Origin: a bacterium
GTDB taxonomy: Bacteria; Bdellovibrionota_C; UBA2361; CALJRW01
Assembly: GCA_031385045.1 (NCBI GenBank)
Contig: JANNBC010000024.1
Location: forward strand, 128,001 to 192,000
Length of the DNA stretch: 64,000 nt
Reading direction: 5' to 3'
Shown: positions 1 to 64,000 of the stretch, in pieces
How the letters are laid out: every line of letters begins with the position of its first letter
Numbering within the stretch: position 1 is the first letter of the stretch
Position numbers and translations under genes: made by a program
Notes under the pieces: generated by a model
What the model was told of the DNA's origin: nothing
The model's input: the letters and a program-made list of their open reading frames with translations, nothing else
The model's database searches: none

Positions 1-209
1 GCTAGAGTCATTGGTAGGTTTATTCGAACAATTAGACCTGAGGGTACTTGTATTACGTTCTGGGCTTTAGCTCGATCTAGTTCGAGGATTGGCCAGATTT
101 TCCCTAAGGCTGTTCCCTGAAGCATATCAGCATTAACCAAATCACCTATCTGTAGACTAGGTAAAGCGCGTGATAGTGGGTTAGTTAGGGAGATTGATTT
201 CTGTTGCAT
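1..209 (-). CDS. Hypothetical protein, N-terminal part (runs off window edge)
   Basis: Manual translation: ATG at 209 opens MQQKSISLTNPLSRALPSLQIGDLVNADML..., with no stop before position 1; divergent from oleA. Confidence 0.55.
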   Translation of the reverse strand, partial: MQQKSISLTNPLSRALPSLQIGDLVNADMLQGTALGKIWPILELDRAKAQNVIQVPSGLIVRINLPMTL

Positions 210-281
210 TACGCTTAAGTTATGCAAGTATTTTAGACTAATGTGAGACTAAATTGAGCGATTTCTAATACTTTCGATAAC

Positions 282-310
282 TTGTAATAGAGCTTGTCAT
301 AGGTTATAAA
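282..310 (+). promoter_or_regulatory. Putative sigma70-type promoter for the ole operon
   Basis: TTGTAA (282-287), 17-nt spacer, TATAAA (305-310), 35 nt upstream of the oleA ATG. AT-rich background makes a chance match possible. Confidence 0.3.
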
Positions 311-345
311 GTACTGGAATCATGCTTTAATTTGAAGATACCCGA

Positions 346-1413
346 ATGTTGTCACTTAAATACAATAATGTTCGCATTGAGTCCTATGCCTTTAATCGTC
401 CCTTGATCAAAGTTACTAGTGCGGAAATCGAAGATCGTTTAGCACCTATTTATCAGCGCTACTCCGTTCCTTTTGGAACCCTGGAAAGACTTAGCGGGAT
501 TACGGAAAGAGGGTTTTTTGAAAAAGGAACTCGTCCTAGTCAAATTGCCACAGCTGCCGCAAAAGAAGCTATTGAAAAATCGGGTATCGCCATGGAAGAC
601 ATTGGTGCGGTCATTAATTGTTCTGTCACTCGAGATTTTTTTGAACCAGCAACCGCTATTCTTGTGCATCGTAATCTTGGAATGAAAGAAGAGGTTCTTG
701 CTTTTGATATTACCAATGCTTGTATTGGATTCTCTAATGGCATGATGTTAATTGCTAATATGATTGAGTCTGGTGTGATCAAGGCAGGTCTTGTGACATC
801 TGGGGAGAATATGGCTCCAATTACAGACACCACATTTAATAAATTATTAAATGAAGATAGCTCTCATATCACTCGCTCTGAATTTGTAAAAATGTTACCA
901 ACTTTTACTTTAGGCAGTGGAGGCGTAGCAATGGTTCTTTGCCATCAAGATTTAGCTACACAAAATCATCGCTTAGTTGCCAGTCATCCAAGAAGTGCCA
1001 GTGAGCATGCTGATTTATGTATTGGTAATGGTGACTTTTGCTTTACTCAGGCTGATGGCTTAGATCCATTGATGGAGACAGAGTCTCAGAAGTTAATTGC
1101 TGCTGCCGCTAAACTTGGAGCTCGGGCATGGCCAGAATTTTCTGAGTTAACTGGTTGGAGTGCGGAAGAATTAGATCATATAGTTTGTCATCAAATTGGG
1201 AAGCAGGTGAATGCTAGTTTTTACGGATCGCAAGGATTGCCTCATGATCGGGAGCATTTGTCATATCCTGAATATGGTAATTTGGTTTCCGCAGCATTGC
1301 CTTCGGCCTTAATTATGGCAGCTGAAAATAATAAGTTCATGACAGGAGATAAGATCTTGTTAACTGCTTATGGTAGTGGTTTAAATACAATTTTTTCCGG
1401 CATTATTTGGTGA
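346..1413 (+). CDS. oleA: OleA, thiolase-fold (FabH-like) acyl-CoA condensing enzyme
   Basis: Catalytic Cys in FDITNACIGF, His in CHQIG, Asn in YGNLVSA, OleA-type EPATA glutamate; first gene of an ole operon. Confidence 0.9.
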   Translation: MLSLKYNNVRIESYAFNRPLIKVTSAEIEDRLAPIYQRYSVPFGTLERLSGITERGFFEKGTRPSQIATAAAKEAIEKSGIAMEDIGAVINCSVTRDFFEPATAILVHRNLGMKEEVLAFDITNACIGFSNGMMLIANMIESGVIKAGLVTSGENMAPITDTTFNKLLNEDSSHITRSEFVKMLPTFTLGSGGVAMVLCHQDLATQNHRLVASHPRSASEHADLCIGNGDFCFTQADGLDPLMETESQKLIAAAAKLGARAWPEFSELTGWSAEELDHIVCHQIGKQVNASFYGSQGLPHDREHLSYPEYGNLVSAALPSALIMAAENNKFMTGDKILLTAYGSGLNTIFSGIIW

Positions 1414-3989
1414 ACCAACAAGAGATCGATCTGCTAAAGCAGTATTATCCATTTCCATCTAAATTTCTTACAATTGCCGGGCATCAAATGCATTACATTG
1501 ATGTTGGTTCGGGGCCAGTTGTAATTTTATTACATGGTAATCCTACTTGGGGTTTTTACTATCGAGAGTTAGTAAAAACTTTACAAGAAAACTATCGAGT
1601 GATTGTGCCTGATTTTTTGGGTATGGGACTTTCTGATCATCCGATTGATGCTAGCTTTCGGTCTTCTGATCGAATTCAGCACATGCAGGAATTTATTGAT
1701 TCTTTAGAGATTAAAAAGTTTTCTTTAGTAACCCATGATTGGGGTGGATCGATTGGTTCGGGATTAGCAATTCGTAACTTAGAAAAATTAGAGCGACTTG
1801 TATACTTAAATACAACGCTTACAGTTACAGAAAGTTTGCCGCTAATTATTAAAAGAGCAACAAAGCCTTTAATTGGAAACTTCCTAACTCAAAGAACTAA
1901 ACATTTCTTAAAATTAACAACTGAAGTTGGCGTTGCTAAAAAGTTACCGAAAGAGATTAAGAAGTGTTATTTATTACCTTACAAAACCAGAGCTAGACGC
2001 AAGGCAATTTGGGATTTTGTTGCGGACATTCCTTTTGATAGTAACCATCCAAGTTATCCAGCCATGTTAGATTTGGCAGAAAATATTGGTACCTTAAGTA
2101 AAATTCCTGTCCAAATTATTTGGGGATTAAAAGATCCTTGCTTCCATCGTGAGATGCTAAATAACGTAGCTGGATTATTCCCACAATCTCGTGTCTTAGA
2201 AATTCCGGATGCTTCACACTTAGTTCTAGAAGATGCTGAGGAACTTACCTGCAAAACAATCAAAAATTTTCTAGCTATGCCTTACGAGGAAGCGATTCAA
2301 CCGATTTATTCTGATGATGCTTCTACAGAAACTCCGGAAGACATTAACGCTTTTTTTCGAGCCTTCACTGCAAATGTGAAAAAACAGCCTTACACCTACG
2401 CGGCAATTGAACCAAGCTTTTTGATTGATGATTTAAAATATCGGCAGATTAATTTTAAAGATCTGGCCAAGACAATTAATAAATACCAGCGTGGATTAAG
2501 TGAATTAGGACTGAAGGCCGGGGATAAAGTTCTGATGCTAGTTCCACCGGGAATTAATTTTTTAACCTTAAGTTATGCGGTAATGGGGCGTGGAGCCGTG
2601 CCCGTATTTCTTGATCCTGGAATGGGCAAAGAGAAATTAATTAATTGCATTGAAGAATTAAAACCAGATGTTTTAATTGCTTCGTTGAAAGCGGAACTAT
2701 TTAGGTTTTTAAAGCCTAAAATATTTAGCTCGGTTCGATTTAGAATTGTTGCCAGTGAATGGTTTCTGGGTCGTGCTTATTCCTTATCATATTTAAAGAA
2801 GTTTGCTGAGCAAAGTATTCCAGCAATTGCCAATCCGGATCAGAATGTTTTAGTTGCTTATACCTCAGGTGCGACAGGTAGGCCGAAGGGCGTGGTTTAT
2901 GACAATCAAATGATTAATGCGCAGCTAAAGATTTTTAAAGAGCAGTTTGGATTAGAAGCTGGTAAAAAAGATTTGCCATTACTGCCTATCTTTTCTTTGT
3001 TTAATTTGGCCTTGGGTATTACTAGCGTAATCGCACCACTTAATCCTTCCAAGCCATTGGAATTAGATCCTCGAAAAGTTACCCAGATTATTAACGATCT
3101 AGGAATTAATTACTCATTTGGTTCTCCCACACTTTGGAGAAAGATTGCAGAATATTGTTTCCGTTCTCGGCAATCTTTATTGTCCCTCGAGAAAATATTT
3201 ATGGCTGGGGCTCCAGTTCCAGAAAGTACAGTGGGGTTGTTAAAAGATGTTGTTCCGAATGGAGAATCTTTCACACCTTATGGTGCAACAGAGGCTTTGC
3301 CTGTGACCTTAATTAGTGGTCAGGAAATTTTAGATCTAAAACGACAACCTGCCAAATCTGGCGAGCAAGGAACCCTTGTTGGAAAAGAAGTGAAAGGGGT
3401 TGAGATCAAAATTATTGCGCGACGATCTGATCAGACCACTGACTTTTCAGCAATTCAGGAGTTAGAACATTTAGCCATTGGTGAGATTATCGTTGCTGGT
3501 GATAATATTAGTAAAAAATATTTTGAACTTCCGGAAGCAAATAAAAAGTCTAAGATCCTAGAAGGTTCAAAGCTTTGGCATGTAATCGGTGATCTTGGAT
3601 ATTTAGATCTAAGTGGTAATTTATATTTCTGTGGACGAACCACTCATTTAGTTGAATATCAAGGAGCTATTTATTATAGCGAGCCCTGCGAAATTCCTTT
3701 TAACTTACATCCTAAGGTTTCTAGAACAGCTTTAGTTAAACTAGATTCTGGTGAGCCAGCAATTGTGATTGAGCCATTACCTCAGTACTATCCAGATACT
3801 AGCGAGAAAAAGGCAATTTTCGTGAAAGAGTTGAAGTTAATTGCTGGACAGCAGTCCTTCACTAAACACATTAATCGTTTTTTCTTTCACCAATCATTTC
3901 CAGTCGATCCGCGACATAATGCTAAGATTTATCGAGACATCTTAGGGGTTTGGGCTAGCCAACAAGAACCTAATTTGAGTGAAATATAA
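1410..3989 (+). CDS. oleBC: OleB-OleC fusion: haloalkane dehalogenase-like beta-lactone decarboxylase plus AMP-forming beta-lactone synthetase
   Basis: N-half: HGNPTW, HDWGG nucleophile elbow, WGLKDPCF, ASHLVLED. C-half: YTSGATGRPKG, TPYGATEALP, GDLGYLD, FPVDPRHNAKI. GTG at 1410 overlaps the oleA TGA (ORF track starts at TTG 1407). Confidence 0.9.
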   Translation: MNQQEIDLLKQYYPFPSKFLTIAGHQMHYIDVGSGPVVILLHGNPTWGFYYRELVKTLQENYRVIVPDFLGMGLSDHPIDASFRSSDRIQHMQEFIDSLEIKKFSLVTHDWGGSIGSGLAIRNLEKLERLVYLNTTLTVTESLPLIIKRATKPLIGNFLTQRTKHFLKLTTEVGVAKKLPKEIKKCYLLPYKTRARRKAIWDFVADIPFDSNHPSYPAMLDLAENIGTLSKIPVQIIWGLKDPCFHREMLNNVAGLFPQSRVLEIPDASHLVLEDAEELTCKTIKNFLAMPYEEAIQPIYSDDASTETPEDINAFFRAFTANVKKQPYTYAAIEPSFLIDDLKYRQINFKDLAKTINKYQRGLSELGLKAGDKVLMLVPPGINFLTLSYAVMGRGAVPVFLDPGMGKEKLINCIEELKPDVLIASLKAELFRFLKPKIFSSVRFRIVASEWFLGRAYSLSYLKKFAEQSIPAIANPDQNVLVAYTSGATGRPKGVVYDNQMINAQLKIFKEQFGLEAGKKDLPLLPIFSLFNLALGITSVIAPLNPSKPLELDPRKVTQIINDLGINYSFGSPTLWRKIAEYCFRSRQSLLSLEKIFMAGAPVPESTVGLLKDVVPNGESFTPYGATEALPVTLISGQEILDLKRQPAKSGEQGTLVGKEVKGVEIKIIARRSDQTTDFSAIQELEHLAIGEIIVAGDNISKKYFELPEANKKSKILEGSKLWHVIGDLGYLDLSGNLYFCGRTTHLVEYQGAIYYSEPCEIPFNLHPKVSRTALVKLDSGEPAIVIEPLPQYYPDTSEKKAIFVKELKLIAGQQSFTKHINRFFFHQSFPVDPRHNAKIYRDILGVWASQQEPNLSEI

Positions 3990-4983
3990 AATGGCGAAAA
4001 TTCTTGTCACTGGTGGAAGTGGATTTGTTGGTCAAGCACTAGCGATTGCTCTTAGTCAGGCTGGTCATCAAGTAATTGCTTTAAGTCGTAAGCCTAATCC
4101 GGAACTACAAAAGCTTGGAATCCAAATTATTTCCTGTGATTTAGCAAAAAAAGATGAGATTGATTCTATCTCACTTACTGGGGTAGAAACTATTTTTCAT
4201 ACTGCTGCTTATGTAAAAATGTGGGGGAAATATAATAATTTCTATCAAACAAATTTCTTAGGAACCAAATATCTACTAGAAAAAGCTAAGGCTCAGCACG
4301 TTAAGAAATTTATTTATACTAGCTCTCCAAGTGTAATTGCAGACGGTAAAGATTTAAAGGGTATTAACGAAGCTTACTCCTATCCCAAAAAGTACAAAGC
4401 CTATTATCCACAAACAAAATCTTTGGCTGAAAAATTTGTTCTTGCAAATAACTCCAAGGATTTTAAAACTCTAGCACTTCGTCCGCATCTTATTTGGGGA
4501 CCAGGAGATACAAATCTAATTCCCACAATTTTAGCTAAGGCCAAATCTGGAAAATTAAAGATTATTGGTGATGGCCAGAATAAAGTAGATATTTGTTACA
4601 TTGAGGATTGTATCTCGGCACATCTTTGTGCTTACTCCGCACTTGATGCTAATCCGAAAGCTGCGGGTAAGGCTTATTTTATCAGCCAAGGGGAGCCAGT
4701 AATACTTTGGGATTGGATTAACCAAGTCTTAGAATTAAATGGTCTACCAAAAATTACCAGAAAGATACCTTTTAAGTTTGCTTATAGTTTGGCGACAGTT
4801 TTAGAGTTGCTTGCTAGGCTAATTCCTAGTGCTCCAGAACCAATTTTAACTCGATTTTTAGTTTCTGAAATGGCCACAGATCATTACTTTGACCTAGCCA
4901 GAGCCAAGGAATTTTTAGGTTTTCAGCCAAAGTATTCTGTTCAAGCAGGGATGGAAAAGACTTTTGGTAAATCTAATTGCTAA
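3979..4983 (+). CDS. oleD: OleD, 3-beta-HSD-like extended SDR (2-alkyl-3-oxoalkanoate reductase)
   Basis: VTGGSGFVG Rossmann motif, YTSSPSV, YPQTK (YxxxK), LRPHLIWGPGD; operon position. Start could be ATG 3991. Confidence 0.88.
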   Translation: MKYKMAKILVTGGSGFVGQALAIALSQAGHQVIALSRKPNPELQKLGIQIISCDLAKKDEIDSISLTGVETIFHTAAYVKMWGKYNNFYQTNFLGTKYLLEKAKAQHVKKFIYTSSPSVIADGKDLKGINEAYSYPKKYKAYYPQTKSLAEKFVLANNSKDFKTLALRPHLIWGPGDTNLIPTILAKAKSGKLKIIGDGQNKVDICYIEDCISAHLCAYSALDANPKAAGKAYFISQGEPVILWDWINQVLELNGLPKITRKIPFKFAYSLATVLELLARLIPSAPEPILTRFLVSEMATDHYFDLARAKEFLGFQPKYSVQAGMEKTFGKSNC

Positions 4984-5886
4984 TTATTTAAAGCTACTTT
5001 GGATTTTAGTAATAAATTCTTCGGCTGGTAATTTAACAACTTGGTGTAAAAAATTAGCTAGGGGTAATTTTTTTTCAGTATCAGTTCGGGATCTAATTAA
5101 AGCTTGATAGAGAGATTTTCCGAGCTTTGTTTCTTCAATCTCATAATCAAGTCGATCGGCATGAGCTTTGACAATTTGTCTAGTGTCACTATCTGCAGGT
5201 AGTCCATGTCGAGCAATTGCTTGCATCATTCCTTTGCCAAGCTCTAAAAGTAATACAGGTAAAACAACTCCTGCAGCATTGACACTAGTCCCTCCGCTGG
5301 AATCATTTTCTAGATTTACAATGCCCGCTGGGGGAGTATGCTTTTGCATTTCTTTTAACATTTGCGGATTGATTGCCCAATAAAGAGATTCAGCGAAGGG
5401 CATGACCTTTTTATAGTTTAGAGCTAAGTCAGGATTTATTTGATCTAACTGATCATCTTTTAACATGTAGATATTTTGACAAGAGTGCCCAGCACCAGCA
5501 ATTAAAAAATTAATTAGGCGGCGTTTCTTAATTTCTAACTCAATCTCTGGAGTAATTGGATTAGCCGGTAAAAATGTAGCTAGAGCTAAGGGGTTCGCCT
5601 GAATTAATTGTTCTGGGTGATGTGGGATTTCCTGTGGAGAGACTAAACTTGCACTAAGTTTGATATCAGATTCATTAGCTTGAAATGCTTCATAAATCCA
5701 AGTTTTTGCTAGTTGTTGAAGTTTTTCTTGGTGAGGCTCTTCAATTGTTTGAATTCTAATAGAAGCTTGTTGCAAACTAAAGTTTTGGTTAAGGCCTGCT
5801 GCAATAAGTCTAGTCTGAAGATCCTCTTTGGCGATTGATGTTAAATGTTGGCTTATAGTAGACCCAAGAATTTCTGCGATATTCAT
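4984..5886 (-). CDS. Uncharacterised protein, possibly of a family found in large phages
   Basis: 300-aa ORF with motifs KKRRLINFLIAGAG, INPDL, LPVLLLELGKG, HGLP. Family resemblance is from memory and unverified. Confidence 0.7.
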   Translation of the reverse strand: MNIAEILGSTISQHLTSIAKEDLQTRLIAAGLNQNFSLQQASIRIQTIEEPHQEKLQQLAKTWIYEAFQANESDIKLSASLVSPQEIPHHPEQLIQANPLALATFLPANPITPEIELEIKKRRLINFLIAGAGHSCQNIYMLKDDQLDQINPDLALNYKKVMPFAESLYWAINPQMLKEMQKHTPPAGIVNLENDSSGGTSVNAAGVVLPVLLLELGKGMMQAIARHGLPADSDTRQIVKAHADRLDYEIEETKLGKSLYQALIRSRTDTEKKLPLANFLHQVVKLPAEEFITKIQSSFK

Positions 5887-5988
5887 AGTAAGGTATTTCT
5901 AAACTAAGTTGTTTCTTAGTCAAATTTTGTTTGATTTTAGCTTATTAATTGAGTTATTATTTACAAGCTTAAAGTTATCGGAGATTTT

Positions 5989-6177
5989 ATGGTAATTATA
6001 GAAAGTAGCAGAACAGCTGCTGTAGCTCCTACCCCTGTTAGAGAACCTGCAGTTAGGCCAATTATTGAACCGCAACCAGTTACCCCAAAAGTACCAACGC
6101 CTGCACCGAATCCTGATAGTCCTTTTCGACTTCCTCCACATATAGATCCAAATGAAACAGAACGCCCGAAAGCTTAG
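5989..6177 (+). CDS. Small proline-rich peptide (62 aa)
   Basis: GGAG Shine-Dalgarno just upstream of the ATG; 16 of 62 residues are Pro; fills the gap and ends 14 nt before the next ATG. Confidence 0.65.
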   Translation: MVIIESSRTAAVAPTPVREPAVRPIIEPQPVTPKVPTPAPNPDSPFRLPPHIDPNETERPKA

Positions 6178-6191
6178 TTAAGGAGAAATTG

Positions 6192-7874
6192 ATGGAGCAA
6201 GTAGGGGTTAATAGTGATCTAGCTGCAATTAGGCTAGATCAAGAGTTTCTTGCAACGAATGATCTGAACAGAGTGGAGCAACTAATTTTAGCTGGTGCTA
6301 GAATTAACACCGTTAATGAAACTGGTCATACAAAGCTACACTTAGCTATTCAAAATAAACAATATGCAATTTTAGGTTTACTAATTGCGGCAGGTGCTGA
6401 TGCTAGCATTCGTTCTGTGAATAATTATGCGCCCTTAGCAATTGCTTTAAAGAATAAGGATGAGCGTGCTGTCTGGATGCTAGCAACTTTGGGATTTGAT
6501 TTAGATCAAAGTCATAATGGCATTGGAGCGCAATTTACTTTTCTAGCAAATCAATTACTCAAATTAAATAATAAAGGTTTTGATCCCTTAACTATCTTGC
6601 AAGAAGCATCAAGAATGTTCTTTCTTGAAGCGCCTGATTTAATGAAAGTATTCCCAGTTTTTCCAAAGCCCCCTGATGCCTTGATCACAGTACGAGACTT
6701 AGAAGTATTACATATCTTTGTAATGGCAGGAGCATTGCTTAGCTCGGTGGATCCAGATCACTATACTTCAGATTCCTTTACCTTTCGGCCTAAAGAAGCT
6801 TATCCTCATATATCTAGGCTTTTAAAAAATATTTTTAGTGTTGCAGTTGAAGATATCAGCAAAGTTAGTCAAGGATTGTTAAATTTTGAGCAGGCTGATT
6901 TGAAACATTTTAAGGACTTTTATCAGTTTGCTTTGAAATATCTAGTTGTTCCTGAAATCCTCAATCAAATTCCCGCAGGTTATTTATCAGAATTTAATAA
7001 ACATATTTTTCACAAAGTAGAGCAGGATATAGGAAAGTCCTTTCTGGAATATTTAACAATGCACCGACCAATTGATTTATTACAAAATTTAAATCAAATC
7101 TGGCACTTGCGAGTAAATGATTTTATTGCGCTAGCTCGGGATTTTTCTCCAGTTGGTGATTCCTGGAGGCCGGTACTTCCTAATTGTGAGATACCAACTG
7201 GCCTTCCTGAGCTTGCCGGATGGAAGATAATTAATTTAGTTAATGGTGAGCAACTGAGTCATGAGGGACAGGCCCTTCGTCATTGCGTTGCTGGATATTC
7301 GCGGTCTTGTATGGAACATAATAGCCATATTTGCTCAATTCGTGATCCAAGTAATGTCTCTCGATCAACATTTGAATTTAAAGTATTACTAGCCGATGAT
7401 GCCAATTATAAAGACCGAGTAGCATCATTTCGAAATGTAGGGTTTGCCATTCCGGAAACAGGAAGTGAGCCAGCACGAATATTTAGACTTGTTCAACATT
7501 CTGGAGAAAGAAATGCTAGTCCCTCGGAGGAATGTAAGAAGATTATTGAATATTTTATGGATCAAGTTAAGTTTGGTATTTATGATTTAAAACCACAAAC
7601 TATAGTTAACGAACAAGGTGTTGTAGATTTCACTCAAATTAGTTTTTTAGAAAATTATGTTGGGATTCGCAAGGATAGGTTTAATGCCGAGCGCTGTGAG
7701 CAAGTAATTGACTTATTCGCTGGTCGTAGTCATGGCTTTGTTAAATTGCGACATGGGCGAAAAAAATCATTAATTCCTAGAGCACTCTCAAGACAAGGCT
7801 ACGATGCTTTTTTTGAAGCTAGCGGACTACGAACTGCAATTAAGGGAAGTTTAGCAATTCATTTTATGAAGTAA
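6192..7874 (+). CDS. Ankyrin-repeat protein with C-terminal PcfJ-like domain (paralog 1)
   Basis: Ankyrin motifs GHTKLHLAI...LLIAAGAD and YAPLAIAL; C-terminal LSHEGQALRHCVAGY...SHICSIRD...STFE...QHSGERN. AAGGAG SD favours ATG 6192 over TTG 6189. Confidence 0.8.
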   Translation: MEQVGVNSDLAAIRLDQEFLATNDLNRVEQLILAGARINTVNETGHTKLHLAIQNKQYAILGLLIAAGADASIRSVNNYAPLAIALKNKDERAVWMLATLGFDLDQSHNGIGAQFTFLANQLLKLNNKGFDPLTILQEASRMFFLEAPDLMKVFPVFPKPPDALITVRDLEVLHIFVMAGALLSSVDPDHYTSDSFTFRPKEAYPHISRLLKNIFSVAVEDISKVSQGLLNFEQADLKHFKDFYQFALKYLVVPEILNQIPAGYLSEFNKHIFHKVEQDIGKSFLEYLTMHRPIDLLQNLNQIWHLRVNDFIALARDFSPVGDSWRPVLPNCEIPTGLPELAGWKIINLVNGEQLSHEGQALRHCVAGYSRSCMEHNSHICSIRDPSNVSRSTFEFKVLLADDANYKDRVASFRNVGFAIPETGSEPARIFRLVQHSGERNASPSEECKKIIEYFMDQVKFGIYDLKPQTIVNEQGVVDFTQISFLENYVGIRKDRFNAERCEQVIDLFAGRSHGFVKLRHGRKKSLIPRALSRQGYDAFFEASGLRTAIKGSLAIHFMK

Positions 7875-7887
7875 ATAGTCTTAAAAG

Positions 7888-8595
7888 CTAGGACTTACTT
7901 TTGTAGATTCTTCCTTTTAGAACCTCATCAAATAACTCAGGTAGTCTAGCACCATCGGAACACCAAGTTGCATTAAAAATTACAATCTCCTTCTGAAGTG
8001 ATAGCTGATGAAGTTGATCAATAACTTTTTTCATTGTTTCGCCCTGAAATGGATTAAAGAAATAAAAGACTGTGCCATCTTGATAATTTACTTCAGAGGC
8101 ATCAGCTAATTTAAAACTGACACTTTTGGAAAGATTTAAGTCCCGAGCCTTTTGCTCTGCCGCTGAGCAAAGTGCTTCCTGGATTTCTACGCCAACTGTT
8201 CGACAGCCTGAAGCCAAATGCATTAATAGGCAGGGGAAGCCTCCTCCTGAACCTAAATCATAAAATGTATCAGCCGGAGTCAGGTTACAATGTTTTAAAA
8301 GTACTTGTGGCAAGTAAGCCATAGACTTCATATAGGGAAAAGAATCAGTGTTATTAGGATAGCTAATTTGATTTAAACTTTGAAAGACATGATCATCAAA
8401 GCCTAATAGCTCTTCAACGCAACTTGGTCGCCATTCTCCTTTAAAGGTAATTTCTTTTTGAAATTCAGTAGGTGAAAGAGTCCCATCAATTATTTGAGTT
8501 CTAATTATTGCTAGTCTTTCTAGATACAGTTCTCGATTTAAATCAGAGATTTCTGCAAGTGGTAACTGCGAAGCGAGAGAGGGAGATACATGCAC
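7888..8595 (-). CDS. Class I SAM-dependent methyltransferase, DOT1-like
   Basis: DTFYDLGSGGG motif I, TVGVEI motif II, ADA, VFYFFNPF motif IV. Confidence 0.75.
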   Translation of the reverse strand: MHVSPSLASQLPLAEISDLNRELYLERLAIIRTQIIDGTLSPTEFQKEITFKGEWRPSCVEELLGFDDHVFQSLNQISYPNNTDSFPYMKSMAYLPQVLLKHCNLTPADTFYDLGSGGGFPCLLMHLASGCRTVGVEIQEALCSAAEQKARDLNLSKSVSFKLADASEVNYQDGTVFYFFNPFQGETMKKVIDQLHQLSLQKEIVIFNATWCSDGARLPELFDEVLKGRIYKSKS

Positions 8596-8711
8596 TAAAA
8601 GAATTTAACTAGAATCTTGTTCTTAATCAAATTTGAACCCCAAAATGACTAAATTTGACTAGCTAGAGAATGTAATTACAATCATACTTCCAATTTCTGA
8701 TTTGTCTTACC

Positions 8712-10814
8712 ATGCTAAAAATTAGTGATTTGCTTGGCAGTTTACCCTTGGCTGAATTCGTTCAGCAAGATCCTAAGCTTAATCGCGATCTCCGAGAATA
8801 CAGTTTTACAAATTATGATCGGAATAGCTTACTTGGAAAACTTTCCGCTTTAAATTCTCAAGATTCTCACGGAAATGATTTAACTCACATGGCTGGTATT
8901 AGAGGGCAGTATAATACATTAAATTTTCTAAATTACTTTGAAAAATTAGGGATGGATATTAATCGTCCAAATAATTATGGTTTTACACCACTTCATTTAG
9001 CAGTAATTTTTGGACATCTAGATATTGTTTCAGAATTATTAAAGAAAGGTTTCGATTCCAACGTACTAATATCCTTAGCAACGAAATCTTTATCTTTTTT
9101 AAGTAACAAGAATTTTCAGCTACTTCAAAAAAGAACGGATCTAAAGTTATGGGATCAGGACTATGTAAAGTCACTGAGTCTGATCCAAATTGCCGCGATC
9201 ACAAAAGATCAAAGAATGATCTGTCTTTTACTTAAGTCTGGAGCAAATCCTGATTGTCAGATAGGAGATGAAAGCTTTGTAAGTTATTTGCTTAGTAATA
9301 ATTTTACAGATTCAGTTTGTACATTATTAAATACTGCAGAAAAAGATTTTCTTAAAAAAGCACAGTCGGAAGCGGGATTATTCAATTATTTTTTAAAGAA
9401 TCGAAATGATAATCTTTTAGGAATTTTAGTTAATAAAATTGGAATTCCCGAAGAAGTTTTAGCCAAAGACTTCTTTAATTTTTTAGCAAAAGTAACGGAC
9501 TCTGATTTTGAGAATTATTCTTGGAAGCCGCAATACTTTAAAAAACCTCATCAGTTATTAGTAGGACAAATATTTCGTGACCGTTTTGGCAGTTATGAAG
9601 CGGGATTATTAAATTTAAAAGACAAAAAGCAGGTCTTAACTTTAATAAGAAACATTAAAGTATTATTGACTGATTTTAATGCTTTTAAAAAGGAATTAGT
9701 AAAACTTGTTCCCGAGTATCAATCACTTCTTGATCAGCTTAGCCCTAAAGGTAAAATTCAAAATAAGAGTTTTGGACAAGTAGTTTTTTATATTGCTAAA
9801 TTAGCGGAACAAGTAGATTGCGATACTCCTTTCCAAGAATCGAGCCACTTTTACAGAATTCTTGCTAATACAATTCGCGAGCAACAGAGTTTAAGGATTT
9901 CCTGGTCAGAATATTTACACCATAAGATTGAAGGAAATATTTACAAACTTGATGGTTTTAATGATGTTCTAAATGAATATCAGAATGCTGTAATTTACCC
10001 TTCTCTGGTTAATCGATTATTAGAACAAGGATTTAAATTTGAAGATATTAGGAAAAAAGATCTTTGGTTAAGCTATTCTAGTAAGGAAATCGCCCTGGAA
10101 CATTTATTAGATGACAAATCAATTGGAAATATTTTTAGGTTTAATACTCTGTGGCACAGAACGGATATGCGTTTACCAGAAGCAGCATGCCCTGACTTAG
10201 AAAATAATAAGTGGGCAGCGATCATTCCCAATTCTAGTTGGCCAATGGATTCTAGATATACTGTGGTGAATTTAAGAACAGGTGCTGAATTAGCGCAAGA
10301 AGGGAATGATATGAGGCATTGTGTAAAAGGTCGTACATATTCCTGTAGTAATGCTGATAGTCATATTTTAAGTATTCGCGATCATGGAAAATCATTGGCA
10401 ACAGTTGAAGTATCTCTTAGCGAACTTAAAAATGGCAAGATCGGCTTGATAGTTAAAGAAATTAAGGGGCCACGTAATTGCAAGCCATCTGTACAAGCAG
10501 AACATGTTATGAAAAATTTTTTGGAGGCAATTGATCAGGGAGCATTAGTTATTAATAAAATTGACCGATTGGAAACTCAAAGAAAAAATAGAGAAGCTGA
10601 TTCTCATAGAGATTATATTCTGAAAACCTATGTCCGACCAGGGGTTGCTCCTGATGGCGCAATTCAACATTACGCGGGGCTTCGAATATATATGAATAGA
10701 GATGGACAAGAAAAATTTATGTTAGGAGCCTTTCGACCAGCAGGTTATTTACTGCATGAAATTATATCAAAAAGAATTGCTCAATTAAAGTTTAGATTAC
10801 CTGAAGCGGCATAA
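8712..10814 (+). CDS. Ankyrin-repeat protein with C-terminal PcfJ-like domain (paralog 2)
   Basis: QDSHGNDLTHMAG, NNYGFTPLHLAVIFGHLDIVSELL; C-terminal LAQEGNDMRHCV...SHILSIRD...LATVEV...EIKGPRN. Confidence 0.85.
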   Translation: MLKISDLLGSLPLAEFVQQDPKLNRDLREYSFTNYDRNSLLGKLSALNSQDSHGNDLTHMAGIRGQYNTLNFLNYFEKLGMDINRPNNYGFTPLHLAVIFGHLDIVSELLKKGFDSNVLISLATKSLSFLSNKNFQLLQKRTDLKLWDQDYVKSLSLIQIAAITKDQRMICLLLKSGANPDCQIGDESFVSYLLSNNFTDSVCTLLNTAEKDFLKKAQSEAGLFNYFLKNRNDNLLGILVNKIGIPEEVLAKDFFNFLAKVTDSDFENYSWKPQYFKKPHQLLVGQIFRDRFGSYEAGLLNLKDKKQVLTLIRNIKVLLTDFNAFKKELVKLVPEYQSLLDQLSPKGKIQNKSFGQVVFYIAKLAEQVDCDTPFQESSHFYRILANTIREQQSLRISWSEYLHHKIEGNIYKLDGFNDVLNEYQNAVIYPSLVNRLLEQGFKFEDIRKKDLWLSYSSKEIALEHLLDDKSIGNIFRFNTLWHRTDMRLPEAACPDLENNKWAAIIPNSSWPMDSRYTVVNLRTGAELAQEGNDMRHCVKGRTYSCSNADSHILSIRDHGKSLATVEVSLSELKNGKIGLIVKEIKGPRNCKPSVQAEHVMKNFLEAIDQGALVINKIDRLETQRKNREADSHRDYILKTYVRPGVAPDGAIQHYAGLRIYMNRDGQEKFMLGAFRPAGYLLHEIISKRIAQLKFRLPEAA

Positions 10815-10840
10815 TTTTTTAAAAACTTAGAGATTTTCAA

Positions 10841-12931
10841 ATGTCATCCGTAACTTATTTGCTTGGAAAGATACCGGTAGCTGAAAATGTTACTCCAACT
10901 TCGGATTATGATGCATGCTTCCGTAGATTTCACTTCTCGGTAAGAGAACGCAGTAAAAATCTTGATCAAGTTAAAGCATTAAATGTTCAAGATAGTTATG
11001 CGAACGATCTATCACATGTTGCTAGTATTCGAGGACGTTTAGATGCATTACAATTACTAGCAAAACGTGGGATGGATATTGATCGTCCCAATAATTTAGG
11101 ATTTACACCACTAACGATTGCCGTGCTTTTGGGACATCACCAAGTAGTTGCTGGGTTATTAAAATTAGGGGCATCTCCAGACAATTTATTCCCCCTCTAC
11201 TCTAAAGCACCAGTCTTCTTTGGGGATAAATATGTTCATTTTTTCAAAAATCGAATTAACCAACCTAGAGTCCTTGAAACTTTACCACTAGAGTTAACTT
11301 CCTTGCAATTCGCAACATTAATAAAAGATGAAAAAATGATCTGCTTATTACTTGAAAATAAAGCAAATCCGAATAGCAAATTACTTGGGAAATCAATCGT
11401 TACCTATTTTTTCTCTGCTAATATGAAAGAAGCAATAGAAAAGTTTATTTCAATGGCTAGTTCAGAAGCAATTAAGCTAGTTCAAGCAGAATTTCCGTTA
11501 GCTCTTACCTGTTTAAAACACAAAAAATTTAATTTAGTTAAAGATATAATTGATAAAGTAGGTGTAGATCGGGATACTTTTACGGATGAATTTTTTGATG
11601 CTTGGAGCTCAGAAAACTTTTTAATCGGCTATAAAATGAAGAGCCGACTTAATTTATTAAATAAATATTTAATAAAAAAAATTAGCACAAGTGAACTTGG
11701 AGCAGGTTTAGAGATTTTAAAGGATTTTCCTTTAGAACATAAAATAAATGAAAAAATTAGACTCATGCGTATTCTAGTTAATGGCTTTGATACTATAAAA
11801 AAGGGAATTCTTGCCGAAGAACCAAAATTTGAAAAACTTTTAAATCAATTAATACCACATGGGAAATTGCAAAATAAGAACTTTGGACAAGTAGTTTGCT
11901 ATGTTTCCTTTTTACTTGCTGCGATCCATCCTGAAGATAATCACCTTAGTATTCCTCATTTATATAAGATATTAACAAATACTATCAGGGAACAGCAACA
12001 TTTAAGAATGACTTGGTCGCAATATGTCAGCCAAAAAATAGAAGCTAATGTTTATAAAATTGATGGTTTTGTTGATGTCATCAAAGAATATCAAAATGCT
12101 GTAATTTATCCTTCCTTAGTTAATAAACTTTTAAAAGAAGGGTTGGATTTTAGGTCGATTATTGCCCAAGAGACAGAATTAGATCGGCGAGCATTAAAGC
12201 TGGCACTTGAGCATATTGTTGATGACAAATCGATTGGTAGTCTTTTTCGCTTTAATACTCTTTGGCATCGACCGGATATGAGACTGCCTGATGCTAGTTG
12301 TCCTGATCTGGAAAATATCAAATGGCAACCTGTACTACCAAATGGTTTATGGCAAATGGATTCAAGGTTTAGTGTTGTAAATCTACGAAGTGGAAGAGAG
12401 TTAACAGAGGAAGGAGTTGCAATGAAGCACTGTGTTAGTTCTAGAGCTGACCGTTGTGCTAGGGGAGAGTCGCATGTTTTAAGTATTAAAGATCAAGGTC
12501 GATCGATTGCAACAGTAGAAGTTTCAATTGTAGACAACCAAGAGAAAGGTAGAACTTTGCAAGTAATTGAATTTAGAGGAGTTGCCAACCAAGCAGCGCC
12601 AAAAGAAGCGATTATTGTATTAGATAGAATGATTGCAGAAGTTGCTGAAAAGAGATTAAGAATTAATGATATTCCAATAAAAGAACTTCAAAAAGCTACT
12701 AGTGAAGCAGATGCTTTAAATTCCTATATTAGAAAATCTTATGTTCGCCCAGGAGTTGAGCCGCAAGGTGCCTTAACTCACTATGCCGGATTAAAAATAT
12801 TTATGAATCGAACTGATCAAAAGAAATTTCTGCTTGGTGCATTTAGAGAGGATGGTTATGATCTAGGAAGACTAATCGCCTGCAGTATTGATCAACTCGA
12901 AATCAAAGAGCAGGCATTAACAGATCTATAA
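10841..12931 (+). CDS. Ankyrin-repeat protein with C-terminal PcfJ-like domain (paralog 3)
   Basis: NNLGFTPLTIAVLLGHHQVVAGLL; LTEEGVAMKHCV...SHVLSIKD...IATVEV...EFRGVAN; colinear with paralog 2. Confidence 0.85.
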   Translation: MSSVTYLLGKIPVAENVTPTSDYDACFRRFHFSVRERSKNLDQVKALNVQDSYANDLSHVASIRGRLDALQLLAKRGMDIDRPNNLGFTPLTIAVLLGHHQVVAGLLKLGASPDNLFPLYSKAPVFFGDKYVHFFKNRINQPRVLETLPLELTSLQFATLIKDEKMICLLLENKANPNSKLLGKSIVTYFFSANMKEAIEKFISMASSEAIKLVQAEFPLALTCLKHKKFNLVKDIIDKVGVDRDTFTDEFFDAWSSENFLIGYKMKSRLNLLNKYLIKKISTSELGAGLEILKDFPLEHKINEKIRLMRILVNGFDTIKKGILAEEPKFEKLLNQLIPHGKLQNKNFGQVVCYVSFLLAAIHPEDNHLSIPHLYKILTNTIREQQHLRMTWSQYVSQKIEANVYKIDGFVDVIKEYQNAVIYPSLVNKLLKEGLDFRSIIAQETELDRRALKLALEHIVDDKSIGSLFRFNTLWHRPDMRLPDASCPDLENIKWQPVLPNGLWQMDSRFSVVNLRSGRELTEEGVAMKHCVSSRADRCARGESHVLSIKDQGRSIATVEVSIVDNQEKGRTLQVIEFRGVANQAAPKEAIIVLDRMIAEVAEKRLRINDIPIKELQKATSEADALNSYIRKSYVRPGVEPQGALTHYAGLKIFMNRTDQKKFLLGAFREDGYDLGRLIACSIDQLEIKEQALTDL

Positions 12932-12946
12932 ATTTATTAAGTATTT

Positions 12947-14971
12947 ATGAAAAAAGTCTCAAAGTTTTTCCAAGATATAAATTTAGCTGAACATGTATTA
13001 CCAGATGCGAACAATGATATAATTTTAGCTAATTGTGTATTTAAAACTAAAAATAAGCTGGAACTAAAGCTTATTAGTCATCTAAATATACAGGATTCTT
13101 ATGGTAATGATTTGACCCACTATGCTGCACTAAGAAACCAACTAAGTCTTTTGTTATATTTAGAGAGTCGGGGATTAAACTTAGATCGACCTAATATTCA
13201 TGGATTAACTCCACTACATTTAGCATTAATGACCGAGTCGCAGCAGGCAACTACTTTCTTGATTAAACGGGGAGCAAATTTAGAACAAGTATTTAATCTT
13301 CCTAAGCCAGATCAAGAACTCTTTTTTGCACCTAGCAGTTTAGTTAAGAAGATTGTTAATCGATCCTTATCGATGTGTGAACAGCCAGAACTCAGTGCAA
13401 TTCAACTAGCAGCTTATAATTTAGATAGAGTTGCTCTAAAGCAAATGTTTTTAGCTAAGTCGAATCTGAGTTCAAATATGAACGGAGAGGACTTAGGTAG
13501 TTTTCTTTTACGAGAAGATCGCGAAATTTTCCGATCGTATCTGGAACATTTAAATTTAAATAAGCTCTTTGATATTTGGAAAGAAATTGATTGCGACGAG
13601 CGAATAAAATTGTCTGGGAAAGTTAGGGAGTCTTTAAATAATTCAGAGTCAATAATCAAAACCGAGCTATCGCAAGATTTATCTGAGACTTTGAACCGTG
13701 GGGATTTTCTTCACTTAGTTTTAAAAACTAAAATAAATCAGCTTTTTTGTTCAAAAACAGAGCCGTTGATTGAACATTTTTGTAAGTCAAATTGTGATGG
13801 CGTTCAAGCTTTATATTATCTAAAAGAGCTTTATAATAATTTTAGAATTATCGAAGATCAATTAATTGACAGATTTCCGGCCTCAAAACCTATTCTTCAT
13901 GACTTAGTGCATCAGGGTAGGATAGTTAATAAGAGATTTGGGGAAGTGATCCTATATATACTAGCAACAATTGGAGAAATTTTACCAGATGAAGATCCGA
14001 TGCAAAGTGGAGCCTTTATTCCAATTCTTGAGAATACAATCAAAGAACAGCAGCGTTTGAAACTTAGTTGGGCAGAGTATGTCTCTCAAAAAATTTTAGC
14101 AAATAATTATAAAATCTCCGGTTTAGGGGATTTATTCAATGAATATCGCAACTCTATAATTTTCCCCTGTTTAGTAAATAAATTATTGGAAACGGGACAA
14201 GATATTTCTGCAATTATGGAAAATTCAAAGTCATTAGATCGAATTGCATCTAAAATTACTCTGGAGCAAATCATCCAAGATAAATCACTGGGAAGTTTAT
14301 TTCGATTTAATACTCTTTGGCATCGTGCTGATATGCGTTTGCCTGAATCGGCCTGTCCCGATCTAGAACTTATTGGATGGGCACAAATTATCCCAGGTGG
14401 AGTTTGGCAGATGGATAGCACCTTTAAGATTGTGGAATTAAATTCTGGCAAAAAACTGGAAATTGAAGGTCAGGAGATGCATCATTGCGTAAGGAGTCGG
14501 ACTGGTAGTTGTGTTGATGGCAGATCACATATTTTTAGTATTAAAGAAAATAATTCTAGTATCGCTACTATTGAAATCCGCTTAGATAAAAGTAGTTCGG
14601 GACATGTAGCACTGGAAGTCACTGAAATGAAGGGGCCTGGCAATGCTCCTTGCTCACAAGCTGCCAAGAATGTTTGGTCAAATTTCATTTCCAAATATAA
14701 TAATGGAGACATCTCCCTAAATTTTTCAGCACTTGGCGCATCTAAAGATGAACAGCAATATTTTACTCCATTGATGAACAATTATTTAGCTAAGACATAT
14801 GTGCGACCTGGCAGACATCCGATTGGAGCTATAAATCATTATGCCGAATTAAAAATATGGATGAATCGTACTAACGAAGTGAAGTTTCTTTTTGGAGCTT
14901 TTCGGTCAAAAGACTTTAGACCTCATCAAATTTTAAAAGATGCCATTGAACATAATACCGAGGCGGCCTAA
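12947..14971 (+). CDS. Ankyrin-repeat protein with C-terminal PcfJ-like domain (paralog 4)
   Basis: QDSYGNDLTHYAA, NIHGLTPLHLAL; LEIEGQEMHHCV...SHIFSIKE...IATIEI...EMKGPGN. Confidence 0.85.
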   Translation: MKKVSKFFQDINLAEHVLPDANNDIILANCVFKTKNKLELKLISHLNIQDSYGNDLTHYAALRNQLSLLLYLESRGLNLDRPNIHGLTPLHLALMTESQQATTFLIKRGANLEQVFNLPKPDQELFFAPSSLVKKIVNRSLSMCEQPELSAIQLAAYNLDRVALKQMFLAKSNLSSNMNGEDLGSFLLREDREIFRSYLEHLNLNKLFDIWKEIDCDERIKLSGKVRESLNNSESIIKTELSQDLSETLNRGDFLHLVLKTKINQLFCSKTEPLIEHFCKSNCDGVQALYYLKELYNNFRIIEDQLIDRFPASKPILHDLVHQGRIVNKRFGEVILYILATIGEILPDEDPMQSGAFIPILENTIKEQQRLKLSWAEYVSQKILANNYKISGLGDLFNEYRNSIIFPCLVNKLLETGQDISAIMENSKSLDRIASKITLEQIIQDKSLGSLFRFNTLWHRADMRLPESACPDLELIGWAQIIPGGVWQMDSTFKIVELNSGKKLEIEGQEMHHCVRSRTGSCVDGRSHIFSIKENNSSIATIEIRLDKSSSGHVALEVTEMKGPGNAPCSQAAKNVWSNFISKYNNGDISLNFSALGASKDEQQYFTPLMNNYLAKTYVRPGRHPIGAINHYAELKIWMNRTNEVKFLFGAFRSKDFRPHQILKDAIEHNTEAA

Positions 14972-15241
14972 GTTTAATGTTTGGGGAAACCAAAACACCT
15001 AAAATGCGCTAAAGCCTATTGGGTTTGAATATACTTTCACCTGCACGTCACCTTGTGCCATGCCTCCTCTTGTAATCGCAACTTACTAAATATCCATAAA
15101 ATAAATAGTAAATTGGACATGTTAGCTTTCTATTTTGGGTTTTGAACCTGCTTACTAATTAACTTCATCATAATAGCTGTTTACAATACCTAAAATTTTA
15201 CTGGCTACATGTAAGATCAATTTTTATAAAAGAAAAATTCT

Positions 15242-15709
15242 ATGACAGCAGGATTAGCAGCATTAGGACAGAGTGTCGATATATCCAAATTAGATGGGGA
15301 CACTCGCTTGGCTCGAGTAGTTCAGCATTATATTGCTGTTGCTAATAGTTTAGTAAATGCTAGCGAAGTTTCCCGAGAGTTATCAGATCACTGGCCATTA
15401 ATTACTAGAGAACTTAGTCAGCCGGGGGCGGTTCACATGGATCCGGCAGTTGATGGTGGGCTAAAGATTGGTGGGTACACTTTTCGTGTTAACCAAGAAA
15501 CAAAGTTAATTGAAGTCCATGATTATCATTTTGGTGAGGGCGAGCCATTGTTTACACTTTCTAGTGCAGGTCAGATTGCTAGGAATTATCAAAATCCTAG
15601 CGATGTTAATTATAGTGAAGATCCGGTTCGAATGGTTTTTAGAGAGATTGGTAAATTATATACCCCAGAGACCTTACGACAAGCTTTTGAATGGGAACCT
15701 AAGGCTTAA
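15242..15709 (+). CDS. Hypothetical protein
   Basis: 155-aa ATG-started ORF filling the gap; no recognised motif. Confidence 0.65.
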   Translation: MTAGLAALGQSVDISKLDGDTRLARVVQHYIAVANSLVNASEVSRELSDHWPLITRELSQPGAVHMDPAVDGGLKIGGYTFRVNQETKLIEVHDYHFGEGEPLFTLSSAGQIARNYQNPSDVNYSEDPVRMVFREIGKLYTPETLRQAFEWEPKA

Positions 15710-15953
15710 GATTAGATTGGGTTAGTTTTGATTTTATTAGTTGCAGTTCTTCTAAAGTAGATAAATTACTTTGTTTTTGCTTTGCTAGTCTGTACCAATA
15801 ATTAGCATTGGAGTTATCACCTTCAATCTTATGCAAGATTGCATGAATCCAATAGGCATAAGGCTGATCTAGATCCTGAACAATCTGGTGAGCATCTTCC
15901 CATTTACCAAGTATGGCTAGATCCACTGCTTGGATAATGAGCTGCTGTGACAT
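15699..15953 (-). CDS. Small conserved hypothetical helical protein
   Basis: W.DAH.IVQ...AYWIHAILHKIEGD.SNA.YWY is a recurrent pattern in uncharacterised bacterial proteins; translationally coupled to the AsmA gene. Confidence 0.75.
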   Translation of the reverse strand: MSQQLIIQAVDLAILGKWEDAHQIVQDLDQPYAYWIHAILHKIEGDNSNANYWYRLAKQKQSNLSTLEELQLIKSKLTQSNLKP

Positions 15954-17869
15954 TAAAATCCAAATTTATTTAATAAATCTTTTCCAGTTTCTCCTAGCTT
16001 ATCCTTAACTTTTTCTTTGACTTTATCTTGGATTGCTTTAGTTGCAGCAAGTTCAATTAGACGTTTTAGGTTTGGAACAATGATTAAATGTTTTTGTGTG
16101 CCCCTAATCACTAATGGTAAGACTAGTTGGCCATTTTTATCTAGAATTTTCTCTAGTTCCTTAGTCTTGGACGCAAGGGCAGCAGAAAATGCTTTGTTAA
16201 AAGTAATTTCTGAATTTAGATTAATAGTTTTATCTAAACCAATTGTTCCGTCTGCCGTAAGATTAAAGATTGTACTAAGCAGAGTTAAAGAATTAAGTTT
16301 CAAACTAGAGTTAGCTAAAGTAAAGTTAGTTTTTAGCTCATTAATTGCAGTATCCTCACCAGTAACTTCTCCACGAAGTGATTCCGGAACAGCATCTAAT
16401 AAAGATCCAGCAATAAAAGGTAAGTCTTTAACTACTGCCAATACTTTAGCAGGAAGATTAGTGCCTTTTAATGTTCCCTTAGTTAATAGAAGCTCTCCCT
16501 GAGCTCCAAGTGAACTCATTAGTTTTGGCCCCAGACTTCCATTTGCTTTTAAGTTTAATGAATTAAGAGTCCCAGCAAAAGTTTCTAAAATTGGCATCGG
16601 CAGTGCTTGATAGGCTTGTCCTAAGTCCAGTGCTGTCAATTTCGCAGTTGTTTGAAAAGTTTGTGATTTTAAATTAGTTCCACCAGAAATATTTGCTGTT
16701 CCACCAAAAATTTTGACTAAGGCATTTTCAACTGTGGCATCAGATCCTGCTAAGTTGGCATTAAAGGTAGCAGTCATAGGAGCATTACCTACAAGTAGAT
16801 TTAAATCATTTGAGGAGACATTTTGTTTTGTTAAGTTTGCTTGTAAATTTAAGTTGCCTCTCAGCTTAGTAACGGCAATGCTACCAAGATTTGCCATGAT
16901 GTCGGCAAGTTTAATTGTGCCATTGGCATTAATTTCTTTAGCATTGTTAATTGCTATTTTGATTTCAGGAGTTACACTTCCAGCGACTCCCAGGGCTTTT
17001 AATGCCGGAGTAAAGGCGGTTAGAGCACTAGCAACTTTTGCTAAATCAAGATTTTTGCCTGTTAAGCTAGTCGTACCCTGAAAGGCCTTAAGATTAAAAT
17101 CAGAGTTTACTTGAAATTCTGTATCTAATAATTTCGCAACAAGTGTTGGTAAGCTGAGATTTTGTTCCTTTAAATCAAAAGTTATCTCCTTAGATTCTAA
17201 TGCTAACTTTGTAATTCCAGTGATTTCAGTATCAACGGTTAATTCACAAAGCTTAGCCAGACTTCCTGCTAGTTCCACAACGGCACCAACACTTAGGGGA
17301 GTTATAATAAATTTTTTGTTGCTCACTTGATCTTGAAACTCAATTGTTGCATCGCTAATTTGAAATTTTTCTAAGGCAATTTCAATCCCACCTGGGATTG
17401 ATTGGGGAGCTGTAGTCTTTGTTAGAGCAGACTCAGAGGGAGTTGAAGCGGGCAGCCCTTCGCTGTTTTTTTCAGGCACCGGAAGTCCATCGATCTGAAT
17501 GCCAGTTTTAGTTTTAATAATTTTAATGCTAGGACTTGTTACTGTTAGTTCCTTTATTAATAATTTCTTTTTAAGTAATTCTAGAATTGCAACGTCTAGT
17601 TTAATACCCTTAATGGCTATTCCCGGAGAGGTCGCGGTCTTACCAATTGTTAGGCTTTCAACATCCACAATCGCATTTGGAAAAACTTTGAGGTTTAGAG
17701 CGCCCAGTTGAACTGGTGTTTTAAGGAGGACACTAATCTTTGATTCTAGAAATGGCTTATTGTTATTAAGTATCTTTTGACCATTTTGAACTAGGTAAAA
17801 GCTAAGGCCTGAGATTAGTACGATCATGACAACGAGCAGAATTAATGCTAATTTAACAATTTTCTTCAT
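15953..17869 (-). CDS. AsmA-family protein
   Basis: N-terminal membrane anchor, beta-rich repeats, AsmA-like C-terminus (NLTADGTIGLDKTINL...LPLVIRGT). Confidence 0.8.
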   Translation of the reverse strand: MKKIVKLALILLVVMIVLISGLSFYLVQNGQKILNNNKPFLESKISVLLKTPVQLGALNLKVFPNAIVDVESLTIGKTATSPGIAIKGIKLDVAILELLKKKLLIKELTVTSPSIKIIKTKTGIQIDGLPVPEKNSEGLPASTPSESALTKTTAPQSIPGGIEIALEKFQISDATIEFQDQVSNKKFIITPLSVGAVVELAGSLAKLCELTVDTEITGITKLALESKEITFDLKEQNLSLPTLVAKLLDTEFQVNSDFNLKAFQGTTSLTGKNLDLAKVASALTAFTPALKALGVAGSVTPEIKIAINNAKEINANGTIKLADIMANLGSIAVTKLRGNLNLQANLTKQNVSSNDLNLLVGNAPMTATFNANLAGSDATVENALVKIFGGTANISGGTNLKSQTFQTTAKLTALDLGQAYQALPMPILETFAGTLNSLNLKANGSLGPKLMSSLGAQGELLLTKGTLKGTNLPAKVLAVVKDLPFIAGSLLDAVPESLRGEVTGEDTAINELKTNFTLANSSLKLNSLTLLSTIFNLTADGTIGLDKTINLNSEITFNKAFSAALASKTKELEKILDKNGQLVLPLVIRGTQKHLIIVPNLKRLIELAATKAIQDKVKEKVKDKLGETGKDLLNKFGF

Positions 17870-17970
17870 AACAAGAACTTTATTTTAAAAAGAATTTTTG
17901 GCACCGAGCTTAAGCCTCATTGAAATGTAATTAATTTAGAGAGCAGTTAAATTGGATTAGTTGAATTATT

Positions 17971-19188
17971 ATGCTTACATTATATCAAACAACAATCCTA
18001 ATTCTAAGCATCATCTTATATCCTTGGCTAAAGATCAATAAAAAGACTGCGCCATTTTTGAGTCAGCGCTATGGGTATAAGTCGCTTCCAGCGGGAGAAT
18101 TTTATTGGTTTCACGGGGCATCTTTAGGGGAAATTCAGGGTCTCTTGCCCTTGATTAAATTACTTCGGAGCAAAGATCCACAGGCCCAAATCCTAGGTAC
18201 GGCAACATCAGTTAAGGGTTACCAGCAAATTTCTGAAATCGCTGACTTTGCTTCTTTATTGCCAATTGATCATCCAATTTATCTAAAAAAGTTTTTAGGT
18301 AAAGCCAGAATAAAAAAATTTATTTTTGGTGAAACTGAACTTTGGCCGACCATGTTAAGGCTCTTAAATAAACAGCAGGTTCCTTGTTATTTATTAAATG
18401 GCAGACTATCGGATTTTAATTTTAAACAATATTATTTTTTTAGAAGATTTTTTAAACCAATCTTGCAGGGTTTAAAAAAGATCTATTGTATCTCAGATCT
18501 TTATCAACAAAGGTTTATTGACTTAGGAGCCGACTCTTCTAAAGTTAAAGTCACGGGAAACTTAAAGTATGATCAGGCTGGCGCAATTATTACACCATCT
18601 CAGGCACTTGCTTATCAAGCTAAGACTTTTTCTAATCATTTACCAGTTTTAACTTTAGCCTCAATTCGTCCTGAAGAAGAAAGTTTTTTTACCCAAATTA
18701 TTAAGGATTATCAGCAAAAATTTAATATTGTTATTGTTCCCCGGCATGCTGAGAAATTTAGTTACTTTAAGGATTACTTAAATGATCAAAAGATAAGTTT
18801 TCAATTGAAATCAAAATTAACTGAGCCAACAGCAGATTGTATTGTTTTATATGATGTGATCGGAGAGTTAAATCAGATTTATTCCTTTTCTACAGTAAGT
18901 TTTATTGGTGGTAGCTTAGTTAAAGGAGTGGGTGGGCACAATCCTATGGAAGGAGCCCCATATCAAAATATTTTAATTATCGGCACTGAGTATCAAAATC
19001 AACTTGATTGTGTGACCGCCTTAGTCGCTAATCAAGCGATCTTTGTCGTAAGTGAAGCTAAGGAAATTTGTGATATTTTAGATCGCTACAAAGACTTGCA
19101 TGCTTATGGCAGTAGAGCTTTGCAAGTTTGGGAAGGGTTTCAAGGAAATAGCCAAGCGGTTTTTTGGGAGATTTTTGGTGATGCTTAA
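17971..19188 (+). CDS. waaA: Kdo transferase
   Basis: WFHGASLGE, ETELWP, NGRLS, TGNLKYD, VPRH, FIGGSLV..GGHNPME. Confidence 0.93.
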   Translation: MLTLYQTTILILSIILYPWLKINKKTAPFLSQRYGYKSLPAGEFYWFHGASLGEIQGLLPLIKLLRSKDPQAQILGTATSVKGYQQISEIADFASLLPIDHPIYLKKFLGKARIKKFIFGETELWPTMLRLLNKQQVPCYLLNGRLSDFNFKQYYFFRRFFKPILQGLKKIYCISDLYQQRFIDLGADSSKVKVTGNLKYDQAGAIITPSQALAYQAKTFSNHLPVLTLASIRPEEESFFTQIIKDYQQKFNIVIVPRHAEKFSYFKDYLNDQKISFQLKSKLTEPTADCIVLYDVIGELNQIYSFSTVSFIGGSLVKGVGGHNPMEGAPYQNILIIGTEYQNQLDCVTALVANQAIFVVSEAKEICDILDRYKDLHAYGSRALQVWEGFQGNSQAVFWEIFGDA

Positions 19189-20182
19189 AATCTTATCTTT
19201 TTTATATTTAATAATAATTAAAATTAGAAATTATGCTTTTGACATAGGACTTTTTTCTTCTTATCAGTCTAAGTTTCCAATTATTTGTGTTGGAAATGCC
19301 ACGGCTGGAGGGAATGGCAAAACGCCAGTAGTCATTAAGATTGTACAAGACTTATTGCTACTTGGTTATCGGCCAGTTGTTTTATCTCGAGGATATGGAG
19401 GAAAAATTTCTGGACCTCATTTACTTACTACTACTGATACTCCAAATGACGTTGGTGATGAACCTGTTTTAATCTTTGAGGAAACGAATTGTCCGATAGT
19501 TGTTGCTCGTAAGCGTGTGGCTGGTTGTCAGCTAATTGAAAATCTGCAACTCGGCAATATTATTGTGATGGATGATGGTTATCAGCATCGTCAATTAATA
19601 CGAGATTTAAATATTCTTTGTTTTGATATTAGTCAGCAGTCACAAATTGAGATAGTCACAAATGGCTTATTATTGCCAGCTGGAAGATTACGCGAGCCGT
19701 TACCTGATGCCTTAAGGCGTTGTCAGATGGTGATCTTAAACTCACGTAAAAATAAATTCAGTAATCTCAATCTAATTACTTTTAATAAGCTTTTTGAAAG
19801 TTTGCCAGTTTATCAAACTAAGCTAAGAAGTTCTAATTTATCACCGCTTTTACCACCCAAGGATTTAATCAATCTAGAGCTCACTCCAAGGAAAGTTATT
19901 TTACTTTCTGCTATTGCCAAACCAGAGGGGTTTTTAGAAAGTATTGAATACTTAGGTTTTCAAGTAGTGGATAAAGTTTTTTATCCCGATCACTTCCAAT
20001 TTACATTGCAAGAAATTAATAAGATTCGTAAAGAACACCCAGAACTTCCGATTCTTTGTACGGCTAAGGATGCTGTTAAAATTCGCCGATTGACTGCTAA
20101 GCTAGATAATTTCTGGGTCCTTAAGACAGAGTTGTTTTTTAAGAATGAAACTCCAGATTGGAAGAAGTTTCTTAAGTTCTAA
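19181..20182 (+). CDS. lpxK: Tetraacyldisaccharide 4'-kinase
   Basis: ICVGNATAGGNGKTP, LSRGYGG, GDEP, MDDGYQH, LPAGRLREP, YPDH, TAKDAVK. ATG 19181 overlapping the waaA stop is more likely than 19100. Confidence 0.93.
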   Translation: MLKILSFLYLIIIKIRNYAFDIGLFSSYQSKFPIICVGNATAGGNGKTPVVIKIVQDLLLLGYRPVVLSRGYGGKISGPHLLTTTDTPNDVGDEPVLIFEETNCPIVVARKRVAGCQLIENLQLGNIIVMDDGYQHRQLIRDLNILCFDISQQSQIEIVTNGLLLPAGRLREPLPDALRRCQMVILNSRKNKFSNLNLITFNKLFESLPVYQTKLRSSNLSPLLPPKDLINLELTPRKVILLSAIAKPEGFLESIEYLGFQVVDKVFYPDHFQFTLQEINKIRKEHPELPILCTAKDAVKIRRLTAKLDNFWVLKTELFFKNETPDWKKFLKF

Positions 20183-20863
20183 TTAAGCTTGCCAGCCAGC
20201 TAGATTCATTAAAGAGTTCATTTCTGATTCTAAATGTTGCAGAGCTGTGCTTATTTCTTGTTCTGTTAGATTTTTCTTTAGAATTAATGGTTTGCCAATA
20301 AAAAAAGTTCCTCTAGCAAATGGTTTAGGTAGAATCATTCGATCCCAGCTAGAAAATTGCCAGTAAGATTTTGTACCAAAGGCGATCGGAATGATTGGGG
20401 CTTGGGTGGCAATGGCTAATTGTACGACACCTTTTTTCAATTTATAAATTGGTCCACGTGGCCCATCAGGAGTAATTACTGCCGAATTACCGGAGCGGAC
20501 TAAATCAATCTGAGCAAGAAGAGCTTCCTTGCCTCCCTCGGAAGAAGAACCAGCTACTGAGTTAATTCCAAAGAATTTGACAGTACGAGCAATTAATCGG
20601 CCATCCGTATGTTTGGAAATCATCACATAAGGAATTGGTGTGTGCTTTTGTCGTAAGCCTAAAAATAACCTTGGCATGCAGAGTTGTTGGTTATGCCAAA
20701 AACTCATAATGATTGGCTTGCTATGAAAGATTTCAGCACTAGTAGTATCTAGAAATTTATATTCCCAGCGTTGGGTAGCATAGAGAAACTTAAGGAGTAG
20801 ATATCCTACAGTTGATCCCAAGATTACGGTTAAAGTTTTTTTAAATTTTTTGACCTTAGACAT
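20183..20863 (-). CDS. DUF374 lysophospholipid acyltransferase family protein (LpxJ-like lipid A late acyltransferase)
   Basis: FWH, ISKHTDG, GSSSEGG, ITPDGPRGP, SWDRMILPKPF; lipid A gene context. Confidence 0.85.
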   Translation of the reverse strand: MSKVKKFKKTLTVILGSTVGYLLLKFLYATQRWEYKFLDTTSAEIFHSKPIIMSFWHNQQLCMPRLFLGLRQKHTPIPYVMISKHTDGRLIARTVKFFGINSVAGSSSEGGKEALLAQIDLVRSGNSAVITPDGPRGPIYKLKKGVVQLAIATQAPIIPIAFGTKSYWQFSSWDRMILPKPFARGTFFIGKPLILKKNLTEQEISTALQHLESEMNSLMNLAGWQA

Positions 20864-23783
20864 AGTTTGGAGCTTCGTCCTCTTTAAATTGTAAGCTATG
20901 TAACTTTAGATAAGTTCCATCTTTCGCTAAGAGTTCTTGATGGGTTCCAGCTTCTACTATCCGGCCTTGTTCCATTACCGCGATTAGATCCGCGTTTCGT
21001 ACAGTGGATAAGCGGTGAGCAATAATAATAGCAGTTCTTCCAGCTTGTAAGACTTCGAGTGCCTTTTGCACTTCATTCTCGGAACGGTTATCAAGTGCTG
21101 CCGTTGCTTCATCTAGAATTAAGATCGGAGCATTCTTTAGAATGGCACGAGCAATCGCAATTCTTTGCTTTTCTCCACCAGAAAGTGTTGCCCCATTTTC
21201 TCCTACTATTGTTTGATAGCCATCAGGGAATTGGCTGATAAACTGATCGGCGTAGGCTGCTTTAGCAGCTTCTCGAACTTGTTCTAGGCTTGCTTCTTGG
21301 TTGCCATAGGCAATATTATTAAAAATAGTATCATTAAATAAGAAAGTTGTTTGGTTTACCATGGCGATCTGTTTTCGAAGATCGCTAAGCGCCAGGTCTC
21401 TTAAATTTACTCCGCCAATTGAAATTGAGCCAATTTCTGGATCAATAAATCTTGGTAGTAAATCCACTAAGGTGCTTTTACCAGATCCTGAAAACCCTAC
21501 TAAGGCTAGCTTTTGTCCTGCTTTAATCGAGAGATTAATTTGATCTAAAGCTGGAACATTGGCCTTAGGGTAAGAGAAAGAAACATTTTTAAATTCAATT
21601 TGATAATTATTAGGAAATGAAAGTGGTGATTCAGCTTCTTTAACTGGAGATTCCGCATCAAGAATTTCATAAATACGTTCTGCCCCTGAAAGTCCTTGTT
21701 GTAATTGGTGATAAACCTTGGAGAGTTTTTTGATTGGATCGTAAAGTAAAAAGACTGCTACTAAGAATGAAATAAATTCACCTTGGCTTCTAACGCCAGT
21801 AATTACACTATTTCCACCGTAAAGAATTACACAACAAACTGCAATAACTGCAATAATTTCATTTACTGGATTAGAAAGTGCATTATATTTTTCTGATTTT
21901 ACAAAGACATTTGTGAGCTGTTGGTTTTTAGTTTCGAACTTATTTTGCTCAAATTTTTCTTGATGGAAAAGTTTAATCACTCGATTCCCAGCAACGCTTT
22001 CTTGAACTAGGGAGCTAGCATTGCCAATTTCAGCCTGACCAGCCTTACTTAATTTTCGAATCTTTCTTCCGAAATGATAAACTGGATAGACACAAAGTGG
22101 GAGTGCAATAAATGCAACCATTGCTAGTACTGGATCTAAATAGATGGCAGCTGCAATCAAGACAATAATACGAATACTATCGCGGACAACAGAGGCGGAA
22201 GATTTTGTTAGAAATTCTCTGACTAATAAGACATCACTAGTAAAGCGAGCTAAGATACTACCACTAGAGTTAAAGGAGAAATATTCTGGCGTTAGTCGAA
22301 GTAATTGTTGGTGCATTTTATTACGCATGTCACGAACGAGATTATGTCCGATTGCTGCCATTAAATACTCTTGTAGAAAACCACTGACGGCACGAATTAA
22401 TCCAAGGCCTATTAAAATAACTGGTAAAATCCAAAGTGCCCCAGCATTTTTATCAGCAAAGACTCCATCTAAAAAATGTTTAATAATAAAGGGGAGAGCT
22501 CCGTCTGTGGCACCAAAAATTACCATGGCAACTAGTGCTATTCCAAACTCTTTTCGATAGCTATTTAAGTTTGCAAGTAAACGACCAATTAAATTTGTTT
22601 TGTTGGGTGAAGCATTAAGATCTAATTTAGATTTAATTTCTAATGAAGCTCTTTGATAAGCAGATTGTTTTGGAGATTCCTTAGCGATCAGGGCTGATTG
22701 TATTTCGCCAAAGCTTGATATTAATTGCTGACGATAAGCCTGATTATAAATCAGTTCCTTTAATTCCTCGGCAATAGCCTCAGGTTTAAAATCAGCTTGA
22801 ATAAATTCTTTAATTGTTTTTGATTTAATAATGTTAACTAAAGAAAATTCTTTTATTTTTACAAATTTTTTAACAATTAAGTCAGCAAACCAAGATGCTT
22901 GGTAGAAGCAACAAAATGGTAGCTTTAAATAAGCTGCCTCTAGATTACATGTTCCAGATTTTAGTAATCCAGCATCAACATTTTTCATTACTACGCGGGA
23001 GTCAGTTTGAGAGACTTTAATCCAATCATACTTATTTTCAATTTTTGAAAATAATTTTGGTGATTGAGAGGGAGCAATCACAAAGAGAGCTTGGAGTTCA
23101 GGTATTTTTTCCTTGGCTTTTAGTAAACATTCCATAATACTTGGTAAGTGCTTTAGGATTTCTGATTTTCTGCTCCCGGCAAGTACGGCAACTGTTGGGT
23201 AACTTGGAACCAAGGCTAAGGAGCGTAATAAGCCATTGCGATCTTTATAATGAATCCCTTGGTCGAGTTGTAATTCAGTATTGAATGGGTGGCCAACAAA
23301 AGTTGCTGCTGGGTACTTGTTTTGCAGAAAGAACTCGGTCTCAAATGGAAAGATTGTTAAAGTTTGATCGATGTAACGATGAAAGAATTTAATTCTTTTT
23401 TGTCGCCAAGCCCAAATCTTAGGAGGAATAAAATAGACAGTTTTGATATTAAAGAGTTTCGCTACACGAGCTAGTCTTAAATTAAAATCAGGATAGTCTA
23501 CAACAACTAAGAGATCAGGTTTCCACTTTTTCAAAAAAAGACAGAAGCGAAAAAAGATTGGGAAGACGCTTAAGATTTTAAAAAGATTAAAGCCATTAAT
23601 AGCACCTTTTTTTTCTGAGTTAATTACTAATTGAACACCGGCATGTTCCAAGTTTTTGCCACCCATTCCGGCAAATTCAGCATTAGGATACTGCAATTTG
23701 AGAGACTCAACCAGTTTAGCGGCATGCTGATCGCCAGAGAGTTCTCCAGCAGAGATCGCGATTCGTATATTTTGCTGATTCAT
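20856..23783 (-). CDS. lpxB-msbA: LpxB-MsbA fusion: lipid A disaccharide synthase plus lipid A ABC exporter
   Basis: N-part: SAGELSGD, DYPDFN, PKIWAWR, FPFE, FVGHP, LAGSRKSE, KSGT. C-part: TM domain, Walker A GFSGSGKST, LSGGEKQR, ILILDEATAALD, IAHRLS. Single uninterrupted frame; ATG 23783 is the likely start (track 23843). Confidence 0.88.
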   Translation of the reverse strand: MNQQNIRIAISAGELSGDQHAAKLVESLKLQYPNAEFAGMGGKNLEHAGVQLVINSEKKGAINGFNLFKILSVFPIFFRFCLFLKKWKPDLLVVVDYPDFNLRLARVAKLFNIKTVYFIPPKIWAWRQKRIKFFHRYIDQTLTIFPFETEFFLQNKYPAATFVGHPFNTELQLDQGIHYKDRNGLLRSLALVPSYPTVAVLAGSRKSEILKHLPSIMECLLKAKEKIPELQALFVIAPSQSPKLFSKIENKYDWIKVSQTDSRVVMKNVDAGLLKSGTCNLEAAYLKLPFCCFYQASWFADLIVKKFVKIKEFSLVNIIKSKTIKEFIQADFKPEAIAEELKELIYNQAYRQQLISSFGEIQSALIAKESPKQSAYQRASLEIKSKLDLNASPNKTNLIGRLLANLNSYRKEFGIALVAMVIFGATDGALPFIIKHFLDGVFADKNAGALWILPVILIGLGLIRAVSGFLQEYLMAAIGHNLVRDMRNKMHQQLLRLTPEYFSFNSSGSILARFTSDVLLVREFLTKSSASVVRDSIRIIVLIAAAIYLDPVLAMVAFIALPLCVYPVYHFGRKIRKLSKAGQAEIGNASSLVQESVAGNRVIKLFHQEKFEQNKFETKNQQLTNVFVKSEKYNALSNPVNEIIAVIAVCCVILYGGNSVITGVRSQGEFISFLVAVFLLYDPIKKLSKVYHQLQQGLSGAERIYEILDAESPVKEAESPLSFPNNYQIEFKNVSFSYPKANVPALDQINLSIKAGQKLALVGFSGSGKSTLVDLLPRFIDPEIGSISIGGVNLRDLALSDLRKQIAMVNQTTFLFNDTIFNNIAYGNQEASLEQVREAAKAAYADQFISQFPDGYQTIVGENGATLSGGEKQRIAIARAILKNAPILILDEATAALDNRSENEVQKALEVLQAGRTAIIIAHRLSTVRNADLIAVMEQGRIVEAGTHQELLAKDGTYLKLHSLQFKEDEAPNYV

Positions 23784-24107
23784 TACTTTGTGTATAGTCA
23801 AATAGTTCCTGAGGGTGGTTAGGCAGTAGTTGCTTATTACCAATTTGTAGTCCTAGTGAACTTAGTTTACACCGATTGTCATTCATTTTTAACAAAAATT
23901 AATGACAATGGGCGAGCAAAATAATGGCGCAGCCATTTTTTGCCGTAGAAAATAACACCAAACCCTCCTAAATCATACTTTGATATTTTCAAAAATGATC
24001 AGCGGAGGGTTTATATTAACAAATAAGTGTTTTTTTGCCAAAACATGACTTCACTTTAACACTTAGGCCAGGAAAGGTTATTTTCCTTAAGTTTCTTAAG
24101 ATTCATT

Positions 24108-25979
24108 ATGCATAAAAGTTATTTAATCTGTAAGTTTTTGATTGTGCCTCTGGTATCTCTACTTGTTTCCTGTAGTGGTAGAGCTGAGTCACGAGCGGTA
24201 GTTGAACCTAAGCCAATTGAGGTAGTAAAGCCGTTAGGTCCACTTAATTCTACTAAAAAGTTTTCTACTTTAAATGTTCTTCCCTATCAGTCTAGTGAAA
24301 CAGATAAATATCAAGAGATTATCCTAAAAATTCTAAATACAAAAAGTATTGAACCTGAGTCGCAGCAGAAGATACTTGCTGGGTTAAGCAAAATAGCTAG
24401 TTCATATAAAATTAACCCCATTTTTTTACTAGCGATTGCTGACGTAACATCTCATTTCAATCCAGAATTTCAAAAAGATGACCGTCTAGGATTTATTCCT
24501 CTTAGTCCAGCTAAAGCTAGCTATATCGCTAAGCTCTATCAATTATCGTTTGCTGATCCAGCAGTGCTAAAGAATATAGAGAATAATTTGGAATTGGTGG
24601 GTGGCTATTTTGGTTTTGTGGCAGAACTTTACCCCAATAATTATGAGCATTTCTTATTAGCCTATAATTGGAATGCTGAGGCCTTAAGCCTTTTTCTTAA
24701 AAACCGTAGCTCTTTACCGAAATTACACCAAGATTTTTTAAATCAAGTTACTAAGGCATATGATTCTTACTTTATCGAAAAGCCAGCTAAGATTACTTCT
24801 CCAGTAGTAGAGGAGAAGTCAGCTTCCACCAATGTTGTGCCTGTAAAAGAAGAAGTTAAGCCTATGGAGAAAGAGGCTAAACAACAGGACGCACCTTCAA
24901 CACCTGTTGCTTCCAATGATCCTATCTTGCAAATCAATTCAGAGAAGCCATTGCCGGAATATTACTTAACTACCAAAAACAAGAAAACAAATAATGAATA
25001 TTATCAATCTTTACTCAGTATTTCTTTGGCAGAAAAACTTGATTCGGCCAATCATCAACAAGTGCTAAAAGTAATTGTGGAAGAAAGTCTGAAAGCAACA
25101 ATTGATCCTGTCTTTGTTTTTAGTTTTATTAAAAATTCTAGTAACTTTGATGCTAATCAAAAAATTAATGGCAAATATGGATTGATGCAAATTGGGGAAG
25201 ATGATGCTAAATTGGCAGCACAATTAATCGGACAAAATTGGCTTGGAAAAGATTCCCTAATAAACCCAGAAGTAAATTTGTCTCTGGGGCTAGCTTATCT
25301 AAAAATTTGCCATAATATTTTTGATAATAATGCTTTTCAATCGATTGCTGGTTATCGCTGGGGAATTAAAAATTTAATCTTTGCTTTAAAAAATAAAACT
25401 GATATTCCACCACTTGTTATTCGCTATCCCCAGAAAGTCCTAGAGGATTACCAAAGGTTTAATACTAAGCCTCAAAAATTAAATGATTCCAGCACAGCTG
25501 TAGCTGAGAAACGCCAGAATATTACTTTGGAACTTAATCCAGTTCAGAAATTAGTATGTGAGAACACTAAGGATTTAGATCTTTGTACTAAGCTTACAAA
25601 TTTGATTAAAAAAGAAGCTGAGAATTACCAAGTCTCGCCAATTGGTTTAGCTAAATATGCCTTTTTGCAAAGTAAGTTTAATGTGGATTTACAGGCCGGT
25701 GGTAAGTTTGGCTTATTCCAGTGGAGTTCCGCGGAAGCTGAAAAAATCTCAGAATATGCCAAGGTGGCCTGGGCTGGACCTAAAGAACTTTTAAAGCCAG
25801 AGTATTCAGTGCGTATTGCAGCTAAATATTACAGTTATCTAGAACAAAGATTTAAAGGTAATAAAAAGTATGTTGCATTGGGATTGTTTGGAGACGTTGA
25901 GCAAATTACTAGGGCATTAAATTCTAAAGGAACTATTCCCAATGATGTTAATTCTAAAGCAACTCAGTTTCTTCAGTAA
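24108..25979 (+). CDS. Lipoprotein with three tandem SLT (lytic transglycosylase)-like domains, apparently inactive
   Basis: Lipobox LLVSC; three repeats of (I/V)xP...xSxF(N/D)...G(L/F)(M/F/I)x...P..N...Y; GLMQI in repeat 2 and AYNW in repeat 1. Confidence 0.75.
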   Translation: MHKSYLICKFLIVPLVSLLVSCSGRAESRAVVEPKPIEVVKPLGPLNSTKKFSTLNVLPYQSSETDKYQEIILKILNTKSIEPESQQKILAGLSKIASSYKINPIFLLAIADVTSHFNPEFQKDDRLGFIPLSPAKASYIAKLYQLSFADPAVLKNIENNLELVGGYFGFVAELYPNNYEHFLLAYNWNAEALSLFLKNRSSLPKLHQDFLNQVTKAYDSYFIEKPAKITSPVVEEKSASTNVVPVKEEVKPMEKEAKQQDAPSTPVASNDPILQINSEKPLPEYYLTTKNKKTNNEYYQSLLSISLAEKLDSANHQQVLKVIVEESLKATIDPVFVFSFIKNSSNFDANQKINGKYGLMQIGEDDAKLAAQLIGQNWLGKDSLINPEVNLSLGLAYLKICHNIFDNNAFQSIAGYRWGIKNLIFALKNKTDIPPLVIRYPQKVLEDYQRFNTKPQKLNDSSTAVAEKRQNITLELNPVQKLVCENTKDLDLCTKLTNLIKKEAENYQVSPIGLAKYAFLQSKFNVDLQAGGKFGLFQWSSAEAEKISEYAKVAWAGPKELLKPEYSVRIAAKYYSYLEQRFKGNKKYVALGLFGDVEQITRALNSKGTIPNDVNSKATQFLQ

Positions 25980-25981
25980 TT

Positions 25982-26416
25982 TTAGGATTTATTTAGAAAC
26001 GGTGCTAGGAATAATTCCACAGCAGACGCGGCAAGTCCTATCTCCACATTGATGTTCGCTTGACGCAAAAGTTCAATACCACGACCGTTGTTCCTAGGAT
26101 CACTATCTAAGATCGCTACAAAAATTTTCTTTGGTCGCTGTTTGATTAATCGATCTGTGCAGGCCGGTGTCCTCCCAAAAAATGAGCAAGGTTCTAAAGT
26201 TACGAATAATTCACAGTCATTTAAGTCTTGCCCACAATTATCAATCGCTACAATTTCAGCATGTCTTTTCCCCGGTTCTTCGGTATATCCAGTAGCAATG
26301 ATCTCTCTGTTAAAAGTAACTATACAGCCAACTGGTGGATTTGGTCGACACTTGGGAAGTGCCAGTTTACTAATGGCCAGTGCCTGAAGCATAATTTCTT
26401 CGATCTCCATGCTCAT
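25982..26416 (-). CDS. RibD-type pyrimidine deaminase domain (stand-alone)
   Basis: PNPPVGC, HAE, TLEPCSFFGRTPAC zinc motifs; ATG 26416 overlaps the upstream TGA (ATGA). Confidence 0.85.
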   Translation of the reverse strand: MSMEIEEIMLQALAISKLALPKCRPNPPVGCIVTFNREIIATGYTEEPGKRHAEIVAIDNCGQDLNDCELFVTLEPCSFFGRTPACTDRLIKQRPKKIFVAILDSDPRNNGRGIELLRQANINVEIGLAASAVELFLAPFLNKS

Positions 26417-27057
26417 TTTTGAAACCATAAAACATTAGTATCTCCCAGCTGTTCTTGCTTGATTTCTTTAAGATGTAGTAACTTAGTGATATTAAAACGA
26501 GGCGTGCTCTTGGCTTGAGGGCCTAGGGTAATCGGTGCAATGGCAATTCTAATAAAATTAAATAAGCCAGCAGTAATTAATTGATTGATTAAGTTAGCAC
26601 CACCTTCTACTAGTAATTTACTGATACCCTTGGTTTTTAAATCAATTAGTAGATCAGTAAGCGAGTTTGGTAGTGGGTAGACTTTAACATTTGTAATAGT
26701 AAATTCTGGATGAAACTTATTACTATAAATTAGAGTGGTGGATTCTCCAGAGAAAATCCTGGTATTCGCTGATAGTTCTCCCGATTCACTAATGATAATC
26801 CGGCTGGGGTGTGGAGATTTCCCAGCCTTTTGCCTAAGCATAACTAGTGTCAAATCTTTGATGGTTAAATTCGGATTATCCTTACGAATAGTATTGGCTC
26901 CTACCAAGATACCATCGGATTCTGCTCTTAAGCGATCGACCGCAATCAAATCTTCAGCACTTGATAGTATCAGTCGATCCTCACTATCATTATCTAGATA
27001 GCCATCTAAGCTAATTGCTAGTTTTAAAGTAATCTCTGGAAGCCCTTGATTAATCAT
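26413..27057 (-). CDS. RibD C-terminal-type pyrimidine reductase (stand-alone)
   Basis: LKLAISLDG, LRAESDGILVGANTIRKDNP, LLVEGG. Confidence 0.85.
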   Translation of the reverse strand: MINQGLPEITLKLAISLDGYLDNDSEDRLILSSAEDLIAVDRLRAESDGILVGANTIRKDNPNLTIKDLTLVMLRQKAGKSPHPSRIIISESGELSANTRIFSGESTTLIYSNKFHPEFTITNVKVYPLPNSLTDLLIDLKTKGISKLLVEGGANLINQLITAGLFNFIRIAIAPITLGPQAKSTPRFNITKLLHLKEIKQEQLGDTNVLWFQK

Positions 27058-27069
27058 TTAGTAATTAAT

Positions 27070-28284
27070 TTATTCACTAATTAGTTTTAGACTATGACCC
27101 AGTTTGTCACGTTTTGTTTTTAGATATTTAAGATTATGTTCATTTGGTTCAATTTCGATTGGAACGTTATCAACAATCTCTAGTCCGTAGCCAATAAGAC
27201 CAATCCGTTTCCGAGGGTTATTAGTTAGAAATTTAATTTTGGAGACATTAAGATCTCGTAAAATTTGAGCACCGATTCCATAGTCACGTTGATCTTTGGA
27301 GAATCCTAAAGCGAGATTAGCTTCAACTGTATCCATTCCTTCTTCTTGCAGTTGATAAGCTTTGAGCTTATTTAACAAACCAATTCCTCGACCTTCCTGA
27401 TTCATATAAAGAATGACACCCTTACCTTGTTTGTTAATCATTTCCATTGCAAAGCTGAGCTGGTCTCCACAATCACAGCGTAATGAGTGAAGGACATCAC
27501 CAGTTACACAAGAGGAGTGAACCCGCACAAGGATTGGTTCATCATGTTCCCATTCTCCTTTAGTCAGGGCTAAGTGCACATTTGTGGTGTGGTCTTCAGA
27601 ATATGCTGTTAGATTAAAGTCACCAAATTTAGTTGGTAATTTAATTTGAACTTCTTTCTTAATTAATTTTTCACGATAGAGTCGATATTCAATTAAATCT
27701 TTAATCGAAATAATTTTCAATTGATGTTGCTTAGCAATTTTTATTAGTTCCGGCAGGCGAGCCATGGTACCATCAGCATTCATAATTTCAACAAGCACTG
27801 CTGCTGGTTGTAGTCCCGCAAGTTGGGCTAGGTCTACACCAGCTTCGGTATGACCTGCTCGGCGCAAGACACCTCCTGGTTTAGCGGAAAGTGGAAAAAT
27901 ATGTCCAGGACGGGCAAAGTTATGGGCTTTAAATTTTGGGTTAGCAAGTGCTTGTACTGTTGCTGAGCGATCTGCCGCGGAAACTCCTGTCGTAATTTCT
28001 TTGCCAATCAAATCAACTGGGATTGTAAAAGGCGTCGAATAACGACTAGTGTTGTTATTAACCATCAGCTCCAAACCTAATTCCTGACAGCGAGTTTCAG
28101 GAAGTGGGGCACAAATGATTCCGCGTCCTTCTGTAGCCATAAAGTTAATAATCTCTGGTGTGGCCATTTCTGCTGCCACCACAAAGTCACCTTCATTTTC
28201 CCGTGCTTCATCATCAACAACAATTACTAATTTGCCAGCTTTGATATCAGCAATCGCCTCGGCAATGGAATTTAATTTAGACAT
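27070..28284 (-). CDS. ribBA: Bifunctional DHBP synthase / GTP cyclohydrolase II
   Basis: [54 protein letters not shown]. Confidence 0.96.
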
Positions 28285-28316
28285 TTACTTATTTCTCATA
28301 AAAATTTGGTTTATTA

Positions 28317-29585
28317 CTAGGATTTAATTTTTGATAATTTATTTTTAACTTCTTGGGGAAGGGCGATCCATTGTTTTTTAATCTCGGTTGTATTTTTTAA
28401 AATTGTTTGAAAAATAGTATCCATGTCCCTCAGGTTTTTACTCTGCCCTTGTTCGTTAATTACTTTTAGTGATTGATGACTGTCTTCTACAAAACGATCT
28501 ACGCTGGATATTTCAAGTAAATAATACTCCGGATCTAAGCCACAAGCGACAACGGCGGTTCGCGCTTGGTGCAGAATTGTTGGATAGTCTTCGGAATTAT
28601 CAATTCCAATTGTTTTGTAGAGCCTTCGATTTAAAATACGCTCTGCTAAATCCTTCACAATTACATCTTTACTCTCGCCCCAGTGAATTAGATGATAGCG
28701 CCACCAAGATTCGCGCATAGCAAAAATTGTTGAGACCGAAAGATCGTTAGCACTCTTGGCAGATAGAACTTGCTCCATAATTGGATCGGCAAAGTAATTA
28801 GAGCGATCCACTGAGCGCAAGCGCTTCACTAAAATTGACAATAATTTATCTGCCGCCAATAAGACTCGGTGCTGATAGACTTGTTTGTACATAGCATGCC
28901 GGGAGACAGCAAAGTGCATCATCGAATCTAGACGGTTCGCTTCCAGAGCTAAGAAATTATTCTGGTCAATTGTGATTGAATTTATTAAGGCGCTAATATT
29001 ATATTTGCCATAAGAGACCCCAGCTAAAACGCTATCGGCGATACACCAGTTTCCGCGATCTACATTCCATCCTCCACCCGAAATTATTTGCCAAGTCCAG
29101 GATGGTAAGCTTGGATCTTCCGAAAGGATCTGACAAACTAGTTTTGATAAATTGGAATCTACAGCATTGAGAATTTTTTGAATTTCGGGGTCTGTTTCAA
29201 TAATTGATAAAGCTATTTTTTCATGTTGATCTTTTTGATTTGGAAACCAAACTTTGAAAGCAGTATGGGAGCCTGGTGCTAGATGGCCAATATCGTGTAA
29301 AAGTGCGGCAACAGCAATGGCTGGAGCATACTCATTTACGACTGGAAATTCCTCTGCCAGTTTTTTTAATAAGCGACAAGCTAGGTGAGCAACTCCGAGG
29401 CTGTGACCAAAGCGGGAATGTTCTGAAAACATGTATACTAATCGAGTATTTCCGGTCTGGCTAATATCTCGAAGCCTTTGAACCCATGGGGTGTCAATTA
29501 GCTCTAAAACAAGCTTTTCAGCTAGGATTTTGGAATTAAATTGTAATTCCTCCGTAACAACATCAGCAAAAGTGATTTTTGACAC
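28317..29585 (-). CDS. HD-domain phosphohydrolase (SAMHD1/COG1078-like, putative dNTPase)
   Basis: QRLRDISQTG, HSRFGHSLGV, ALLHDIGH, MYKQVYQH, RRLYK. Confidence 0.85.
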   Translation of the reverse strand: MSKITFADVVTEELQFNSKILAEKLVLELIDTPWVQRLRDISQTGNTRLVYMFSEHSRFGHSLGVAHLACRLLKKLAEEFPVVNEYAPAIAVAALLHDIGHLAPGSHTAFKVWFPNQKDQHEKIALSIIETDPEIQKILNAVDSNLSKLVCQILSEDPSLPSWTWQIISGGGWNVDRGNWCIADSVLAGVSYGKYNISALINSITIDQNNFLALEANRLDSMMHFAVSRHAMYKQVYQHRVLLAADKLLSILVKRLRSVDRSNYFADPIMEQVLSAKSANDLSVSTIFAMRESWWRYHLIHWGESKDVIVKDLAERILNRRLYKTIGIDNSEDYPTILHQARTAVVACGLDPEYYLLEISSVDRFVEDSHQSLKVINEQGQSKNLRDMDTIFQTILKNTTEIKKQWIALPQEVKNKLSKIKS

Positions 29586-29887
29586 AAAAAAAGCTTAAAA
29601 AAATACAAAAAAGTGACGATGAGAATCTACGATACTGTAGAAACAGGCAAAATCTGATTTTTAAAACTAGCCCAAGTTTTAAATCCGAAGTTTATTCCAA
29701 GCTTTGGATTAGAACGAGAGGTGAGGGATGTCTTCAGTTTGTCTGTCATAACTATAGAGTATTTAGTGTTAATTTTCAAAACTTCAAAACCTTAGGTTTA
29801 AAGGCTTGAGTAGGTGTATATTGCCTCGTTTTCGAGGCGTTTAGTCTACTGCTTTGGCTTTAAGGTGTGGGAGTGAGGTAATGTTGT

Positions 29888-30382
29888 ATGAATAATTCAA
29901 GATTTGATTCCCGTGGCTACGATATTAGTTATATCCGTAATGATTTGGCCTTTAAGAATTCTCCTGAACGAGATTTAGTGATTGCCAGGAGAACTGCCTT
30001 TGTTGCTCGTTTTATCGTGCTGAGAGAGACCAAGAATAGTCATGCACATCGAACTATTGAATTATTAGAATGGGATGAGCTTACAACCGCAGAAGAGTTA
30101 GCGGAAAAATTTAGACTGGCTTTTGTTAAAAACCAAGACAATATTAAACAAGTTGATCGTGATTTAAAAAGATCTTTGGCCCATGGCAATCGAACCTTGC
30201 AGTATTTTATTGCCGAATATGTTAAGCGCGCGACTCTAACATTTGCAGAAGCCTTAGCAGATTATCATAAGTCAAATCAATTGCTCTTTGGAGAGGAGGA
30301 GAAACCTAGTAGTAGTGCTTGGGCAACGGTTGATAGTATCCGTTATCGCAAAACACAAATATTGCTAGCTCCAAAAAAGTAA
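29888..30382 (+). CDS. Hypothetical protein
   Basis: 164-aa ORF with upstream GAGG SD; no recognised motif. Confidence 0.7.
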   Translation: MNNSRFDSRGYDISYIRNDLAFKNSPERDLVIARRTAFVARFIVLRETKNSHAHRTIELLEWDELTTAEELAEKFRLAFVKNQDNIKQVDRDLKRSLAHGNRTLQYFIAEYVKRATLTFAEALADYHKSNQLLFGEEEKPSSSAWATVDSIRYRKTQILLAPKK

Positions 30383-30401
30383 GTATCTAGATCTGAAATT
30401 T

Positions 30402-30893
30402 TTAAGCTACTAACTGCAGGTGAGAAAATTGATTACCAACAATTAGCTCAATTTCTTCAATTAAAGATCCAATGGCATAAGCCCAGAGGTATTGTCCACT
30501 GCGATTTCCAGTAATCACTTCAGCAATTGATTCTTTATCTTCAATTCTATGTTTTAGAAATAAGCTCTTCCCATCAGTAATCAACATCATGTCTACGGGA
30601 TTAGAAATTAATTTAGGCATTCTTTTTCGAAGATAATCGATACCTTCACGGAAACGGTTTACTGGAAGACCTTCAGATTTCATTCGGAATAGCCAACAAA
30701 GTAAGATTAAGTCGGAATAAGTATATTTATTTCTTCCACGGCTACTAGATTGTCCAGAGCAGGGAACTAAGCTAGTTCTCGCATAGTAGTTTAGTAGGGC
30801 GAGACCAATTTTTTCAGTGTTTCCAGTAAGTGATCTCAAGATTGATTGCACTTCTTTAGCTGTAAACTCTAAATCTCTTATTCTATACTTCAT
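30402..30893 (-). CDS. MerR-like helix-turn-helix regulator
   Basis: FTAKEV...LNYY...LVP...GRNKYTYSDL...MKSEGLP matches the MerR winged-HTH layout. Confidence 0.65.
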   Translation of the reverse strand: MKYRIRDLEFTAKEVQSILRSLTGNTEKIGLALLNYYARTSLVPCSGQSSSRGRNKYTYSDLILLCWLFRMKSEGLPVNRFREGIDYLRKRMPKLISNPVDMMLITDGKSLFLKHRIEDKESIAEVITGNRSGQYLWAYAIGSLIEEIELIVGNQFSHLQLVA

Positions 30894-31123
30894 GAAACGT
30901 CCCAGAAAAATTTTTTTGCATTAAGCCAAAATCACCCAGCTAAACTCCCAGTTCCATTTGAGATCTGATATATTAACTATGACTTTGCTTGTAGTTTAAC
31001 AACAATACTGACTTTCCAATATCTTTGTGCAGCAAAGAGGATCAGTAACATTGCTAGACAATTGGATTATATGAACAACACAGAATAAATTAGACATTTC
31101 CAGTTCTCCTGTCAATTAGTGAA

Positions 31124-31231
31124 ATATAGTGTTCCTTTAAGTCTTTTCGCAAAGCGAAAAAAGCGGACACTATATCCCGCCGTAGCTATATCTAATTAAA
31201 AGACTTTTAATTAGATATAGCGAAGGAGGAT
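31124..31231. repeat. Tandem palindromic (REP/MITE-like) element
   Basis: Perfect 18-bp inverted repeat GCTATATCTAATTAAAAG-A-CTTTTAATTAGATATAGC (31185-31221), preceded by ATATAGTGTTCC...GGACACTATAT (31124-31175) enclosing TTTTCGC-AAA-GCGAAAA. Confidence 0.75.
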
Positions 31232-31277
31232 TCAGCGCATTATCAAACTTTATGGGTATGTTTTGAGATTCCTCTAT

Positions 31278-32027
31278 TTATGGCTTCCTACTTAACCGTA
31301 AAAAAACCGGCACTGTACTAAACCCAACAATAGAATCTGCTAATTTTCCATTCTGATAAAAATAATATTGAGTGGAACTACCTCCATCAAGGTTTAGGGC
31401 ATCTTGGCAAACAACTTCTTTGGATAATAAAATTCTTTGTAGGTTAGGAAAGCTAATGACTTCCGTTTTATTGGTAATATACAAAATTAATTCTCTTTCT
31501 TTATTTAGGCAGAGGCCGCTTCGTCGTTCTGCTAAATCAGCATTTTTCATTGATAGGATTTGACCTCCAGCAATGATCCTAGGACCAGCTTGGAGTGCCA
31601 AGTCATAGCTGGCTAGATGAGCAATAGGGAATTGATCACGGTGCTTAATTGCTAAAAAACCATTTCTTTTGACTAAGATGCCGGTCAGCACGCTACCACC
31701 CTGGTGCAGTTTATTCTGAATCTGACCATGCTCTAGAAGTAAACCTAGTGGTTTAAAATCTGTATCGAAAAAGCTGGCATTTACTAGGAGCTCAGTTGAT
31801 TTAGGAATTTCCTCTGTGGAATCATTAGATAACTTCTTAATACTGATATCAAATTTATTTAAGTTTGTTTTATAAAGAATTAAGCCTTCTTGCTCACGCT
31901 TCCAAAGATCCTCCTCTAGGAGAGACCAATCTGATGCCCAAGTTTGATTAGTGAATGCCATTATTAATAAGATCAACAGCAGTTTTTTCACATTAAGGTT
32001 GAAAGTTCTAAGTAAAATTGAGCCCAT
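31278..32027 (-). CDS. Phosphodiester glycosidase family (NAGPA/DUF2233-like) exported protein
   Basis: Signal peptide, NASFFD, QAGPR, RSGL, ALNLDGGSST. True start may be a few codons downstream. Confidence 0.8.
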   Translation of the reverse strand: MGSILLRTFNLNVKKLLLILLIMAFTNQTWASDWSLLEEDLWKREQEGLILYKTNLNKFDISIKKLSNDSTEEIPKSTELLVNASFFDTDFKPLGLLLEHGQIQNKLHQGGSVLTGILVKRNGFLAIKHRDQFPIAHLASYDLALQAGPRIIAGGQILSMKNADLAERRSGLCLNKERELILYITNKTEVISFPNLQRILLSKEVVCQDALNLDGGSSTQYYFYQNGKLADSIVGFSTVPVFLRLSRKP

Positions 32028-32158
32028 TGGTTTTTGTAAATTTACTCTTCCTGGAAAATGTTAGTAATTGTTCTCAATGCTAGCAATTTATCAACATTTG
32101 ACAAGTTAAACCCAAAAAATATTTTTCTTTTATCTGAAAAATATGGCATAATAAATTT

Positions 32159-32692
32159 ATGTCTTCAGATACTTTTAAAACTAAATTAGCTAAATTGATT
32201 CAAAAAAGTCGTAAGGCAATTAGAATCTATTCGGCGGTTGGGCGAGATTCAATCGGAAGACCAAGTAAGCCTTATTCGGATATGCAGTTAAAAGCTTGGT
32301 ATAATGTAAATGAAGAGTTGTTGATGTTTCTTCAGGAGGTAACTACAAAGCTTCATTTGCGTCAGGTAGCTAGTGAAATTTTAAAATATGCTCAGAAACT
32401 ATCCAGTCAGATTTCCCCTGAGCAGCAAAAACTCAATTCGGATCATCGCTTGTTAATTCAGTACACAGAATCTGCTGATTTCGTAAATTCAGCAAAATTA
32501 AGCCAAGAATTGATTGTCTTAAAGTCTCGAATTGAGGCTAAGAAGGCAGTGTTGCATGAATTGGAAGATTTATTGACTTCGGCGAATCTGAAATTGCCAA
32601 TTACTCATCAAATGAACGATGTTCCACAAGAATCATTAAAGATTACAGAATCTAAAATTATCCCTTTTAGAACTAAAAAAATTGGAATATAA
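32159..32692 (+). CDS. Hypothetical helical/coiled-coil protein
   Basis: 177-aa ORF with helical character and C-terminal KIIPF motif. Confidence 0.7.
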   Translation: MSSDTFKTKLAKLIQKSRKAIRIYSAVGRDSIGRPSKPYSDMQLKAWYNVNEELLMFLQEVTTKLHLRQVASEILKYAQKLSSQISPEQQKLNSDHRLLIQYTESADFVNSAKLSQELIVLKSRIEAKKAVLHELEDLLTSANLKLPITHQMNDVPQESLKITESKIIPFRTKKIGI

Positions 32693-32916
32693 TCAATTCC
32701 TTACTATAGTTACTTACAGTAAGGTTAGATCCAAATTGACCTGCAATTTTTGAATTTTTTTGCTCTACTTTCTTAGTTATAAAAATAGCTAGGGTAGTCT
32801 TAGTGTATAAGTCAGGGTTACTTTCGATCCATTTTGAAAATAATTAGTAGTTTTGTCAGGATCTCAGGCGTGAAGATTTGGGCAGTTAGAGAATAGGTGT
32901 TTAAGGAATTAAGTTT

Positions 32917-33456
32917 ATGGTGTCTTACGAAGATATAGAAGTAATTTTTTCAAGGATTACAGAAAAGTTTGATGATTCGATTCCAATTGGTGGACGTTGT
33001 GAAAGCAGTGTCTACTATCATACCTCGGACTTAACTGAAGAAGATCTAGATCGTTGTGCTGAATATGCAGTTGATCGTATTCGTAAGGTTTTAAATACAC
33101 AAAACGCGGACGTCTTTCTAAAGCTACCCTCGGAGCATAGTTTCTTTGCCGAAAGACTATTTCAAATTTACCGCGAATATTTACCCAATCCTGATTCTTT
33201 AATTTTTGATACTTACAGTCCAACTGCAATTACTAATGGAATGGGGGAGAAGTATCGGGGTCAAAATACAATTTTGATTAATGATGTAATTACAACTGCA
33301 AGATCAACTTTAGAGGCTCATAGCAAGGCAACGCTTCGTGGAATTCCAGTACTTTGTTGGGCAACATTAATTGATCGAACTTTTGGGCCAGGTCCTGTGC
33401 CAGTTGTTTCTGCTTTTACCGGTGCACCAGTTCGAGTTTTGACTAATATTTCTTAA
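32917..33456 (+). CDS. Degenerate type I phosphoribosyltransferase-like protein (PyrE-like)
   Basis: PRPP-loop-like ILINDVITTARST and PyrE-like LIDR; AAGGA SD upstream. Confidence 0.65.
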   Translation: MVSYEDIEVIFSRITEKFDDSIPIGGRCESSVYYHTSDLTEEDLDRCAEYAVDRIRKVLNTQNADVFLKLPSEHSFFAERLFQIYREYLPNPDSLIFDTYSPTAITNGMGEKYRGQNTILINDVITTARSTLEAHSKATLRGIPVLCWATLIDRTFGPGPVPVVSAFTGAPVRVLTNIS

Positions 33457-33460
33457 GTCA

Positions 33461-35377
33461 ATGTCTGGTAGTCAAATTATTTCCAAGGGTTCATTATTAA
33501 GTGAGGAGATAGTTTTCTGTGAGAATATCCTAAGTAAATCCGCTGTTTCCGGGGCTTTTCTTGGAGCTCTAAAGAGTTTTTATGGTGCAATTAGTCCTGT
33601 TGTTCTGCAGGGTAAACAATTAAAGGTCTTAAAGTTAACTAGAGCGATACCTGCTCAAGAAAAAATATTATTAACTCAATTAGAAAGTCGTTACCAAGAG
33701 CTTAGTAAATTCTATCCCAATCAGATTAACCAGTTTGGAAGTATTGGGGAATATTTTTATTGCCTACGATCTTTTGAGCGCAGCACACTCCCCGAATATT
33801 TAGAAGAGAATCATATTCGAGTAGCAGAGGCAAATTATTTTGTAACTAAAATCTTAAATTTAATTTTAGACTTAAAACGAATTAATTTCCCACACGGACA
33901 TATCAGTTTAAATAATTTAATTATTGATGAGAAGAATCTTAGCTTAGTTGATTTTGGTTTTGCATTTAGTAGTAGTAAGAGTCCGGGGGCTATGTTAGCT
34001 GAAGGTAACTACTTAGCTCCGGAAAGTAATCGGAGCTTAACATCTGATTTCGCCAGCGATATTTATTCTTTTGGGAAGATAATCAAATATCTTTATCGTG
34101 GGTTACAATGTCCGATCCCCTTGGATCTTCCAGATTTAATGTGTGATCCAGATCCTAAAAAGCGTCCTAATTTAATTGAAGTTAATAATAAGATTACTGA
34201 TACTTTTACTCAAAAGAGAAATCAGACAGAGCATTGGAGTAAGTCGGCAATTTTTACTAATGAATTAGATCCAAGCAAGCTCTATAAAGGATATCTTAGT
34301 CCAGCTATTCTGGAACAAATTCGTCAAGAATTTGCTAAGAGTATGATTCAAGTTCCGGTTAGTGCCGTCCCAGCTGTAGCTGTCTCTGCTAACGAACAAA
34401 GCGTACCTGCTATTTCTGTAGCTAAAGAATTTAAAAAGAATGATCTGAATTTTATGCTTACGGCAATTGCCGTTGTCAGTTTATTGTTAGTGGTTTATTT
34501 CTGGAGAAATAGTAATTCACCTGAGGTGCCTGAAACCCTGCCAAGTAATCAACAAACAATTAATAATTTACCAGTTGTAAATGGATTTGTTCCCGAGCCC
34601 GTTAAATTAACAGTACAATTCCTGCAACAAAATAAAATCACTCAAGCTCAAGATTATCTACAGATTCTTAGTGATATTTATAATGCTAATTATCAAAGTG
34701 GAAAGCTGACAGCTTTCATAAATCCCCTAGAGAACGAGCAGATTCAGTTAATTAAAGTCCAAAGCTTAGTTTTACTAGTTGCTAGTAACCCTAATTTATT
34801 AGATTTAATTTACCAAGACTTAACTAAGAGTAAGATTTTAGTTCGCTATTTAAATTGGTTTAAATCTAATTCAATTTTAGATTGGTCAACCGTTGATAAT
34901 CCAATTAAGTTAATGGTACTTTCTGGAAATATTCCTGATAGTATTCTTAATTTAGAATTTTACTTTGACTTAGCAAAGCATTTTGATCCAGAAATTAGAG
35001 AATCAAATCGCTTACCGCTTAATGCAAAAATTAGTAGTTCTGATCAGAAAGAATTTTATCTAGCAATGCTAGGTCAACTAGATCAGTTTGATCGCGATAA
35101 TTTAAACTTTTTAAATTTAGCTCTAACTAAAGATAAAGATTTGCAATTAGCCTTAATTTCGGAGTGGTTTGATAATACTAAGCCTAAGAATGAATTGGTT
35201 TTTAATTTAGTTTTGGCTAGGAAGAAGCCAGTAGAGGGAGAGGACTATTTTAGTTTTTATGCTGCGCGTTATTTAAAAGATTATCTAAGTACCTTGCCGC
35301 TTAGTGAATTAACTAAGCTAAAAAATCATCATGAAAAACAACTAAAGATTTTTTATGACATAAAAAAAGGAGGCTAA
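33461..35377 (+). CDS. Membrane-anchored Ser/Thr kinase-like protein, probable pseudokinase
   Basis: HGHISLNN, LVDFGFA, YLAPE, SDIYSFG, DPKKRP; central TM helix (MLTAIAVVSLLLVVYFW); helical C-terminal domain. Confidence 0.75.
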   Translation: MSGSQIISKGSLLSEEIVFCENILSKSAVSGAFLGALKSFYGAISPVVLQGKQLKVLKLTRAIPAQEKILLTQLESRYQELSKFYPNQINQFGSIGEYFYCLRSFERSTLPEYLEENHIRVAEANYFVTKILNLILDLKRINFPHGHISLNNLIIDEKNLSLVDFGFAFSSSKSPGAMLAEGNYLAPESNRSLTSDFASDIYSFGKIIKYLYRGLQCPIPLDLPDLMCDPDPKKRPNLIEVNNKITDTFTQKRNQTEHWSKSAIFTNELDPSKLYKGYLSPAILEQIRQEFAKSMIQVPVSAVPAVAVSANEQSVPAISVAKEFKKNDLNFMLTAIAVVSLLLVVYFWRNSNSPEVPETLPSNQQTINNLPVVNGFVPEPVKLTVQFLQQNKITQAQDYLQILSDIYNANYQSGKLTAFINPLENEQIQLIKVQSLVLLVASNPNLLDLIYQDLTKSKILVRYLNWFKSNSILDWSTVDNPIKLMVLSGNIPDSILNLEFYFDLAKHFDPEIRESNRLPLNAKISSSDQKEFYLAMLGQLDQFDRDNLNFLNLALTKDKDLQLALISEWFDNTKPKNELVFNLVLARKKPVEGEDYFSFYAARYLKDYLSTLPLSELTKLKNHHEKQLKIFYDIKKGG

Positions 35378-35391
35378 TGCCTCCTTTTTTT
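35362..35391. terminator. Bidirectional rho-independent terminator
   Basis: A7-GGAGGC-TAAT-GCCTCC-T7 between the convergent kinase-like and pilin genes. Confidence 0.85.
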
Positions 35392-35409
35392 GGTTAGAAT
35401 TAATTTTAA

Positions 35410-35865
35410 TTATGGGTTTCCATTACCACCAAGGTTAGAGTTGGTATTGTTACTTTGACAGCCTGATAATACGTTTGTACCAAAGAAGGTATTTACTAAC
35501 GATCTCAGGATGAACGCACCAATCGCTACTGCTAAGAGACCCAAAGCAGCTTTGTACTGTCCGAAGGCAGCACTAACAATTGCTCCAATTCCCGCAATAA
35601 TCATAATCAAGGCACCAAATGCTCCCTCGATGAAGTCCAAGATAGCACAAATAATCGCAATAAATTGTCCTTGCTCGATGGTGAACTTGCTTGCTCCCTG
35701 ATTAGTCGCCAACGCTAAGTCAGCAACGCCTAAGTTAATCAACATTACACCTAAAAACAAATAAAATACCCTTTCGGCATTTTCACTTGGATTTTTTACT
35801 AATGTTCCTAGCCTTTGACTAGAAGTGAGATAAGTTTTGTTAAGTTTACTAATAATATTTTTCAT
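35410..35865 (-). CDS. TrbC/VirB2/TraA-like T4SS pilin
   Basis: Long leader ending ..DLALA, then two hydrophobic helices (GAFGALIMIIAGIGAIVSAAFG; AALGLLAVAIGAFIL); next to TraX, at the end of the T4SS locus. Confidence 0.7.
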   Translation of the reverse strand: MKNIISKLNKTYLTSSQRLGTLVKNPSENAERVFYLFLGVMLINLGVADLALATNQGASKFTIEQGQFIAIICAILDFIEGAFGALIMIIAGIGAIVSAAFGQYKAALGLLAVAIGAFILRSLVNTFFGTNVLSGCQSNNTNSNLGGNGNP

Positions 35866-35960
35866 TTAAATTTACTATGATAAAGTTTCGTTAAAGATTC
35901 ATAGTGTTTTCTTTAACCCTTAACTCTTAGTCTAGACTTAAAGCCCTGATCACTCAATCA

Positions 35961-36671
35961 TTAGAATGGATGTTCTAGTAGATATCTGATGAAAATTAAT
36001 AAAATTAAATGTACTGGGTAGTAAGAGTAAAAGAGATATTTCCAGCGACGCATAAATTCGAATTGATTGGGGATTCTGGAAGCAAGAAAGAAGATTAAAG
36101 GGAGGTAGCCAAGCAGGGCAACAAATGAGACAAGCGAGTTATTTAGGTAATAGGTTGTTAATAGAATATATAGAGCAAAATCAATCGTTCGGTGAATTAG
36201 GAAGGCGGTGATGGAAAGACCTAAAATAAGCCCGGCTAGTCCATATTCAAAGTAGATCGGGATTTCCAAATATCGTACTATGAGTAAAATACCCACAACT
36301 ACAACTATTACTGCATAATAATACCAGCTAGATTTTTGTATCAAGGCAGTGCTGGTTTTTAAGATCAGCCCTAAAATTCCCAAAGTAAAGAAAATATTTA
36401 ATAGAACTGACTGATCAAAAGCCAAGTAAAAAGGTAGTTGGGAGAGGATGCTAAAAATAAAAATACGGATTAGGTATTTTTTTGGATTTTGACTGTGAAA
36501 GAGGAAATTATAGGAAATTAAGAAAACAAAGAGGGGCATCGCAATCCGCCCAAGCTGAGTTCCAAAATTATCATAGGAGTGAAAAAGAATTTTTGTGGAA
36601 TGATCCAACGTCATACTAGCAAGAGCAACAAGCTTTAAAAAATTTAAATTTAATTTGCTTTCACTTGGCAT
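35961..36671 (-). CDS. traX: TraX-family membrane protein (pilin acetylase-like)
   Basis: LKLVALASMTLDH, GRIAMPLF, SQLPF, NIFFTL, FYSYYPVHL; multiple TM helices. Confidence 0.85.
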   Translation of the reverse strand: MPSESKLNLNFLKLVALASMTLDHSTKILFHSYDNFGTQLGRIAMPLFVFLISYNFLFHSQNPKKYLIRIFIFSILSQLPFYLAFDQSVLLNIFFTLGILGLILKTSTALIQKSSWYYYAVIVVVVGILLIVRYLEIPIYFEYGLAGLILGLSITAFLIHRTIDFALYILLTTYYLNNSLVSFVALLGYLPLIFFLASRIPNQFEFMRRWKYLFYSYYPVHLILLIFIRYLLEHPF

Positions 36672-36678
36672 GATTGAT

Positions 36679-37224
36679 TTAACCCTCCGCCTCCACCAAA
36701 AGTCCTGGAAAGATTTTTAGAGGGTCTAGTGCTTTTCCATTGCTTCTAATTTCAAAGTGTAAATGGGGACCAGTTGCCAGGCCAGTACTGCCGACTAAGG
36801 CAATGATTGCTCCTGCTTTTACATGAGTCCCAGGGGTAACTAGATTTTTACTATTATGACCATAATGACTAGAGGTACCGTCGGGATGAAGAATGACAAC
36901 AAGGTTACCATATCCAGAATAAGGATCGGCAAAGACTACTAGTCCACTAGCAATTGCTCGAATTGGAGAGGCTTGGGGCGCTGCCAGATCTAGTCCATCA
37001 TGGTGACGGATTGCTTTAGTTATCGGATGTTTTCTAGTGCCAAAGTTACTACTAAGCCTGGCATCCATTAAGGGGTAGATATAGGAAGTTTGTCCAGCAC
37101 TGTCTAAGGGCGGACTCTGCGATTCCACAGGAGACGTAATTATTTGTGTAAGGCTGATCAGTAAGAGAAGCTTAAGAATTACCTTTAATAAGTTTAAGGG
37201 CTCTTGCCTCGACTTCATGATCAT
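36679..37224 (-). CDS. M23-family metallopeptidase
   Basis: HDGLD (HxxxD), YGN, YGH, GSTGLATGPHLHFE; N-terminal signal/anchor. Confidence 0.92.
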   Translation of the reverse strand: MIMKSRQEPLNLLKVILKLLLLISLTQIITSPVESQSPPLDSAGQTSYIYPLMDARLSSNFGTRKHPITKAIRHHDGLDLAAPQASPIRAIASGLVVFADPYSGYGNLVVILHPDGTSSHYGHNSKNLVTPGTHVKAGAIIALVGSTGLATGPHLHFEIRSNGKALDPLKIFPGLLVEAEG

Positions 37225-38353
37225 ATCCTTGTACCTTTACAGTTGTGGTCTCTTCGTTAAAACCATTTGGCACGGATTCTGTTACATCTGCTGAGATCCA
37301 AGCGCGCACACCGTTTGGCGCAATAACTCTAAGCCAAGCGTCTTGCTTCTGTTCTACAACAAGTCGTGAACCTCCAGCAAGCTCCATTAATGGCGAATGA
37401 TTCATTCCTGGGCCAGTGCGAAGATTCGCTTTATCAACAGCTACTTTGACAACAGGCATATCGGTATTTTCTTCGACAGGAGCAGATTGAACTATTTTTT
37501 TAGCTTCTGCCGGAGCAGTTTTTTTATCTTCACGGTTAACTGGTTTTAAACCTAAAACTTTGCGATTCTGATCATCTAGGATAGCAGCTAGTCTTTCCAC
37601 TTCAGTTTCTGCAAACATTAATTTTAGATTTAGTTTATCTATTTGTCCTTCAAATTTCTGTGTTAAGTCCGACTCAATAGTTTTGTATCCTTGATTTGCT
37701 ACCGTTAATTGGGAGATTTGATCAGCTTGAGATTTTGCTTGCTCGCTAAGTGTTTTAATTTGCTCTTCGGATTGATTGCTTAAGGAGATTTTCATTGATT
37801 CCAATTCCTTGGCAAAATCCGCCCGAATTTTGGCAATCTCTTGATCTTTATTTAGCAGTTCTTGATTTTTCTTAGCGATTGTTTGTTCTAAGTTAGTAAT
37901 ATCAGTTTTAACTTTATCAGCAATCGAATTATTCTCTGCTGTTTTAGTTGTAGCAATTGTTTCTGACTTCACTTCGGCAACAGCTGTCTTAGTAGTAGGT
38001 TTAATAGTCGGTTTAACAATAGCAACTTCTTCTTTCTTGTTCTCAACTGGCTTTAAGGTTTGTTGTGTCTCAATTTTAGCAGTTGGGGGAGTCGTGTTTA
38101 CAACTGCTAATTGTTTTTTCTCGATGACAACTGTTTTTTGACTAGCTGTCACTTCGGAATCTTTAATTTTTCCAGATAGAGAGCTTTCCAGAGCTTTTAG
38201 TCTAGCCTCAGCCTGATCTAACTCTTTAACATTTAAATTAAAATCGTAGGAAGCTTTGACAGTATTATTTCCATTAACAGCTGGAGTATCAGCGACAACA
38301 GTCATTGCTATTGCTAGTGAAGGAATTAAAGCCCATGATAATTTTTTCAACAC
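37172..38353 (-). CDS. Exported coiled-coil protein with C-terminal bacterial SH3 domain
   Basis: Signal peptide, long coiled coil, ANLRTGPG...WLRV..PNGVRAWI SH3b motif; GTG 38353 follows GGAGG (track start 38374). Confidence 0.8.
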   Translation of the reverse strand: MLKKLSWALIPSLAIAMTVVADTPAVNGNNTVKASYDFNLNVKELDQAEARLKALESSLSGKIKDSEVTASQKTVVIEKKQLAVVNTTPPTAKIETQQTLKPVENKKEEVAIVKPTIKPTTKTAVAEVKSETIATTKTAENNSIADKVKTDITNLEQTIAKKNQELLNKDQEIAKIRADFAKELESMKISLSNQSEEQIKTLSEQAKSQADQISQLTVANQGYKTIESDLTQKFEGQIDKLNLKLMFAETEVERLAAILDDQNRKVLGLKPVNREDKKTAPAEAKKIVQSAPVEENTDMPVVKVAVDKANLRTGPGMNHSPLMELAGGSRLVVEQKQDAWLRVIAPNGVRAWISADVTESVPNGFNEETTTVKVQGYDHEVEARALKLIKGNS

Positions 38354-38383
38354 AAAACCTCCAAATAAAGTCAAGACGACGTA

Positions 38384-38890
38384 TTAATCGGGTTGACTAC
38401 TTCTAAGACGGGCATCTCTTTCACGCTCCAACATGTCTTTAATTTCATATGGAGCATCGATTCCATATAATAAGACCTCGTTATCTGCCGAAGCTGCTGT
38501 GCCAATCTCGATTGATCCTACATCTAACATTCTTTCAATGATTGTTTGATTGATATCAATCCCCCTTATATCTTCATATCGGACACGATTGACTGATTGC
38601 TTCATAGAAAGTCGTCCCGAACAAGATTCAATTCCACGATTGTCTACTCGGTAGATGACATTATAAATCTTAAAGATGCATGAAAATAAATAAGAAATTG
38701 GAATAAGCCATAAAACAGGGAATGCAAGGTAAACCTGATAGCCAGCAAAGCTAAATAAGTAGCCATGGAGGGTTAAAAAGGTAAATTTATTAGATAAAAC
38801 TATGCAACCTACTGATAATATTAGGAATACTGCTATGCGCGTAACCTCTGAGCGCCAAACTTTATGTATAATGACCTCTGATTTAATCAT
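38384..38890 (-). CDS. Membrane protein with bacterial PH (bPH_2) domain
   Basis: Two TM helices then YRVDNRGI...G.L...VRYEDIRGIDINQTIIERMLDVGSIEIGTA. Confidence 0.75.
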   Translation of the reverse strand: MIKSEVIIHKVWRSEVTRIAVFLILSVGCIVLSNKFTFLTLHGYLFSFAGYQVYLAFPVLWLIPISYLFSCIFKIYNVIYRVDNRGIESCSGRLSMKQSVNRVRYEDIRGIDINQTIIERMLDVGSIEIGTAASADNEVLLYGIDAPYEIKDMLERERDARLRSSQPD

Positions 38891-38895
38891 CTTTA

Positions 38896-39150
38896 TTAAC
38901 GAAACATTGCTTCCAGGTCTTTTAAGGAGGAAGTGCCTTTGGAGCCATTTTTAGTCCCAGTCTCCTCTTGGGTGGGCTGAGTGTCTTCCATTTTTGGTAT
39001 GAAATTAGGTTTTTTACCTTCTTTTACTAATTCTAGCTTTCCACCAGAAAGTCTAAGAATAGTAAAGGCAATTACCATTAAAATGATGGTAGTTAAGTGG
39101 AGCTTATTGGTAAAAGGGCTAATAATATTTTTTGTGCTAATTAAGGCCAT
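38896..39150 (-). CDS. Small membrane-anchored hypothetical protein
   Basis: 84 aa, one hydrophobic helix, co-oriented in the operon. Confidence 0.6.
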   Translation of the reverse strand: MALISTKNIISPFTNKLHLTTIILMVIAFTILRLSGGKLELVKEGKKPNFIPKMEDTQPTQEETGTKNGSKGTSSLKDLEAMFR

Positions 39151-39281
39151 AAATTAAATTTAATTATAAGGGGTTTTGATACTTATTTAGTCTTTCAAAG
39201 CCACCTTATCTAGAATAGCCTGACTTTTATTAAAATTCAATTAACTCTTCCTATTGGGTTAAATTTAACCATATAGATGGT

Positions 39282-39611
39282 TTATTTGTCCTGTTTTACA
39301 TCTTGAGGTGCTTCATATTTCCAGCGTCCCTGACGAATTTCCACAACTTCTTCATGGGCCGGACGGTAATAGGTTCCTTCTGGGTCTAATCCTGGTGGGA
39401 CTTTGACCACATCAATGATTGGAGGTTCCCAGACATATTCTACCGCACCCGGATCTTTGATCGTAATTGTTTCTACTTTTTCTTTCTCTACAAACACAGC
39501 TTCTGTGGTGTGCTTGCTAGAGCAGGAAATAATCCCTGTCAGTAAAACGAGTAAACTTAAAAATGTTAATTTTTTCATAAGCTCAAAGTTATTAAATATC
39601 TTAGGATTCAT
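39282..39611 (-). CDS. Small lipoprotein in T4SS locus
   Basis: Lipobox IISC; C-terminal VPPGLDPEGTYYRPAHEE...GRW loosely TraV-like; overlaps traC end (alternative ATG 39578). Confidence 0.65.
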   Translation of the reverse strand: MNPKIFNNFELMKKLTFLSLLVLLTGIISCSSKHTTEAVFVEKEKVETITIKDPGAVEYVWEPPIIDVVKVPPGLDPEGTYYRPAHEEVVEIRQGRWKYEAPQDVKQDK

Positions 39612-42342
39612 CTTCTAGTCTTTGCCAAGTGCTAGTTCGATCCAGAACTTTTTCTTCTGGAACTTGAGCGGGCTCTGCTTCTTGAGTTTCAGCTTTAAAT
39701 TTTCCTCTGACTGATTTGGCGCCAAGCGGTGCCATCTTGATTGCTTGAAGGAAAGCTTGAACGTGATCGCCATTACAGCGTTTCACTAAGTCCGCATAGA
39801 ATTGATTATCATCCCCGTTGTTTGTGCTGGCCCAATAAAAGGATGCTTCTAGTGGAAGCACTAAGGCAGATTCCCCAATATCTGAAAGCAGATAAAATTG
39901 TGACTCCACGCCCATTACTGTTTTTAGTTGAGTAATCACGCTGGATTGTTGTTCCGATAAGTTGAATGCTTTCGCAGTTAGGTGGAATTTACTTGGATCT
40001 TGTTTTAAGAATATTTTATGAGCGGAGTTCTGAACAATTGCTTGTCCACCTTCTCCCACATAGAAATCTTCCGCTGACTGAGATGCTGCAATAACCATAC
40101 CCTTTCTTTTTCGGTATAATCTAAAAGCAGTTTCAATTGTTTTAGCAGAAGTCTTACCAATTAGATCGTGAGCCTCATCAAAGACTAGTAGTTTTCGGGT
40201 ATCTAATTCATTTGGATCGTTCATTACTTCATCGGCCCAAAGCATTGCTACTTTTAAGAAAACCCTTTGTAGATCAGGGTTACGACTGAGAGATTTTAAA
40301 TCAAATACAATTAGTCTTTCTGTCAGCTCTAGCGCCCCAGCACGATCAAAGAAATTTGAGTAAATACCATCGCCATAATAGTCACTGATTAGGATGGAAA
40401 CTCTTTGTCGTCGTAATGCTTCTTCTTCGTTTTCATCAACTTTTTTTGGTGCGCGTAAAACAGAAATTACATCACTTAAAATAAATTCTCGGCGACGAGC
40501 CCCGTTATAATAAATACGATGAGCTTCAATCAGGGAGTCACGGACAGCACTACGATCCATTCGATCTGGTTGAGTTGTGGCATCTGTCGCCATATCTAAA
40601 ATGACATCAACCGCCATATCAATTAAATCTTTATAATCCTCATTGGAGTTATCTCCTGGTGTTTTACCAAGCCGGGATAAGAAATTCATGGCTGGTGCTT
40701 TAGCGGGAGTTGCTTCGTATATTTTTCCACCAAAGATATGAGCTAATCTTTCAAATCCGCACGGTTGCCCAGTCATACCCTTATCAAAGATAAAGGCGAT
40801 TGGTGCTTTATCTACAATCTCGCCATCAAGTTTTTGAGAATAATGACCGCGCATTAATGTAATAATTAAGAAGCAAAGAAGGTATGATTTACCAGCTCCA
40901 GAGACCCCACTGATTAGCACGTTTGGCGCCATGTTAGAGTCATATAGATCGAAGCCAACTAGTTCTCGGTTCCAAAGACTTGGTAAAATAAAAAGCGGAT
41001 TTTTACTGCCGTGCCAGTTGCCCCAAATTGGAAATAATCTAACTGCGCGAGAGGATCTCATCATTGTTGTCCAGCCCTCACCATCTGTTGTTGGATCGTA
41101 ACAACCAGGTAGGGTGTTCATTAATACTCCCATATCCGAAATTAAATGAGTCATACCACGGGCACCATTTAGTTGTGGGAAAGCTGCCACTGCCTCAGAC
41201 CCAGCACGAATAACCTCATCGGCCGTTTCACAGAAAAATGTTTGGTGAACACCGACTCGGACAATTTGTGAAGTATTGCTGTAGAGTTCTTGGCGTGCAG
41301 CTCGAATGCTACCAATCTGAGTTTGAACTTTTTGGTTAGATCTTCCACCCATTGTCCGTAAGCGCAGACCCATAAATCCATCAATAGTGTCTAATCTTTT
41401 GATCTGTTCTTGAATCGAATCTTTGGAGAAGGTAACTGATAGCAAGTTTTCATATGGTGTTGATTGCAGAGGTGTAATCATTAATGGCAAACAGCGCTTC
41501 GGGGGCTTAACCATCGAAACAGTTCTAAAATAGCGACCATCTTTTTTTATAATTCCATCTTCCGGATGTTCAGCTGGAGTTTCGGAAATTTGATTGGCAA
41601 GTAAGTCAAAGGGATCGTATAAGGGCACTGGCACTGCTGTGTTTCTGCCATGACGAGACTTAGAACCTTTAGTGCTACGGCGGTTTAAGATTGGGTAAAG
41701 TAAGTCAATTAAATCTTGGGCATGAAGCATGCGCGGTGTCATGCCATTGTCTCTTAGCTTGACAACACTACCTTCAATTACTCCACGAAATTTAGAAGCA
41801 TAACCTTGATATTCCTTACGACGCATGGTTGCACTTACACCAACTTTACCTTTTAGTAATAGCTCAATAGTTCTTTGAATTTGTTGTCTCATTCCAATCG
41901 CTCTCCAAGGGGGATCGAAGCGAAAAGCGACAATTAATCTCTGATGTCGGGGTCGACGATGCAAGGCATGGTTTCTGGCCGCAGTGCGAATTGATTTAAC
42001 CCAACGACGAGCCATCCATCCGGCAACTCCAGAAGTTGGAAATGTTGTTAAGGAGGAGCGTAATAAATTTTCAACGTCAAAAGTAGTTGTCCAGATCATT
42101 TGCATGCTGATACTTGGTTCGAAAGAATCAACCATCTCTTGAATGCTATCTGAAATATGAAAGGCCTCTTGATCTGATACTGTTACCAAGATCTTGGGCA
42201 TTACTTCCCACATCGACCATAGTGAGGCATCGGAATTAATAAACAAGCCGTTATCCTCGTCATACTTAGAATAGGCTAGTAGCGAGTTAAAGAGCTCTTC
42301 GTCTTGGTACAGTCGCTTTCTGGTAATTCGGTTAATACTCAT
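39601..42342 (-). CDS. traC: VirB4/TraC-family T4SS ATPase
   Basis: Walker A GVSGAGKS, IFDKG, VFDL, Walker B LVFDEAH, RLYRKRKG...ASQS, IVQNSAHKIFLKQ. Confidence 0.9.
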   Translation of the reverse strand: MSINRITRKRLYQDEELFNSLLAYSKYDEDNGLFINSDASLWSMWEVMPKILVTVSDQEAFHISDSIQEMVDSFEPSISMQMIWTTTFDVENLLRSSLTTFPTSGVAGWMARRWVKSIRTAARNHALHRRPRHQRLIVAFRFDPPWRAIGMRQQIQRTIELLLKGKVGVSATMRRKEYQGYASKFRGVIEGSVVKLRDNGMTPRMLHAQDLIDLLYPILNRRSTKGSKSRHGRNTAVPVPLYDPFDLLANQISETPAEHPEDGIIKKDGRYFRTVSMVKPPKRCLPLMITPLQSTPYENLLSVTFSKDSIQEQIKRLDTIDGFMGLRLRTMGGRSNQKVQTQIGSIRAARQELYSNTSQIVRVGVHQTFFCETADEVIRAGSEAVAAFPQLNGARGMTHLISDMGVLMNTLPGCYDPTTDGEGWTTMMRSSRAVRLFPIWGNWHGSKNPLFILPSLWNRELVGFDLYDSNMAPNVLISGVSGAGKSYLLCFLIITLMRGHYSQKLDGEIVDKAPIAFIFDKGMTGQPCGFERLAHIFGGKIYEATPAKAPAMNFLSRLGKTPGDNSNEDYKDLIDMAVDVILDMATDATTQPDRMDRSAVRDSLIEAHRIYYNGARRREFILSDVISVLRAPKKVDENEEEALRRQRVSILISDYYGDGIYSNFFDRAGALELTERLIVFDLKSLSRNPDLQRVFLKVAMLWADEVMNDPNELDTRKLLVFDEAHDLIGKTSAKTIETAFRLYRKRKGMVIAASQSAEDFYVGEGGQAIVQNSAHKIFLKQDPSKFHLTAKAFNLSEQQSSVITQLKTVMGVESQFYLLSDIGESALVLPLEASFYWASTNNGDDNQFYADLVKRCNGDHVQAFLQAIKMAPLGAKSVRGKFKAETQEAEPAQVPEEKVLDRTSTWQRLEDES

Positions 42343-42345
42343 ATT

Positions 42346-42813
42346 TTACTTGGCAAATTGTGGTACTATTCGCTCTGCTGCTAATAACCGAACGTCTTTA
42401 TTAATAGTATCGATCATTACCTTAACATTATTTTCTTGTTCGATTAAGACCCTAAGTTCCTCAGCTGTTAATACTTTATTTACTGAATATTTTCGTTCCT
42501 CTAGGCTTGGAGCGCAATAAAAATGATATTTCAAGGAAGTTGCTAAGGCCTGACCAACTTCACAGAGACTTGTATCTGGCAAATCATAAAAGAATTTTTT
42601 GATAATAATTTTCCGACTAGGATTACTGGCAAACTCTGTATAACCGGGGGAAGAAGATCTAACTGAACGAACGGGATAAAATACTGGAGGACGCTTTGTC
42701 TGTGTCTCTGCTATTGAATATGGTCTCTCAGGTAATGGTTCAACAGTCTTAGCTGAAGTGCAAGCAAATATCCCTAGAGAAAAAATTAAAAAAACCAGTA
42801 ATTTTTTAAACAT
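42346..42813 (-). CDS. T4SS-associated lipoprotein, possible DotD/secretin-N0-like domain
   Basis: Lipobox IFAC; C-terminal ~75-aa alpha/beta segment; between traV-like and traC. Confidence 0.55.
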   Translation of the reverse strand: MFKKLLVFLIFSLGIFACTSAKTVEPLPERPYSIAETQTKRPPVFYPVRSVRSSSPGYTEFASNPSRKIIIKKFFYDLPDTSLCEVGQALATSLKYHFYCAPSLEERKYSVNKVLTAEELRVLIEQENNVKVMIDTINKDVRLLAAERIVPQFAK

Positions 42814-43241
42814 TACTTTCTAATATAAGGCAAATTAGATGTATTAGTATCACCACGATTTAATTGAGATTCAAGTTCAAAAGCATCTTGCAGATTCCAA
42901 CGATCGTCTAGAATTTTTATGTAATAATAATGCGCAGGAATTAAATCGCCATAAGAGTTTAAGTGATCCGGTACCCACATCAAGCGGACGACAGCGGGCT
43001 TCATTACAGGATTTACTGGTTCTGGTGGCATAGCAGCATTGTAACTTCCTACTTGCTCTAAGACCTCACGAGCCTCTTTTCCTTTGTTGCTCTCAGGATT
43101 CAGTGCGTTGTCGTTAGCGGAGCCTTTGAGTGCTATGTCAGATGGTGGTTCGTAAAAGGGATTGACTACTTTACCAATTGTGCCACAGGAGCAAAGCAAG
43201 CAGACAAAACTAAATAGTATAATTTTCAATTTCATAATCAT
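42813..43241 (-). CDS. traV: TraV-like (VirB7) outer-membrane lipoprotein
   Basis: Lipobox LCSC; P.VVRLMWVPDHLNSYGDLIPAHYYY...W matches the TraV C-terminal pattern; lies after traB. Confidence 0.75.
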   Translation of the reverse strand: MIMKLKIILFSFVCLLCSCGTIGKVVNPFYEPPSDIALKGSANDNALNPESNKGKEAREVLEQVGSYNAAMPPEPVNPVMKPAVVRLMWVPDHLNSYGDLIPAHYYYIKILDDRWNLQDAFELESQLNRGDTNTSNLPYIRK

Positions 43242-43345
43242 TTAACCGTTAACTTTCACCAAGTTAATTTTGTAACTTGGCCTAGTCTAAAACCTCAAAT
43301 CTAAGAAGATTTATATTATCTAAGAGAGGTTTGAATTTAAAATCA

Positions 43346-44488
43346 CTAATCTAATGATGCAAATGTTAGATTAGGGTCTTCCATTGATTCAAACAAGCCA
43401 TCAAGTTCAACATTCTGCGAAAAAACTGCTGTCGCACTACGACCTGAAAGTACTTTTACATGAGGCACCAGCATCTTAGAGCGTTCTTTAATATATCCAC
43501 TCCAGTTACTACCTGCCTGTTGCACACCCCTGCCAACTCCATATTCTAAAGCATCACCAGTAACTGCTTGGCTAAATCCACCCATTCCATTAGAATTAGT
43601 CGAGACTTGAGCACTGGAAATACCTTGACCCATTCCAGCTACAGTTCCAGCAATTAATTCTCCTGCTAGAACCTTACCAATTGGATCGATTAAAATACCT
43701 TCCATTCCTCGAATGCCATCTTCGCCTACGATCCAACCATCAACATCAACTACTTTACGAGATCCATCTGGATAGCGCATGCTCATTTTATTAAGTCTAA
43801 ATAGTGCTCTTTGATCAATTAAAGATCCAGTAGCTGCAGCTAAAAGTCTTGCTTCCCCTAATGGCAGTGTCACGCCATCTGGGCCGGTAACATCACTGTC
43901 TAATTGAAAAACAACAGGGAAGGGATCTCCTTCAATTGGAGCATTAACCCCAGCTAAAAGTTTTAAGCGTACAGAGTCACCAGCTGCAATAAAAGCAACC
44001 TTCTTGTCTACAGGCTTTACCGGTGGTGCTACAAGGGCAGCACTATCTTCTTCCCAAATTGATTCTAGTGTGTTGGCATCAAGATTCTCAGGAGTAACTG
44101 CTGCCGCGTTGTAGCCTTTGACAGCATCCGATGATTCTTCCAAGCCACGAACACGCTCAATAACTTTTGCTAAAATTTTAGCAGTTTGCTCTTCAGTTTC
44201 GGTTGTTCTTTCCAAGATCTTTTGTTTGTCGGTTTCTAATTCTTGAATTCGACGTTCTAATTCAGCTTTTTGAGTTAAGTTAAATTCTAATAATTCATTA
44301 CTTGCTTTGTCTGCAGTAGTTGCACCAGTTGTAGAATTGATATCAGCTACAGGTTTATTGCTATATCTTCGAGGTTTATTATCTGCAAACATTCCAATTA
44401 AAATAACCAATACTAATCCAGCAAGAAGTATTTGCCATTTGCGGTCATGTTTAACTAAATTTACAATATCATTAAGCTTCTGCTTCAT
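43346..44488 (-). CDS. traB: TraB/VirB10-like T4SS core protein
   Basis: N-terminal TM, coiled coil, FIAAGDSV...LLAGVNAP, RALFRL, GEDGIRGMEG, PHVKVLSGRSATAVF; ATG 44488 follows GGAGG. Confidence 0.85.
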   Translation of the reverse strand: MKQKLNDIVNLVKHDRKWQILLAGLVLVILIGMFADNKPRRYSNKPVADINSTTGATTADKASNELLEFNLTQKAELERRIQELETDKQKILERTTETEEQTAKILAKVIERVRGLEESSDAVKGYNAAAVTPENLDANTLESIWEEDSAALVAPPVKPVDKKVAFIAAGDSVRLKLLAGVNAPIEGDPFPVVFQLDSDVTGPDGVTLPLGEARLLAAATGSLIDQRALFRLNKMSMRYPDGSRKVVDVDGWIVGEDGIRGMEGILIDPIGKVLAGELIAGTVAGMGQGISSAQVSTNSNGMGGFSQAVTGDALEYGVGRGVQQAGSNWSGYIKERSKMLVPHVKVLSGRSATAVFSQNVELDGLFESMEDPNLTFASLD

Positions 44489-44721
44489 TATAACCTCCAA
44501 AACCCATTTTTTGCCTCATTTAAACTTAATTTTGGCAAATTAATTAGGAAATTCGCTCATTCCTAAAACCTATCGGTAATTTCTCTCAAATTGCTTCTAA
44601 CGATTCCAGTCAGAAACTTTCTTTGTCTGTTTATCGACTAAAAATTGATTTTATTTAGTCTAAAAAACAAATCACCGTTATTTAAAATCTGATACTAACG
44701 TAATATTTTCAATAACTTAAG

Positions 44722-45504
44722 CTATTGAGCTTTTGTAATAACATAAATCTTGGCTCGATGAGAGGCTGCAAGCTGTTGCTCGCTAGTCATCGGTGAAGGG
44801 GATAGTTCCCACCTTTCAGCCATAATCGCTTTTGTACCATCCACTCGGAATGTGGCAGGGTTAATTTGTTGGTTACTAGTTAATAAGTTTTCTACATTTA
44901 AGACATAACCCCAAAAATCTGCACCCATATAAATGCGATCGATGGTTGCCATCATTGTTCCGTCATTTAATATTACTTCACCGGCATGTTGATCACTAAT
45001 TCGGTATCCAGCAATTTTCTTTTTGCCAAATTCAACTGCTAAAACTAATTCTTTCATTAGACCACTAACCGAATTGTTTTGAGCTTCTGGAAATTGTTTG
45101 CGGTAGTATTCTGGCATTTCCTCTTCTTTAGGGATAATAGCAGCCATGCCTGCATTGTCATTAATTGAAATAATATCATCACGCGGATTACTTGGATCGG
45201 CGGGCTTAATTCGTAGTGAATATGATTGCTCGTTTTCTAAGGTTACAATCAGGGCTTCTCCATTTGTACTTAATTCTTCTGTTCCAAAAACAATCAGGCG
45301 TTGCTCTTTTTTATCTACGGTAAGTGGCGCTCCTGTTCTTTTGAATCCTGATTTAATTTCACTGGAAAAGTTAATCTGAGTTGGCTCTCCTGGTGTAACA
45401 TAGATAGTGACTTCAGTATTTTGATACTCAATTTCTCTAGCTACTGCTGTGCTAACAAAGATTAATAGAGATAGTAACGATAGAGTTGTATATTTGATGC
45501 TCAT
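44722..45504 (-). CDS. traK: TraK/VirB9-like T4SS protein
   Basis: Signal peptide, beta-rich N-domain (PGEPTQINF, SYSLRIKP), TraK-like C-domain; position in L-E-K-B order. Confidence 0.7.
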   Translation of the reverse strand: MSIKYTTLSLLSLLIFVSTAVAREIEYQNTEVTIYVTPGEPTQINFSSEIKSGFKRTGAPLTVDKKEQRLIVFGTEELSTNGEALIVTLENEQSYSLRIKPADPSNPRDDIISINDNAGMAAIIPKEEEMPEYYRKQFPEAQNNSVSGLMKELVLAVEFGKKKIAGYRISDQHAGEVILNDGTMMATIDRIYMGADFWGYVLNVENLLTSNQQINPATFRVDGTKAIMAERWELSPSPMTSEQQLAASHRAKIYVITKAQ

Positions 45505-45506
45505 AA

Positions 45507-46175
45507 TTACTTAATTTTTGATAATTCTAAATTGGTAACAACAATACCGTAGGGATTAAATTTATTCCTTGGCACTGTCGTTAAGTAGACGGTATGCTTG
45601 ATCTCTTGACCTTCATACTCACGTCCTGCGATAAATCTTACCTGTTCTCCAATAAATGTGACACTGACATTGTTTTGATCAATAGCCTGAAAAATAGTTT
45701 TCTCATTATTTGGAAAATATAATTGAGTCCTTTGGGTTTGAACAATCAAATTGAGTTCTGTATTCAACATGTCGGTTTCAAATCTACTAAGCATTGGTTC
45801 AACTAAATAGTTGGATGCTTCGTTAAATTGTCGGGCAGCGATTTTATACTGATACGTTGAAATTAGATTAACGAAATCATTGGCAACACTAATAAACTCA
45901 GTCTGTGGAATCTCTCCAGCAGGATAGTAGCCTGGTAGTGGTTTTGCAGGCACATTTAGGTTAATTTCTTGGTTAGAGTAGAAAAAAATTGCCGCAATAA
46001 TTGCAATCGAAGTTACTAAGATTTGTAATAAAGCAAGACCACGCCAGAGTAAGGCTTGCTCGCGGTAGTTCTCCCAAACTCTAACTGTATCATTCTCCGT
46101 CCGTGCTTCGCGAAATGACGTATCATCAATAATCTGTTTGACTTGTTTCTGAATTTTTTGCGATGGCTTATTCAT
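45507..46175 (-). CDS. traE: TraE/VirB8-like bitopic T4SS protein
   Basis: Single TM helix followed by periplasmic domain ending NPYGIVVT. Confidence 0.7.
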   Translation of the reverse strand: MNKPSQKIQKQVKQIIDDTSFREARTENDTVRVWENYREQALLWRGLALLQILVTSIAIIAAIFFYSNQEINLNVPAKPLPGYYPAGEIPQTEFISVANDFVNLISTYQYKIAARQFNEASNYLVEPMLSRFETDMLNTELNLIVQTQRTQLYFPNNEKTIFQAIDQNNVSVTFIGEQVRFIAGREYEGQEIKHTVYLTTVPRNKFNPYGIVVTNLELSKIK

Positions 46176-46569
46176 TAGAGTATTTCTCCTCGTAGATTAA
46201 ATCAAACATGGAATCTAAATCTAGATGGTGATAATCTTTTTTTTCATCAACCTTACGAATCGGCCCACCACTCCATAATGGTTGAATACTAGCAGGTTTA
46301 GGGATTCCAGGTGGGGGAAGCCCAAGTGCAATCATAAACTGATTTGCCACGCCTCTTGTGCCATCCGGAAATTGCTTTCTTAGAGCTGCCATTCCAAAAG
46401 TTATTCCGCATAAGGTGCAAATAAAGATTGGAGTCCCACCTACAGGGCTAATTTGAAAAGCACTACCAATTAACATGGTCATGATAAATCCAGCGATCCA
46501 TTCAGTGACGTTAGCCCCTACAAATGTCCAGCCTTCATTTAAGCCATTAATAACTTCCCCGTTATCCAT
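46168..46569 (-). CDS. Small two-TM protein in the TraL/VirB3 position
   Basis: Two hydrophobic helices, coupled to traE; assignment mainly positional. Confidence 0.55.
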   Translation of the reverse strand: MDNGEVINGLNEGWTFVGANVTEWIAGFIMTMLIGSAFQISPVGGTPIFICTLCGITFGMAALRKQFPDGTRGVANQFMIALGLPPPGIPKPASIQPLWSGGPIRKVDEKKDYHHLDLDSMFDLIYEEKYSNE

Positions 46570-46573
46570 GAAT

Positions 46574-46915
46574 TTACTTTAAATTATCAAAAATTTTAAT
46601 ATCAGGGTCGTTCATCACCCCTTCTTTGGAGATACGTGGTTGAGGACTAATAACAACAGTAAGATCGTCAGCAAGTTGGCCAAGTTTGATTCGCCATTGC
46701 TCTTGATCCAAAAGTGTTTCAGCACTGGCTGTACTGGAGCCTCGATCAAACTCTTTTAGTGCCATCATTAATAATTGACGAGCGCGGGAATAATGGCCAA
46801 CGGCTTTGGACAAGGTTGCTCCTTCAGCGACTTGAATACCTTCGGTTTCAGGTTCTGCAAAGACAGGAGGTGCAACTAGGAATAATGAGAGTAAAACCAG
46901 ATAAAACTTATTCAT
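46574..46915 (-). CDS. Exported hypothetical protein, first gene of the T4SS operon
   Basis: Signal peptide ending VFA; helical mature region. Confidence 0.7.
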   Translation of the reverse strand: MNKFYLVLLSLFLVAPPVFAEPETEGIQVAEGATLSKAVGHYSRARQLLMMALKEFDRGSSTASAETLLDQEQWRIKLGQLADDLTVVISPQPRISKEGVMNDPDIKIFDNLK

Positions 46916-47202
46916 TTTGGGTCTAGAATATTATGTAAATTTCAAAAAATATTTGCCAATATCGTTAAATTTACTGCGGGCAGTAGCGTGGAATAAACCA
47001 ATGTACTGCCACTAAAACAAAATAAATAGGGTTAAAAAGAATGAATTTTGGCAATGACTTTCGAATAACCCTATATAGCTATCAGATAATAGCTTAGAAA
47101 TGATTCACTAAACAGATTAAATTATTCAAAAATTCACAAATCTAACTATTGATTTTAATAAGCTACTGATATAACTTGAGAACTTGCTTTGAGAGGTTTT
47201 AT

Positions 47203-47688
47203 ATGTATATCGGCGGAATCACATTTCATATCAATAAATCGTTTGCTAACTTGCAACTAGTTCCAGAGAATCGTGGCTTACGGATTGTTTACAAGCCAGT
47301 AATTAATAATGTTGAGGTGACTGAGCACCTAGGATTTATAGATCTATTTTTACCAATCGATGCTGTCGGCGGACTCTGGGCTACAACTAAAGCATTTCTA
47401 TATGCCGTTGAGTCACTTGATGAAAATATTATTTTACAGAGTAAAGAAGCGGGGGAGAACCCCAACGATATTTTAATTAAACTTTATCGTGATAAACCAC
47501 TTGGTGATCAAGGAAAACTTAATGGGCATGAAAGTTGCTGGTTAAGGATTGTTAACGGTCGGAGCGAAGAAGAGCGTCGTAGAATTAAATTAGGACCTCG
47601 TGATTTGCTTTGCTTAGAATTAGCTTGTCAGAGTGTTATGACAATTGCTGGCGCAACAGCCCAACATAATCCACAAAAAATTTCTTAA
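47203..47688 (+). CDS. Hypothetical protein divergent from the T4SS operon
   Basis: GAGAGG SD precedes ATG 47203 (track start TTG 47176). Confidence 0.7.
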   Translation: MYIGGITFHINKSFANLQLVPENRGLRIVYKPVINNVEVTEHLGFIDLFLPIDAVGGLWATTKAFLYAVESLDENIILQSKEAGENPNDILIKLYRDKPLGDQGKLNGHESCWLRIVNGRSEEERRRIKLGPRDLLCLELACQSVMTIAGATAQHNPQKIS

Positions 47689-47705
47689 AATTTATCCTAC
47701 TGTGC

Positions 47706-47945
47706 CTAGTATTGTGATTGACCTCGGCAGCCTGTTGTAAAACTTCCAAGTGCTGGTGGATAAGTGTAGCAAACTTGATTTTGGCTGTGGTAATCAGAAA
47801 AATCTTTGCGATCATATTTTTGAATTTCTCGAATATGATAAGCTTGACGAGAGTTTACGCTAGTTTCATTTAGCATGCCTAGATGATAGTCACGAGCAGT
47901 ACAGGATGATAACAACAATAACATTCCAATGATAACTAAACGCAT
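47706..47945 (-). CDS. Small lipoprotein
   Basis: MRLVIIGMLLLLSSC lipobox; GGAG SD upstream of ATG 47945. Confidence 0.65.
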   Translation of the reverse strand: MRLVIIGMLLLLSSCTARDYHLGMLNETSVNSRQAYHIREIQKYDRKDFSDYHSQNQVCYTYPPALGSFTTGCRGQSQY

Positions 47946-48181
47946 ATTTAACTCCAAATAGACCTAGCTTTTCTTGACTAGACTTCAATCATTTAAAAGC
48001 ACTAGACCAGTTATGATAGTCATTTGCAAAGTGTGATGTCAATTAATCAACGGATTTAACTTGAAGCTTAAATAATATCTTACGACAATATTTTAGAAGC
48101 ATTTGTTCAGAAATGCTTGATTATCACAGGTGACAGCTTTAAAGCATAATCATTTTTGAATAATTTATTTAGGTAAATAAT

Positions 48182-48742
48182 ATGTCCTTGCAAATTCCAT
48201 CTGTTGTAAAAGAAGTAATTACTACTGCTGAGTCTAGATTGCCAAAGGTAAAACAAGCTGTCTCTGCATTTTTAGGGCTTGCGGGACTGGTCAGTCTAAA
48301 CAGTTGTGCAATGGATCCATATGCTTATGGGGGGTATCAACAAGCAAGACAAGAGCCACCACGGAGAGCTCAAGAGTTTCAAGAGATGCCCGATATGGCT
48401 TATAATCAAGCTCCATACCAAGGCTATAATAACGTAGGACAACAAAGGCATCTTGTTCCTGGACAGCCTAATCTAAGTATTCAAGAGCAGATAAAAATTG
48501 CTCAGAATCATGCAGCTACTTATGATGCTTATAGTAATGCAGTTAGAGCAACTGCTGATGCAATGAGAGCAAACATTCCACCACGATTACAGAATGAGTT
48601 CACAAGACGAGCTACAGATGAACAAGCAAGAGCGATTACTCCAAGAAATCTTTCATTTCAGGAATATCGGGATCTGGCTCAACTAAAATATGCTCAAGCC
48701 CAAGAGAACCGAGCAGCTTTGAGCGCTCGTGGGTTTTACTAA
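48182..48742 (+). CDS. Gln/Ala/Tyr-rich hypothetical protein, possible lipoprotein
   Basis: Internal hydrophobic stretch ending LNSC, then low-complexity Q/Y/P region. Confidence 0.65.
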   Translation: MSLQIPSVVKEVITTAESRLPKVKQAVSAFLGLAGLVSLNSCAMDPYAYGGYQQARQEPPRRAQEFQEMPDMAYNQAPYQGYNNVGQQRHLVPGQPNLSIQEQIKIAQNHAATYDAYSNAVRATADAMRANIPPRLQNEFTRRATDEQARAITPRNLSFQEYRDLAQLKYAQAQENRAALSARGFY

Positions 48743-48770
48743 ACACCTAATTCAAGAGGCTTATTCTATC

Positions 48771-48806
48771 TTTATTGACCGATAACAATACTTATCGGTC
48801 AATAAA
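48771..48806. terminator. Perfect 15-bp hairpin between convergent genes, probable terminator
   Basis: TTTATTGACCGATAA-CAATAC-TTATCGGTCAATAAA. Confidence 0.7.
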
Positions 48807-48855
48807 TAAATATTGCTAACACAACAATTCGAGAAATGGATACTCTCGCCCATGA

Positions 48856-50394
48856 CTACTTACTAAGATTTTTAATCGCAGCTTCTACTGCTAAGCGAGT
48901 CAAAATATCTTGATGGCCGATATATCCCCGCAGTGCCGGGAGTGCAATCGTTGGGTCAATATCACTATTCCCCAGAATTTCAGCAGCTTGGTAACTAATT
49001 TTTGGGTCAGGGCTTCCTAATAAGTTAAGTAGATCAGGAGCTGCGAAGTGCAAACTACCTGTCCAATCTTCGAGGATACGAAGTGTTTTGCGCTGTACTT
49101 GTTCCGACTTATCATTTAGCAAGCGTTTAATTTGCGACTGATAAGCTTGTGTGTTTTCAGTAATTTTAAGTTGAGCTAAAGCATCTAGCGCCTGTAGCTT
49201 AAGTTCTTCTACATTACTATTTAAATCTTGTTGAACACGATTGAAATCGACAATTCCACTACTGCGATCTTTTAAATACCTGGTTAAGTCAACCATTTGA
49301 GCAGAAGATTTTTTGACAAAATCAACAACCTGTTGGTTATCAATTTTATCGGTAAATTTTTCAACTCGATAAAGAGGTAGGTAAAATCTTAAAACAATAA
49401 ACGATAAGAGTGCCATCGTGAAAACAAAGACTCGAGCGTTACGAAAATATTTATGAGTAAATAAAGACTCGAAATTTTTCCAGATGGTGGCTTGTTTTTT
49501 ACTAAGGCAGGCATAAATTTCTTGTTCTAAGTACTTACTGTTAAAAATTCGTTTTTCGGCATCCAGTAAATAGATATTTTCCACAAGTGAATCATTGTTC
49601 TCGGAGTGCTCCTCTCGTTGCTGATTTAGATAATCAATATTTGGCAGTAATTCTATTAAGTCTTGGAGCGGAACTGCAAAGTGCGCTCCTTGTTGTACTT
49701 GTAGATCACAAACAGTTTGGTATATTTTATTTTCTAAGTCCCCCGCTCCAGTTGCCAAGGACTTACTAGTTGCTAAGTAAATTTTTTGGTTATCGCTGAT
49801 ATCATCAATTGCTTGCCCACTAACTTGATATTCGTTGGCAGTGTAGGCCTTAAGGTAACCTTGGATAATTAAATTAAGTAAAATATTACTTAGGAAAATC
49901 ACTTGATTTAGTTTCTCGTCATTCGATTGCGGATAACGGAGATGTTCACTAATTTGAGTCGTGACAGGCTTGAATTTAATTAAAAAATTATATTCTTTCC
50001 AGTCGGAGATAATAATCGAATGAAGCTCAATCCCACCAACGATTTGTTTCTCCCAGATATTTTTATTTGCTGGGTCATAAGCAATTAGTTTTTTTGTGCG
50101 CAGAATAATATAGCCAACTGAAATTGTTAAAAGACTAATTAGAAAAAGTAGTGAGATAGTAAAAATTTCAATAATGACAAAGACGCTGGAAACATAATCT
50201 TCTGGTTGGGCAAGTGGCAGTGTGAAGTAAAGTACTACTAGTCCAATAATAATTAGGCTCCAAGCGAGTCTGCGACTATCTTGATTGGAGATTGTTTTGG
50301 TCACGAAAGGACACTCCCTAGCTTGTAGCAAAGGGCATCTTAAGACCTCCTCACCTATTCTTCGTTCACATTTGCTACAAACCTCTTTGGACAT
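48856..50394 (-). CDS. Membrane protein with N-terminal Cys cluster and C-terminal HEAT-like repeats
   Basis: CSKC...CP...CP, three TM helices, HEAT-like repeats (LLNDKSEQVQRKTLRIL; LLGSPDPKISYQAAEILG). Confidence 0.7.
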   Translation of the reverse strand: MSKEVCSKCERRIGEEVLRCPLLQARECPFVTKTISNQDSRRLAWSLIIIGLVVLYFTLPLAQPEDYVSSVFVIIEIFTISLLFLISLLTISVGYIILRTKKLIAYDPANKNIWEKQIVGGIELHSIIISDWKEYNFLIKFKPVTTQISEHLRYPQSNDEKLNQVIFLSNILLNLIIQGYLKAYTANEYQVSGQAIDDISDNQKIYLATSKSLATGAGDLENKIYQTVCDLQVQQGAHFAVPLQDLIELLPNIDYLNQQREEHSENNDSLVENIYLLDAEKRIFNSKYLEQEIYACLSKKQATIWKNFESLFTHKYFRNARVFVFTMALLSFIVLRFYLPLYRVEKFTDKIDNQQVVDFVKKSSAQMVDLTRYLKDRSSGIVDFNRVQQDLNSNVEELKLQALDALAQLKITENTQAYQSQIKRLLNDKSEQVQRKTLRILEDWTGSLHFAAPDLLNLLGSPDPKISYQAAEILGNSDIDPTIALPALRGYIGHQDILTRLAVEAAIKNLSK

Positions 50395-50486
50395 TGATAT
50401 TTATTGTAAATTACGCTTACTGTAATTGTAAACTAGCTACTATTTTGTTAAAACAATAGCCTACAAAGTATATCATTTAACCTATT

Positions 50487-53400
50487 ATGCAAACGGTAAG
50501 TCCGCAATTAAATCTTTCAGAAATTGATGAACGAGTTTTAAAGTTTTGGCAGGTTGATCAAACTTTTAAAAAGTCTTTGGATCTGCGTAAGGACGCCGAT
50601 AAATTTCTTTTCTACGACGGACCGCCCTTTGCTAGCGGTCTACCACACTACGGTCACCTTTTAGTTGGAACAATGAAGGATATTATTCCTCGTTATCAAA
50701 CAATGCTTGGAAAATCTGTGGATCGTCGTTTTGGATGGGATACTCACGGTCTGCCAATAGAAATGATTATAGAAAAAGAATTGGGTCTTAAGGGCCGCAC
50801 TGATATCTTAGAGTATGGAGTTGATCGTTACAACGAAGCTTGTCGCAGTGGCGTACTCCGTTATGTTGATGAATGGGGAAAAGTTACTAACCGTTTAGGG
50901 CGCTGGGTTGATTTTCAAAATGATTACAAGACCATGGATCCAGATTTTATGGAATCTGTTTGGTGGGTTTTTAAGCAACTTTGGGAAGCTGGTAAAATTT
51001 ATGAAGGCACTAGGTGTATGCCTTACAGCTGGCGTTTAGCTACTCCACTTTCTAACTTTGAAGCCAGTTCAAATTATAAAATGGTGCAGGATCCGGCAAT
51101 TACTGTTGCCTTTAAACTCAAAGAGTCTCCTGATACTAGCTTTCTTGCCTGGACAACTACTCCCTGGACCTTGCCAGCAAATTTTGCACTTTGTCTGAAC
51201 CCTGAGATCACTTATTTAACAATTAAGTCTGGGCAACAGAAATATATTTTAGCCGAAGCTCGTCTGGAAAATTTCTTTAAGAAAGATCAGGTAGAGATTT
51301 TAAAAAGTCAATTAGGTTCTGAGTTATTCAATATTGCCTACGAACCGCTACTTCCCTACTTTGCTTCTGAACAGAAAGCTTTTTATACATTGAATGATAG
51401 CTATGTCACTACACAAGACGGAACTGGCATAGTTCATATTGCTCCAGCACATGGTGAAGATGACCATCGGTTAGGTTTGGCTAATAATCTACCTGTTATT
51501 GATCCAACAGATGCTGAAGGAAATTTCAAACTTGAAGTAACTCACTTTGCGGGACAGAATATCAAAGAAGCCGATAAGGGAATTATTCAGCTCTTAAAAG
51601 ACGAAGGTAAACTTTTTAAATTAGAAACGATAGATCACTCCTATCCTTTTTGTGAGCGATCCAACACGCCATTAATTTATAAAACTATTTCTGCTTGGTA
51701 TGTGAAAGTGGAAGAGTTGCGCGGTGAGATGTTAAAAAACAATGCTGAGATACATTGGGTTCCAGATCACATTAAGGATGGTCGCTTTGGAAAATGGTTA
51801 GAGCAAGCTAGAGATTGGAATATATCTAGGAATCGTTTTTGGGGTAATCCTTTACCAATTTGGAAATGTGATCAAGAAAACTGTGATCAGATGGAATGTT
51901 TAGGCTCTCGCTCTGAATTAGAAACAAAAACAGGGCAAACTGTCGCTGATATTCATAAACACTTTGTTGATCAATTAACTTGGAAATGTACAAATTGTTC
52001 TACCGGGCAGATGAGAAGAATTCCGGAAGTTTTGGATTGTTGGTTTGAGTCTGGTGCAATGCCCTATGCTCAACAGCATTATCCATTTGCCAATAAAGAA
52101 ACATTTGAGACAAATTTCCCAGCTGATTTTATTATCGAGTCATTAGATCAAACTCGAGGTTGGTTTTATACGCTAATGGTCTTGTCCTCTTCAGTTTTTA
52201 AGAAAGCACCTTTTAAAAATTGCATTGTTACTGGAATGGTTCTTGCTGAAGATGGCAAGAAAATGTCCAAGAGCTTGAAGAATTACCCCGACCCGACCCA
52301 TGTTCTTGATCAATATGGTGCTGACGCACTTAGATTATATTTAATTAATTCACCGCTATTAAAAGGTGAAAGTCTCCGCTTTTCTGAGCGCGGTGTGAAG
52401 GAAATTATTCGCAGTGTCTTTTTACCTTTTTGGAATGTTTATTCATTTTTTACAACCTATGCCAATGTAGATAATTATCAGCCAAGTGCGACGCTAACGG
52501 AATCAAAGAATTCTTTAGACACTTGGATACTTTCTCGTTTTCAAAGCTTACTTAATAAGGTTGAAGCTGAGATGAAGGTTTATCAGGTTTATAATGTTGT
52601 GCCATGTCTCTTGGAATTTTTAGAGGATCTAACAAATTGGTATTTGAGAAGATCTCGGCGTCGTTTTTGGTCTGATAATTTGCAAGACAAACAAGATGGC
52701 TACGATACTCTATATTATATATTAGTAGAATTTTCCAAAACCCTAGCACCGTTTTTACCCTTCTTAACTGAAGAGATTTATCAGAATCTTAGAAGTCTTG
52801 AAGTGCCAGGAAAAATATCCATTCACCTGCAAGACTATCCACAGAGTCAGGAAAAGTTTGTAAACTCCAACTTAGAGAGCCAGATGGAGTTAATTAAACT
52901 AACTGTTAGCTTAGGTCGTTCGCTTCGGTCCAATATTAATATCCGTACTCGCCAACCCTTAGCCTCAATAACTGTTGTGACTAAAAATCAAGCCGATGCC
53001 GAAACATTAAAATCCTTCTCTGCCCATATTAAAGAGGAGTTAAATGTTAAGGAAGTTTTATTTTCAGCGAACGAACAAGATTTAGTAGAAATTGAGGTTA
53101 AGCCAGACTTCCCTACTCTTGGACCAATTTTTGGTAAGGAAATGAAAGCTTTGGCAGGGTTCTTAAAGAATCTTTCAGGGGATGATTTGGCTAAGCTAGA
53201 ACGTGGTGAAGAAATAGAATTTATGGATAAAAAAATCCCAGCGACAGCCTTAGATTTACGTCGTAAACCAAAGGCTAAGGACTTGCAAATTGAAACTGCC
53301 AGAGGTGTGACAGTATTCTATGAGACTAAGCTTACCTTAGAATTATTAGAAGAAGGATTAGCGAGAGAGTTTGTAAATCGAGTCCAAAAGATGCGAAAAG

Positions 53401-53609
53401 ATGCTGGTTTTGAAATATCCGATCGAATTCAAATTGCCGTTGATACCAAAACCTTAGAATTAACTGCAGCAATTACTTCTAATTTAGAATACATTAAATC
53501 AGAAGTTCTAGCGACTGAGATCCTAAGTACTTGGGATAGTTTTTCAGCTGAGGCGACGGAAGCACATCAAATCGAAGAGTATCCAATTAACATTGCAATA
53601 TCTAGATAA
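50487..53609 (+). CDS. ileS: Isoleucyl-tRNA synthetase, type 2
   Basis: YDGPPFASGLPHYGH, GWDTHGLP, WTTTPWTLP, DWNISRNRFWG, KMSKSLKNY; 1040 aa with type 2 C-terminal extension (EGLAREFVNRVQKMRK). Confidence 0.97.
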   Translation: MQTVSPQLNLSEIDERVLKFWQVDQTFKKSLDLRKDADKFLFYDGPPFASGLPHYGHLLVGTMKDIIPRYQTMLGKSVDRRFGWDTHGLPIEMIIEKELGLKGRTDILEYGVDRYNEACRSGVLRYVDEWGKVTNRLGRWVDFQNDYKTMDPDFMESVWWVFKQLWEAGKIYEGTRCMPYSWRLATPLSNFEASSNYKMVQDPAITVAFKLKESPDTSFLAWTTTPWTLPANFALCLNPEITYLTIKSGQQKYILAEARLENFFKKDQVEILKSQLGSELFNIAYEPLLPYFASEQKAFYTLNDSYVTTQDGTGIVHIAPAHGEDDHRLGLANNLPVIDPTDAEGNFKLEVTHFAGQNIKEADKGIIQLLKDEGKLFKLETIDHSYPFCERSNTPLIYKTISAWYVKVEELRGEMLKNNAEIHWVPDHIKDGRFGKWLEQARDWNISRNRFWGNPLPIWKCDQENCDQMECLGSRSELETKTGQTVADIHKHFVDQLTWKCTNCSTGQMRRIPEVLDCWFESGAMPYAQQHYPFANKETFETNFPADFIIESLDQTRGWFYTLMVLSSSVFKKAPFKNCIVTGMVLAEDGKKMSKSLKNYPDPTHVLDQYGADALRLYLINSPLLKGESLRFSERGVKEIIRSVFLPFWNVYSFFTTYANVDNYQPSATLTESKNSLDTWILSRFQSLLNKVEAEMKVYQVYNVVPCLLEFLEDLTNWYLRRSRRRFWSDNLQDKQDGYDTLYYILVEFSKTLAPFLPFLTEEIYQNLRSLEVPGKISIHLQDYPQSQEKFVNSNLESQMELIKLTVSLGRSLRSNINIRTRQPLASITVVTKNQADAETLKSFSAHIKEELNVKEVLFSANEQDLVEIEVKPDFPTLGPIFGKEMKALAGFLKNLSGDDLAKLERGEEIEFMDKKIPATALDLRRKPKAKDLQIETARGVTVFYETKLTLELLEEGLAREFVNRVQKMRKDAGFEISDRIQIAVDTKTLELTAAITSNLEYIKSEVLATEILSTWDSFSAEATEAHQIEEYPINIAISR

Positions 53610-54317
53610 GTGACAAATTGCGACTACACGATTTTAATGCCTTGTTTGAATGAAGTTCAGACACTTCCTTTTTGTATTGTGTCAGCCAAAAAAGCAGTTA
53701 CGCGATTATCGGAATTAGGATTAACTGGAGAAATTTTAATTTCAAATCATTTAAGTACTGATGGTAGTAAAGAACTGGCACTGAAATCTGCTTGTCGAGT
53801 AGTTGATTGTCCAACAAGAGGCTATGGAGCCGCTGTTAATTTTGGTGCAAACCATGCTCTCGGCCAAGTAATTGTGATTGGAGATTCAGATGCTTCGTAT
53901 GATTTTGAAGAAGCTGTGCCAATGGTGCAATTATTACTTTCTGGTTTTGATTTCTGTATGGGGACGCGAATTAGAGGTAAGATTATTCCGGGAGCAATGC
54001 CATTTAAGAACCGTTGGCTGGGAGTCCCAGCCCTAACCGCCTTACTTAATCTTTGTTTTCGAACAGGTTTTTCTGATGCTCATTGCGGAATTCGTGGTTT
54101 TAGTAAGATGGCCTTTGATCAGATGAAACTTCAGGCTAATGGTATGGAACAAGCTAGCGAAATGTTAATTCGTGCTAAGCAACTAAAACTTCGCTCAATT
54201 GAAATTCCGGTAACACTTCATCCAGAACTACGCGATCGCCCTCCACATTTAAATCCTTGGAGAGATGGGTTGCGCCATGTCAAGCTTATTCTGCAATATT
54301 ACTTGGCAAGTTTTTGA
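53610..54317 (+). CDS. GT2-family glycosyltransferase (DPM1-like)
   Basis: MPCLNE, STDGS, RGYG, GDSDASY, SDAHCGIR, WRDG. Confidence 0.88.
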   Translation: MTNCDYTILMPCLNEVQTLPFCIVSAKKAVTRLSELGLTGEILISNHLSTDGSKELALKSACRVVDCPTRGYGAAVNFGANHALGQVIVIGDSDASYDFEEAVPMVQLLLSGFDFCMGTRIRGKIIPGAMPFKNRWLGVPALTALLNLCFRTGFSDAHCGIRGFSKMAFDQMKLQANGMEQASEMLIRAKQLKLRSIEIPVTLHPELRDRPPHLNPWRDGLRHVKLILQYYLASF

Positions 54318-55000
54318 TAAGTCTCGACGATTTCGACCAAGGTAAAAAATTCTTTGTTGGCCATCCTTTGATAAATTTCGGAGATTACTTCTAAATCTGC
54401 TGCGGTATCTAATGTTAAGCGCTGCTCAATGTCTAATTTCAGTTGCTTAAAGGTGTGGGTCGCAAGGTTAAAATTTTCTGGATGACGATAGTAAAAAGGA
54501 GTTACATGCTCAAGGTCGTACTGTTCTGTTATTTGACTAGCGATTTGCCGAAAGGACTTTGCAGAAAAAATTTCCACGTCAAGTCCAACTGGCACAGTGC
54601 GAATCGGATGACAATTACTAAGATAATCAATCTCTGGTCGATACTCGGAAATCATTTCCTCGATTATTTCTGGAGAGACTAAAGGACAGTCTCCTGTAAT
54701 TCTAATAATTAATTCTGCTTGATATTGATTAATTGCATCTAGGTAGCGAGCAAAGACATTACTTTCTGAGCCGCGATAACAGCCAATCCCCATTTGCTGA
54801 CAAAGCATCTCAATCGGATCGTCTTGTGCTAAATTACTAGTAACAATAATTATCTCAGATAAATTAGCTACTTTTTGTAAACGTCGAATGATTTGTTGAA
54901 GTACAGGTTGGCCATTTAGTAATTTTAAAACTTTTCCTGGGAGACGAGTGGATCCCATTCTAGCTTGAACCATTGCAATAATTTTTAAAGGACAACTCAT
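54299..55000 (-). CDS. SpsF-type acylneuraminate cytidylyltransferase-family protein
   Basis: QARMGSTRLPGKVL, RGSE.NV..RY, RITGDCPL, EHVTP, RLTLDT..D. Confidence 0.88.
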   Translation of the reverse strand: MSCPLKIIAMVQARMGSTRLPGKVLKLLNGQPVLQQIIRRLQKVANLSEIIIVTSNLAQDDPIEMLCQQMGIGCYRGSESNVFARYLDAINQYQAELIIRITGDCPLVSPEIIEEMISEYRPEIDYLSNCHPIRTVPVGLDVEIFSAKSFRQIASQITEQYDLEHVTPFYYRHPENFNLATHTFKQLKLDIEQRLTLDTAADLEVISEIYQRMANKEFFTLVEIVETYQKLAK

Positions 55001-56358
55001 GTCTTCCTCTGCAATAAATTAATAATTTTATTTCGGACTATCTCTTCAGGATTACTATCAATTAAATAATAAGGATCATAACGACGAAAAGCTTTTTGCC
55101 AATCTGCTTGATAGAAATTAATAATTTCTGAAATAGATAAATTTTGATCTTCTGGCCAGTAAGGAACTATTCGATTAGCAACAAAACCATTATAATCAAA
55201 CTCGATGTATTCCAAATTGCCCACGTAAACACAAGGATAACCAGCTTTTAGAACTTCAAGTAGCACTCCACTATTACCGACCATTACAAAGTCTACCTGG
55301 GCTAAATCTTCCTGGAGTTTAGTTCCAAAAGTTAATTTAATAAATTTATATTTTTTGGTTAGATGGCTAATATCAGCATTCACGAGAGAGACCGGATGAA
55401 GGCGAATCAAAATTTGCTGTGGAGAAAAATTCTTAATAATATTTTCAATTTGTCTTTCAACTCCAGCAACGTTAGTTGCTCCAGATAGAAAAATTCCTAT
55501 ATTCATTCCTATGGGTTTTAGCTTTTCAAGACGAAGTGGAATCGAGCTTCCAGCAATTCCTTTGTAGGCAACTTCTCCTTCAATTCTGGCACGTTCCGCA
55601 AAGATTTGGTGCATTGCCTCTCCTTGTAATAATAGTAAGGAAAAAGATAGCGGTGGCTTATCAATTTTAACTGGTGGAGCAAAAGAGTGTGAGCAATAAA
55701 TGCTAGGGATTTGCAAACTTTTTGCTGCCCAGACTAGAGCAAGGCAATCAGGACTATAATTTTTAGCAACTAGTACTGCTGAAAAATGATTCTTTTGTAA
55801 TTCTTTTTTAAATCTCAAATAATAACAAATAGTGCTGGCTGCGCGACAAGCTGGCATGAAGTCATAATCTTGATTTAGTTTTCTAATGATTCTTAAATAT
55901 TGGCAACATTTTTTAAATGAACCTAAAGAACTAATTAGTAATTTTAGATTCTCGAGCCGAAAGACTAGCTTCGTAGATTGTTGCGCTGTGCAGACTTTTT
56001 CTGCTTCAGTACATTTATTGATATAGTCTCCCACTGATCTTTCATTGGAAAACGTATAAGTAAAAAGAATTTGGCCTTTTTTCTGTTCTTTAATTATTAA
56101 TGCCAAAAACGATTTTAGACCAAAGGCAGCTAATGCTAGGGAAGAAATCCAGCCCGGCCTTAGGAAGCTATAAAATTGATATACTAGGCGTATGGCTCGA
56201 TTTAGTTTCATTACGTCTTGAAAATCTTTGGCACGAAGTGGGCTATTATCTTCTTGAATGGTTCGGCGCAGGGCAATCAATAGGTGTATTCGACTTCCCA
56301 CTGAAGTAACAGGGTCTTTCTGCGTAAACTCAGATTGTAAATTTAAATTTTTATCCAA
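54997..56358 (-). CDS. Hypothetical protein, possible GT-B glycosyltransferase for the nonulosonate
   Basis: RLHP and NSGVLLEVLKAGYP resemble GT-B C-terminal motifs; coupled to the cytidylyltransferase gene. Confidence 0.55.
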   Translation of the reverse strand: MDKNLNLQSEFTQKDPVTSVGSRIHLLIALRRTIQEDNSPLRAKDFQDVMKLNRAIRLVYQFYSFLRPGWISSLALAAFGLKSFLALIIKEQKKGQILFTYTFSNERSVGDYINKCTEAEKVCTAQQSTKLVFRLENLKLLISSLGSFKKCCQYLRIIRKLNQDYDFMPACRAASTICYYLRFKKELQKNHFSAVLVAKNYSPDCLALVWAAKSLQIPSIYCSHSFAPPVKIDKPPLSFSLLLLQGEAMHQIFAERARIEGEVAYKGIAGSSIPLRLEKLKPIGMNIGIFLSGATNVAGVERQIENIIKNFSPQQILIRLHPVSLVNADISHLTKKYKFIKLTFGTKLQEDLAQVDFVMVGNSGVLLEVLKAGYPCVYVGNLEYIEFDYNGFVANRIVPYWPEDQNLSISEIINFYQADWQKAFRRYDPYYLIDSNPEEIVRNKIINLLQRKT

Positions 56359-56458
56359 AAGAAGTATTATCTAAAAGTTTTGATTTATGGATCAGGATCC
56401 AGATTATAATTTGATTGATTTCATCCTTTAACTTATGACACTATAGAAAATTTTCTTA

Positions 56459-57676
56459 ATGAGCTCCAGACTAAAAAAGCTATTTTTACTAATGATTTTG
56501 CTGCTGACTGTCTGGGCTTTTAGTGAATACCTACTAAGGAAAGTCAGCTCGGGGTTAGAATTTAACCTCAGCAAGATTCAATCACTTTCCGATCTAAGAT
56601 CAATGGATTACAGCCCAAAGGGTTTGGAACAAGATTTCTACGGAAATCTTTATCTAACTTTATCAAAGGCAAATGTTGTTGGAAAATTTAATTCCTCTGG
56701 GAAATTACTTGGTTGGTTAGGTTATGATCATAGCCAAGGTAAGTTTGTTAGCAATTGGCAAACTATAGATAAATCAAGTTCCGAGATTCCAGAGTTTGGT
56801 TTTCACTACCCCCATTCTATTAAACTTCATCAAGGCAATCTGTATATCACTGAACATTTTAGCAGTCAGATTAAAAAATTTAATTTAGAAGGCGAATATC
56901 TAGGCACTTTAGGTGTCTTAGAAAATGGGGAAATTAGTTCTGGGTTTTTAAAAGATCGTAGGTTTATAAATAAGGGAGATAAGAATGGTGTTTTTAAAGG
57001 GATTGCTTGCCTTGCTTTTGATCAAGAATCCAATCTTTTTATCTCTGATTATAGTTCGGGAAGCATACTCAAGTTTAATCCCAAGGGAGTTTTTATTGGC
57101 TGGGTTGGTAAACGACTTGATGGCGGTTTTAATAAAACTTGGAGTCAGTTAGGTAGTCCGATACCTTCCAATGAATTTGGTGGCTTTAAAGGATTACATT
57201 CTATTTCATTTGATTCTAAGGGCCTGATTTATGTGAGCGATACTCACAATCATCGCATAGTAAAACTTGATCCAAGTGGTAAAAGTATTGCCTGGTTGGG
57301 AGAAACGATTGATTCACAAATTCCCACTCGATGGTTGGAATTAGATCTAATAACTAAAGCTTCAAGCAAGTTGGGAGGTTTTAATGGGCCAATTGATCTT
57401 ATCTTTGATGCTGAAGATAATCTATTTGTGCTCGAGGCCCTTGGAAATCGAATTCAGAAAATTTGGAATAATGGGCTATCAGGAGGTTGGATTGGTACTA
57501 AGTCTAATGGGCAAGTTGCCTCAAGTTGGTATTTAGGAGATTTGTTGCCTGTCGCAAGTAGTCTACCGGGAGGCTTTAACCTCCCGTATCACCTGATTCA
57601 ACAAGGAAAAGATTTTTTAATAACAGACGTAAATAATCGTCGTATCCAAAGAATAAGTATACCGCATGCTAACTAA
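56459..57676 (+). CDS. Membrane-anchored NHL-repeat beta-propeller protein
   Basis: N-terminal TM; repeats such as FHYPHSI..LYITE, IYVSDTHNHRI, FNGPIDLIFD, ITDVNNRRIQ. Confidence 0.85.
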   Translation: MSSRLKKLFLLMILLLTVWAFSEYLLRKVSSGLEFNLSKIQSLSDLRSMDYSPKGLEQDFYGNLYLTLSKANVVGKFNSSGKLLGWLGYDHSQGKFVSNWQTIDKSSSEIPEFGFHYPHSIKLHQGNLYITEHFSSQIKKFNLEGEYLGTLGVLENGEISSGFLKDRRFINKGDKNGVFKGIACLAFDQESNLFISDYSSGSILKFNPKGVFIGWVGKRLDGGFNKTWSQLGSPIPSNEFGGFKGLHSISFDSKGLIYVSDTHNHRIVKLDPSGKSIAWLGETIDSQIPTRWLELDLITKASSKLGGFNGPIDLIFDAEDNLFVLEALGNRIQKIWNNGLSGGWIGTKSNGQVASSWYLGDLLPVASSLPGGFNLPYHLIQQGKDFLITDVNNRRIQRISIPHAN

Positions 57677-58791
57677 GAAGGCTCTTCTTTCAGCTTCCAT
57701 TCCGTTGCACTCACTCTTTCAAAGATATCAGTATTTACAAAAGTATCTCTGATTCGGTAAAATTCTTCTAACGACATGCCAATGTATTCGCAAAATTCTG
57801 GGACGAATTCAATTTTACCATCAATTTCTTTGATAATTTTTAATCCCGCCTCTCTGGTCAGGCGATTATTTCTGATATGGATATTTACTTGATCGGTTGC
57901 TCGCCCATAGCCATATTTAACCCATTTCAAATGTTCACGAATACCCTCAAAGCGCGAATCAACGTTTTCATTTGGATCCCAACAGCCTGCCCATGCTTTA
58001 TCCAATGCTTTCCAGTTGAGACGATCTTTAATCATTTGTGTGTGCTCAATTGGATCCCATTTAAAAAAATAACCATAGAAGAGTCCTGTCACTTGAGCAT
58101 CTTGTAACTCTTGATCTGTTGGAAAAGATAAGCATTTCAAATCAGCCATGGCGATTTCATCATCGACCATGTCTTCCTCACGAAATCCACGCATGCAACC
58201 AAACTCTTGACGATATCGTCTGTCGAATACTTTTCTTTCGCGGTCCGCAGCAGGGCCTCCATATTCTAATAGCGGATTCTCACCGTAGATAATTAGCGGA
58301 ATTTTATAACTAGTAGCAATCCTAAATGGGAAGGTAAATATTCCGACATGATTGACCCAGTAAGGATCTCCAACAATTTCAAACCCTTTACGCACAAGCT
58401 TGCGTACCATTTTGGGATTCATTGTGAAATGAATATGATCTACCCCAATCTCACGAAGTACATCTAGGTTATATCGACTTCGTTCACAGTGATCGAATTG
58501 ATCGAAGGTTACCGCTAGGGGATTCATTTTATGGACAACCTTCATTTGATAAGCTTGATAGGTGCTGTCCTTGCCTCCACTTACTGGGACAACGCAATCA
58601 TATGTTAGTCCATCAGGCGAGCGATATTCTGTTAGTATTTTTTCAAATTCTTGTTGACGTCCCGACCAGTCGATAGCATTTAATACCCCGTGTTTTCGAT
58701 CTGCTGAGTGGCAAGCATCGCAAATGCCCTGGTCATCAAAATATATATCTGGTTTAGTGTCAGGGAAAAGACAAAGGTTACAATATTTCAT
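57673..58791 (-). CDS. N-acetyl sugar amidotransferase (PseA/WbuX family)
   Basis: C..C...PDTKP...CDAC, YDCVVPVSGGKDS PP-loop, YGEN, KYGYGRA. Confidence 0.88.
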   Translation of the reverse strand: MKYCNLCLFPDTKPDIYFDDQGICDACHSADRKHGVLNAIDWSGRQQEFEKILTEYRSPDGLTYDCVVPVSGGKDSTYQAYQMKVVHKMNPLAVTFDQFDHCERSRYNLDVLREIGVDHIHFTMNPKMVRKLVRKGFEIVGDPYWVNHVGIFTFPFRIATSYKIPLIIYGENPLLEYGGPAADRERKVFDRRYRQEFGCMRGFREEDMVDDEIAMADLKCLSFPTDQELQDAQVTGLFYGYFFKWDPIEHTQMIKDRLNWKALDKAWAGCWDPNENVDSRFEGIREHLKWVKYGYGRATDQVNIHIRNNRLTREAGLKIIKEIDGKIEFVPEFCEYIGMSLEEFYRIRDTFVNTDIFERVSATEWKLKEEPS

Positions 58792-58997
58792 AGTTACAAA
58801 TTAATTCATTGATCTAATTATTGGATCCCATCATAAAGCTTTTGCTATCTTTACTTCAAGACTAAAACTTACTATTCTTTAAACCTTGTGGTCTGAGAAT
58901 ATTTCCTTGTCTAAGTAGTATTCTAGAGCTTTTTGACTGGCCTCATCCTCCGTTTTCGCTAGTAAGATATTGGCAAGCTTTTATTTAAAAAATTTTC

Positions 58998-59603
58998 ATG
59001 TCTACGCAAGTAGTAGTAATTGATTATCAAATGGGCAATACCTGCTCAGTCCTAAAGGCTCTAAATCGCCTTGGTGTTAGTCATCAACTTTCCGCCAACC
59101 CAGATGTCATTCGTGATGCTTCTCATTTAATCCTACCAGGGGTGGGTCATTTTGAAACTGGTAGTAGAAATCTTCAAGTAAATAACCTCAATCAATTAAT
59201 TTTAGAACATGCCAACGCGAAACCACTCTTAGGAATTTGTCTGGGTATGCAATTATTATTTAATAGTAGTGCAGAGGCTCCTGGGGCTCCTGGACTAGGA
59301 TTAATTGATGGGCACTTTGATCGTTTTCAAGTCAAACTAAAAGTTCCACATATCGGTTGGAATGAGATCCGCGGCGATAACCTCCCAGCTATCTTTAAAG
59401 ACATCCCAAGTCATACTAATTTTTATTTCGTTCATAGCTATTATGCTATTTTAAATGAATCGTTAGCTGTTTCGGAAACAGATTATGAAATTAATTTTGT
59501 TTCTGCGGTGCAAAAAAATAAAATATTTGGTACCCAGTTTCATCCTGAGAAAAGTCAAAGTGCCGGACTAAAAATATTAAAGAATTTTATAGAATTTAAC
59601 TAG
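58998..59603 (+). CDS. HisH-like glutamine amidotransferase subunit (WbuY-type)
   Basis: LPGVG, GICLGMQ, PHIGWN, YFVHSY, QFHPEKS; polysaccharide gene context. Confidence 0.9.
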   Translation: MSTQVVVIDYQMGNTCSVLKALNRLGVSHQLSANPDVIRDASHLILPGVGHFETGSRNLQVNNLNQLILEHANAKPLLGICLGMQLLFNSSAEAPGAPGLGLIDGHFDRFQVKLKVPHIGWNEIRGDNLPAIFKDIPSHTNFYFVHSYYAILNESLAVSETDYEINFVSAVQKNKIFGTQFHPEKSQSAGLKILKNFIEFN

Positions 59604-59611
59604 AAGGCGCT

Positions 59612-60367
59612 ATGCTTAAGATTCGGATCATTCCAGTATTGCTTTTTAAAAACTGGGGCATAGTTAAAAGCGTTAAGTTTACTGATTTACGAGTTGTTGG
59701 CGATCCAACTACTAATGCTCGAGTCTTTAATCAACGCAATGCTGATGAGTTAGTTTTTTTAGATATTATTGCCAGCCGGGAAAATAAAGGGCCTAATTTT
59801 GAAGTCATTAAAAATATCGCTAAAGAATGTTTTATGCCTTTAACAATTGGTGGTGGAATTAATTCCATGGAAGATGTTGATCAATTGTTCGAGATTGGAG
59901 CAGATAAGTTATCTTTTAATACTAGCCTTTTTCATAATCCCGATTTAATCAGGGCTGTTGTTGGAAAATATGGCTCACAAGCAGTAGTCGCTTCAATTGA
60001 TGTTGATAATAGTCAGAAACTCATGCAAGTAAAGACTCGCTGCGGAACTGAAGATACTGGATATACGGCACTAACCGCGGTAAGGCTAGCAGAAGATTTA
60101 GGTGTTGGTGAGATTTTATTAAATTCGATCGATCGTGATGGAACGGCCACTGGTTATGATCTAGAATTAATAACAGCTGTTACTCAGGCCAGTAATTTAC
60201 CAGTTATTGCCTGCGGGGGCTGTGGAAAGCTCGCTGATTTACTAGATGCTTCTCGTGCTGGTGCAGATGCCTTAAGTGCAGCAACTATCTTCTATTATGT
60301 CGGAGAGAGCATTATTACAATTAAGAATTACCTAGCTAAAGAAGGCTTACCTGTAAGATTAAAATAG
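59612..60367 (+). CDS. HisF-like cyclase paralog (WbuZ-type)
   Basis: RIIPVLL, VGDP, ADELVFLDI, CFMPLTIGGGI, SIDRDGT..GYD; polysaccharide context rather than a his operon. Confidence 0.88.
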   Translation: MLKIRIIPVLLFKNWGIVKSVKFTDLRVVGDPTTNARVFNQRNADELVFLDIIASRENKGPNFEVIKNIAKECFMPLTIGGGINSMEDVDQLFEIGADKLSFNTSLFHNPDLIRAVVGKYGSQAVVASIDVDNSQKLMQVKTRCGTEDTGYTALTAVRLAEDLGVGEILLNSIDRDGTATGYDLELITAVTQASNLPVIACGGCGKLADLLDASRAGADALSAATIFYYVGESIITIKNYLAKEGLPVRLK

Positions 60368-61525
60368 TCACAGTGAATTAATTCCATCTGTTAAAACTTT
60401 AATTACACGCTGCTGTTGTGCTTCCGTTAGTTTGGGATGGATTGGAATAGCCAAAGTTTGTTTAGAATAGTTTTCAGCAACGGCGAGATCAGAATAAACC
60501 TGTCCTAGTGATTGATAATAAGGCTGAAGATGTACTGTTTGATAATGAGTATTCACACCAATCCCCTGTTCGATACAGTATTTATAAAGTGGATCTCTAA
60601 TCTTCTCAGGGACTCGAATTGAATACAAATGCCAAGCAGAAAGTAAATCTAATGGGGGCTTAGAAATTAATGCTTGGCTAAGGTGTTGATTGTAGTAAAT
60701 AGCGATTTCTCGACGACGATTAATAAAACTATCTAGCTTTTTTAATTGAGTAATTCCAAGGGAAGCTTGTATGTCTGTTAGGCGATAATGATAACCTAGT
60801 TCCTGTTGTTCGTAATGCCAGGCAGGAAGATTTTTATTAATTAATTCTGCTGGCTCTCTTGTGATCCCATGGGTTCGTAGTTTTAGCAGTTTCTTGGCAA
60901 TTTCAGGATTTGTTGTCAGGCAAGCACCACCCTCAGCCGTAGTGACGCTCTTAACTGCATGGAAGCTTAAGACTGTGATGTCAGAATAGTGGCAGCAGCC
61001 GACTGGCATTTGAGATTGATAAATTCCCCCTAAAGAATGAGCGGCATCTTCAATAATAAAAAATCCGTATTCTCTTGATAGTGCCTTTAGCTCAGACATG
61101 CCAGCACTGCGTCCCGAAAAATGGACGGGAACAAGTACATCTGGCAAGCGATTATCTTTTTTTGCTTGAAATAGTTTTTCTTTTAGGACTGGAATCGACA
61201 TGTTGGCAGTAAGCGGATCAACATCCACAAAATCAACATTTGCTCCTACATAAAGGCCAGCATTAGCACTGGCTACAAATGTAATTGGCGTAGTCCAAAC
61301 TAGTGAGCCAGATTTAATTCCTAGTGATAGCATTGCTAAATGAAGACCTGCTGTAGCACTAGAGACTGCTATCGCATGGGGTACTTGGCAGTATTCTTCA
61401 AGGGCGGTTTCAAACTCCCTAATTTTTGGTCCTTGAGTGAGATGACTAGAGCGTAATACTTCTACAACTCCGACTATGTCATCCTCCTCAATTAGCTGAC
61501 AACTATATGGGATAAATTCATTCAC
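60368..61525 (-). CDS. pseC: PLP-dependent sugar aminotransferase, PseC-like
   Basis: IPYSCQ, LTQGP, SSATAGLH, EDAAHSLG, SFHAVKSVTTAEGG, LRTHGI; directly downstream of pseB. Confidence 0.88.
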   Translation of the reverse strand: MNEFIPYSCQLIEEDDIVGVVEVLRSSHLTQGPKIREFETALEEYCQVPHAIAVSSATAGLHLAMLSLGIKSGSLVWTTPITFVASANAGLYVGANVDFVDVDPLTANMSIPVLKEKLFQAKKDNRLPDVLVPVHFSGRSAGMSELKALSREYGFFIIEDAAHSLGGIYQSQMPVGCCHYSDITVLSFHAVKSVTTAEGGACLTTNPEIAKKLLKLRTHGITREPAELINKNLPAWHYEQQELGYHYRLTDIQASLGITQLKKLDSFINRRREIAIYYNQHLSQALISKPPLDLLSAWHLYSIRVPEKIRDPLYKYCIEQGIGVNTHYQTVHLQPYYQSLGQVYSDLAVAENYSKQTLAIPIHPKLTEAQQQRVIKVLTDGINSL

Positions 61526-61546
61526 TTCTGTTTTACTTTTTCACAA

Positions 61547-62539
61547 TTATAGCCGTTTTAGTAGCTCTCTAATTTCATCGACCGATAAAAAGACTGGGTT
61601 ATTTTCTGAGCTATATTCAAATTCTTCTACTACCGGTTGACCCTTTTCTCCAATTGCCGTTTGACGATAATCAAAATCCTCAGATAAATTAAATACTGGT
61701 TGGATTGTATAGAAATCTTTAAATTCTAAAATTCGAGAACTTAAATCTTTCGGGCAAAGGACTTCATGGAGTTTTTCACCAGGGCGAATTCCAACATTTC
61801 TAAAATCACGATTTCCAGACATAGCTTCTGCTAAATCGGTAATTTTAAAAGAAGGAATTTTAGGAGTAAAGATTTCACCTCCATGCATTCTTTTAAATGA
61901 ATTAAAGACAAATTCAACAGCCTCACTGAGAGTTACAAAGAATCTAGTCATGCGCGGATCCGTAATTGGCAATTGTGTAATGCCATTAGCTAATTGTTGC
62001 TGATAGAAAGGAATTACTGAGCCCCGAGAGCACAGTACGTTGCCATAGCGGACGATACTAAATTTAGGACCATGCTGCCCACGGATATTATTAGCTGCAG
62101 AGAATAATTTATCAGCAACAAGTTTTGTCGCGCCATACAGGTTAACTGGGGAAACTGCTTTATCGGTTGATAAGGCGATAACTTTTTTTACTTTTGCTTC
62201 AAAACAAGCCTCGATTAAATTTTCGGCCCCCATGATATTTGTTTTTATTGCTTCATCTGGGTTATATTCTAGTGCCGGGACTTGTTTTAAAGCGGCGGCA
62301 TGGATTACATAATCAATTCCATAGAGTGCGCGAGTTAATCTAGCACGATCACGAACGTCACCAAGAAAAAAGCGGAGCCTTTCGTCCGGCAATTCATTTT
62401 GCATATCAAATTGCTTTAGCTCGTCGCGAGAAAAGATAACAATTTTATTAGGATTAAAACGCTCTAGGATTGTCTTGACACAAAACTTTCCAAAGGAACC
62501 AGTTCCACCAGTAATTAAAATATTTGCATTATTAAACAT
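61547..62539 (-). CDS. pseB: UDP-GlcNAc 4,6-dehydratase (inverting)
   Basis: ITGGTGSFG, SRDELKQ, HAAALKQVP..EYNP, STDKA..P.NLYGATK, VRYGNV..SRGSV, GIRPGEKLHE. Confidence 0.93.
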   Translation of the reverse strand: MFNNANILITGGTGSFGKFCVKTILERFNPNKIVIFSRDELKQFDMQNELPDERLRFFLGDVRDRARLTRALYGIDYVIHAAALKQVPALEYNPDEAIKTNIMGAENLIEACFEAKVKKVIALSTDKAVSPVNLYGATKLVADKLFSAANNIRGQHGPKFSIVRYGNVLCSRGSVIPFYQQQLANGITQLPITDPRMTRFFVTLSEAVEFVFNSFKRMHGGEIFTPKIPSFKITDLAEAMSGNRDFRNVGIRPGEKLHEVLCPKDLSSRILEFKDFYTIQPVFNLSEDFDYRQTAIGEKGQPVVEEFEYSSENNPVFLSVDEIRELLKRL

Positions 62540-62804
62540 AGACTTACTTTTCTTTTATCTACAAAAATTTTGATAATTATTTGCTTAAATCAAAATATAA
62601 TCCCCCCTAGGGAAATTAGTTTTTGGACTCACTATAGATATTTTCTCAGGCGATTTATTCACTGCACCGGAAACTATTGGAAAATCAAAAGTATTGATTG
62701 ATTTGGCCAATCATATATTTAAACGCTTTCAGCGACTATGACAACGTGAAAAATTTACTCCACTAGTATTAATAAGGGTTTAAGTCGCACTGTTTAGCAA
62801 AGTT

Positions 62805-63848
62805 TTAGTAAATTATTGAATATAATACTCGAGGCATTGTGCCTGAACGACCTCTGGTAATTCTTGCTTTTAAATAATACGCTCTTTGCAGACCAAACTT
62901 GATCTTAGCATAGATATCAAAAGAATTTGATTGTACGTTAAAAGTTGAACCGACAGCAAAGCCTGGGGGCAAAATACTAGCATTATTAATATCTGAAGTG
63001 CTTTCAAATGGACCATCAGACTCGATATGACTTCTGATACTTTCAACAATGGTTTCATCTATTTCTCGGGAGACAGATAGTAAAACCTGATCGCTTGCTA
63101 CATTAATATTAATTCCCCGAATGGTGCTTTCCCCACTTCCATGAGTGGTCACATACGGGGCAATCGCATTAACCCGGCGCGGAGTCATGCCCGGCACTGT
63201 CGCTAATTGACCAAAAAAACCAAATTTTTTATTAGTGATATATTTTTTATCGACCTCACTTTCACTACCAGTTGCATAGGGAGTATCAAAAGATTTAGAG
63301 TCACGATCCTGCCAATCAATTAAATTCCCAATTACTTCTCGAATTGAAAAGACCTTCCCTCCAGCTACTTTTTTATTATCTGGTTCTGATAATTTATCTT
63401 CAAATCCAAGTTCCGTAAACAAATGATCGAAAGATTCAATTAGGGGCTCAGGCTTGGAGCTATTGGGAAGCGCAATTATTGATTCTAGTTCTGAAATATT
63501 TAATTTAGAGTTAGTTGGAATTAACTCTAAGTATATTTCGGAACTCTGATCAGTAAGTCCTAAGTATTCATTGGGAACCCGAGGGTTTAAGGCAAAGACT
63601 CCCCAGCCATCAGCTTGATAGGCATCAAATTTATTTTTATCTTCCTTAATTAAGACTTGAGAAAAATTAAGTAATGATTTTAAGAGATATTCTGCTTGTA
63701 ATCCTCGTTCCACCATTCCCATTGTGCGAGTGGAGATGAATGTTGAATAAGTTAAATTAATTACTAGGATACTTGCTAGGGCAACAATAAAAATAACCAA
63801 AACAATGGCAACACCCTGATTTTTTGTATTTTTTGTGCCGATGCTCAC
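62805..63848 (-). CDS. gspK: Type II secretion minor pseudopilin GspK
   Basis: Prepilin-like QGVAIVLVIFIV, KLNI, LIDWQDRD, VPGMT, ININVAS..VL. Confidence 0.85.
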   Translation of the reverse strand: MSIGTKNTKNQGVAIVLVIFIVALASILVINLTYSTFISTRTMGMVERGLQAEYLLKSLLNFSQVLIKEDKNKFDAYQADGWGVFALNPRVPNEYLGLTDQSSEIYLELIPTNSKLNISELESIIALPNSSKPEPLIESFDHLFTELGFEDKLSEPDNKKVAGGKVFSIREVIGNLIDWQDRDSKSFDTPYATGSESEVDKKYITNKKFGFFGQLATVPGMTPRRVNAIAPYVTTHGSGESTIRGININVASDQVLLSVSREIDETIVESIRSHIESDGPFESTSDINNASILPPGFAVGSTFNVQSNSFDIYAKIKFGLQRAYYLKARITRGRSGTMPRVLYSIIY

Positions 63849-63898
63849 GCCAAGTTATTCCATAAAATGAGCGTTACTAACGCCTCAACTGCTATGGT

Positions 63899-64000
63899 TT
63901 AGTGTGCAATGGAACGATCAAATTGTACAGTGCTAGTATTTCCTAATAATGACTCGGCATCTTCTTTTACAAGGTCAGCAAGTTTTTCAATTAGATGTAT
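63899..64000 (-). CDS. C-terminal fragment of an upstream gene (truncated by window edge)
   Basis: Only open minus-strand frame at the edge: IHLIEKLADLVKEDAESLLGNTSTVQFDRSIAH*. Confidence 0.35.
   Translation of the reverse strand: MHLIEKLADLVKEDAESLLGNTSTVQFDRSIAH

Follow-up and report, generated by a model that had tools for sequence, protein, structure and literature searches.

What do four neighbouring genes do when each joins N-terminal ankyrin repeats to a PcfJ-like domain, of a family that is common in phages, plasmids, integrative conjugative elements (ICEs) and uncultured bacteria? The question is raised by an array in a 64,000-nt stretch of DNA, here called the window, from an uncultured sediment bacterium of a predator-rich lineage whose genome is metagenome-assembled and 95% complete. 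The features at issue, in window coordinates, are:

4977-15810, no strand: island absent from the congener, 11 kb (blastn against congener genome G001)
4984-5886, - strand: orphan protein of 300 aa, an open reading frame (ORF)
5989-6177, + strand: proline-rich ORF of 62 aa with a GGAG-type ribosome site, stopping 14 nt upstream of gene 1
6192-7874, + strand: gene 1, 560 aa from ATG (TTG at 6189); ankyrin residues 23-106, PcfJ matched at residues 349-395
7281-7286: His-Cys codons of gene 1
7888-8595, - strand: class I SAM methyltransferase, top Pfam match DOT1 (38.2 bits, cut-off 23)
8712-10814, + strand: gene 2, 700 aa; ankyrin residues 40-117, PcfJ residues 513-573
10317-10322: His-Cys codons of gene 2
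10841-12931, + strand: gene 3, 696 aa; ankyrin residues 41-114, helical middle, PcfJ residues 504-589
12428-12433: His-Cys codons of gene 3
12326-12670, + strand: GNAT-like core of gene 3 in the predicted model (pLDDT 90.3), residues 496-610, with Glu524, His530, Cys531, Cys539, Ser548, Thr558, Glu560 and Asn583; the conserved Trp475-His476 and Trp495 lie immediately N-terminal of it
12947-14971, + strand: gene 4, 674 aa; ankyrin residues 43-113, PcfJ residues 490-548
14483-14488: His-Cys codons of gene 4
15242-15709, + strand: orphan of 155 aa, an ORF 3' of the array

All four array genes are intact + strand ORFs with an ankyrin part and a PcfJ domain, as the first-pass annotation had read them. 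The intergenic gaps it gave (26 nt between genes 2 and 3, 15 nt between genes 3 and 4) were correct, and the His-Cys codon pairs lie where it had placed them, with HCV present in every copy; this HCV motif is a feature of the PcfJ-like family description (PF14284). Against that Pfam family, genes 1-4 scored 26.8, 31.4, 44.9 and 30.7 bits (cut-off 25), and ankyrin families exceeded their cut-offs in all four. The ankyrins appear in the gene 3 model as a helix-pair solenoid, with additional helix pairs after the ankyrin match up to residue ~240. In a profile search of the genome, the array genes were the sole PcfJ and the sole Ank_2 matches.

An assembly artefact, or a set of decaying duplicates without function, is a very improbable reading of this locus, and contig agreement together with the conservation pattern largely refutes it. 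Although the genome is metagenome-assembled, independent contigs agree: a separately assembled contig (run X1, which may be the source) covers positions 3000-18000 with 0 differences, and a second study holds pieces of the locus in three runs, mostly at an identity of at least 99%. As well, the frames are intact, copies that are 36-42% identical have retained the motif, and other assemblies encode orthologue-like proteins at 28-39% identity.

The suggestion of a four-fold amplification held in part. Genes 2-4 are tandem duplicates, 36-42% identical to one another, but gene 1 is a distant homologue (21-24% identical to genes 2-4) that falls on a different branch of the domain tree, itself a quick version, and is separated from the other three by the - strand methyltransferase gene (7888-8595). 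Divergence within the tandem set is unevenly spread, the targeting half being 17-26% identical against 52-56% for the domain. The middle region, first described as poorly conserved, deserves that description in its first half (17-26% among genes 2-4), but not in the helices preceding PcfJ, which match at 45-57%.

In blastn comparison with the congener G001, matches were found at 262-4976 and 15811-17869 and none between, and the syntenic locus of G001 spans only ~1.5 kb, which hold a pilin-like gene and incomplete copies of the flanking sequences. The flanks are what we take to be an ole-like hydrocarbon operon on one side and an AsmA-like gene on the other. Within the island, the 300-aa orphan had 0 matches in Pfam, NCBIfam, PADLOC and PHROG and no paralogue in the genome, and the 155-aa orphan had no family match in the same four collections. 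Codon usage is native (percentiles 50-90) and, together with the GC content (35.2% versus 36.8%), argues against recent transfer; no flanking direct repeats of a mobile element were evident among the 20 largest repeat families. An N-terminal 'LPLAE' signal shared by the array genes and the methyltransferase was considered and set aside as non-significant in a non-circular test (rank 9 of 2244, E 2.5).

A variable island of this kind would suit cytoplasmic defence sensor-enzymes, whose ankyrins would detect phage or plasmid proteins and activate PcfJ, which would then modify an invader or host target. Against this, the island ORFs include no integrase or defence gene and their codon usage is native. 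Matches to PADLOC (2023) were limited to the ankyrin part and to a methyltransferase stretch of a generic kind, with no full-length component match; because matches to the array proteins were confined to their ankyrin parts, the earlier label of anti-phage enzymes was not borne out.

What the domain itself might catalyse was approached through its predicted fold. The domain model of gene 3 (m755d901c5d39), in agreement with the GNAT-like fold first proposed, matches the N-terminal two-thirds of GNAT proteins (best Z 8.2, rmsd 3.0, 102 aligned residues), with RimL/RimJ-type and other acyltransferases as its best structural neighbours. A wide fold search gave a best Z of 7.9 (rmsd 3.6, 103 aligned), and 42 of 50 titles named an acyltransferase or GNAT member. 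The aligned topology is beta1-alpha1-alpha2-beta2-beta3-beta4-alpha3 (Z 6-8, ~100 residues, rmsd 3-4); a Z near 8 is moderate, and a common structural arrangement may explain it. The alignment reaches model residue 226-229 and GNAT residues to ~125, while the beta5-alpha4-beta6 half, which forms the CoA cleft, is unaligned. The PcfJ identity is supported by fold as well, with 36 viral matches at E <=0.001 and PcfJ-like phage proteins on top (E 1e-7). Burroughs and Aravind, in work of 2016 on RNA repair, may reportedly have classed PcfJ among GNATs with a Cys, and the fold assignment may already be published. A search for solved structures related to the domain by sequence gave 0 matches; a sialyltransferase was rejected as a sequence relative, its rows standing at E of at least 1 among otherwise ankyrin and LRR matches. 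The full-length fold search was discarded as a means of identifying the domain, as it returned ankyrins only.

Conservation agrees with the first-pass emphasis on the His-Cys pair: Trp495, Glu524, His530 and Cys531 are present in 116 of 116 aligned relatives, a set gathered with a motif-containing profile, and in the same set Thr558 is kept in 114, His476 in 112, and Asn583 and Ser548 in 111 each. One relative (L008) has Leu in place of the His. Judged by the strand register of the model, the sheet residues Ser548, Thr558, Glu560 and position 577 would face the helices bearing Glu524 and His-Cys, as a pocket shared by these residues might require.

The idea of a Cys-containing GNAT-like acyltransferase stands as to the fold and the invariant His-Cys, but most members lack the canonical CoA loop. 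The motif A pyrophosphate loop pattern, (Q/R)xxGx(G/A), was found in only 12 of 116 rows, where it starts inside the strand, and the loop position carries G-x-x-N-x-x-P instead. It is accordingly a real possibility, if one we lean against, that the domain uses no acyl-CoA whatever the role of the proteins, and that His-Cys serves hydrolysis (as a deacylase, deamidase or peptidase), tRNA-dependent transfer or metal binding. The replaced loop and the unaligned C-terminal third of GNAT both point this way, His, Cys, Cys and Glu could bind a metal, and the second Cys gives way to Val, Ile or Ala in the majority of the multi-domain, phage-like relatives displayed. On the other hand, the top structural neighbours are acyltransferases of the RimL/RimJ and other types, and a G-x-I-x-x-N after the third helix with a later Gly, both partly conserved, may be what is left of GNAT motif B.

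Homologue searches, Pfam scans and the domain tree show the fusion to be no local invention but part of a widespread clade, and judged by sequence the ankyrin-PcfJ architecture is not unique to the array. PcfJ-type domains matched 9,830 clusters at 50% identity, and a Pfam scan of 139 relatives, which left out the 8 weakest of 146 foreign matches, found ankyrins in 37 and leucine-rich repeats (LRRs) in 14, the two types being intermixed on the domain tree. The LRR part of one relative matches amoeba-endosymbiont plasmids at 34-35%. No longer homologue was found in the 1387-3960 aa range searched. The mobile-element distribution claimed for the domain was supported by plasmid homologues annotated as PcfJ and by the PcfJ-like phage proteins of the viral fold search. 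Within the phylum the distribution is patchy, with PcfJ in 8 of 124 genomes, fused to ankyrins in 4, and lying among orphan genes.

The neighbours of these relatives bear on two of the alternatives. In genome G087, a repeat-free PcfJ gene adjoins WYL, Nmad3 and Nmad2 genes, which favours the defence sensor-enzymes described above, as does the fact that an export route is not established. In contrast, the ankyrin-type relatives in G042, G062 and G107 and the PcfJ gene of G110 stand among orphans and housekeeping genes rather than defence genes, and on balance we consider a defence role unlikely, though it deserves attention. In genome G080, RtcB, a small ORF, PcfJ, Hen1 and Pnkp form one run, as would be expected if PcfJ repaired or protected RNA or tRNA (for example by acyl removal or addition) and so guarded the cell against toxins of its own or of its prey, with the ankyrins docking it on a partner. 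Bd3460, a predator's ankyrin self-protection protein, is in keeping with such damage control, and was among the generic ankyrin fold matches. Yet the RNA-repair-linked PcfJ protein matches only weakly (E 2e-9) and carries no ankyrins, the island contains no RNA-repair gene, and a housekeeping repair function would not be expected to be missing from the congener and from 116 of 124 genomes; we regard this explanation as improbable.

Our preferred, if tentative, proposal, to which we give somewhat less than even weight, is that the four proteins are exported conflict effectors with a catalytic Cys, export being the weak step. The degenerate ankyrin solenoid and the fast-changing helical spacer would choose the target, and the conserved helical subdomain and GNAT-like core would hold an active site around His-Cys, underlain by a sheet with Glu and a cluster of polar residues. 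In another cell, reached by contact, the Cys would most likely act as nucleophile and transfer a group (acyl-type reaction) with a protein or a charged tRNA as substrate. Three copies would stem from an old tandem duplication, after which their targeting halves drifted apart, and the fourth would have come separately. The invariant residues, GNAT-like fold, divergent targeting half, interchangeable repeats, the LRR match to endosymbiont plasmids, the patchy distribution among orphan genes and the Tad/Sct genes speak for these effectors, and the lack of SctN, T6SS and VirB4, the N-termini without export character, the mostly missing CoA loop and the repeat-free PcfJ genes in RNA-repair or defence-like operons speak against them.

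For the earlier idea of effectors, the genome searches revealed no complete route of export. In one Tad cluster there are genes for FHA, phosphatase, kinase and SctV; the genome further has two sets of SctJ/R/S/U/V, with no flagellin, and one lone coupling-protein-like gene. The SctN ATPase was found neither in this genome (95% complete) nor in the congener, and is present in one family member; T6SS sheath and VirB4 gave 0 matches in the genome while positive controls matched, and no injection-system sheath was found in it either. Searches for T3SS needle genes and for an ATP/ADP translocase were empty and had no positive control. The array proteins have no long hydrophobic segment and no signal-peptide-like start, and their N-termini, by crude composition and profile tests, gave no sign of an export signal, not being rich in Ser/Thr/Pro/Asn (percentiles 15, 31, 89 and 31). 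Moreover, non-flagellar FHIPEP copies occur phylum-wide and so do not explain which genomes have array-type genes.

Among known systems, the array genes share their domain with the PcfJ-like family above the Pfam cut-off, but they add ankyrins, an extra conserved helical subdomain and a second Cys, and they are chromosomal, multi-copy and without adjacent conjugation or phage genes. GNAT acetyltransferases (RimL/RimJ type, PA3270 and the Legionella effector VipF) have the topology of the array domain at Z 6-8, although identity in the structural alignments is 3-15%, the canonical CoA motif is mostly absent, the C-terminal third is unaligned and the array domain has the invariant His-Cys between alpha1 and alpha2. 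Legionella AnkH/LegA3 shares the layout of repeats plus enzyme and gave weak NCBIfam matches, but these cover just the ankyrins and score 20-27 bits where the cut-off is 600, and no Dot/Icm-type VirB4 matched here. The AnkH/LegA3 catalytic domain differs from PcfJ. The Kil (Tad) plus needleless T3SS machinery with which Myxococcus preys resembles the Tad, FHA and T3SS export-gate genes, without flagellin, of this genome; SctN is present in Myxococcus but was not found in this genus, and any tie of the array to these genes would be hypothetical. The Myxococcus effectors are inferred, not named, in the accessible part of PMC12075869. In what is available of PMC4686830, the predator Bdellovibrio protects itself with the ankyrin protein Bd3460; its structure comprises ~190 residues of ankyrin protein standing alone, whereas in the array an enzyme-like domain is joined to the repeats.

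A literature search gave no ankyrin-PcfJ fusion, as the first-pass annotation had supposed, and no PcfJ function: the available portion of PMC9376991 lists PcfJ among proteins without known function, and 'PcfJ' is absent from the main text of PMC7824862 and PMC5512222. Since the array domain has a confident model and a defined set of residues that never vary, and comes with its own targeting module, both reaction and substrate should be identifiable. A positive result would give the PcfJ family a function, and possibly reveal new chemistry on a GNAT scaffold; if export were shown, an uncultured lineage would also gain candidate effectors of predation by contact. A bolder version, which we think quite unlikely, is that ankyrin- and LRR-PcfJ proteins form a class of effectors widespread among bacteria that are predatory or live with hosts, and that their GNAT-like scaffold abandoned the CoA loop for a new cysteine-nucleophile chemistry, with the array as Kil/needleless-T3SS cargo; if true, it would reveal the activity of the entire phage and plasmid PcfJ family.

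The four ankyrin-PcfJ genes singled out by the first-pass annotation are real and its description of their domains was correct. With two neighbours they are arranged as follows (window positions):

5989-6177, + strand, proline-rich ORF of 62 aa, a short ORF beside a large orphan-like ORF
6192-7874, + strand, gene 1, intact ORF of 560 aa
7888-8595, - strand, SAM methyltransferase with DOT1 as best Pfam match, between genes 1 and 2
8712-10814, + strand, gene 2, intact ORF of 700 aa
10841-12931, + strand, gene 3, intact ORF of 696 aa
12947-14971, + strand, gene 4, intact ORF of 674 aa

As had been noted, the four share one strand, with gaps of 26 nt (genes 2-3) and 15 nt (genes 3-4), and their His-Cys codons fall exactly where they had been placed. 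Both PcfJ (PF14284; 26.8-44.9 bits) and an ankyrin family score above the Pfam cut-offs in each gene, and the source genome (G000; 2.83 Mb, 95% complete) contains no further PcfJ or Ank_2 match. Mis-assembly can be ruled out, because one separately assembled contig, possibly from the source sample, matches the region without differences, and pieces of it are covered in three runs from another study.

The array had been described as four paralogues. This holds for genes 2-4, which at 36-42% identity are, judging by their sequences, old tandem duplicates, whereas gene 1 is distant from them (21-24%). A quick tree built on 164 domains places genes 2-4 in one group together with six foreign proteins (support 98), and gene 1 in another that includes two further foreign proteins (support 97). 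Similarly, the supposedly poorly conserved helical middle proved to be so in its spacer (17-26% identity among genes 2-4) but not in the helices preceding the domain (45-57%); the ankyrin part is 32-39% and the domain 52-56% identical.

The genes lie in an island (4977-15810) that is missing from a congener (G001, 97% complete) syntenic on either flank. Codon use in the island genes is native. The remaining content comprises two orphans, the proline-rich ORF and the methyltransferase; a search of the island ORFs turned up neither an integrase nor a defence gene. Where the island would be, the congener carries a pilin-like gene, with both flanking genes partially duplicated (L018:6510-8168), which suggests a site prone to recombination. 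The methyltransferase has an N-terminal extension with LPLAE, also present in gene 2, a sharing that was not significant in a profile test. Three places in the source genome (window 5989-6177, C20:21172-21420, C61:48475-48699) have a short proline-rich ORF (62-83 aa) adjoining a large orphan-like ORF, and a similar short ORF lies close to an ankyrin-PcfJ gene of G062 (L049:11719-11922).

Residues 385-696 of gene 3, modelled from 116 sequences (pLDDT 90.3, pTM 0.82), match the GNAT core at residues 496-610 (best Foldseek E 0.013). A wide structure search gave Z 7.9 (rmsd 3.6, 103 residues aligned), and values below 8 may, by the tool's own warning, reflect a common arrangement; a second comparison gave Z 8.2 (rmsd 3.0, 102 residues). 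The stronger argument for a GNAT fold is the unanimity of the match list, in which, of the 50 wide-search matches, 42 are acyltransferases or GNAT members by title and the remaining eight presumably GNAT-fold as well. The aligned part of the GNAT structures ends at residue ~125, and what lies beyond is unmatched by the model.

Trp495, Glu524, His530 and Cys531 (gene 3 numbering) are invariant in 116/116 rows, followed by Cys539 and Thr558 (114 each), His476 (112), and Ser548 and Asn583 (111 each), the rows having been picked by a profile that includes the motif. In one relative Leu replaces the His of His-Cys, and position 577 is Gln in 104 rows and Glu in genes 2-4. In the model, His-Cys is located between helices 1 and 2, which Ser548, Thr558, Glu560 and position 577 would face according to strand register, suggesting one predicted pocket shared by His-Cys and the polar cluster. 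Genes 1-4 offer a candidate active site open to testing; activity and delivery are putative. Of the earlier proposal of a GNAT-like acyltransferase, the shape stands, but acyl-CoA use is putative: the canonical CoA loop of GNATs is replaced in this family by G-x-x-N-x-x-P, the CoA-loop pattern appearing in 12/116 rows and out of register. This replacement fits a chemistry other than acyl-CoA transfer, whatever the role, which we regard as a serious possibility, albeit on balance doubtful.

The PcfJ family is already known, without an assigned function, and Burroughs and Aravind are said to have perhaps named it a Cys-bearing GNAT in 2016. In the available portions of PMC9376991 and PMC5758913, and likewise of PMC10782964, PMC3084688 and PMC8594834, PcfJ is named merely as annotation, and the word is absent from the main text of two Aravind-group papers (PMC7824862, PMC5512222). 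A search on PcfJ with GNAT, cGNAT and ankyrin-GNAT effectors, outside which most subscription papers fell, found nothing relevant, and the ankyrin-PcfJ architecture is apparently undescribed, as first supposed.

The source genome is not the sole carrier of the fusion. Among 124 phylum genomes the domain profile matches eight: four with ankyrin-fused PcfJ (G000, G042, G062, G107), two with repeat-free PcfJ (G080, G087), one whose protein has no Pfam family at E 0.001 (G110) and one with a contig-edge fragment (G103). A wider search returned 9,830 clusters (E <=0.001), of which 146 of the best 150 were foreign; among 139 Pfam-scanned relatives (138 of these plus P0006), 37 match ankyrin and 14 LRR (E <=0.001, some below curated cut-offs). 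In the tree these types are clustered yet intermixed, with three changes each, compatible with one origin, and, to judge from longest contigs of equal length, four other assemblies appear to carry paired relatives on one contig. The host of one relative is an 'Alphaproteobacteria bacterium', and the LRR part of one matches Ca. Paracaedimonas acanthamoebae plasmids. Relatives lacking repeats are carried by phages and plasmids, in line with the supposed tie to mobile elements, and some adjoin topB or a strawberry-notch protein. Six giant proteins (P0021, P0044, P0051, P0069, P0096, P0128; 1200-3300 aa) hold two to four PcfJ units each, P0021 with an additional topoisomerase IB domain. In G080, RtcB, a small ORF, PcfJ, Hen1 and Pnkp form one same-strand run (L053:61-7239), which by gene content would link repeat-free PcfJ with RNA repair; G087 has a cluster of DUF2779, PcfJ, WYL, Nmad3 and Nmad2 (L052:759-7033).

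None of the four proteins has a signal-peptide-like segment, their N-termini are not effector-like in composition and share no significant signal, and searches of G000 yielded no VirB4 and no sheath of a T6SS or injection system. Such an absent export route, like the other family contexts, fits a cytoplasmic defence role, which we consider unlikely, and also fits RNA-damage control, to our minds quite improbable. G000 does have a Tad cluster that includes genes for FHA, phosphatase, kinase and SctV, besides two SctJ/R/S/U/V sets and two secretins. The two split export-gate sets and the Tad/Kil-like cluster occupy C7:10299-22342, C8:422-8200, C13:18837-22651 and C38:43356-47947. SctN was found in neither G000 nor G001 (G002, of the same family, has an SctN-like ATPase), and the export gate of this genus is possibly ATPase-less. 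FHIPEP genes occur in 123/124 phylum genomes and are therefore no pointer to PcfJ carriers. Flagellin is absent from all three genomes of this family; many phylum members have 10-29 Flagellin_N matches, and 11/124, including this whole family, have none. Tad cluster, Sct sets and absent flagellin together resemble the Myxococcus Kil and needleless T3SS, which, in the portion available, is described as killing and lysing prey with effectors only inferred (PMC12075869); among Bdellovibrionota genomes, as many as 81% are reported to carry Kil systems (PMC13200544, available portion).

Because of the repeat-plus-enzyme layout, swapped repeat types, diverged targeting half, patchy distribution among orphan genes and predator-type machinery, we tentatively favour, at somewhat less than an even chance, reading genes 1-4 as conflict effectors that would be exported, the repeat part picking the target and the PcfJ domain transferring a group via its Cys.

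Elsewhere in the window, 346-4983 (+ strand) carries thiolase-like, hydrolase-AMP-ligase fusion and 3-beta-HSD genes by Pfam family, a layout we take to be an oleA-oleBC-oleD olefin operon, and 24108-25979 (+ strand) encodes a protein of 623 aa in which three stretches match transglycosylase SLT.

Follow-up and report, generated by a model that had tools for sequence, protein, structure and literature searches.

Type IV secretion systems (T4SSs) of the F type (MPF_F), represented by F, pED208 and the SXT/IncC branch with its fused TrbC-TraW, are the closest described relatives of the system analysed here. The parts of the survey by Guglielmini et al. (PMC3548315) drawn on here also describe T4SSs that were exapted without a relaxase (MOB-less), including MPF_F examples from a single Aquificae and a single Protochlamydia genome. 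Protein-secreting T4SSs that have no relaxase typically need a coupling protein, according to a portion of PMC4027160, and the Rickettsiales rvh T4SS, which has duplicated components, was proposed to have served bacteria-killing at first (PMC9352585, in part).

Within a 64,000-nucleotide stretch of DNA, hereafter the window, we analysed an F-like operon together with its counterparts elsewhere in the genome and in related genomes. The system resembles MPF_F in its traL-E-K-B-V...C order, F-type TraC, TraG_N family, TraF-like thioredoxin and TraX, and in probable TraW, TraU and TrbC proteins, fused in one relative (G047) as in a Halomonas plasmid. Unlike MPF_F, it is chromosomal, spread over four sites and phylum-wide, with a TraC that is ~23% identical and no relaxase or TraN found; it also has extra DotD-like and second TraV-like lipoproteins, bPH, SH3, M23 and Whirly-fold genes, and, in most genomes, two coupling ATPases. 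As in the MOB-less T4SSs covered by the consulted parts of PMC3548315, the genes are chromosomal, lack a relaxase or integrase and retain a coupling protein; the MOB-less MPF_F cases given there are single genomes, whereas the present system is fixed across a whole phylum. To the extent that rvh is described in the consulted portion of PMC9352585, both systems were acquired once, are inherited across a deep lineage, have duplicated components (tandem arrays of five TraG paralogues here recall those of rvh) and have no conjugative role; rvh, however, is P-type (VirB-like), while the present system is F-like and without known effectors. The T4SSs of Legionella (Dot/Icm) and Xanthomonas citri (killing) share with it an N0-domain lipoprotein (DotD, VirB7) of the outer-membrane core, here by fold, and differ in that the VirB4 here is F-type and the ~680-aa partner found in relatives has no DotM match. 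The single-strand binders Whirly, MRP1-MRP2 and PUR resemble a neighbouring gene product in predicted fold (Z 12.6-13.7) at 9-12% identity; the present protein is bacterial and associated with a T4SS coupling module, an association that did not turn up in the searches run. Titles and abstract openings in the literature gave no description of this system, and survey system tables could list relatives.

Results

An F-like core operon with additional lipoproteins

The first-pass annotation, made from the sequence alone, had described 15 co-oriented genes with a closing terminator, which the ORFs and the family matches on window proteins bear out: 15 minus-strand ORFs lie at 35410-46915, with intergenic distances of -53 to 221 bp. 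The core T4SS genes are as follows.

46168..46569, minus strand: TraL/VirB3-position membrane protein (position, size, two hydrophobic segments)
45507..46175, minus strand: TraE/VirB8-like protein, via orthologues (5/8 match PF05309, Pfam TraE, 2 over cut-off, best E 1.5e-6)
44722..45504, minus strand: TraK/VirB9-like protein (TraK_C E 1.9e-6; TIGR02756 E 3.5e-5)
43346..44500, minus strand: TraB/VirB10 (TrbI E 1.8e-14; NF010289 E 2.8e-15)
42813..43241, minus strand: TraV lipoprotein with lipobox (PF09676 E 0.0016; 4/4 orthologues match, 2 over cut-off)
39601..42342, minus strand: TraC/VirB4 ATPase, Walker A/B intact (TIGR02746 E 2.8e-52)
35410..35865, minus strand: probable pilin, VirB2/TrbC/TraA-like (three hydrophobic segments; PF04956, TrbC/VirB2, only E 0.0058)

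TraB, TraK, TraV and TraE of the MPF_F core are thus all recognised, TraE through orthologues only, the window's own TraE protein having no family match. TraL is named for its position, size and hydrophobic segments: none of 20 orthologues matches the TraL family, and hhalign to plasmid TraL gave only P 1.8%. The ATPase scores under the equivalog cut-off of its best model, TIGR02746, and the closest plasmid TraC is only ~22-25% identical; its Walker A motif is intact in 27/27 orthologues. That best model is the F-type TraC, and no I-type VirB4 model (DotO/TraU) occurs among the nine NCBIfam matches. Pilin genes number 16 across 12 of the 33 relative loci.

The remaining operon genes and the terminator are:

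46574..46915, minus strand: first operon gene, conserved 113-aa exported protein without family (29/33 relative loci)
42346..42813, minus strand: 155-aa N0-domain lipoprotein, DotD/Xanthomonas VirB7-like by predicted fold, ahead of traC (atlas, Foldseek, VIA)
39282..39611, minus strand: second TraV-like lipoprotein (paralogue), after traC (hhalign to TraV family P 85.5%, E 5.7e-6)
38896..39150, minus strand: small bitopic membrane protein, one hydrophobic segment (23/33 loci)
38384..38890, minus strand: membrane protein with bacterial PH domain (bPH_2 E 1e-8; 25/33 loci)
37172..38374, minus strand: exported coiled-coil protein with SH3b domain (SH3_3 E 2.4e-8; 25/33 loci)
36679..37224, minus strand: M23 peptidoglycan endopeptidase with HxxxD and HxH motifs (PF01551 E 3.8e-34; 21/33 loci)
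35961..36671, minus strand: TraX/TrbP-family acyltransferase, genus-specific insertion ahead of the pilin gene (PF05857 E 3.9e-31)
35362..35391, no strand assigned: bidirectional intrinsic terminator (13-bp hairpin, -18.2 kcal/mol, z -5.63, 0/200 shuffles as stable)

The order traL-E-K-B-V-C is as originally described, except that the 113-aa first gene and the 155-aa lipoprotein gene in the traV/traC gap are additions to the F order. The 113-aa protein gave no meaningful match in Pfam, NCBIfam or PHROG. The 155-aa lipoprotein is placed by the atlas in DotD clusters (0.93, 22/30 matches), Foldseek ranks an OMC chain of the Legionella Dot/Icm system first (E 7.2e-4), and VIA gives Z 9.7 (rmsd 2.1, 75 aligned), a value that other N0 domains equal. 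Its predicted structure thus has the DotD/secretin-N0 fold, which other N0 domains have too. The structure matches include N0-domain lipoproteins from the cores of Dot/Icm and X. citri, both of which deliver effectors, and we count this in favour of protein delivery. The atlas names these clusters 'DotD/TraH family', and because this covers a TraH that we take to be the protein of conjugative IncI plasmids, the DotD-like fold is not diagnostic.

For the second TraV-like lipoprotein, hhalign control pairs reached at most 8% among the pairs listed, and two tandem copies are present in 4/7 loci of other orders; a further candidate TraV paralogue (C25:15714) was rejected on inspection. The TraX family occurs in 4/96 genomes, with strong matches in only two of them, this genome (G000) and G001, where the gene lies at this locus; this genus has gained the gene. 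The accessory subunits had been proposed to be lineage-specific, which holds for TraX only, as the others are class-wide. The terminator, common to the operon and a convergent kinase gene, is absent from the consensus terminator scan output of the window.

The locus is inherited and not mobile

TraC was found in 95/96 class genomes, at one locus each, and the locus in 78/78 well-assembled genomes of the phylum. TraC is near RpoB in conservation (mean pairwise identity 68% versus 72%), with patristic distances correlating at r 0.75; the two trees share 9/24 splits, and 12 well-supported pairs conflict at deeper nodes. Purifying selection is evident from dN/dS values of 0.02-0.15 in 12/16 genes, dS being saturated in the other 4. 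Divergence is much quicker in the extracytoplasmic components than in the ATPases.

The F-like gene order, and a TraH-position gene (below) that is split in this genus, would be in keeping with an integrated conjugative element, intact or in decay. This reading is very improbable and largely refuted by the distribution: single loci under strong purifying selection, a split that is the same in both genus genomes, modules at four chromosomal sites, and a locus at which neither a tRNA nor an att-like repeat nor a recognised integrase was found. Specifically, the window contains no tRNA, 30000-52000 no att-like flanking repeat, and no integrase, relaxase or coupling protein was detected among the window ORFs, 42 of which were scanned against Pfam and the rest read. 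The flanks had been called housekeeping: RibD and RibBA were confirmed within the window, and ileS is presumably present, being named from sequence motifs. The locus is therefore inherited rather than mobile; this agrees with the original proposal of a domesticated chromosomal locus, given its presence in 78/78 genomes, the purifying selection and the lack of a detected relaxase in G000, and neither a nearby relaxase or att site nor the patchy distribution of an ICE was found.

Further modules lie at three other chromosomal sites

The operon had been described as 'reduced', without a coupling protein or TraF/G/U/W. These genes are indeed unrecognisable in the 64 kb; across the genome, however, most parts sit elsewhere, at three sites besides the core operon, so that the description as reduced does not hold. 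In some relatives, these scattered modules adjoin the core operon or each other.

The first is a VirD4-type coupling ATPase that stands alone (G000:C46:14785-17163, PF02534 E 7.6e-38) and is present in 89/96 genomes, with intact Walker motifs and a dN/dS of 0.021; its divergence from G000 tracks that of TraC (Spearman 0.77, 27 genomes, kin being non-independent). The gene is 2.6 kb ahead of a tRNA-Leu, beyond which lies an island that we take to be integrase-led. It is not island cargo, because G001 keeps both gene and tRNA with different genes beyond. This ATPase also bears on the possibility of a pilus or adhesive structure that attaches the cell or makes contact and translocates little or nothing, which the pilin (sometimes in 2-3 copies per locus), the recently gained pilin-modifying TraX and the retained candidates for F pilus-extension genes might suggest. 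We consider this improbable: the coupling ATPase has kept its motifs under such selection and in step with TraC, and a pure pilus would not need it.

The second module is a TraF-(TraH-position)-TraG cassette, found in 88/96 genomes. In the TraG family, 11/14 members match PF07916, 3 of them over cut-off; this genome's TraG has no PF07916 match, yet reaches E 4e-207 with the family HMM, and tandem arrays of five TraG paralogues occur in four genomes of other orders. TraF has a thioredoxin fold, with TraF models reaching only E 0.03-0.17. TraH is named by position (0/60 family members match Pfam TraH; E 0.021 to one plasmid TraH), and the split of its gene is identical in both genomes of this genus.

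The third module probably comprises TraW-TraU-TrbC plus a transglycosylase. It is conserved beside traF in relatives, and the G047 TraU member passes Pfam TraU at 27.1 bits, followed by a fusion of the W and C families; the idea that this match marked a foreign element was dropped once these neighbours were seen. Direct matches of this genome's TraW, TraU and TrbC copies are not significant, and a search with the 518-aa TraU-position protein alone recovers just 3/96 genomes, which does not fix the class-wide module count.

A Pfam search of this genome for TraH, TraG_N, TraN and TraU gave nothing, and for TraF only sub-cut-off thioredoxin matches; TraN was detected in 0/78 genomes by a search type that also missed TraG, and single plasmid proteins as queries recovered only TraB and TraV. 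Such blanks are not proof of absence, because TraG and the probable TraU surfaced by other routes.

A Whirly-fold neighbour, a second coupling ATPase and possible DNA transfer

Relaxases of the six families searched (MOB F, P, H, C, Q and V) were not found in G000, which is 95% complete, and none scored over cut-off in three other well-assembled genomes. G001 has two TrwC genes, which lie on small separate contigs and come with coupling genes of their own. Since Pfam missed this genome's own TraG, a relaxase that has diverged strongly could also escape detection. A short-motif search using strict patterns found a DprA-like gene and no ComEC or HUH motif. Two further features lie just outside the coordinates first assigned to the operon.

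47203..47688, plus strand: 161-aa Whirly-fold protein (predicted structure), divergent from the operon
46916..47202, no strand assigned: divergent intergenic region, insertion site for a ~680-aa membrane protein gene and a second coupling ATPase gene in many relatives

The 161-aa gene, in 93/96 class genomes, has a dN/dS of 0.023, reflecting selection as strong as that on TraC. The model of its product (pLDDT 88.6) best matches PBF-2 in Foldseek (E 1.7e-4), and VIA aligns it to MRP1/MRP2 with Z 13.7 (rmsd 2.9, 125 aligned) and to StWhy2 with Z 12.9 (rmsd 2.8, 133 aligned); from this predicted fold, the protein is probably a single-stranded nucleic acid binder. It has no plasmid match and no match among PDB sequences. 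The gene adjoins the second coupling ATPase gene in many relatives. In several it lies apart from the locus, and it may be a housekeeping gene nearby.

The ~680-aa gene lies between the Whirly-fold gene and traL in 15/33 relative loci, with the ATPase gene next in 13. Assignment of the ~680-aa protein as DotM/TrbA or as a relaxase was rejected, as searches of Pfam, NCBIfam, PDB and PHROG gave it no relevant match, and no domain is shown for the 120 homologues listed of 167. The second coupling ATPase is present in 90/96 genomes, with SXT TraD and conjugative TrbC as best matches. HMM and tblastn searches found no trace of either gene in this genome, and the ATPase was detected in neither genome of this genus and not in genus g25.

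The main rival reading is that the machine moves DNA, in host-controlled chromosomal conjugation, DNA release or uptake. Any nickase would be an unrecognised one; single strands would be coated by the Whirly-fold protein, and DNA would be processed by an arm made up of the second coupling ATPase and the ~680-aa protein. The locus-linked Whirly fold, the conjugative affinities of that widespread ATPase, the retention of TraF/G and probable TraW/U/TrbC of F conjugation and the deep TraC tree conflicts all speak for it, and H. pylori ComB (DNA import) and the gonococcal GGI (DNA release), both in the consulted parts of PMC3548315, are precedents. Set against these are the negative relaxase searches, the location of the G001 TrwC genes, a Whirly-fold gene that can be detached, and a second ATPase that was not detected in this genus and g25 while the core is still under selection. 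We regard DNA transport as a tentative possibility. The earlier statement that the locus is 'without DNA-transfer genes' is weakened by the presence of the Whirly-fold gene next to it.

Both activities could also be combined in a two-channel, host-controlled F-like machine, in which one coupling ATPase would serve proteins and the second, with its ~680-aa partner and the Whirly-fold binder, would move chromosomal DNA without a known relaxase, this genus and, independently, g25 having dropped the second arm. This is unlikely on present evidence; if true, the loss in this genus and g25 would be a natural knockout separating both functions.

Discussion

We favour, at a probability of roughly 0.55, a domesticated, split F-like T4SS that would serve contact-dependent protein delivery. 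This would be a very divergent yet complete F-like T4SS, with 35410-46915 as its core operon, fixed in the ancestor of a single-class phylum and later scattered over the chromosome. By homology, TraB, TraK, the two TraV-like lipoproteins and the DotD-like lipoprotein would form an enlarged outer-membrane core, and TraL, TraE, TraC and TraG the inner-membrane part; the M23 peptidase and transglycosylase would open the wall, the pilin would build a pilus and the stand-alone VirD4-type ATPase would recruit substrates. As no relaxase was found, we infer that these would be proteins, which would pass on contact into cells of prey, hosts or competitors, and rapid change in TraG and in the TraU-position and TraH-position proteins would adapt the machine to different partners. 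Counting against protein delivery are the Whirly-fold gene, the non-diagnostic DotD-like fold, a possibly missed relaxase and the TraC/RpoB tree conflicts, as well as the fact that only MPF_T and MPF_I were known to deliver proteins in 2012, going by the consulted parts of PMC3548315.

Locus-based scanners will under-call such systems, because their modules are split and have diverged beyond the reach of standard profiles. The DotD-like and second TraV-like lipoproteins in an F-type core, the two coupling ATPases and the Whirly-fold protein are T4SS parts that we did not find in the literature searched. With protein delivery, the system would count as a deeply domesticated member of the F-type class; the consulted parts of the 2012 survey (PMC3548315) did not show protein-only delivery for that class. 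A machine found in practically all genomes of the phylum, whose ATPase approaches RNA polymerase in conservation, must be central to the life of these uncultured, Bdellovibrio-like bacteria, and it is a handle on their lifestyle, be it predation, host contact or gene exchange.

Results

The window's open reading frames include 15 genes, all on the minus strand, that span 35410-46915 and close with a strong bidirectional terminator, as the first-pass annotation had described. The window corresponds to G000:C54:128001-192000. Its F-type gene names held for the most part: the window's own proteins matched the TraC, TraB, TraK, TraV, TraX, M23, SH3 and bPH_2 families, and TraE was recognised via orthologues (5/8 match the family), whereas the names of the TraL-position gene (TraL match in 0/20 orthologues) and the pilin (family match only at E 0.0058) come mostly from position and topology. 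MPF_F-type features are borne by matches to TraC, TraB, TraK, TraV, TraE and TraG, whereas counterparts of TraL, TraA, TraF, TraH, TraW, TraU and TrbC are assigned tentatively and TraN was found in 0/78 phylum genomes. The 109-aa lipoprotein proved to be paralogous to TraV. The 155-aa lipoprotein contains a secretin-N0 domain, with DotD clusters first among its named Atlas matches and a Dot/Icm outer-membrane chain as its best Foldseek match, at a Z tied with other N0 domains; DotD is listed as a VirB7-type core subunit in the portion of PMC12857230 consulted.

The operon shares its terminator with a Ser/Thr kinase gene (33461-35377), which, together with a PRTase-like 179-aa gene (in 29888-33456; 58-62% identity within the order), is a conserved downstream neighbour in several relatives. 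A GspK-like gene (62805-63848) is part of a cluster for type II secretion or type IV pili that extends past the window.

The locus is inherited, not mobile. TraC is present in 95 of 96 genomes of the class, including all 73 of high quality, at one locus per genome (as two pieces in nine); outside the genus, the main matches are 57-72% identical. The patchy distribution of an integrative conjugative element is not seen and the proposed chromosomal character stands. A search of the phylum gave matches in this class alone (78/78), and the nearest plasmid TraC is about 22-25% identical. Gene order is retained across 33 loci from 30 relatives, and identically in seven genomes from other orders; each gene from the 113-aa ORF through the 155-aa lipoprotein occurs in 27-30 of the 33 relative loci, each of the five after traC in 21-25 and the pilin in 12, some absences reflecting contig ends or the ORF filter. 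Locus GC in 2-kb windows is 0.34-0.41 (contig ~0.37). Third-position GC of the genes runs from 0.23 to 0.36, where the 5-95% range of the genome is 0.23-0.34; slight departures from that range are seen in six genes, five of them upward and one downward. Between this genome (G000; 2.83 Mb, 95% complete) and its sister in the genus (G001), dN/dS is 0.02-0.15 in 12 of 16 genes, dS being saturated in the remaining four. A mobile or decaying element fits this evidence poorly and is very improbable.

The suggested comparison of TraC phylogeny with a species tree, for which RpoB served as marker, gave a mixed answer. Over 27 genomes (incomplete G025, G019, G020 and G030 excluded), mean identity was 68% for TraC and 72% for RpoB, and the trees had 9/24 splits in common (random maximum 3; patristic r 0.75); strict congruence is not shown, however, because well-supported splits contradict each other in 12 pairs, mainly on deep short branches.

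The annotation had also recognised no coupling protein, TraF, TraG, TraU or TraW in the 64 kb; this holds for the window but does not extend to the genome, as the "missing" genes are mostly at other sites.

Features outside the core operon
C46:14785-17163: VirD4-type coupling ATPase, 792 aa, with Walker motifs; stands alone
C5:20430-27037: TraF-like thioredoxin, TraH-position gene (putative TraH) and TraG-family protein (1129 aa)
C54:261641-269506: third module of six genes, ~70 kb past the window; transglycosylase and three traF-linked genes
Window 47203-47688, plus strand: Whirly gene, divergent from the operon; predicted Whirly fold

The coupling ATPase has matches in 89/96 genomes (one of them weak) and the TraG-family protein in 88/96, with 11 of 14 TraG members matching Pfam TraG_N; tandem arrays of five TraG genes occur in four genomes of other orders. 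In one relative (L154, G061:C76), the TraH-position and TraG pair is tandemly duplicated, with another TraG copy on a different contig. The C-terminal domain of the coupling ATPase (residues about 690-790; L063:2935-3243), a candidate substrate-recognition domain, is strongly conserved, lacks a Pfam match and has stand-alone or extra copies in many relatives and none in G000.

In the third module, the transglycosylase is supported by an SLT match (E 2.4e-5), and three genes recur beside traF in relatives, as the whole unit or in part. Direct matches of these three were not significant; in G047, the middle family's representative scores above the Pfam TraU cut-off, and the gene after it joins the other two families in one protein (hhalign P 96.7%), an arrangement like the TrbC-TraW fusion of SXT-like plasmids. 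We read them as probable TraW, TraU and TrbC. The module's 709-aa and 345-aa genes (L215:9641-15017; C54:261641-267017) have no family match and, among the loci compared, occur in G000 and G001 alone. The scattered modules belong together, since they are physically linked in relatives: W, U, F, H and G genes lead directly into the core operon (G003), the coupling gene adjoins traF-H-G (G009) or is separated from the start of the operon by 5 kb (G039), and a pilin gene follows the coupling gene (G021).

The Whirly gene is present in 93/96 genomes. In many relatives it comes after genes for a second coupling ATPase and a ~680-aa membrane protein that matches no known family. The second ATPase, found in 90/96 genomes but not in G000, G001, both genomes of another genus (g25), G031 or G051, lies within 10 kb of traC in 15 of 23 full-flank loci, and the Whirly gene in 11. 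HMM and tblastn searches of G000 found no trace of the ~680-aa gene or the second ATPase. This genus is thus a derived form, having lost the second coupling module, split the TraH-position gene in two (in both G000 and G001) and gained TraX immediately before the pilin.

These two genes, Whirly and second ATPase, favour DNA traffic through the machine, and profile searches are insensitive for this system, so an unrecognised nickase is possible. Searches for six relaxase families found none in G000, in keeping with what the annotation saw in the window. We consider DNA traffic rather unlikely.

G001 carries two MOB_F (TrwC) relaxase genes on small contigs (L204, C14; L205, C1), each with its own coupling gene and one unit with stop codons; these could be mobilisable elements exploiting the resident machine. 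An island after tRNA-Leu in G000 (C46:19949-35175, partly L086), absent from the corresponding site of G001, bears genes we take to be integrase-, primase- and restriction-modification-like.

Discussion

Judged by its sequences, the system appears to be an exapted, relaxase-less type IV secretion system in its manner of working, of F-class ancestry. In the sections of PMC3548315 consulted, relaxase-less F-type systems were single cases, and protein delivery had been shown for T and I types only; the nearest evolutionary parallel is rvh of Rickettsiales, going by the consulted part of PMC9352585. No published description was found in the literature searched.

Four paralogues in the window (6189-14971; 561-700 aa; three in tandem) combine N-terminal ankyrin repeats with a PcfJ-like domain and have no further copies in G000; they are possible substrates, or unrelated.

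Gene anatomy suggests a working transenvelope apparatus equipped with both pilus and substrate receptor, and systems that have no relaxase but retain a coupling protein typically export proteins (PMC4027160, as excerpted). Contact with changing partners would fit the N0 lipoprotein, the arrays of TraG genes and the outer parts, which diverge fast while the ATPases are slow. A 25-paralogue family, presumably type IV pilin-like from its N-terminal motif, would suit a contact-based lifestyle. Adhesion alone fits this evidence poorly and seems improbable. From its genes, the machine's putative function is contact-dependent protein delivery, to which we give a probability of roughly 0.55.
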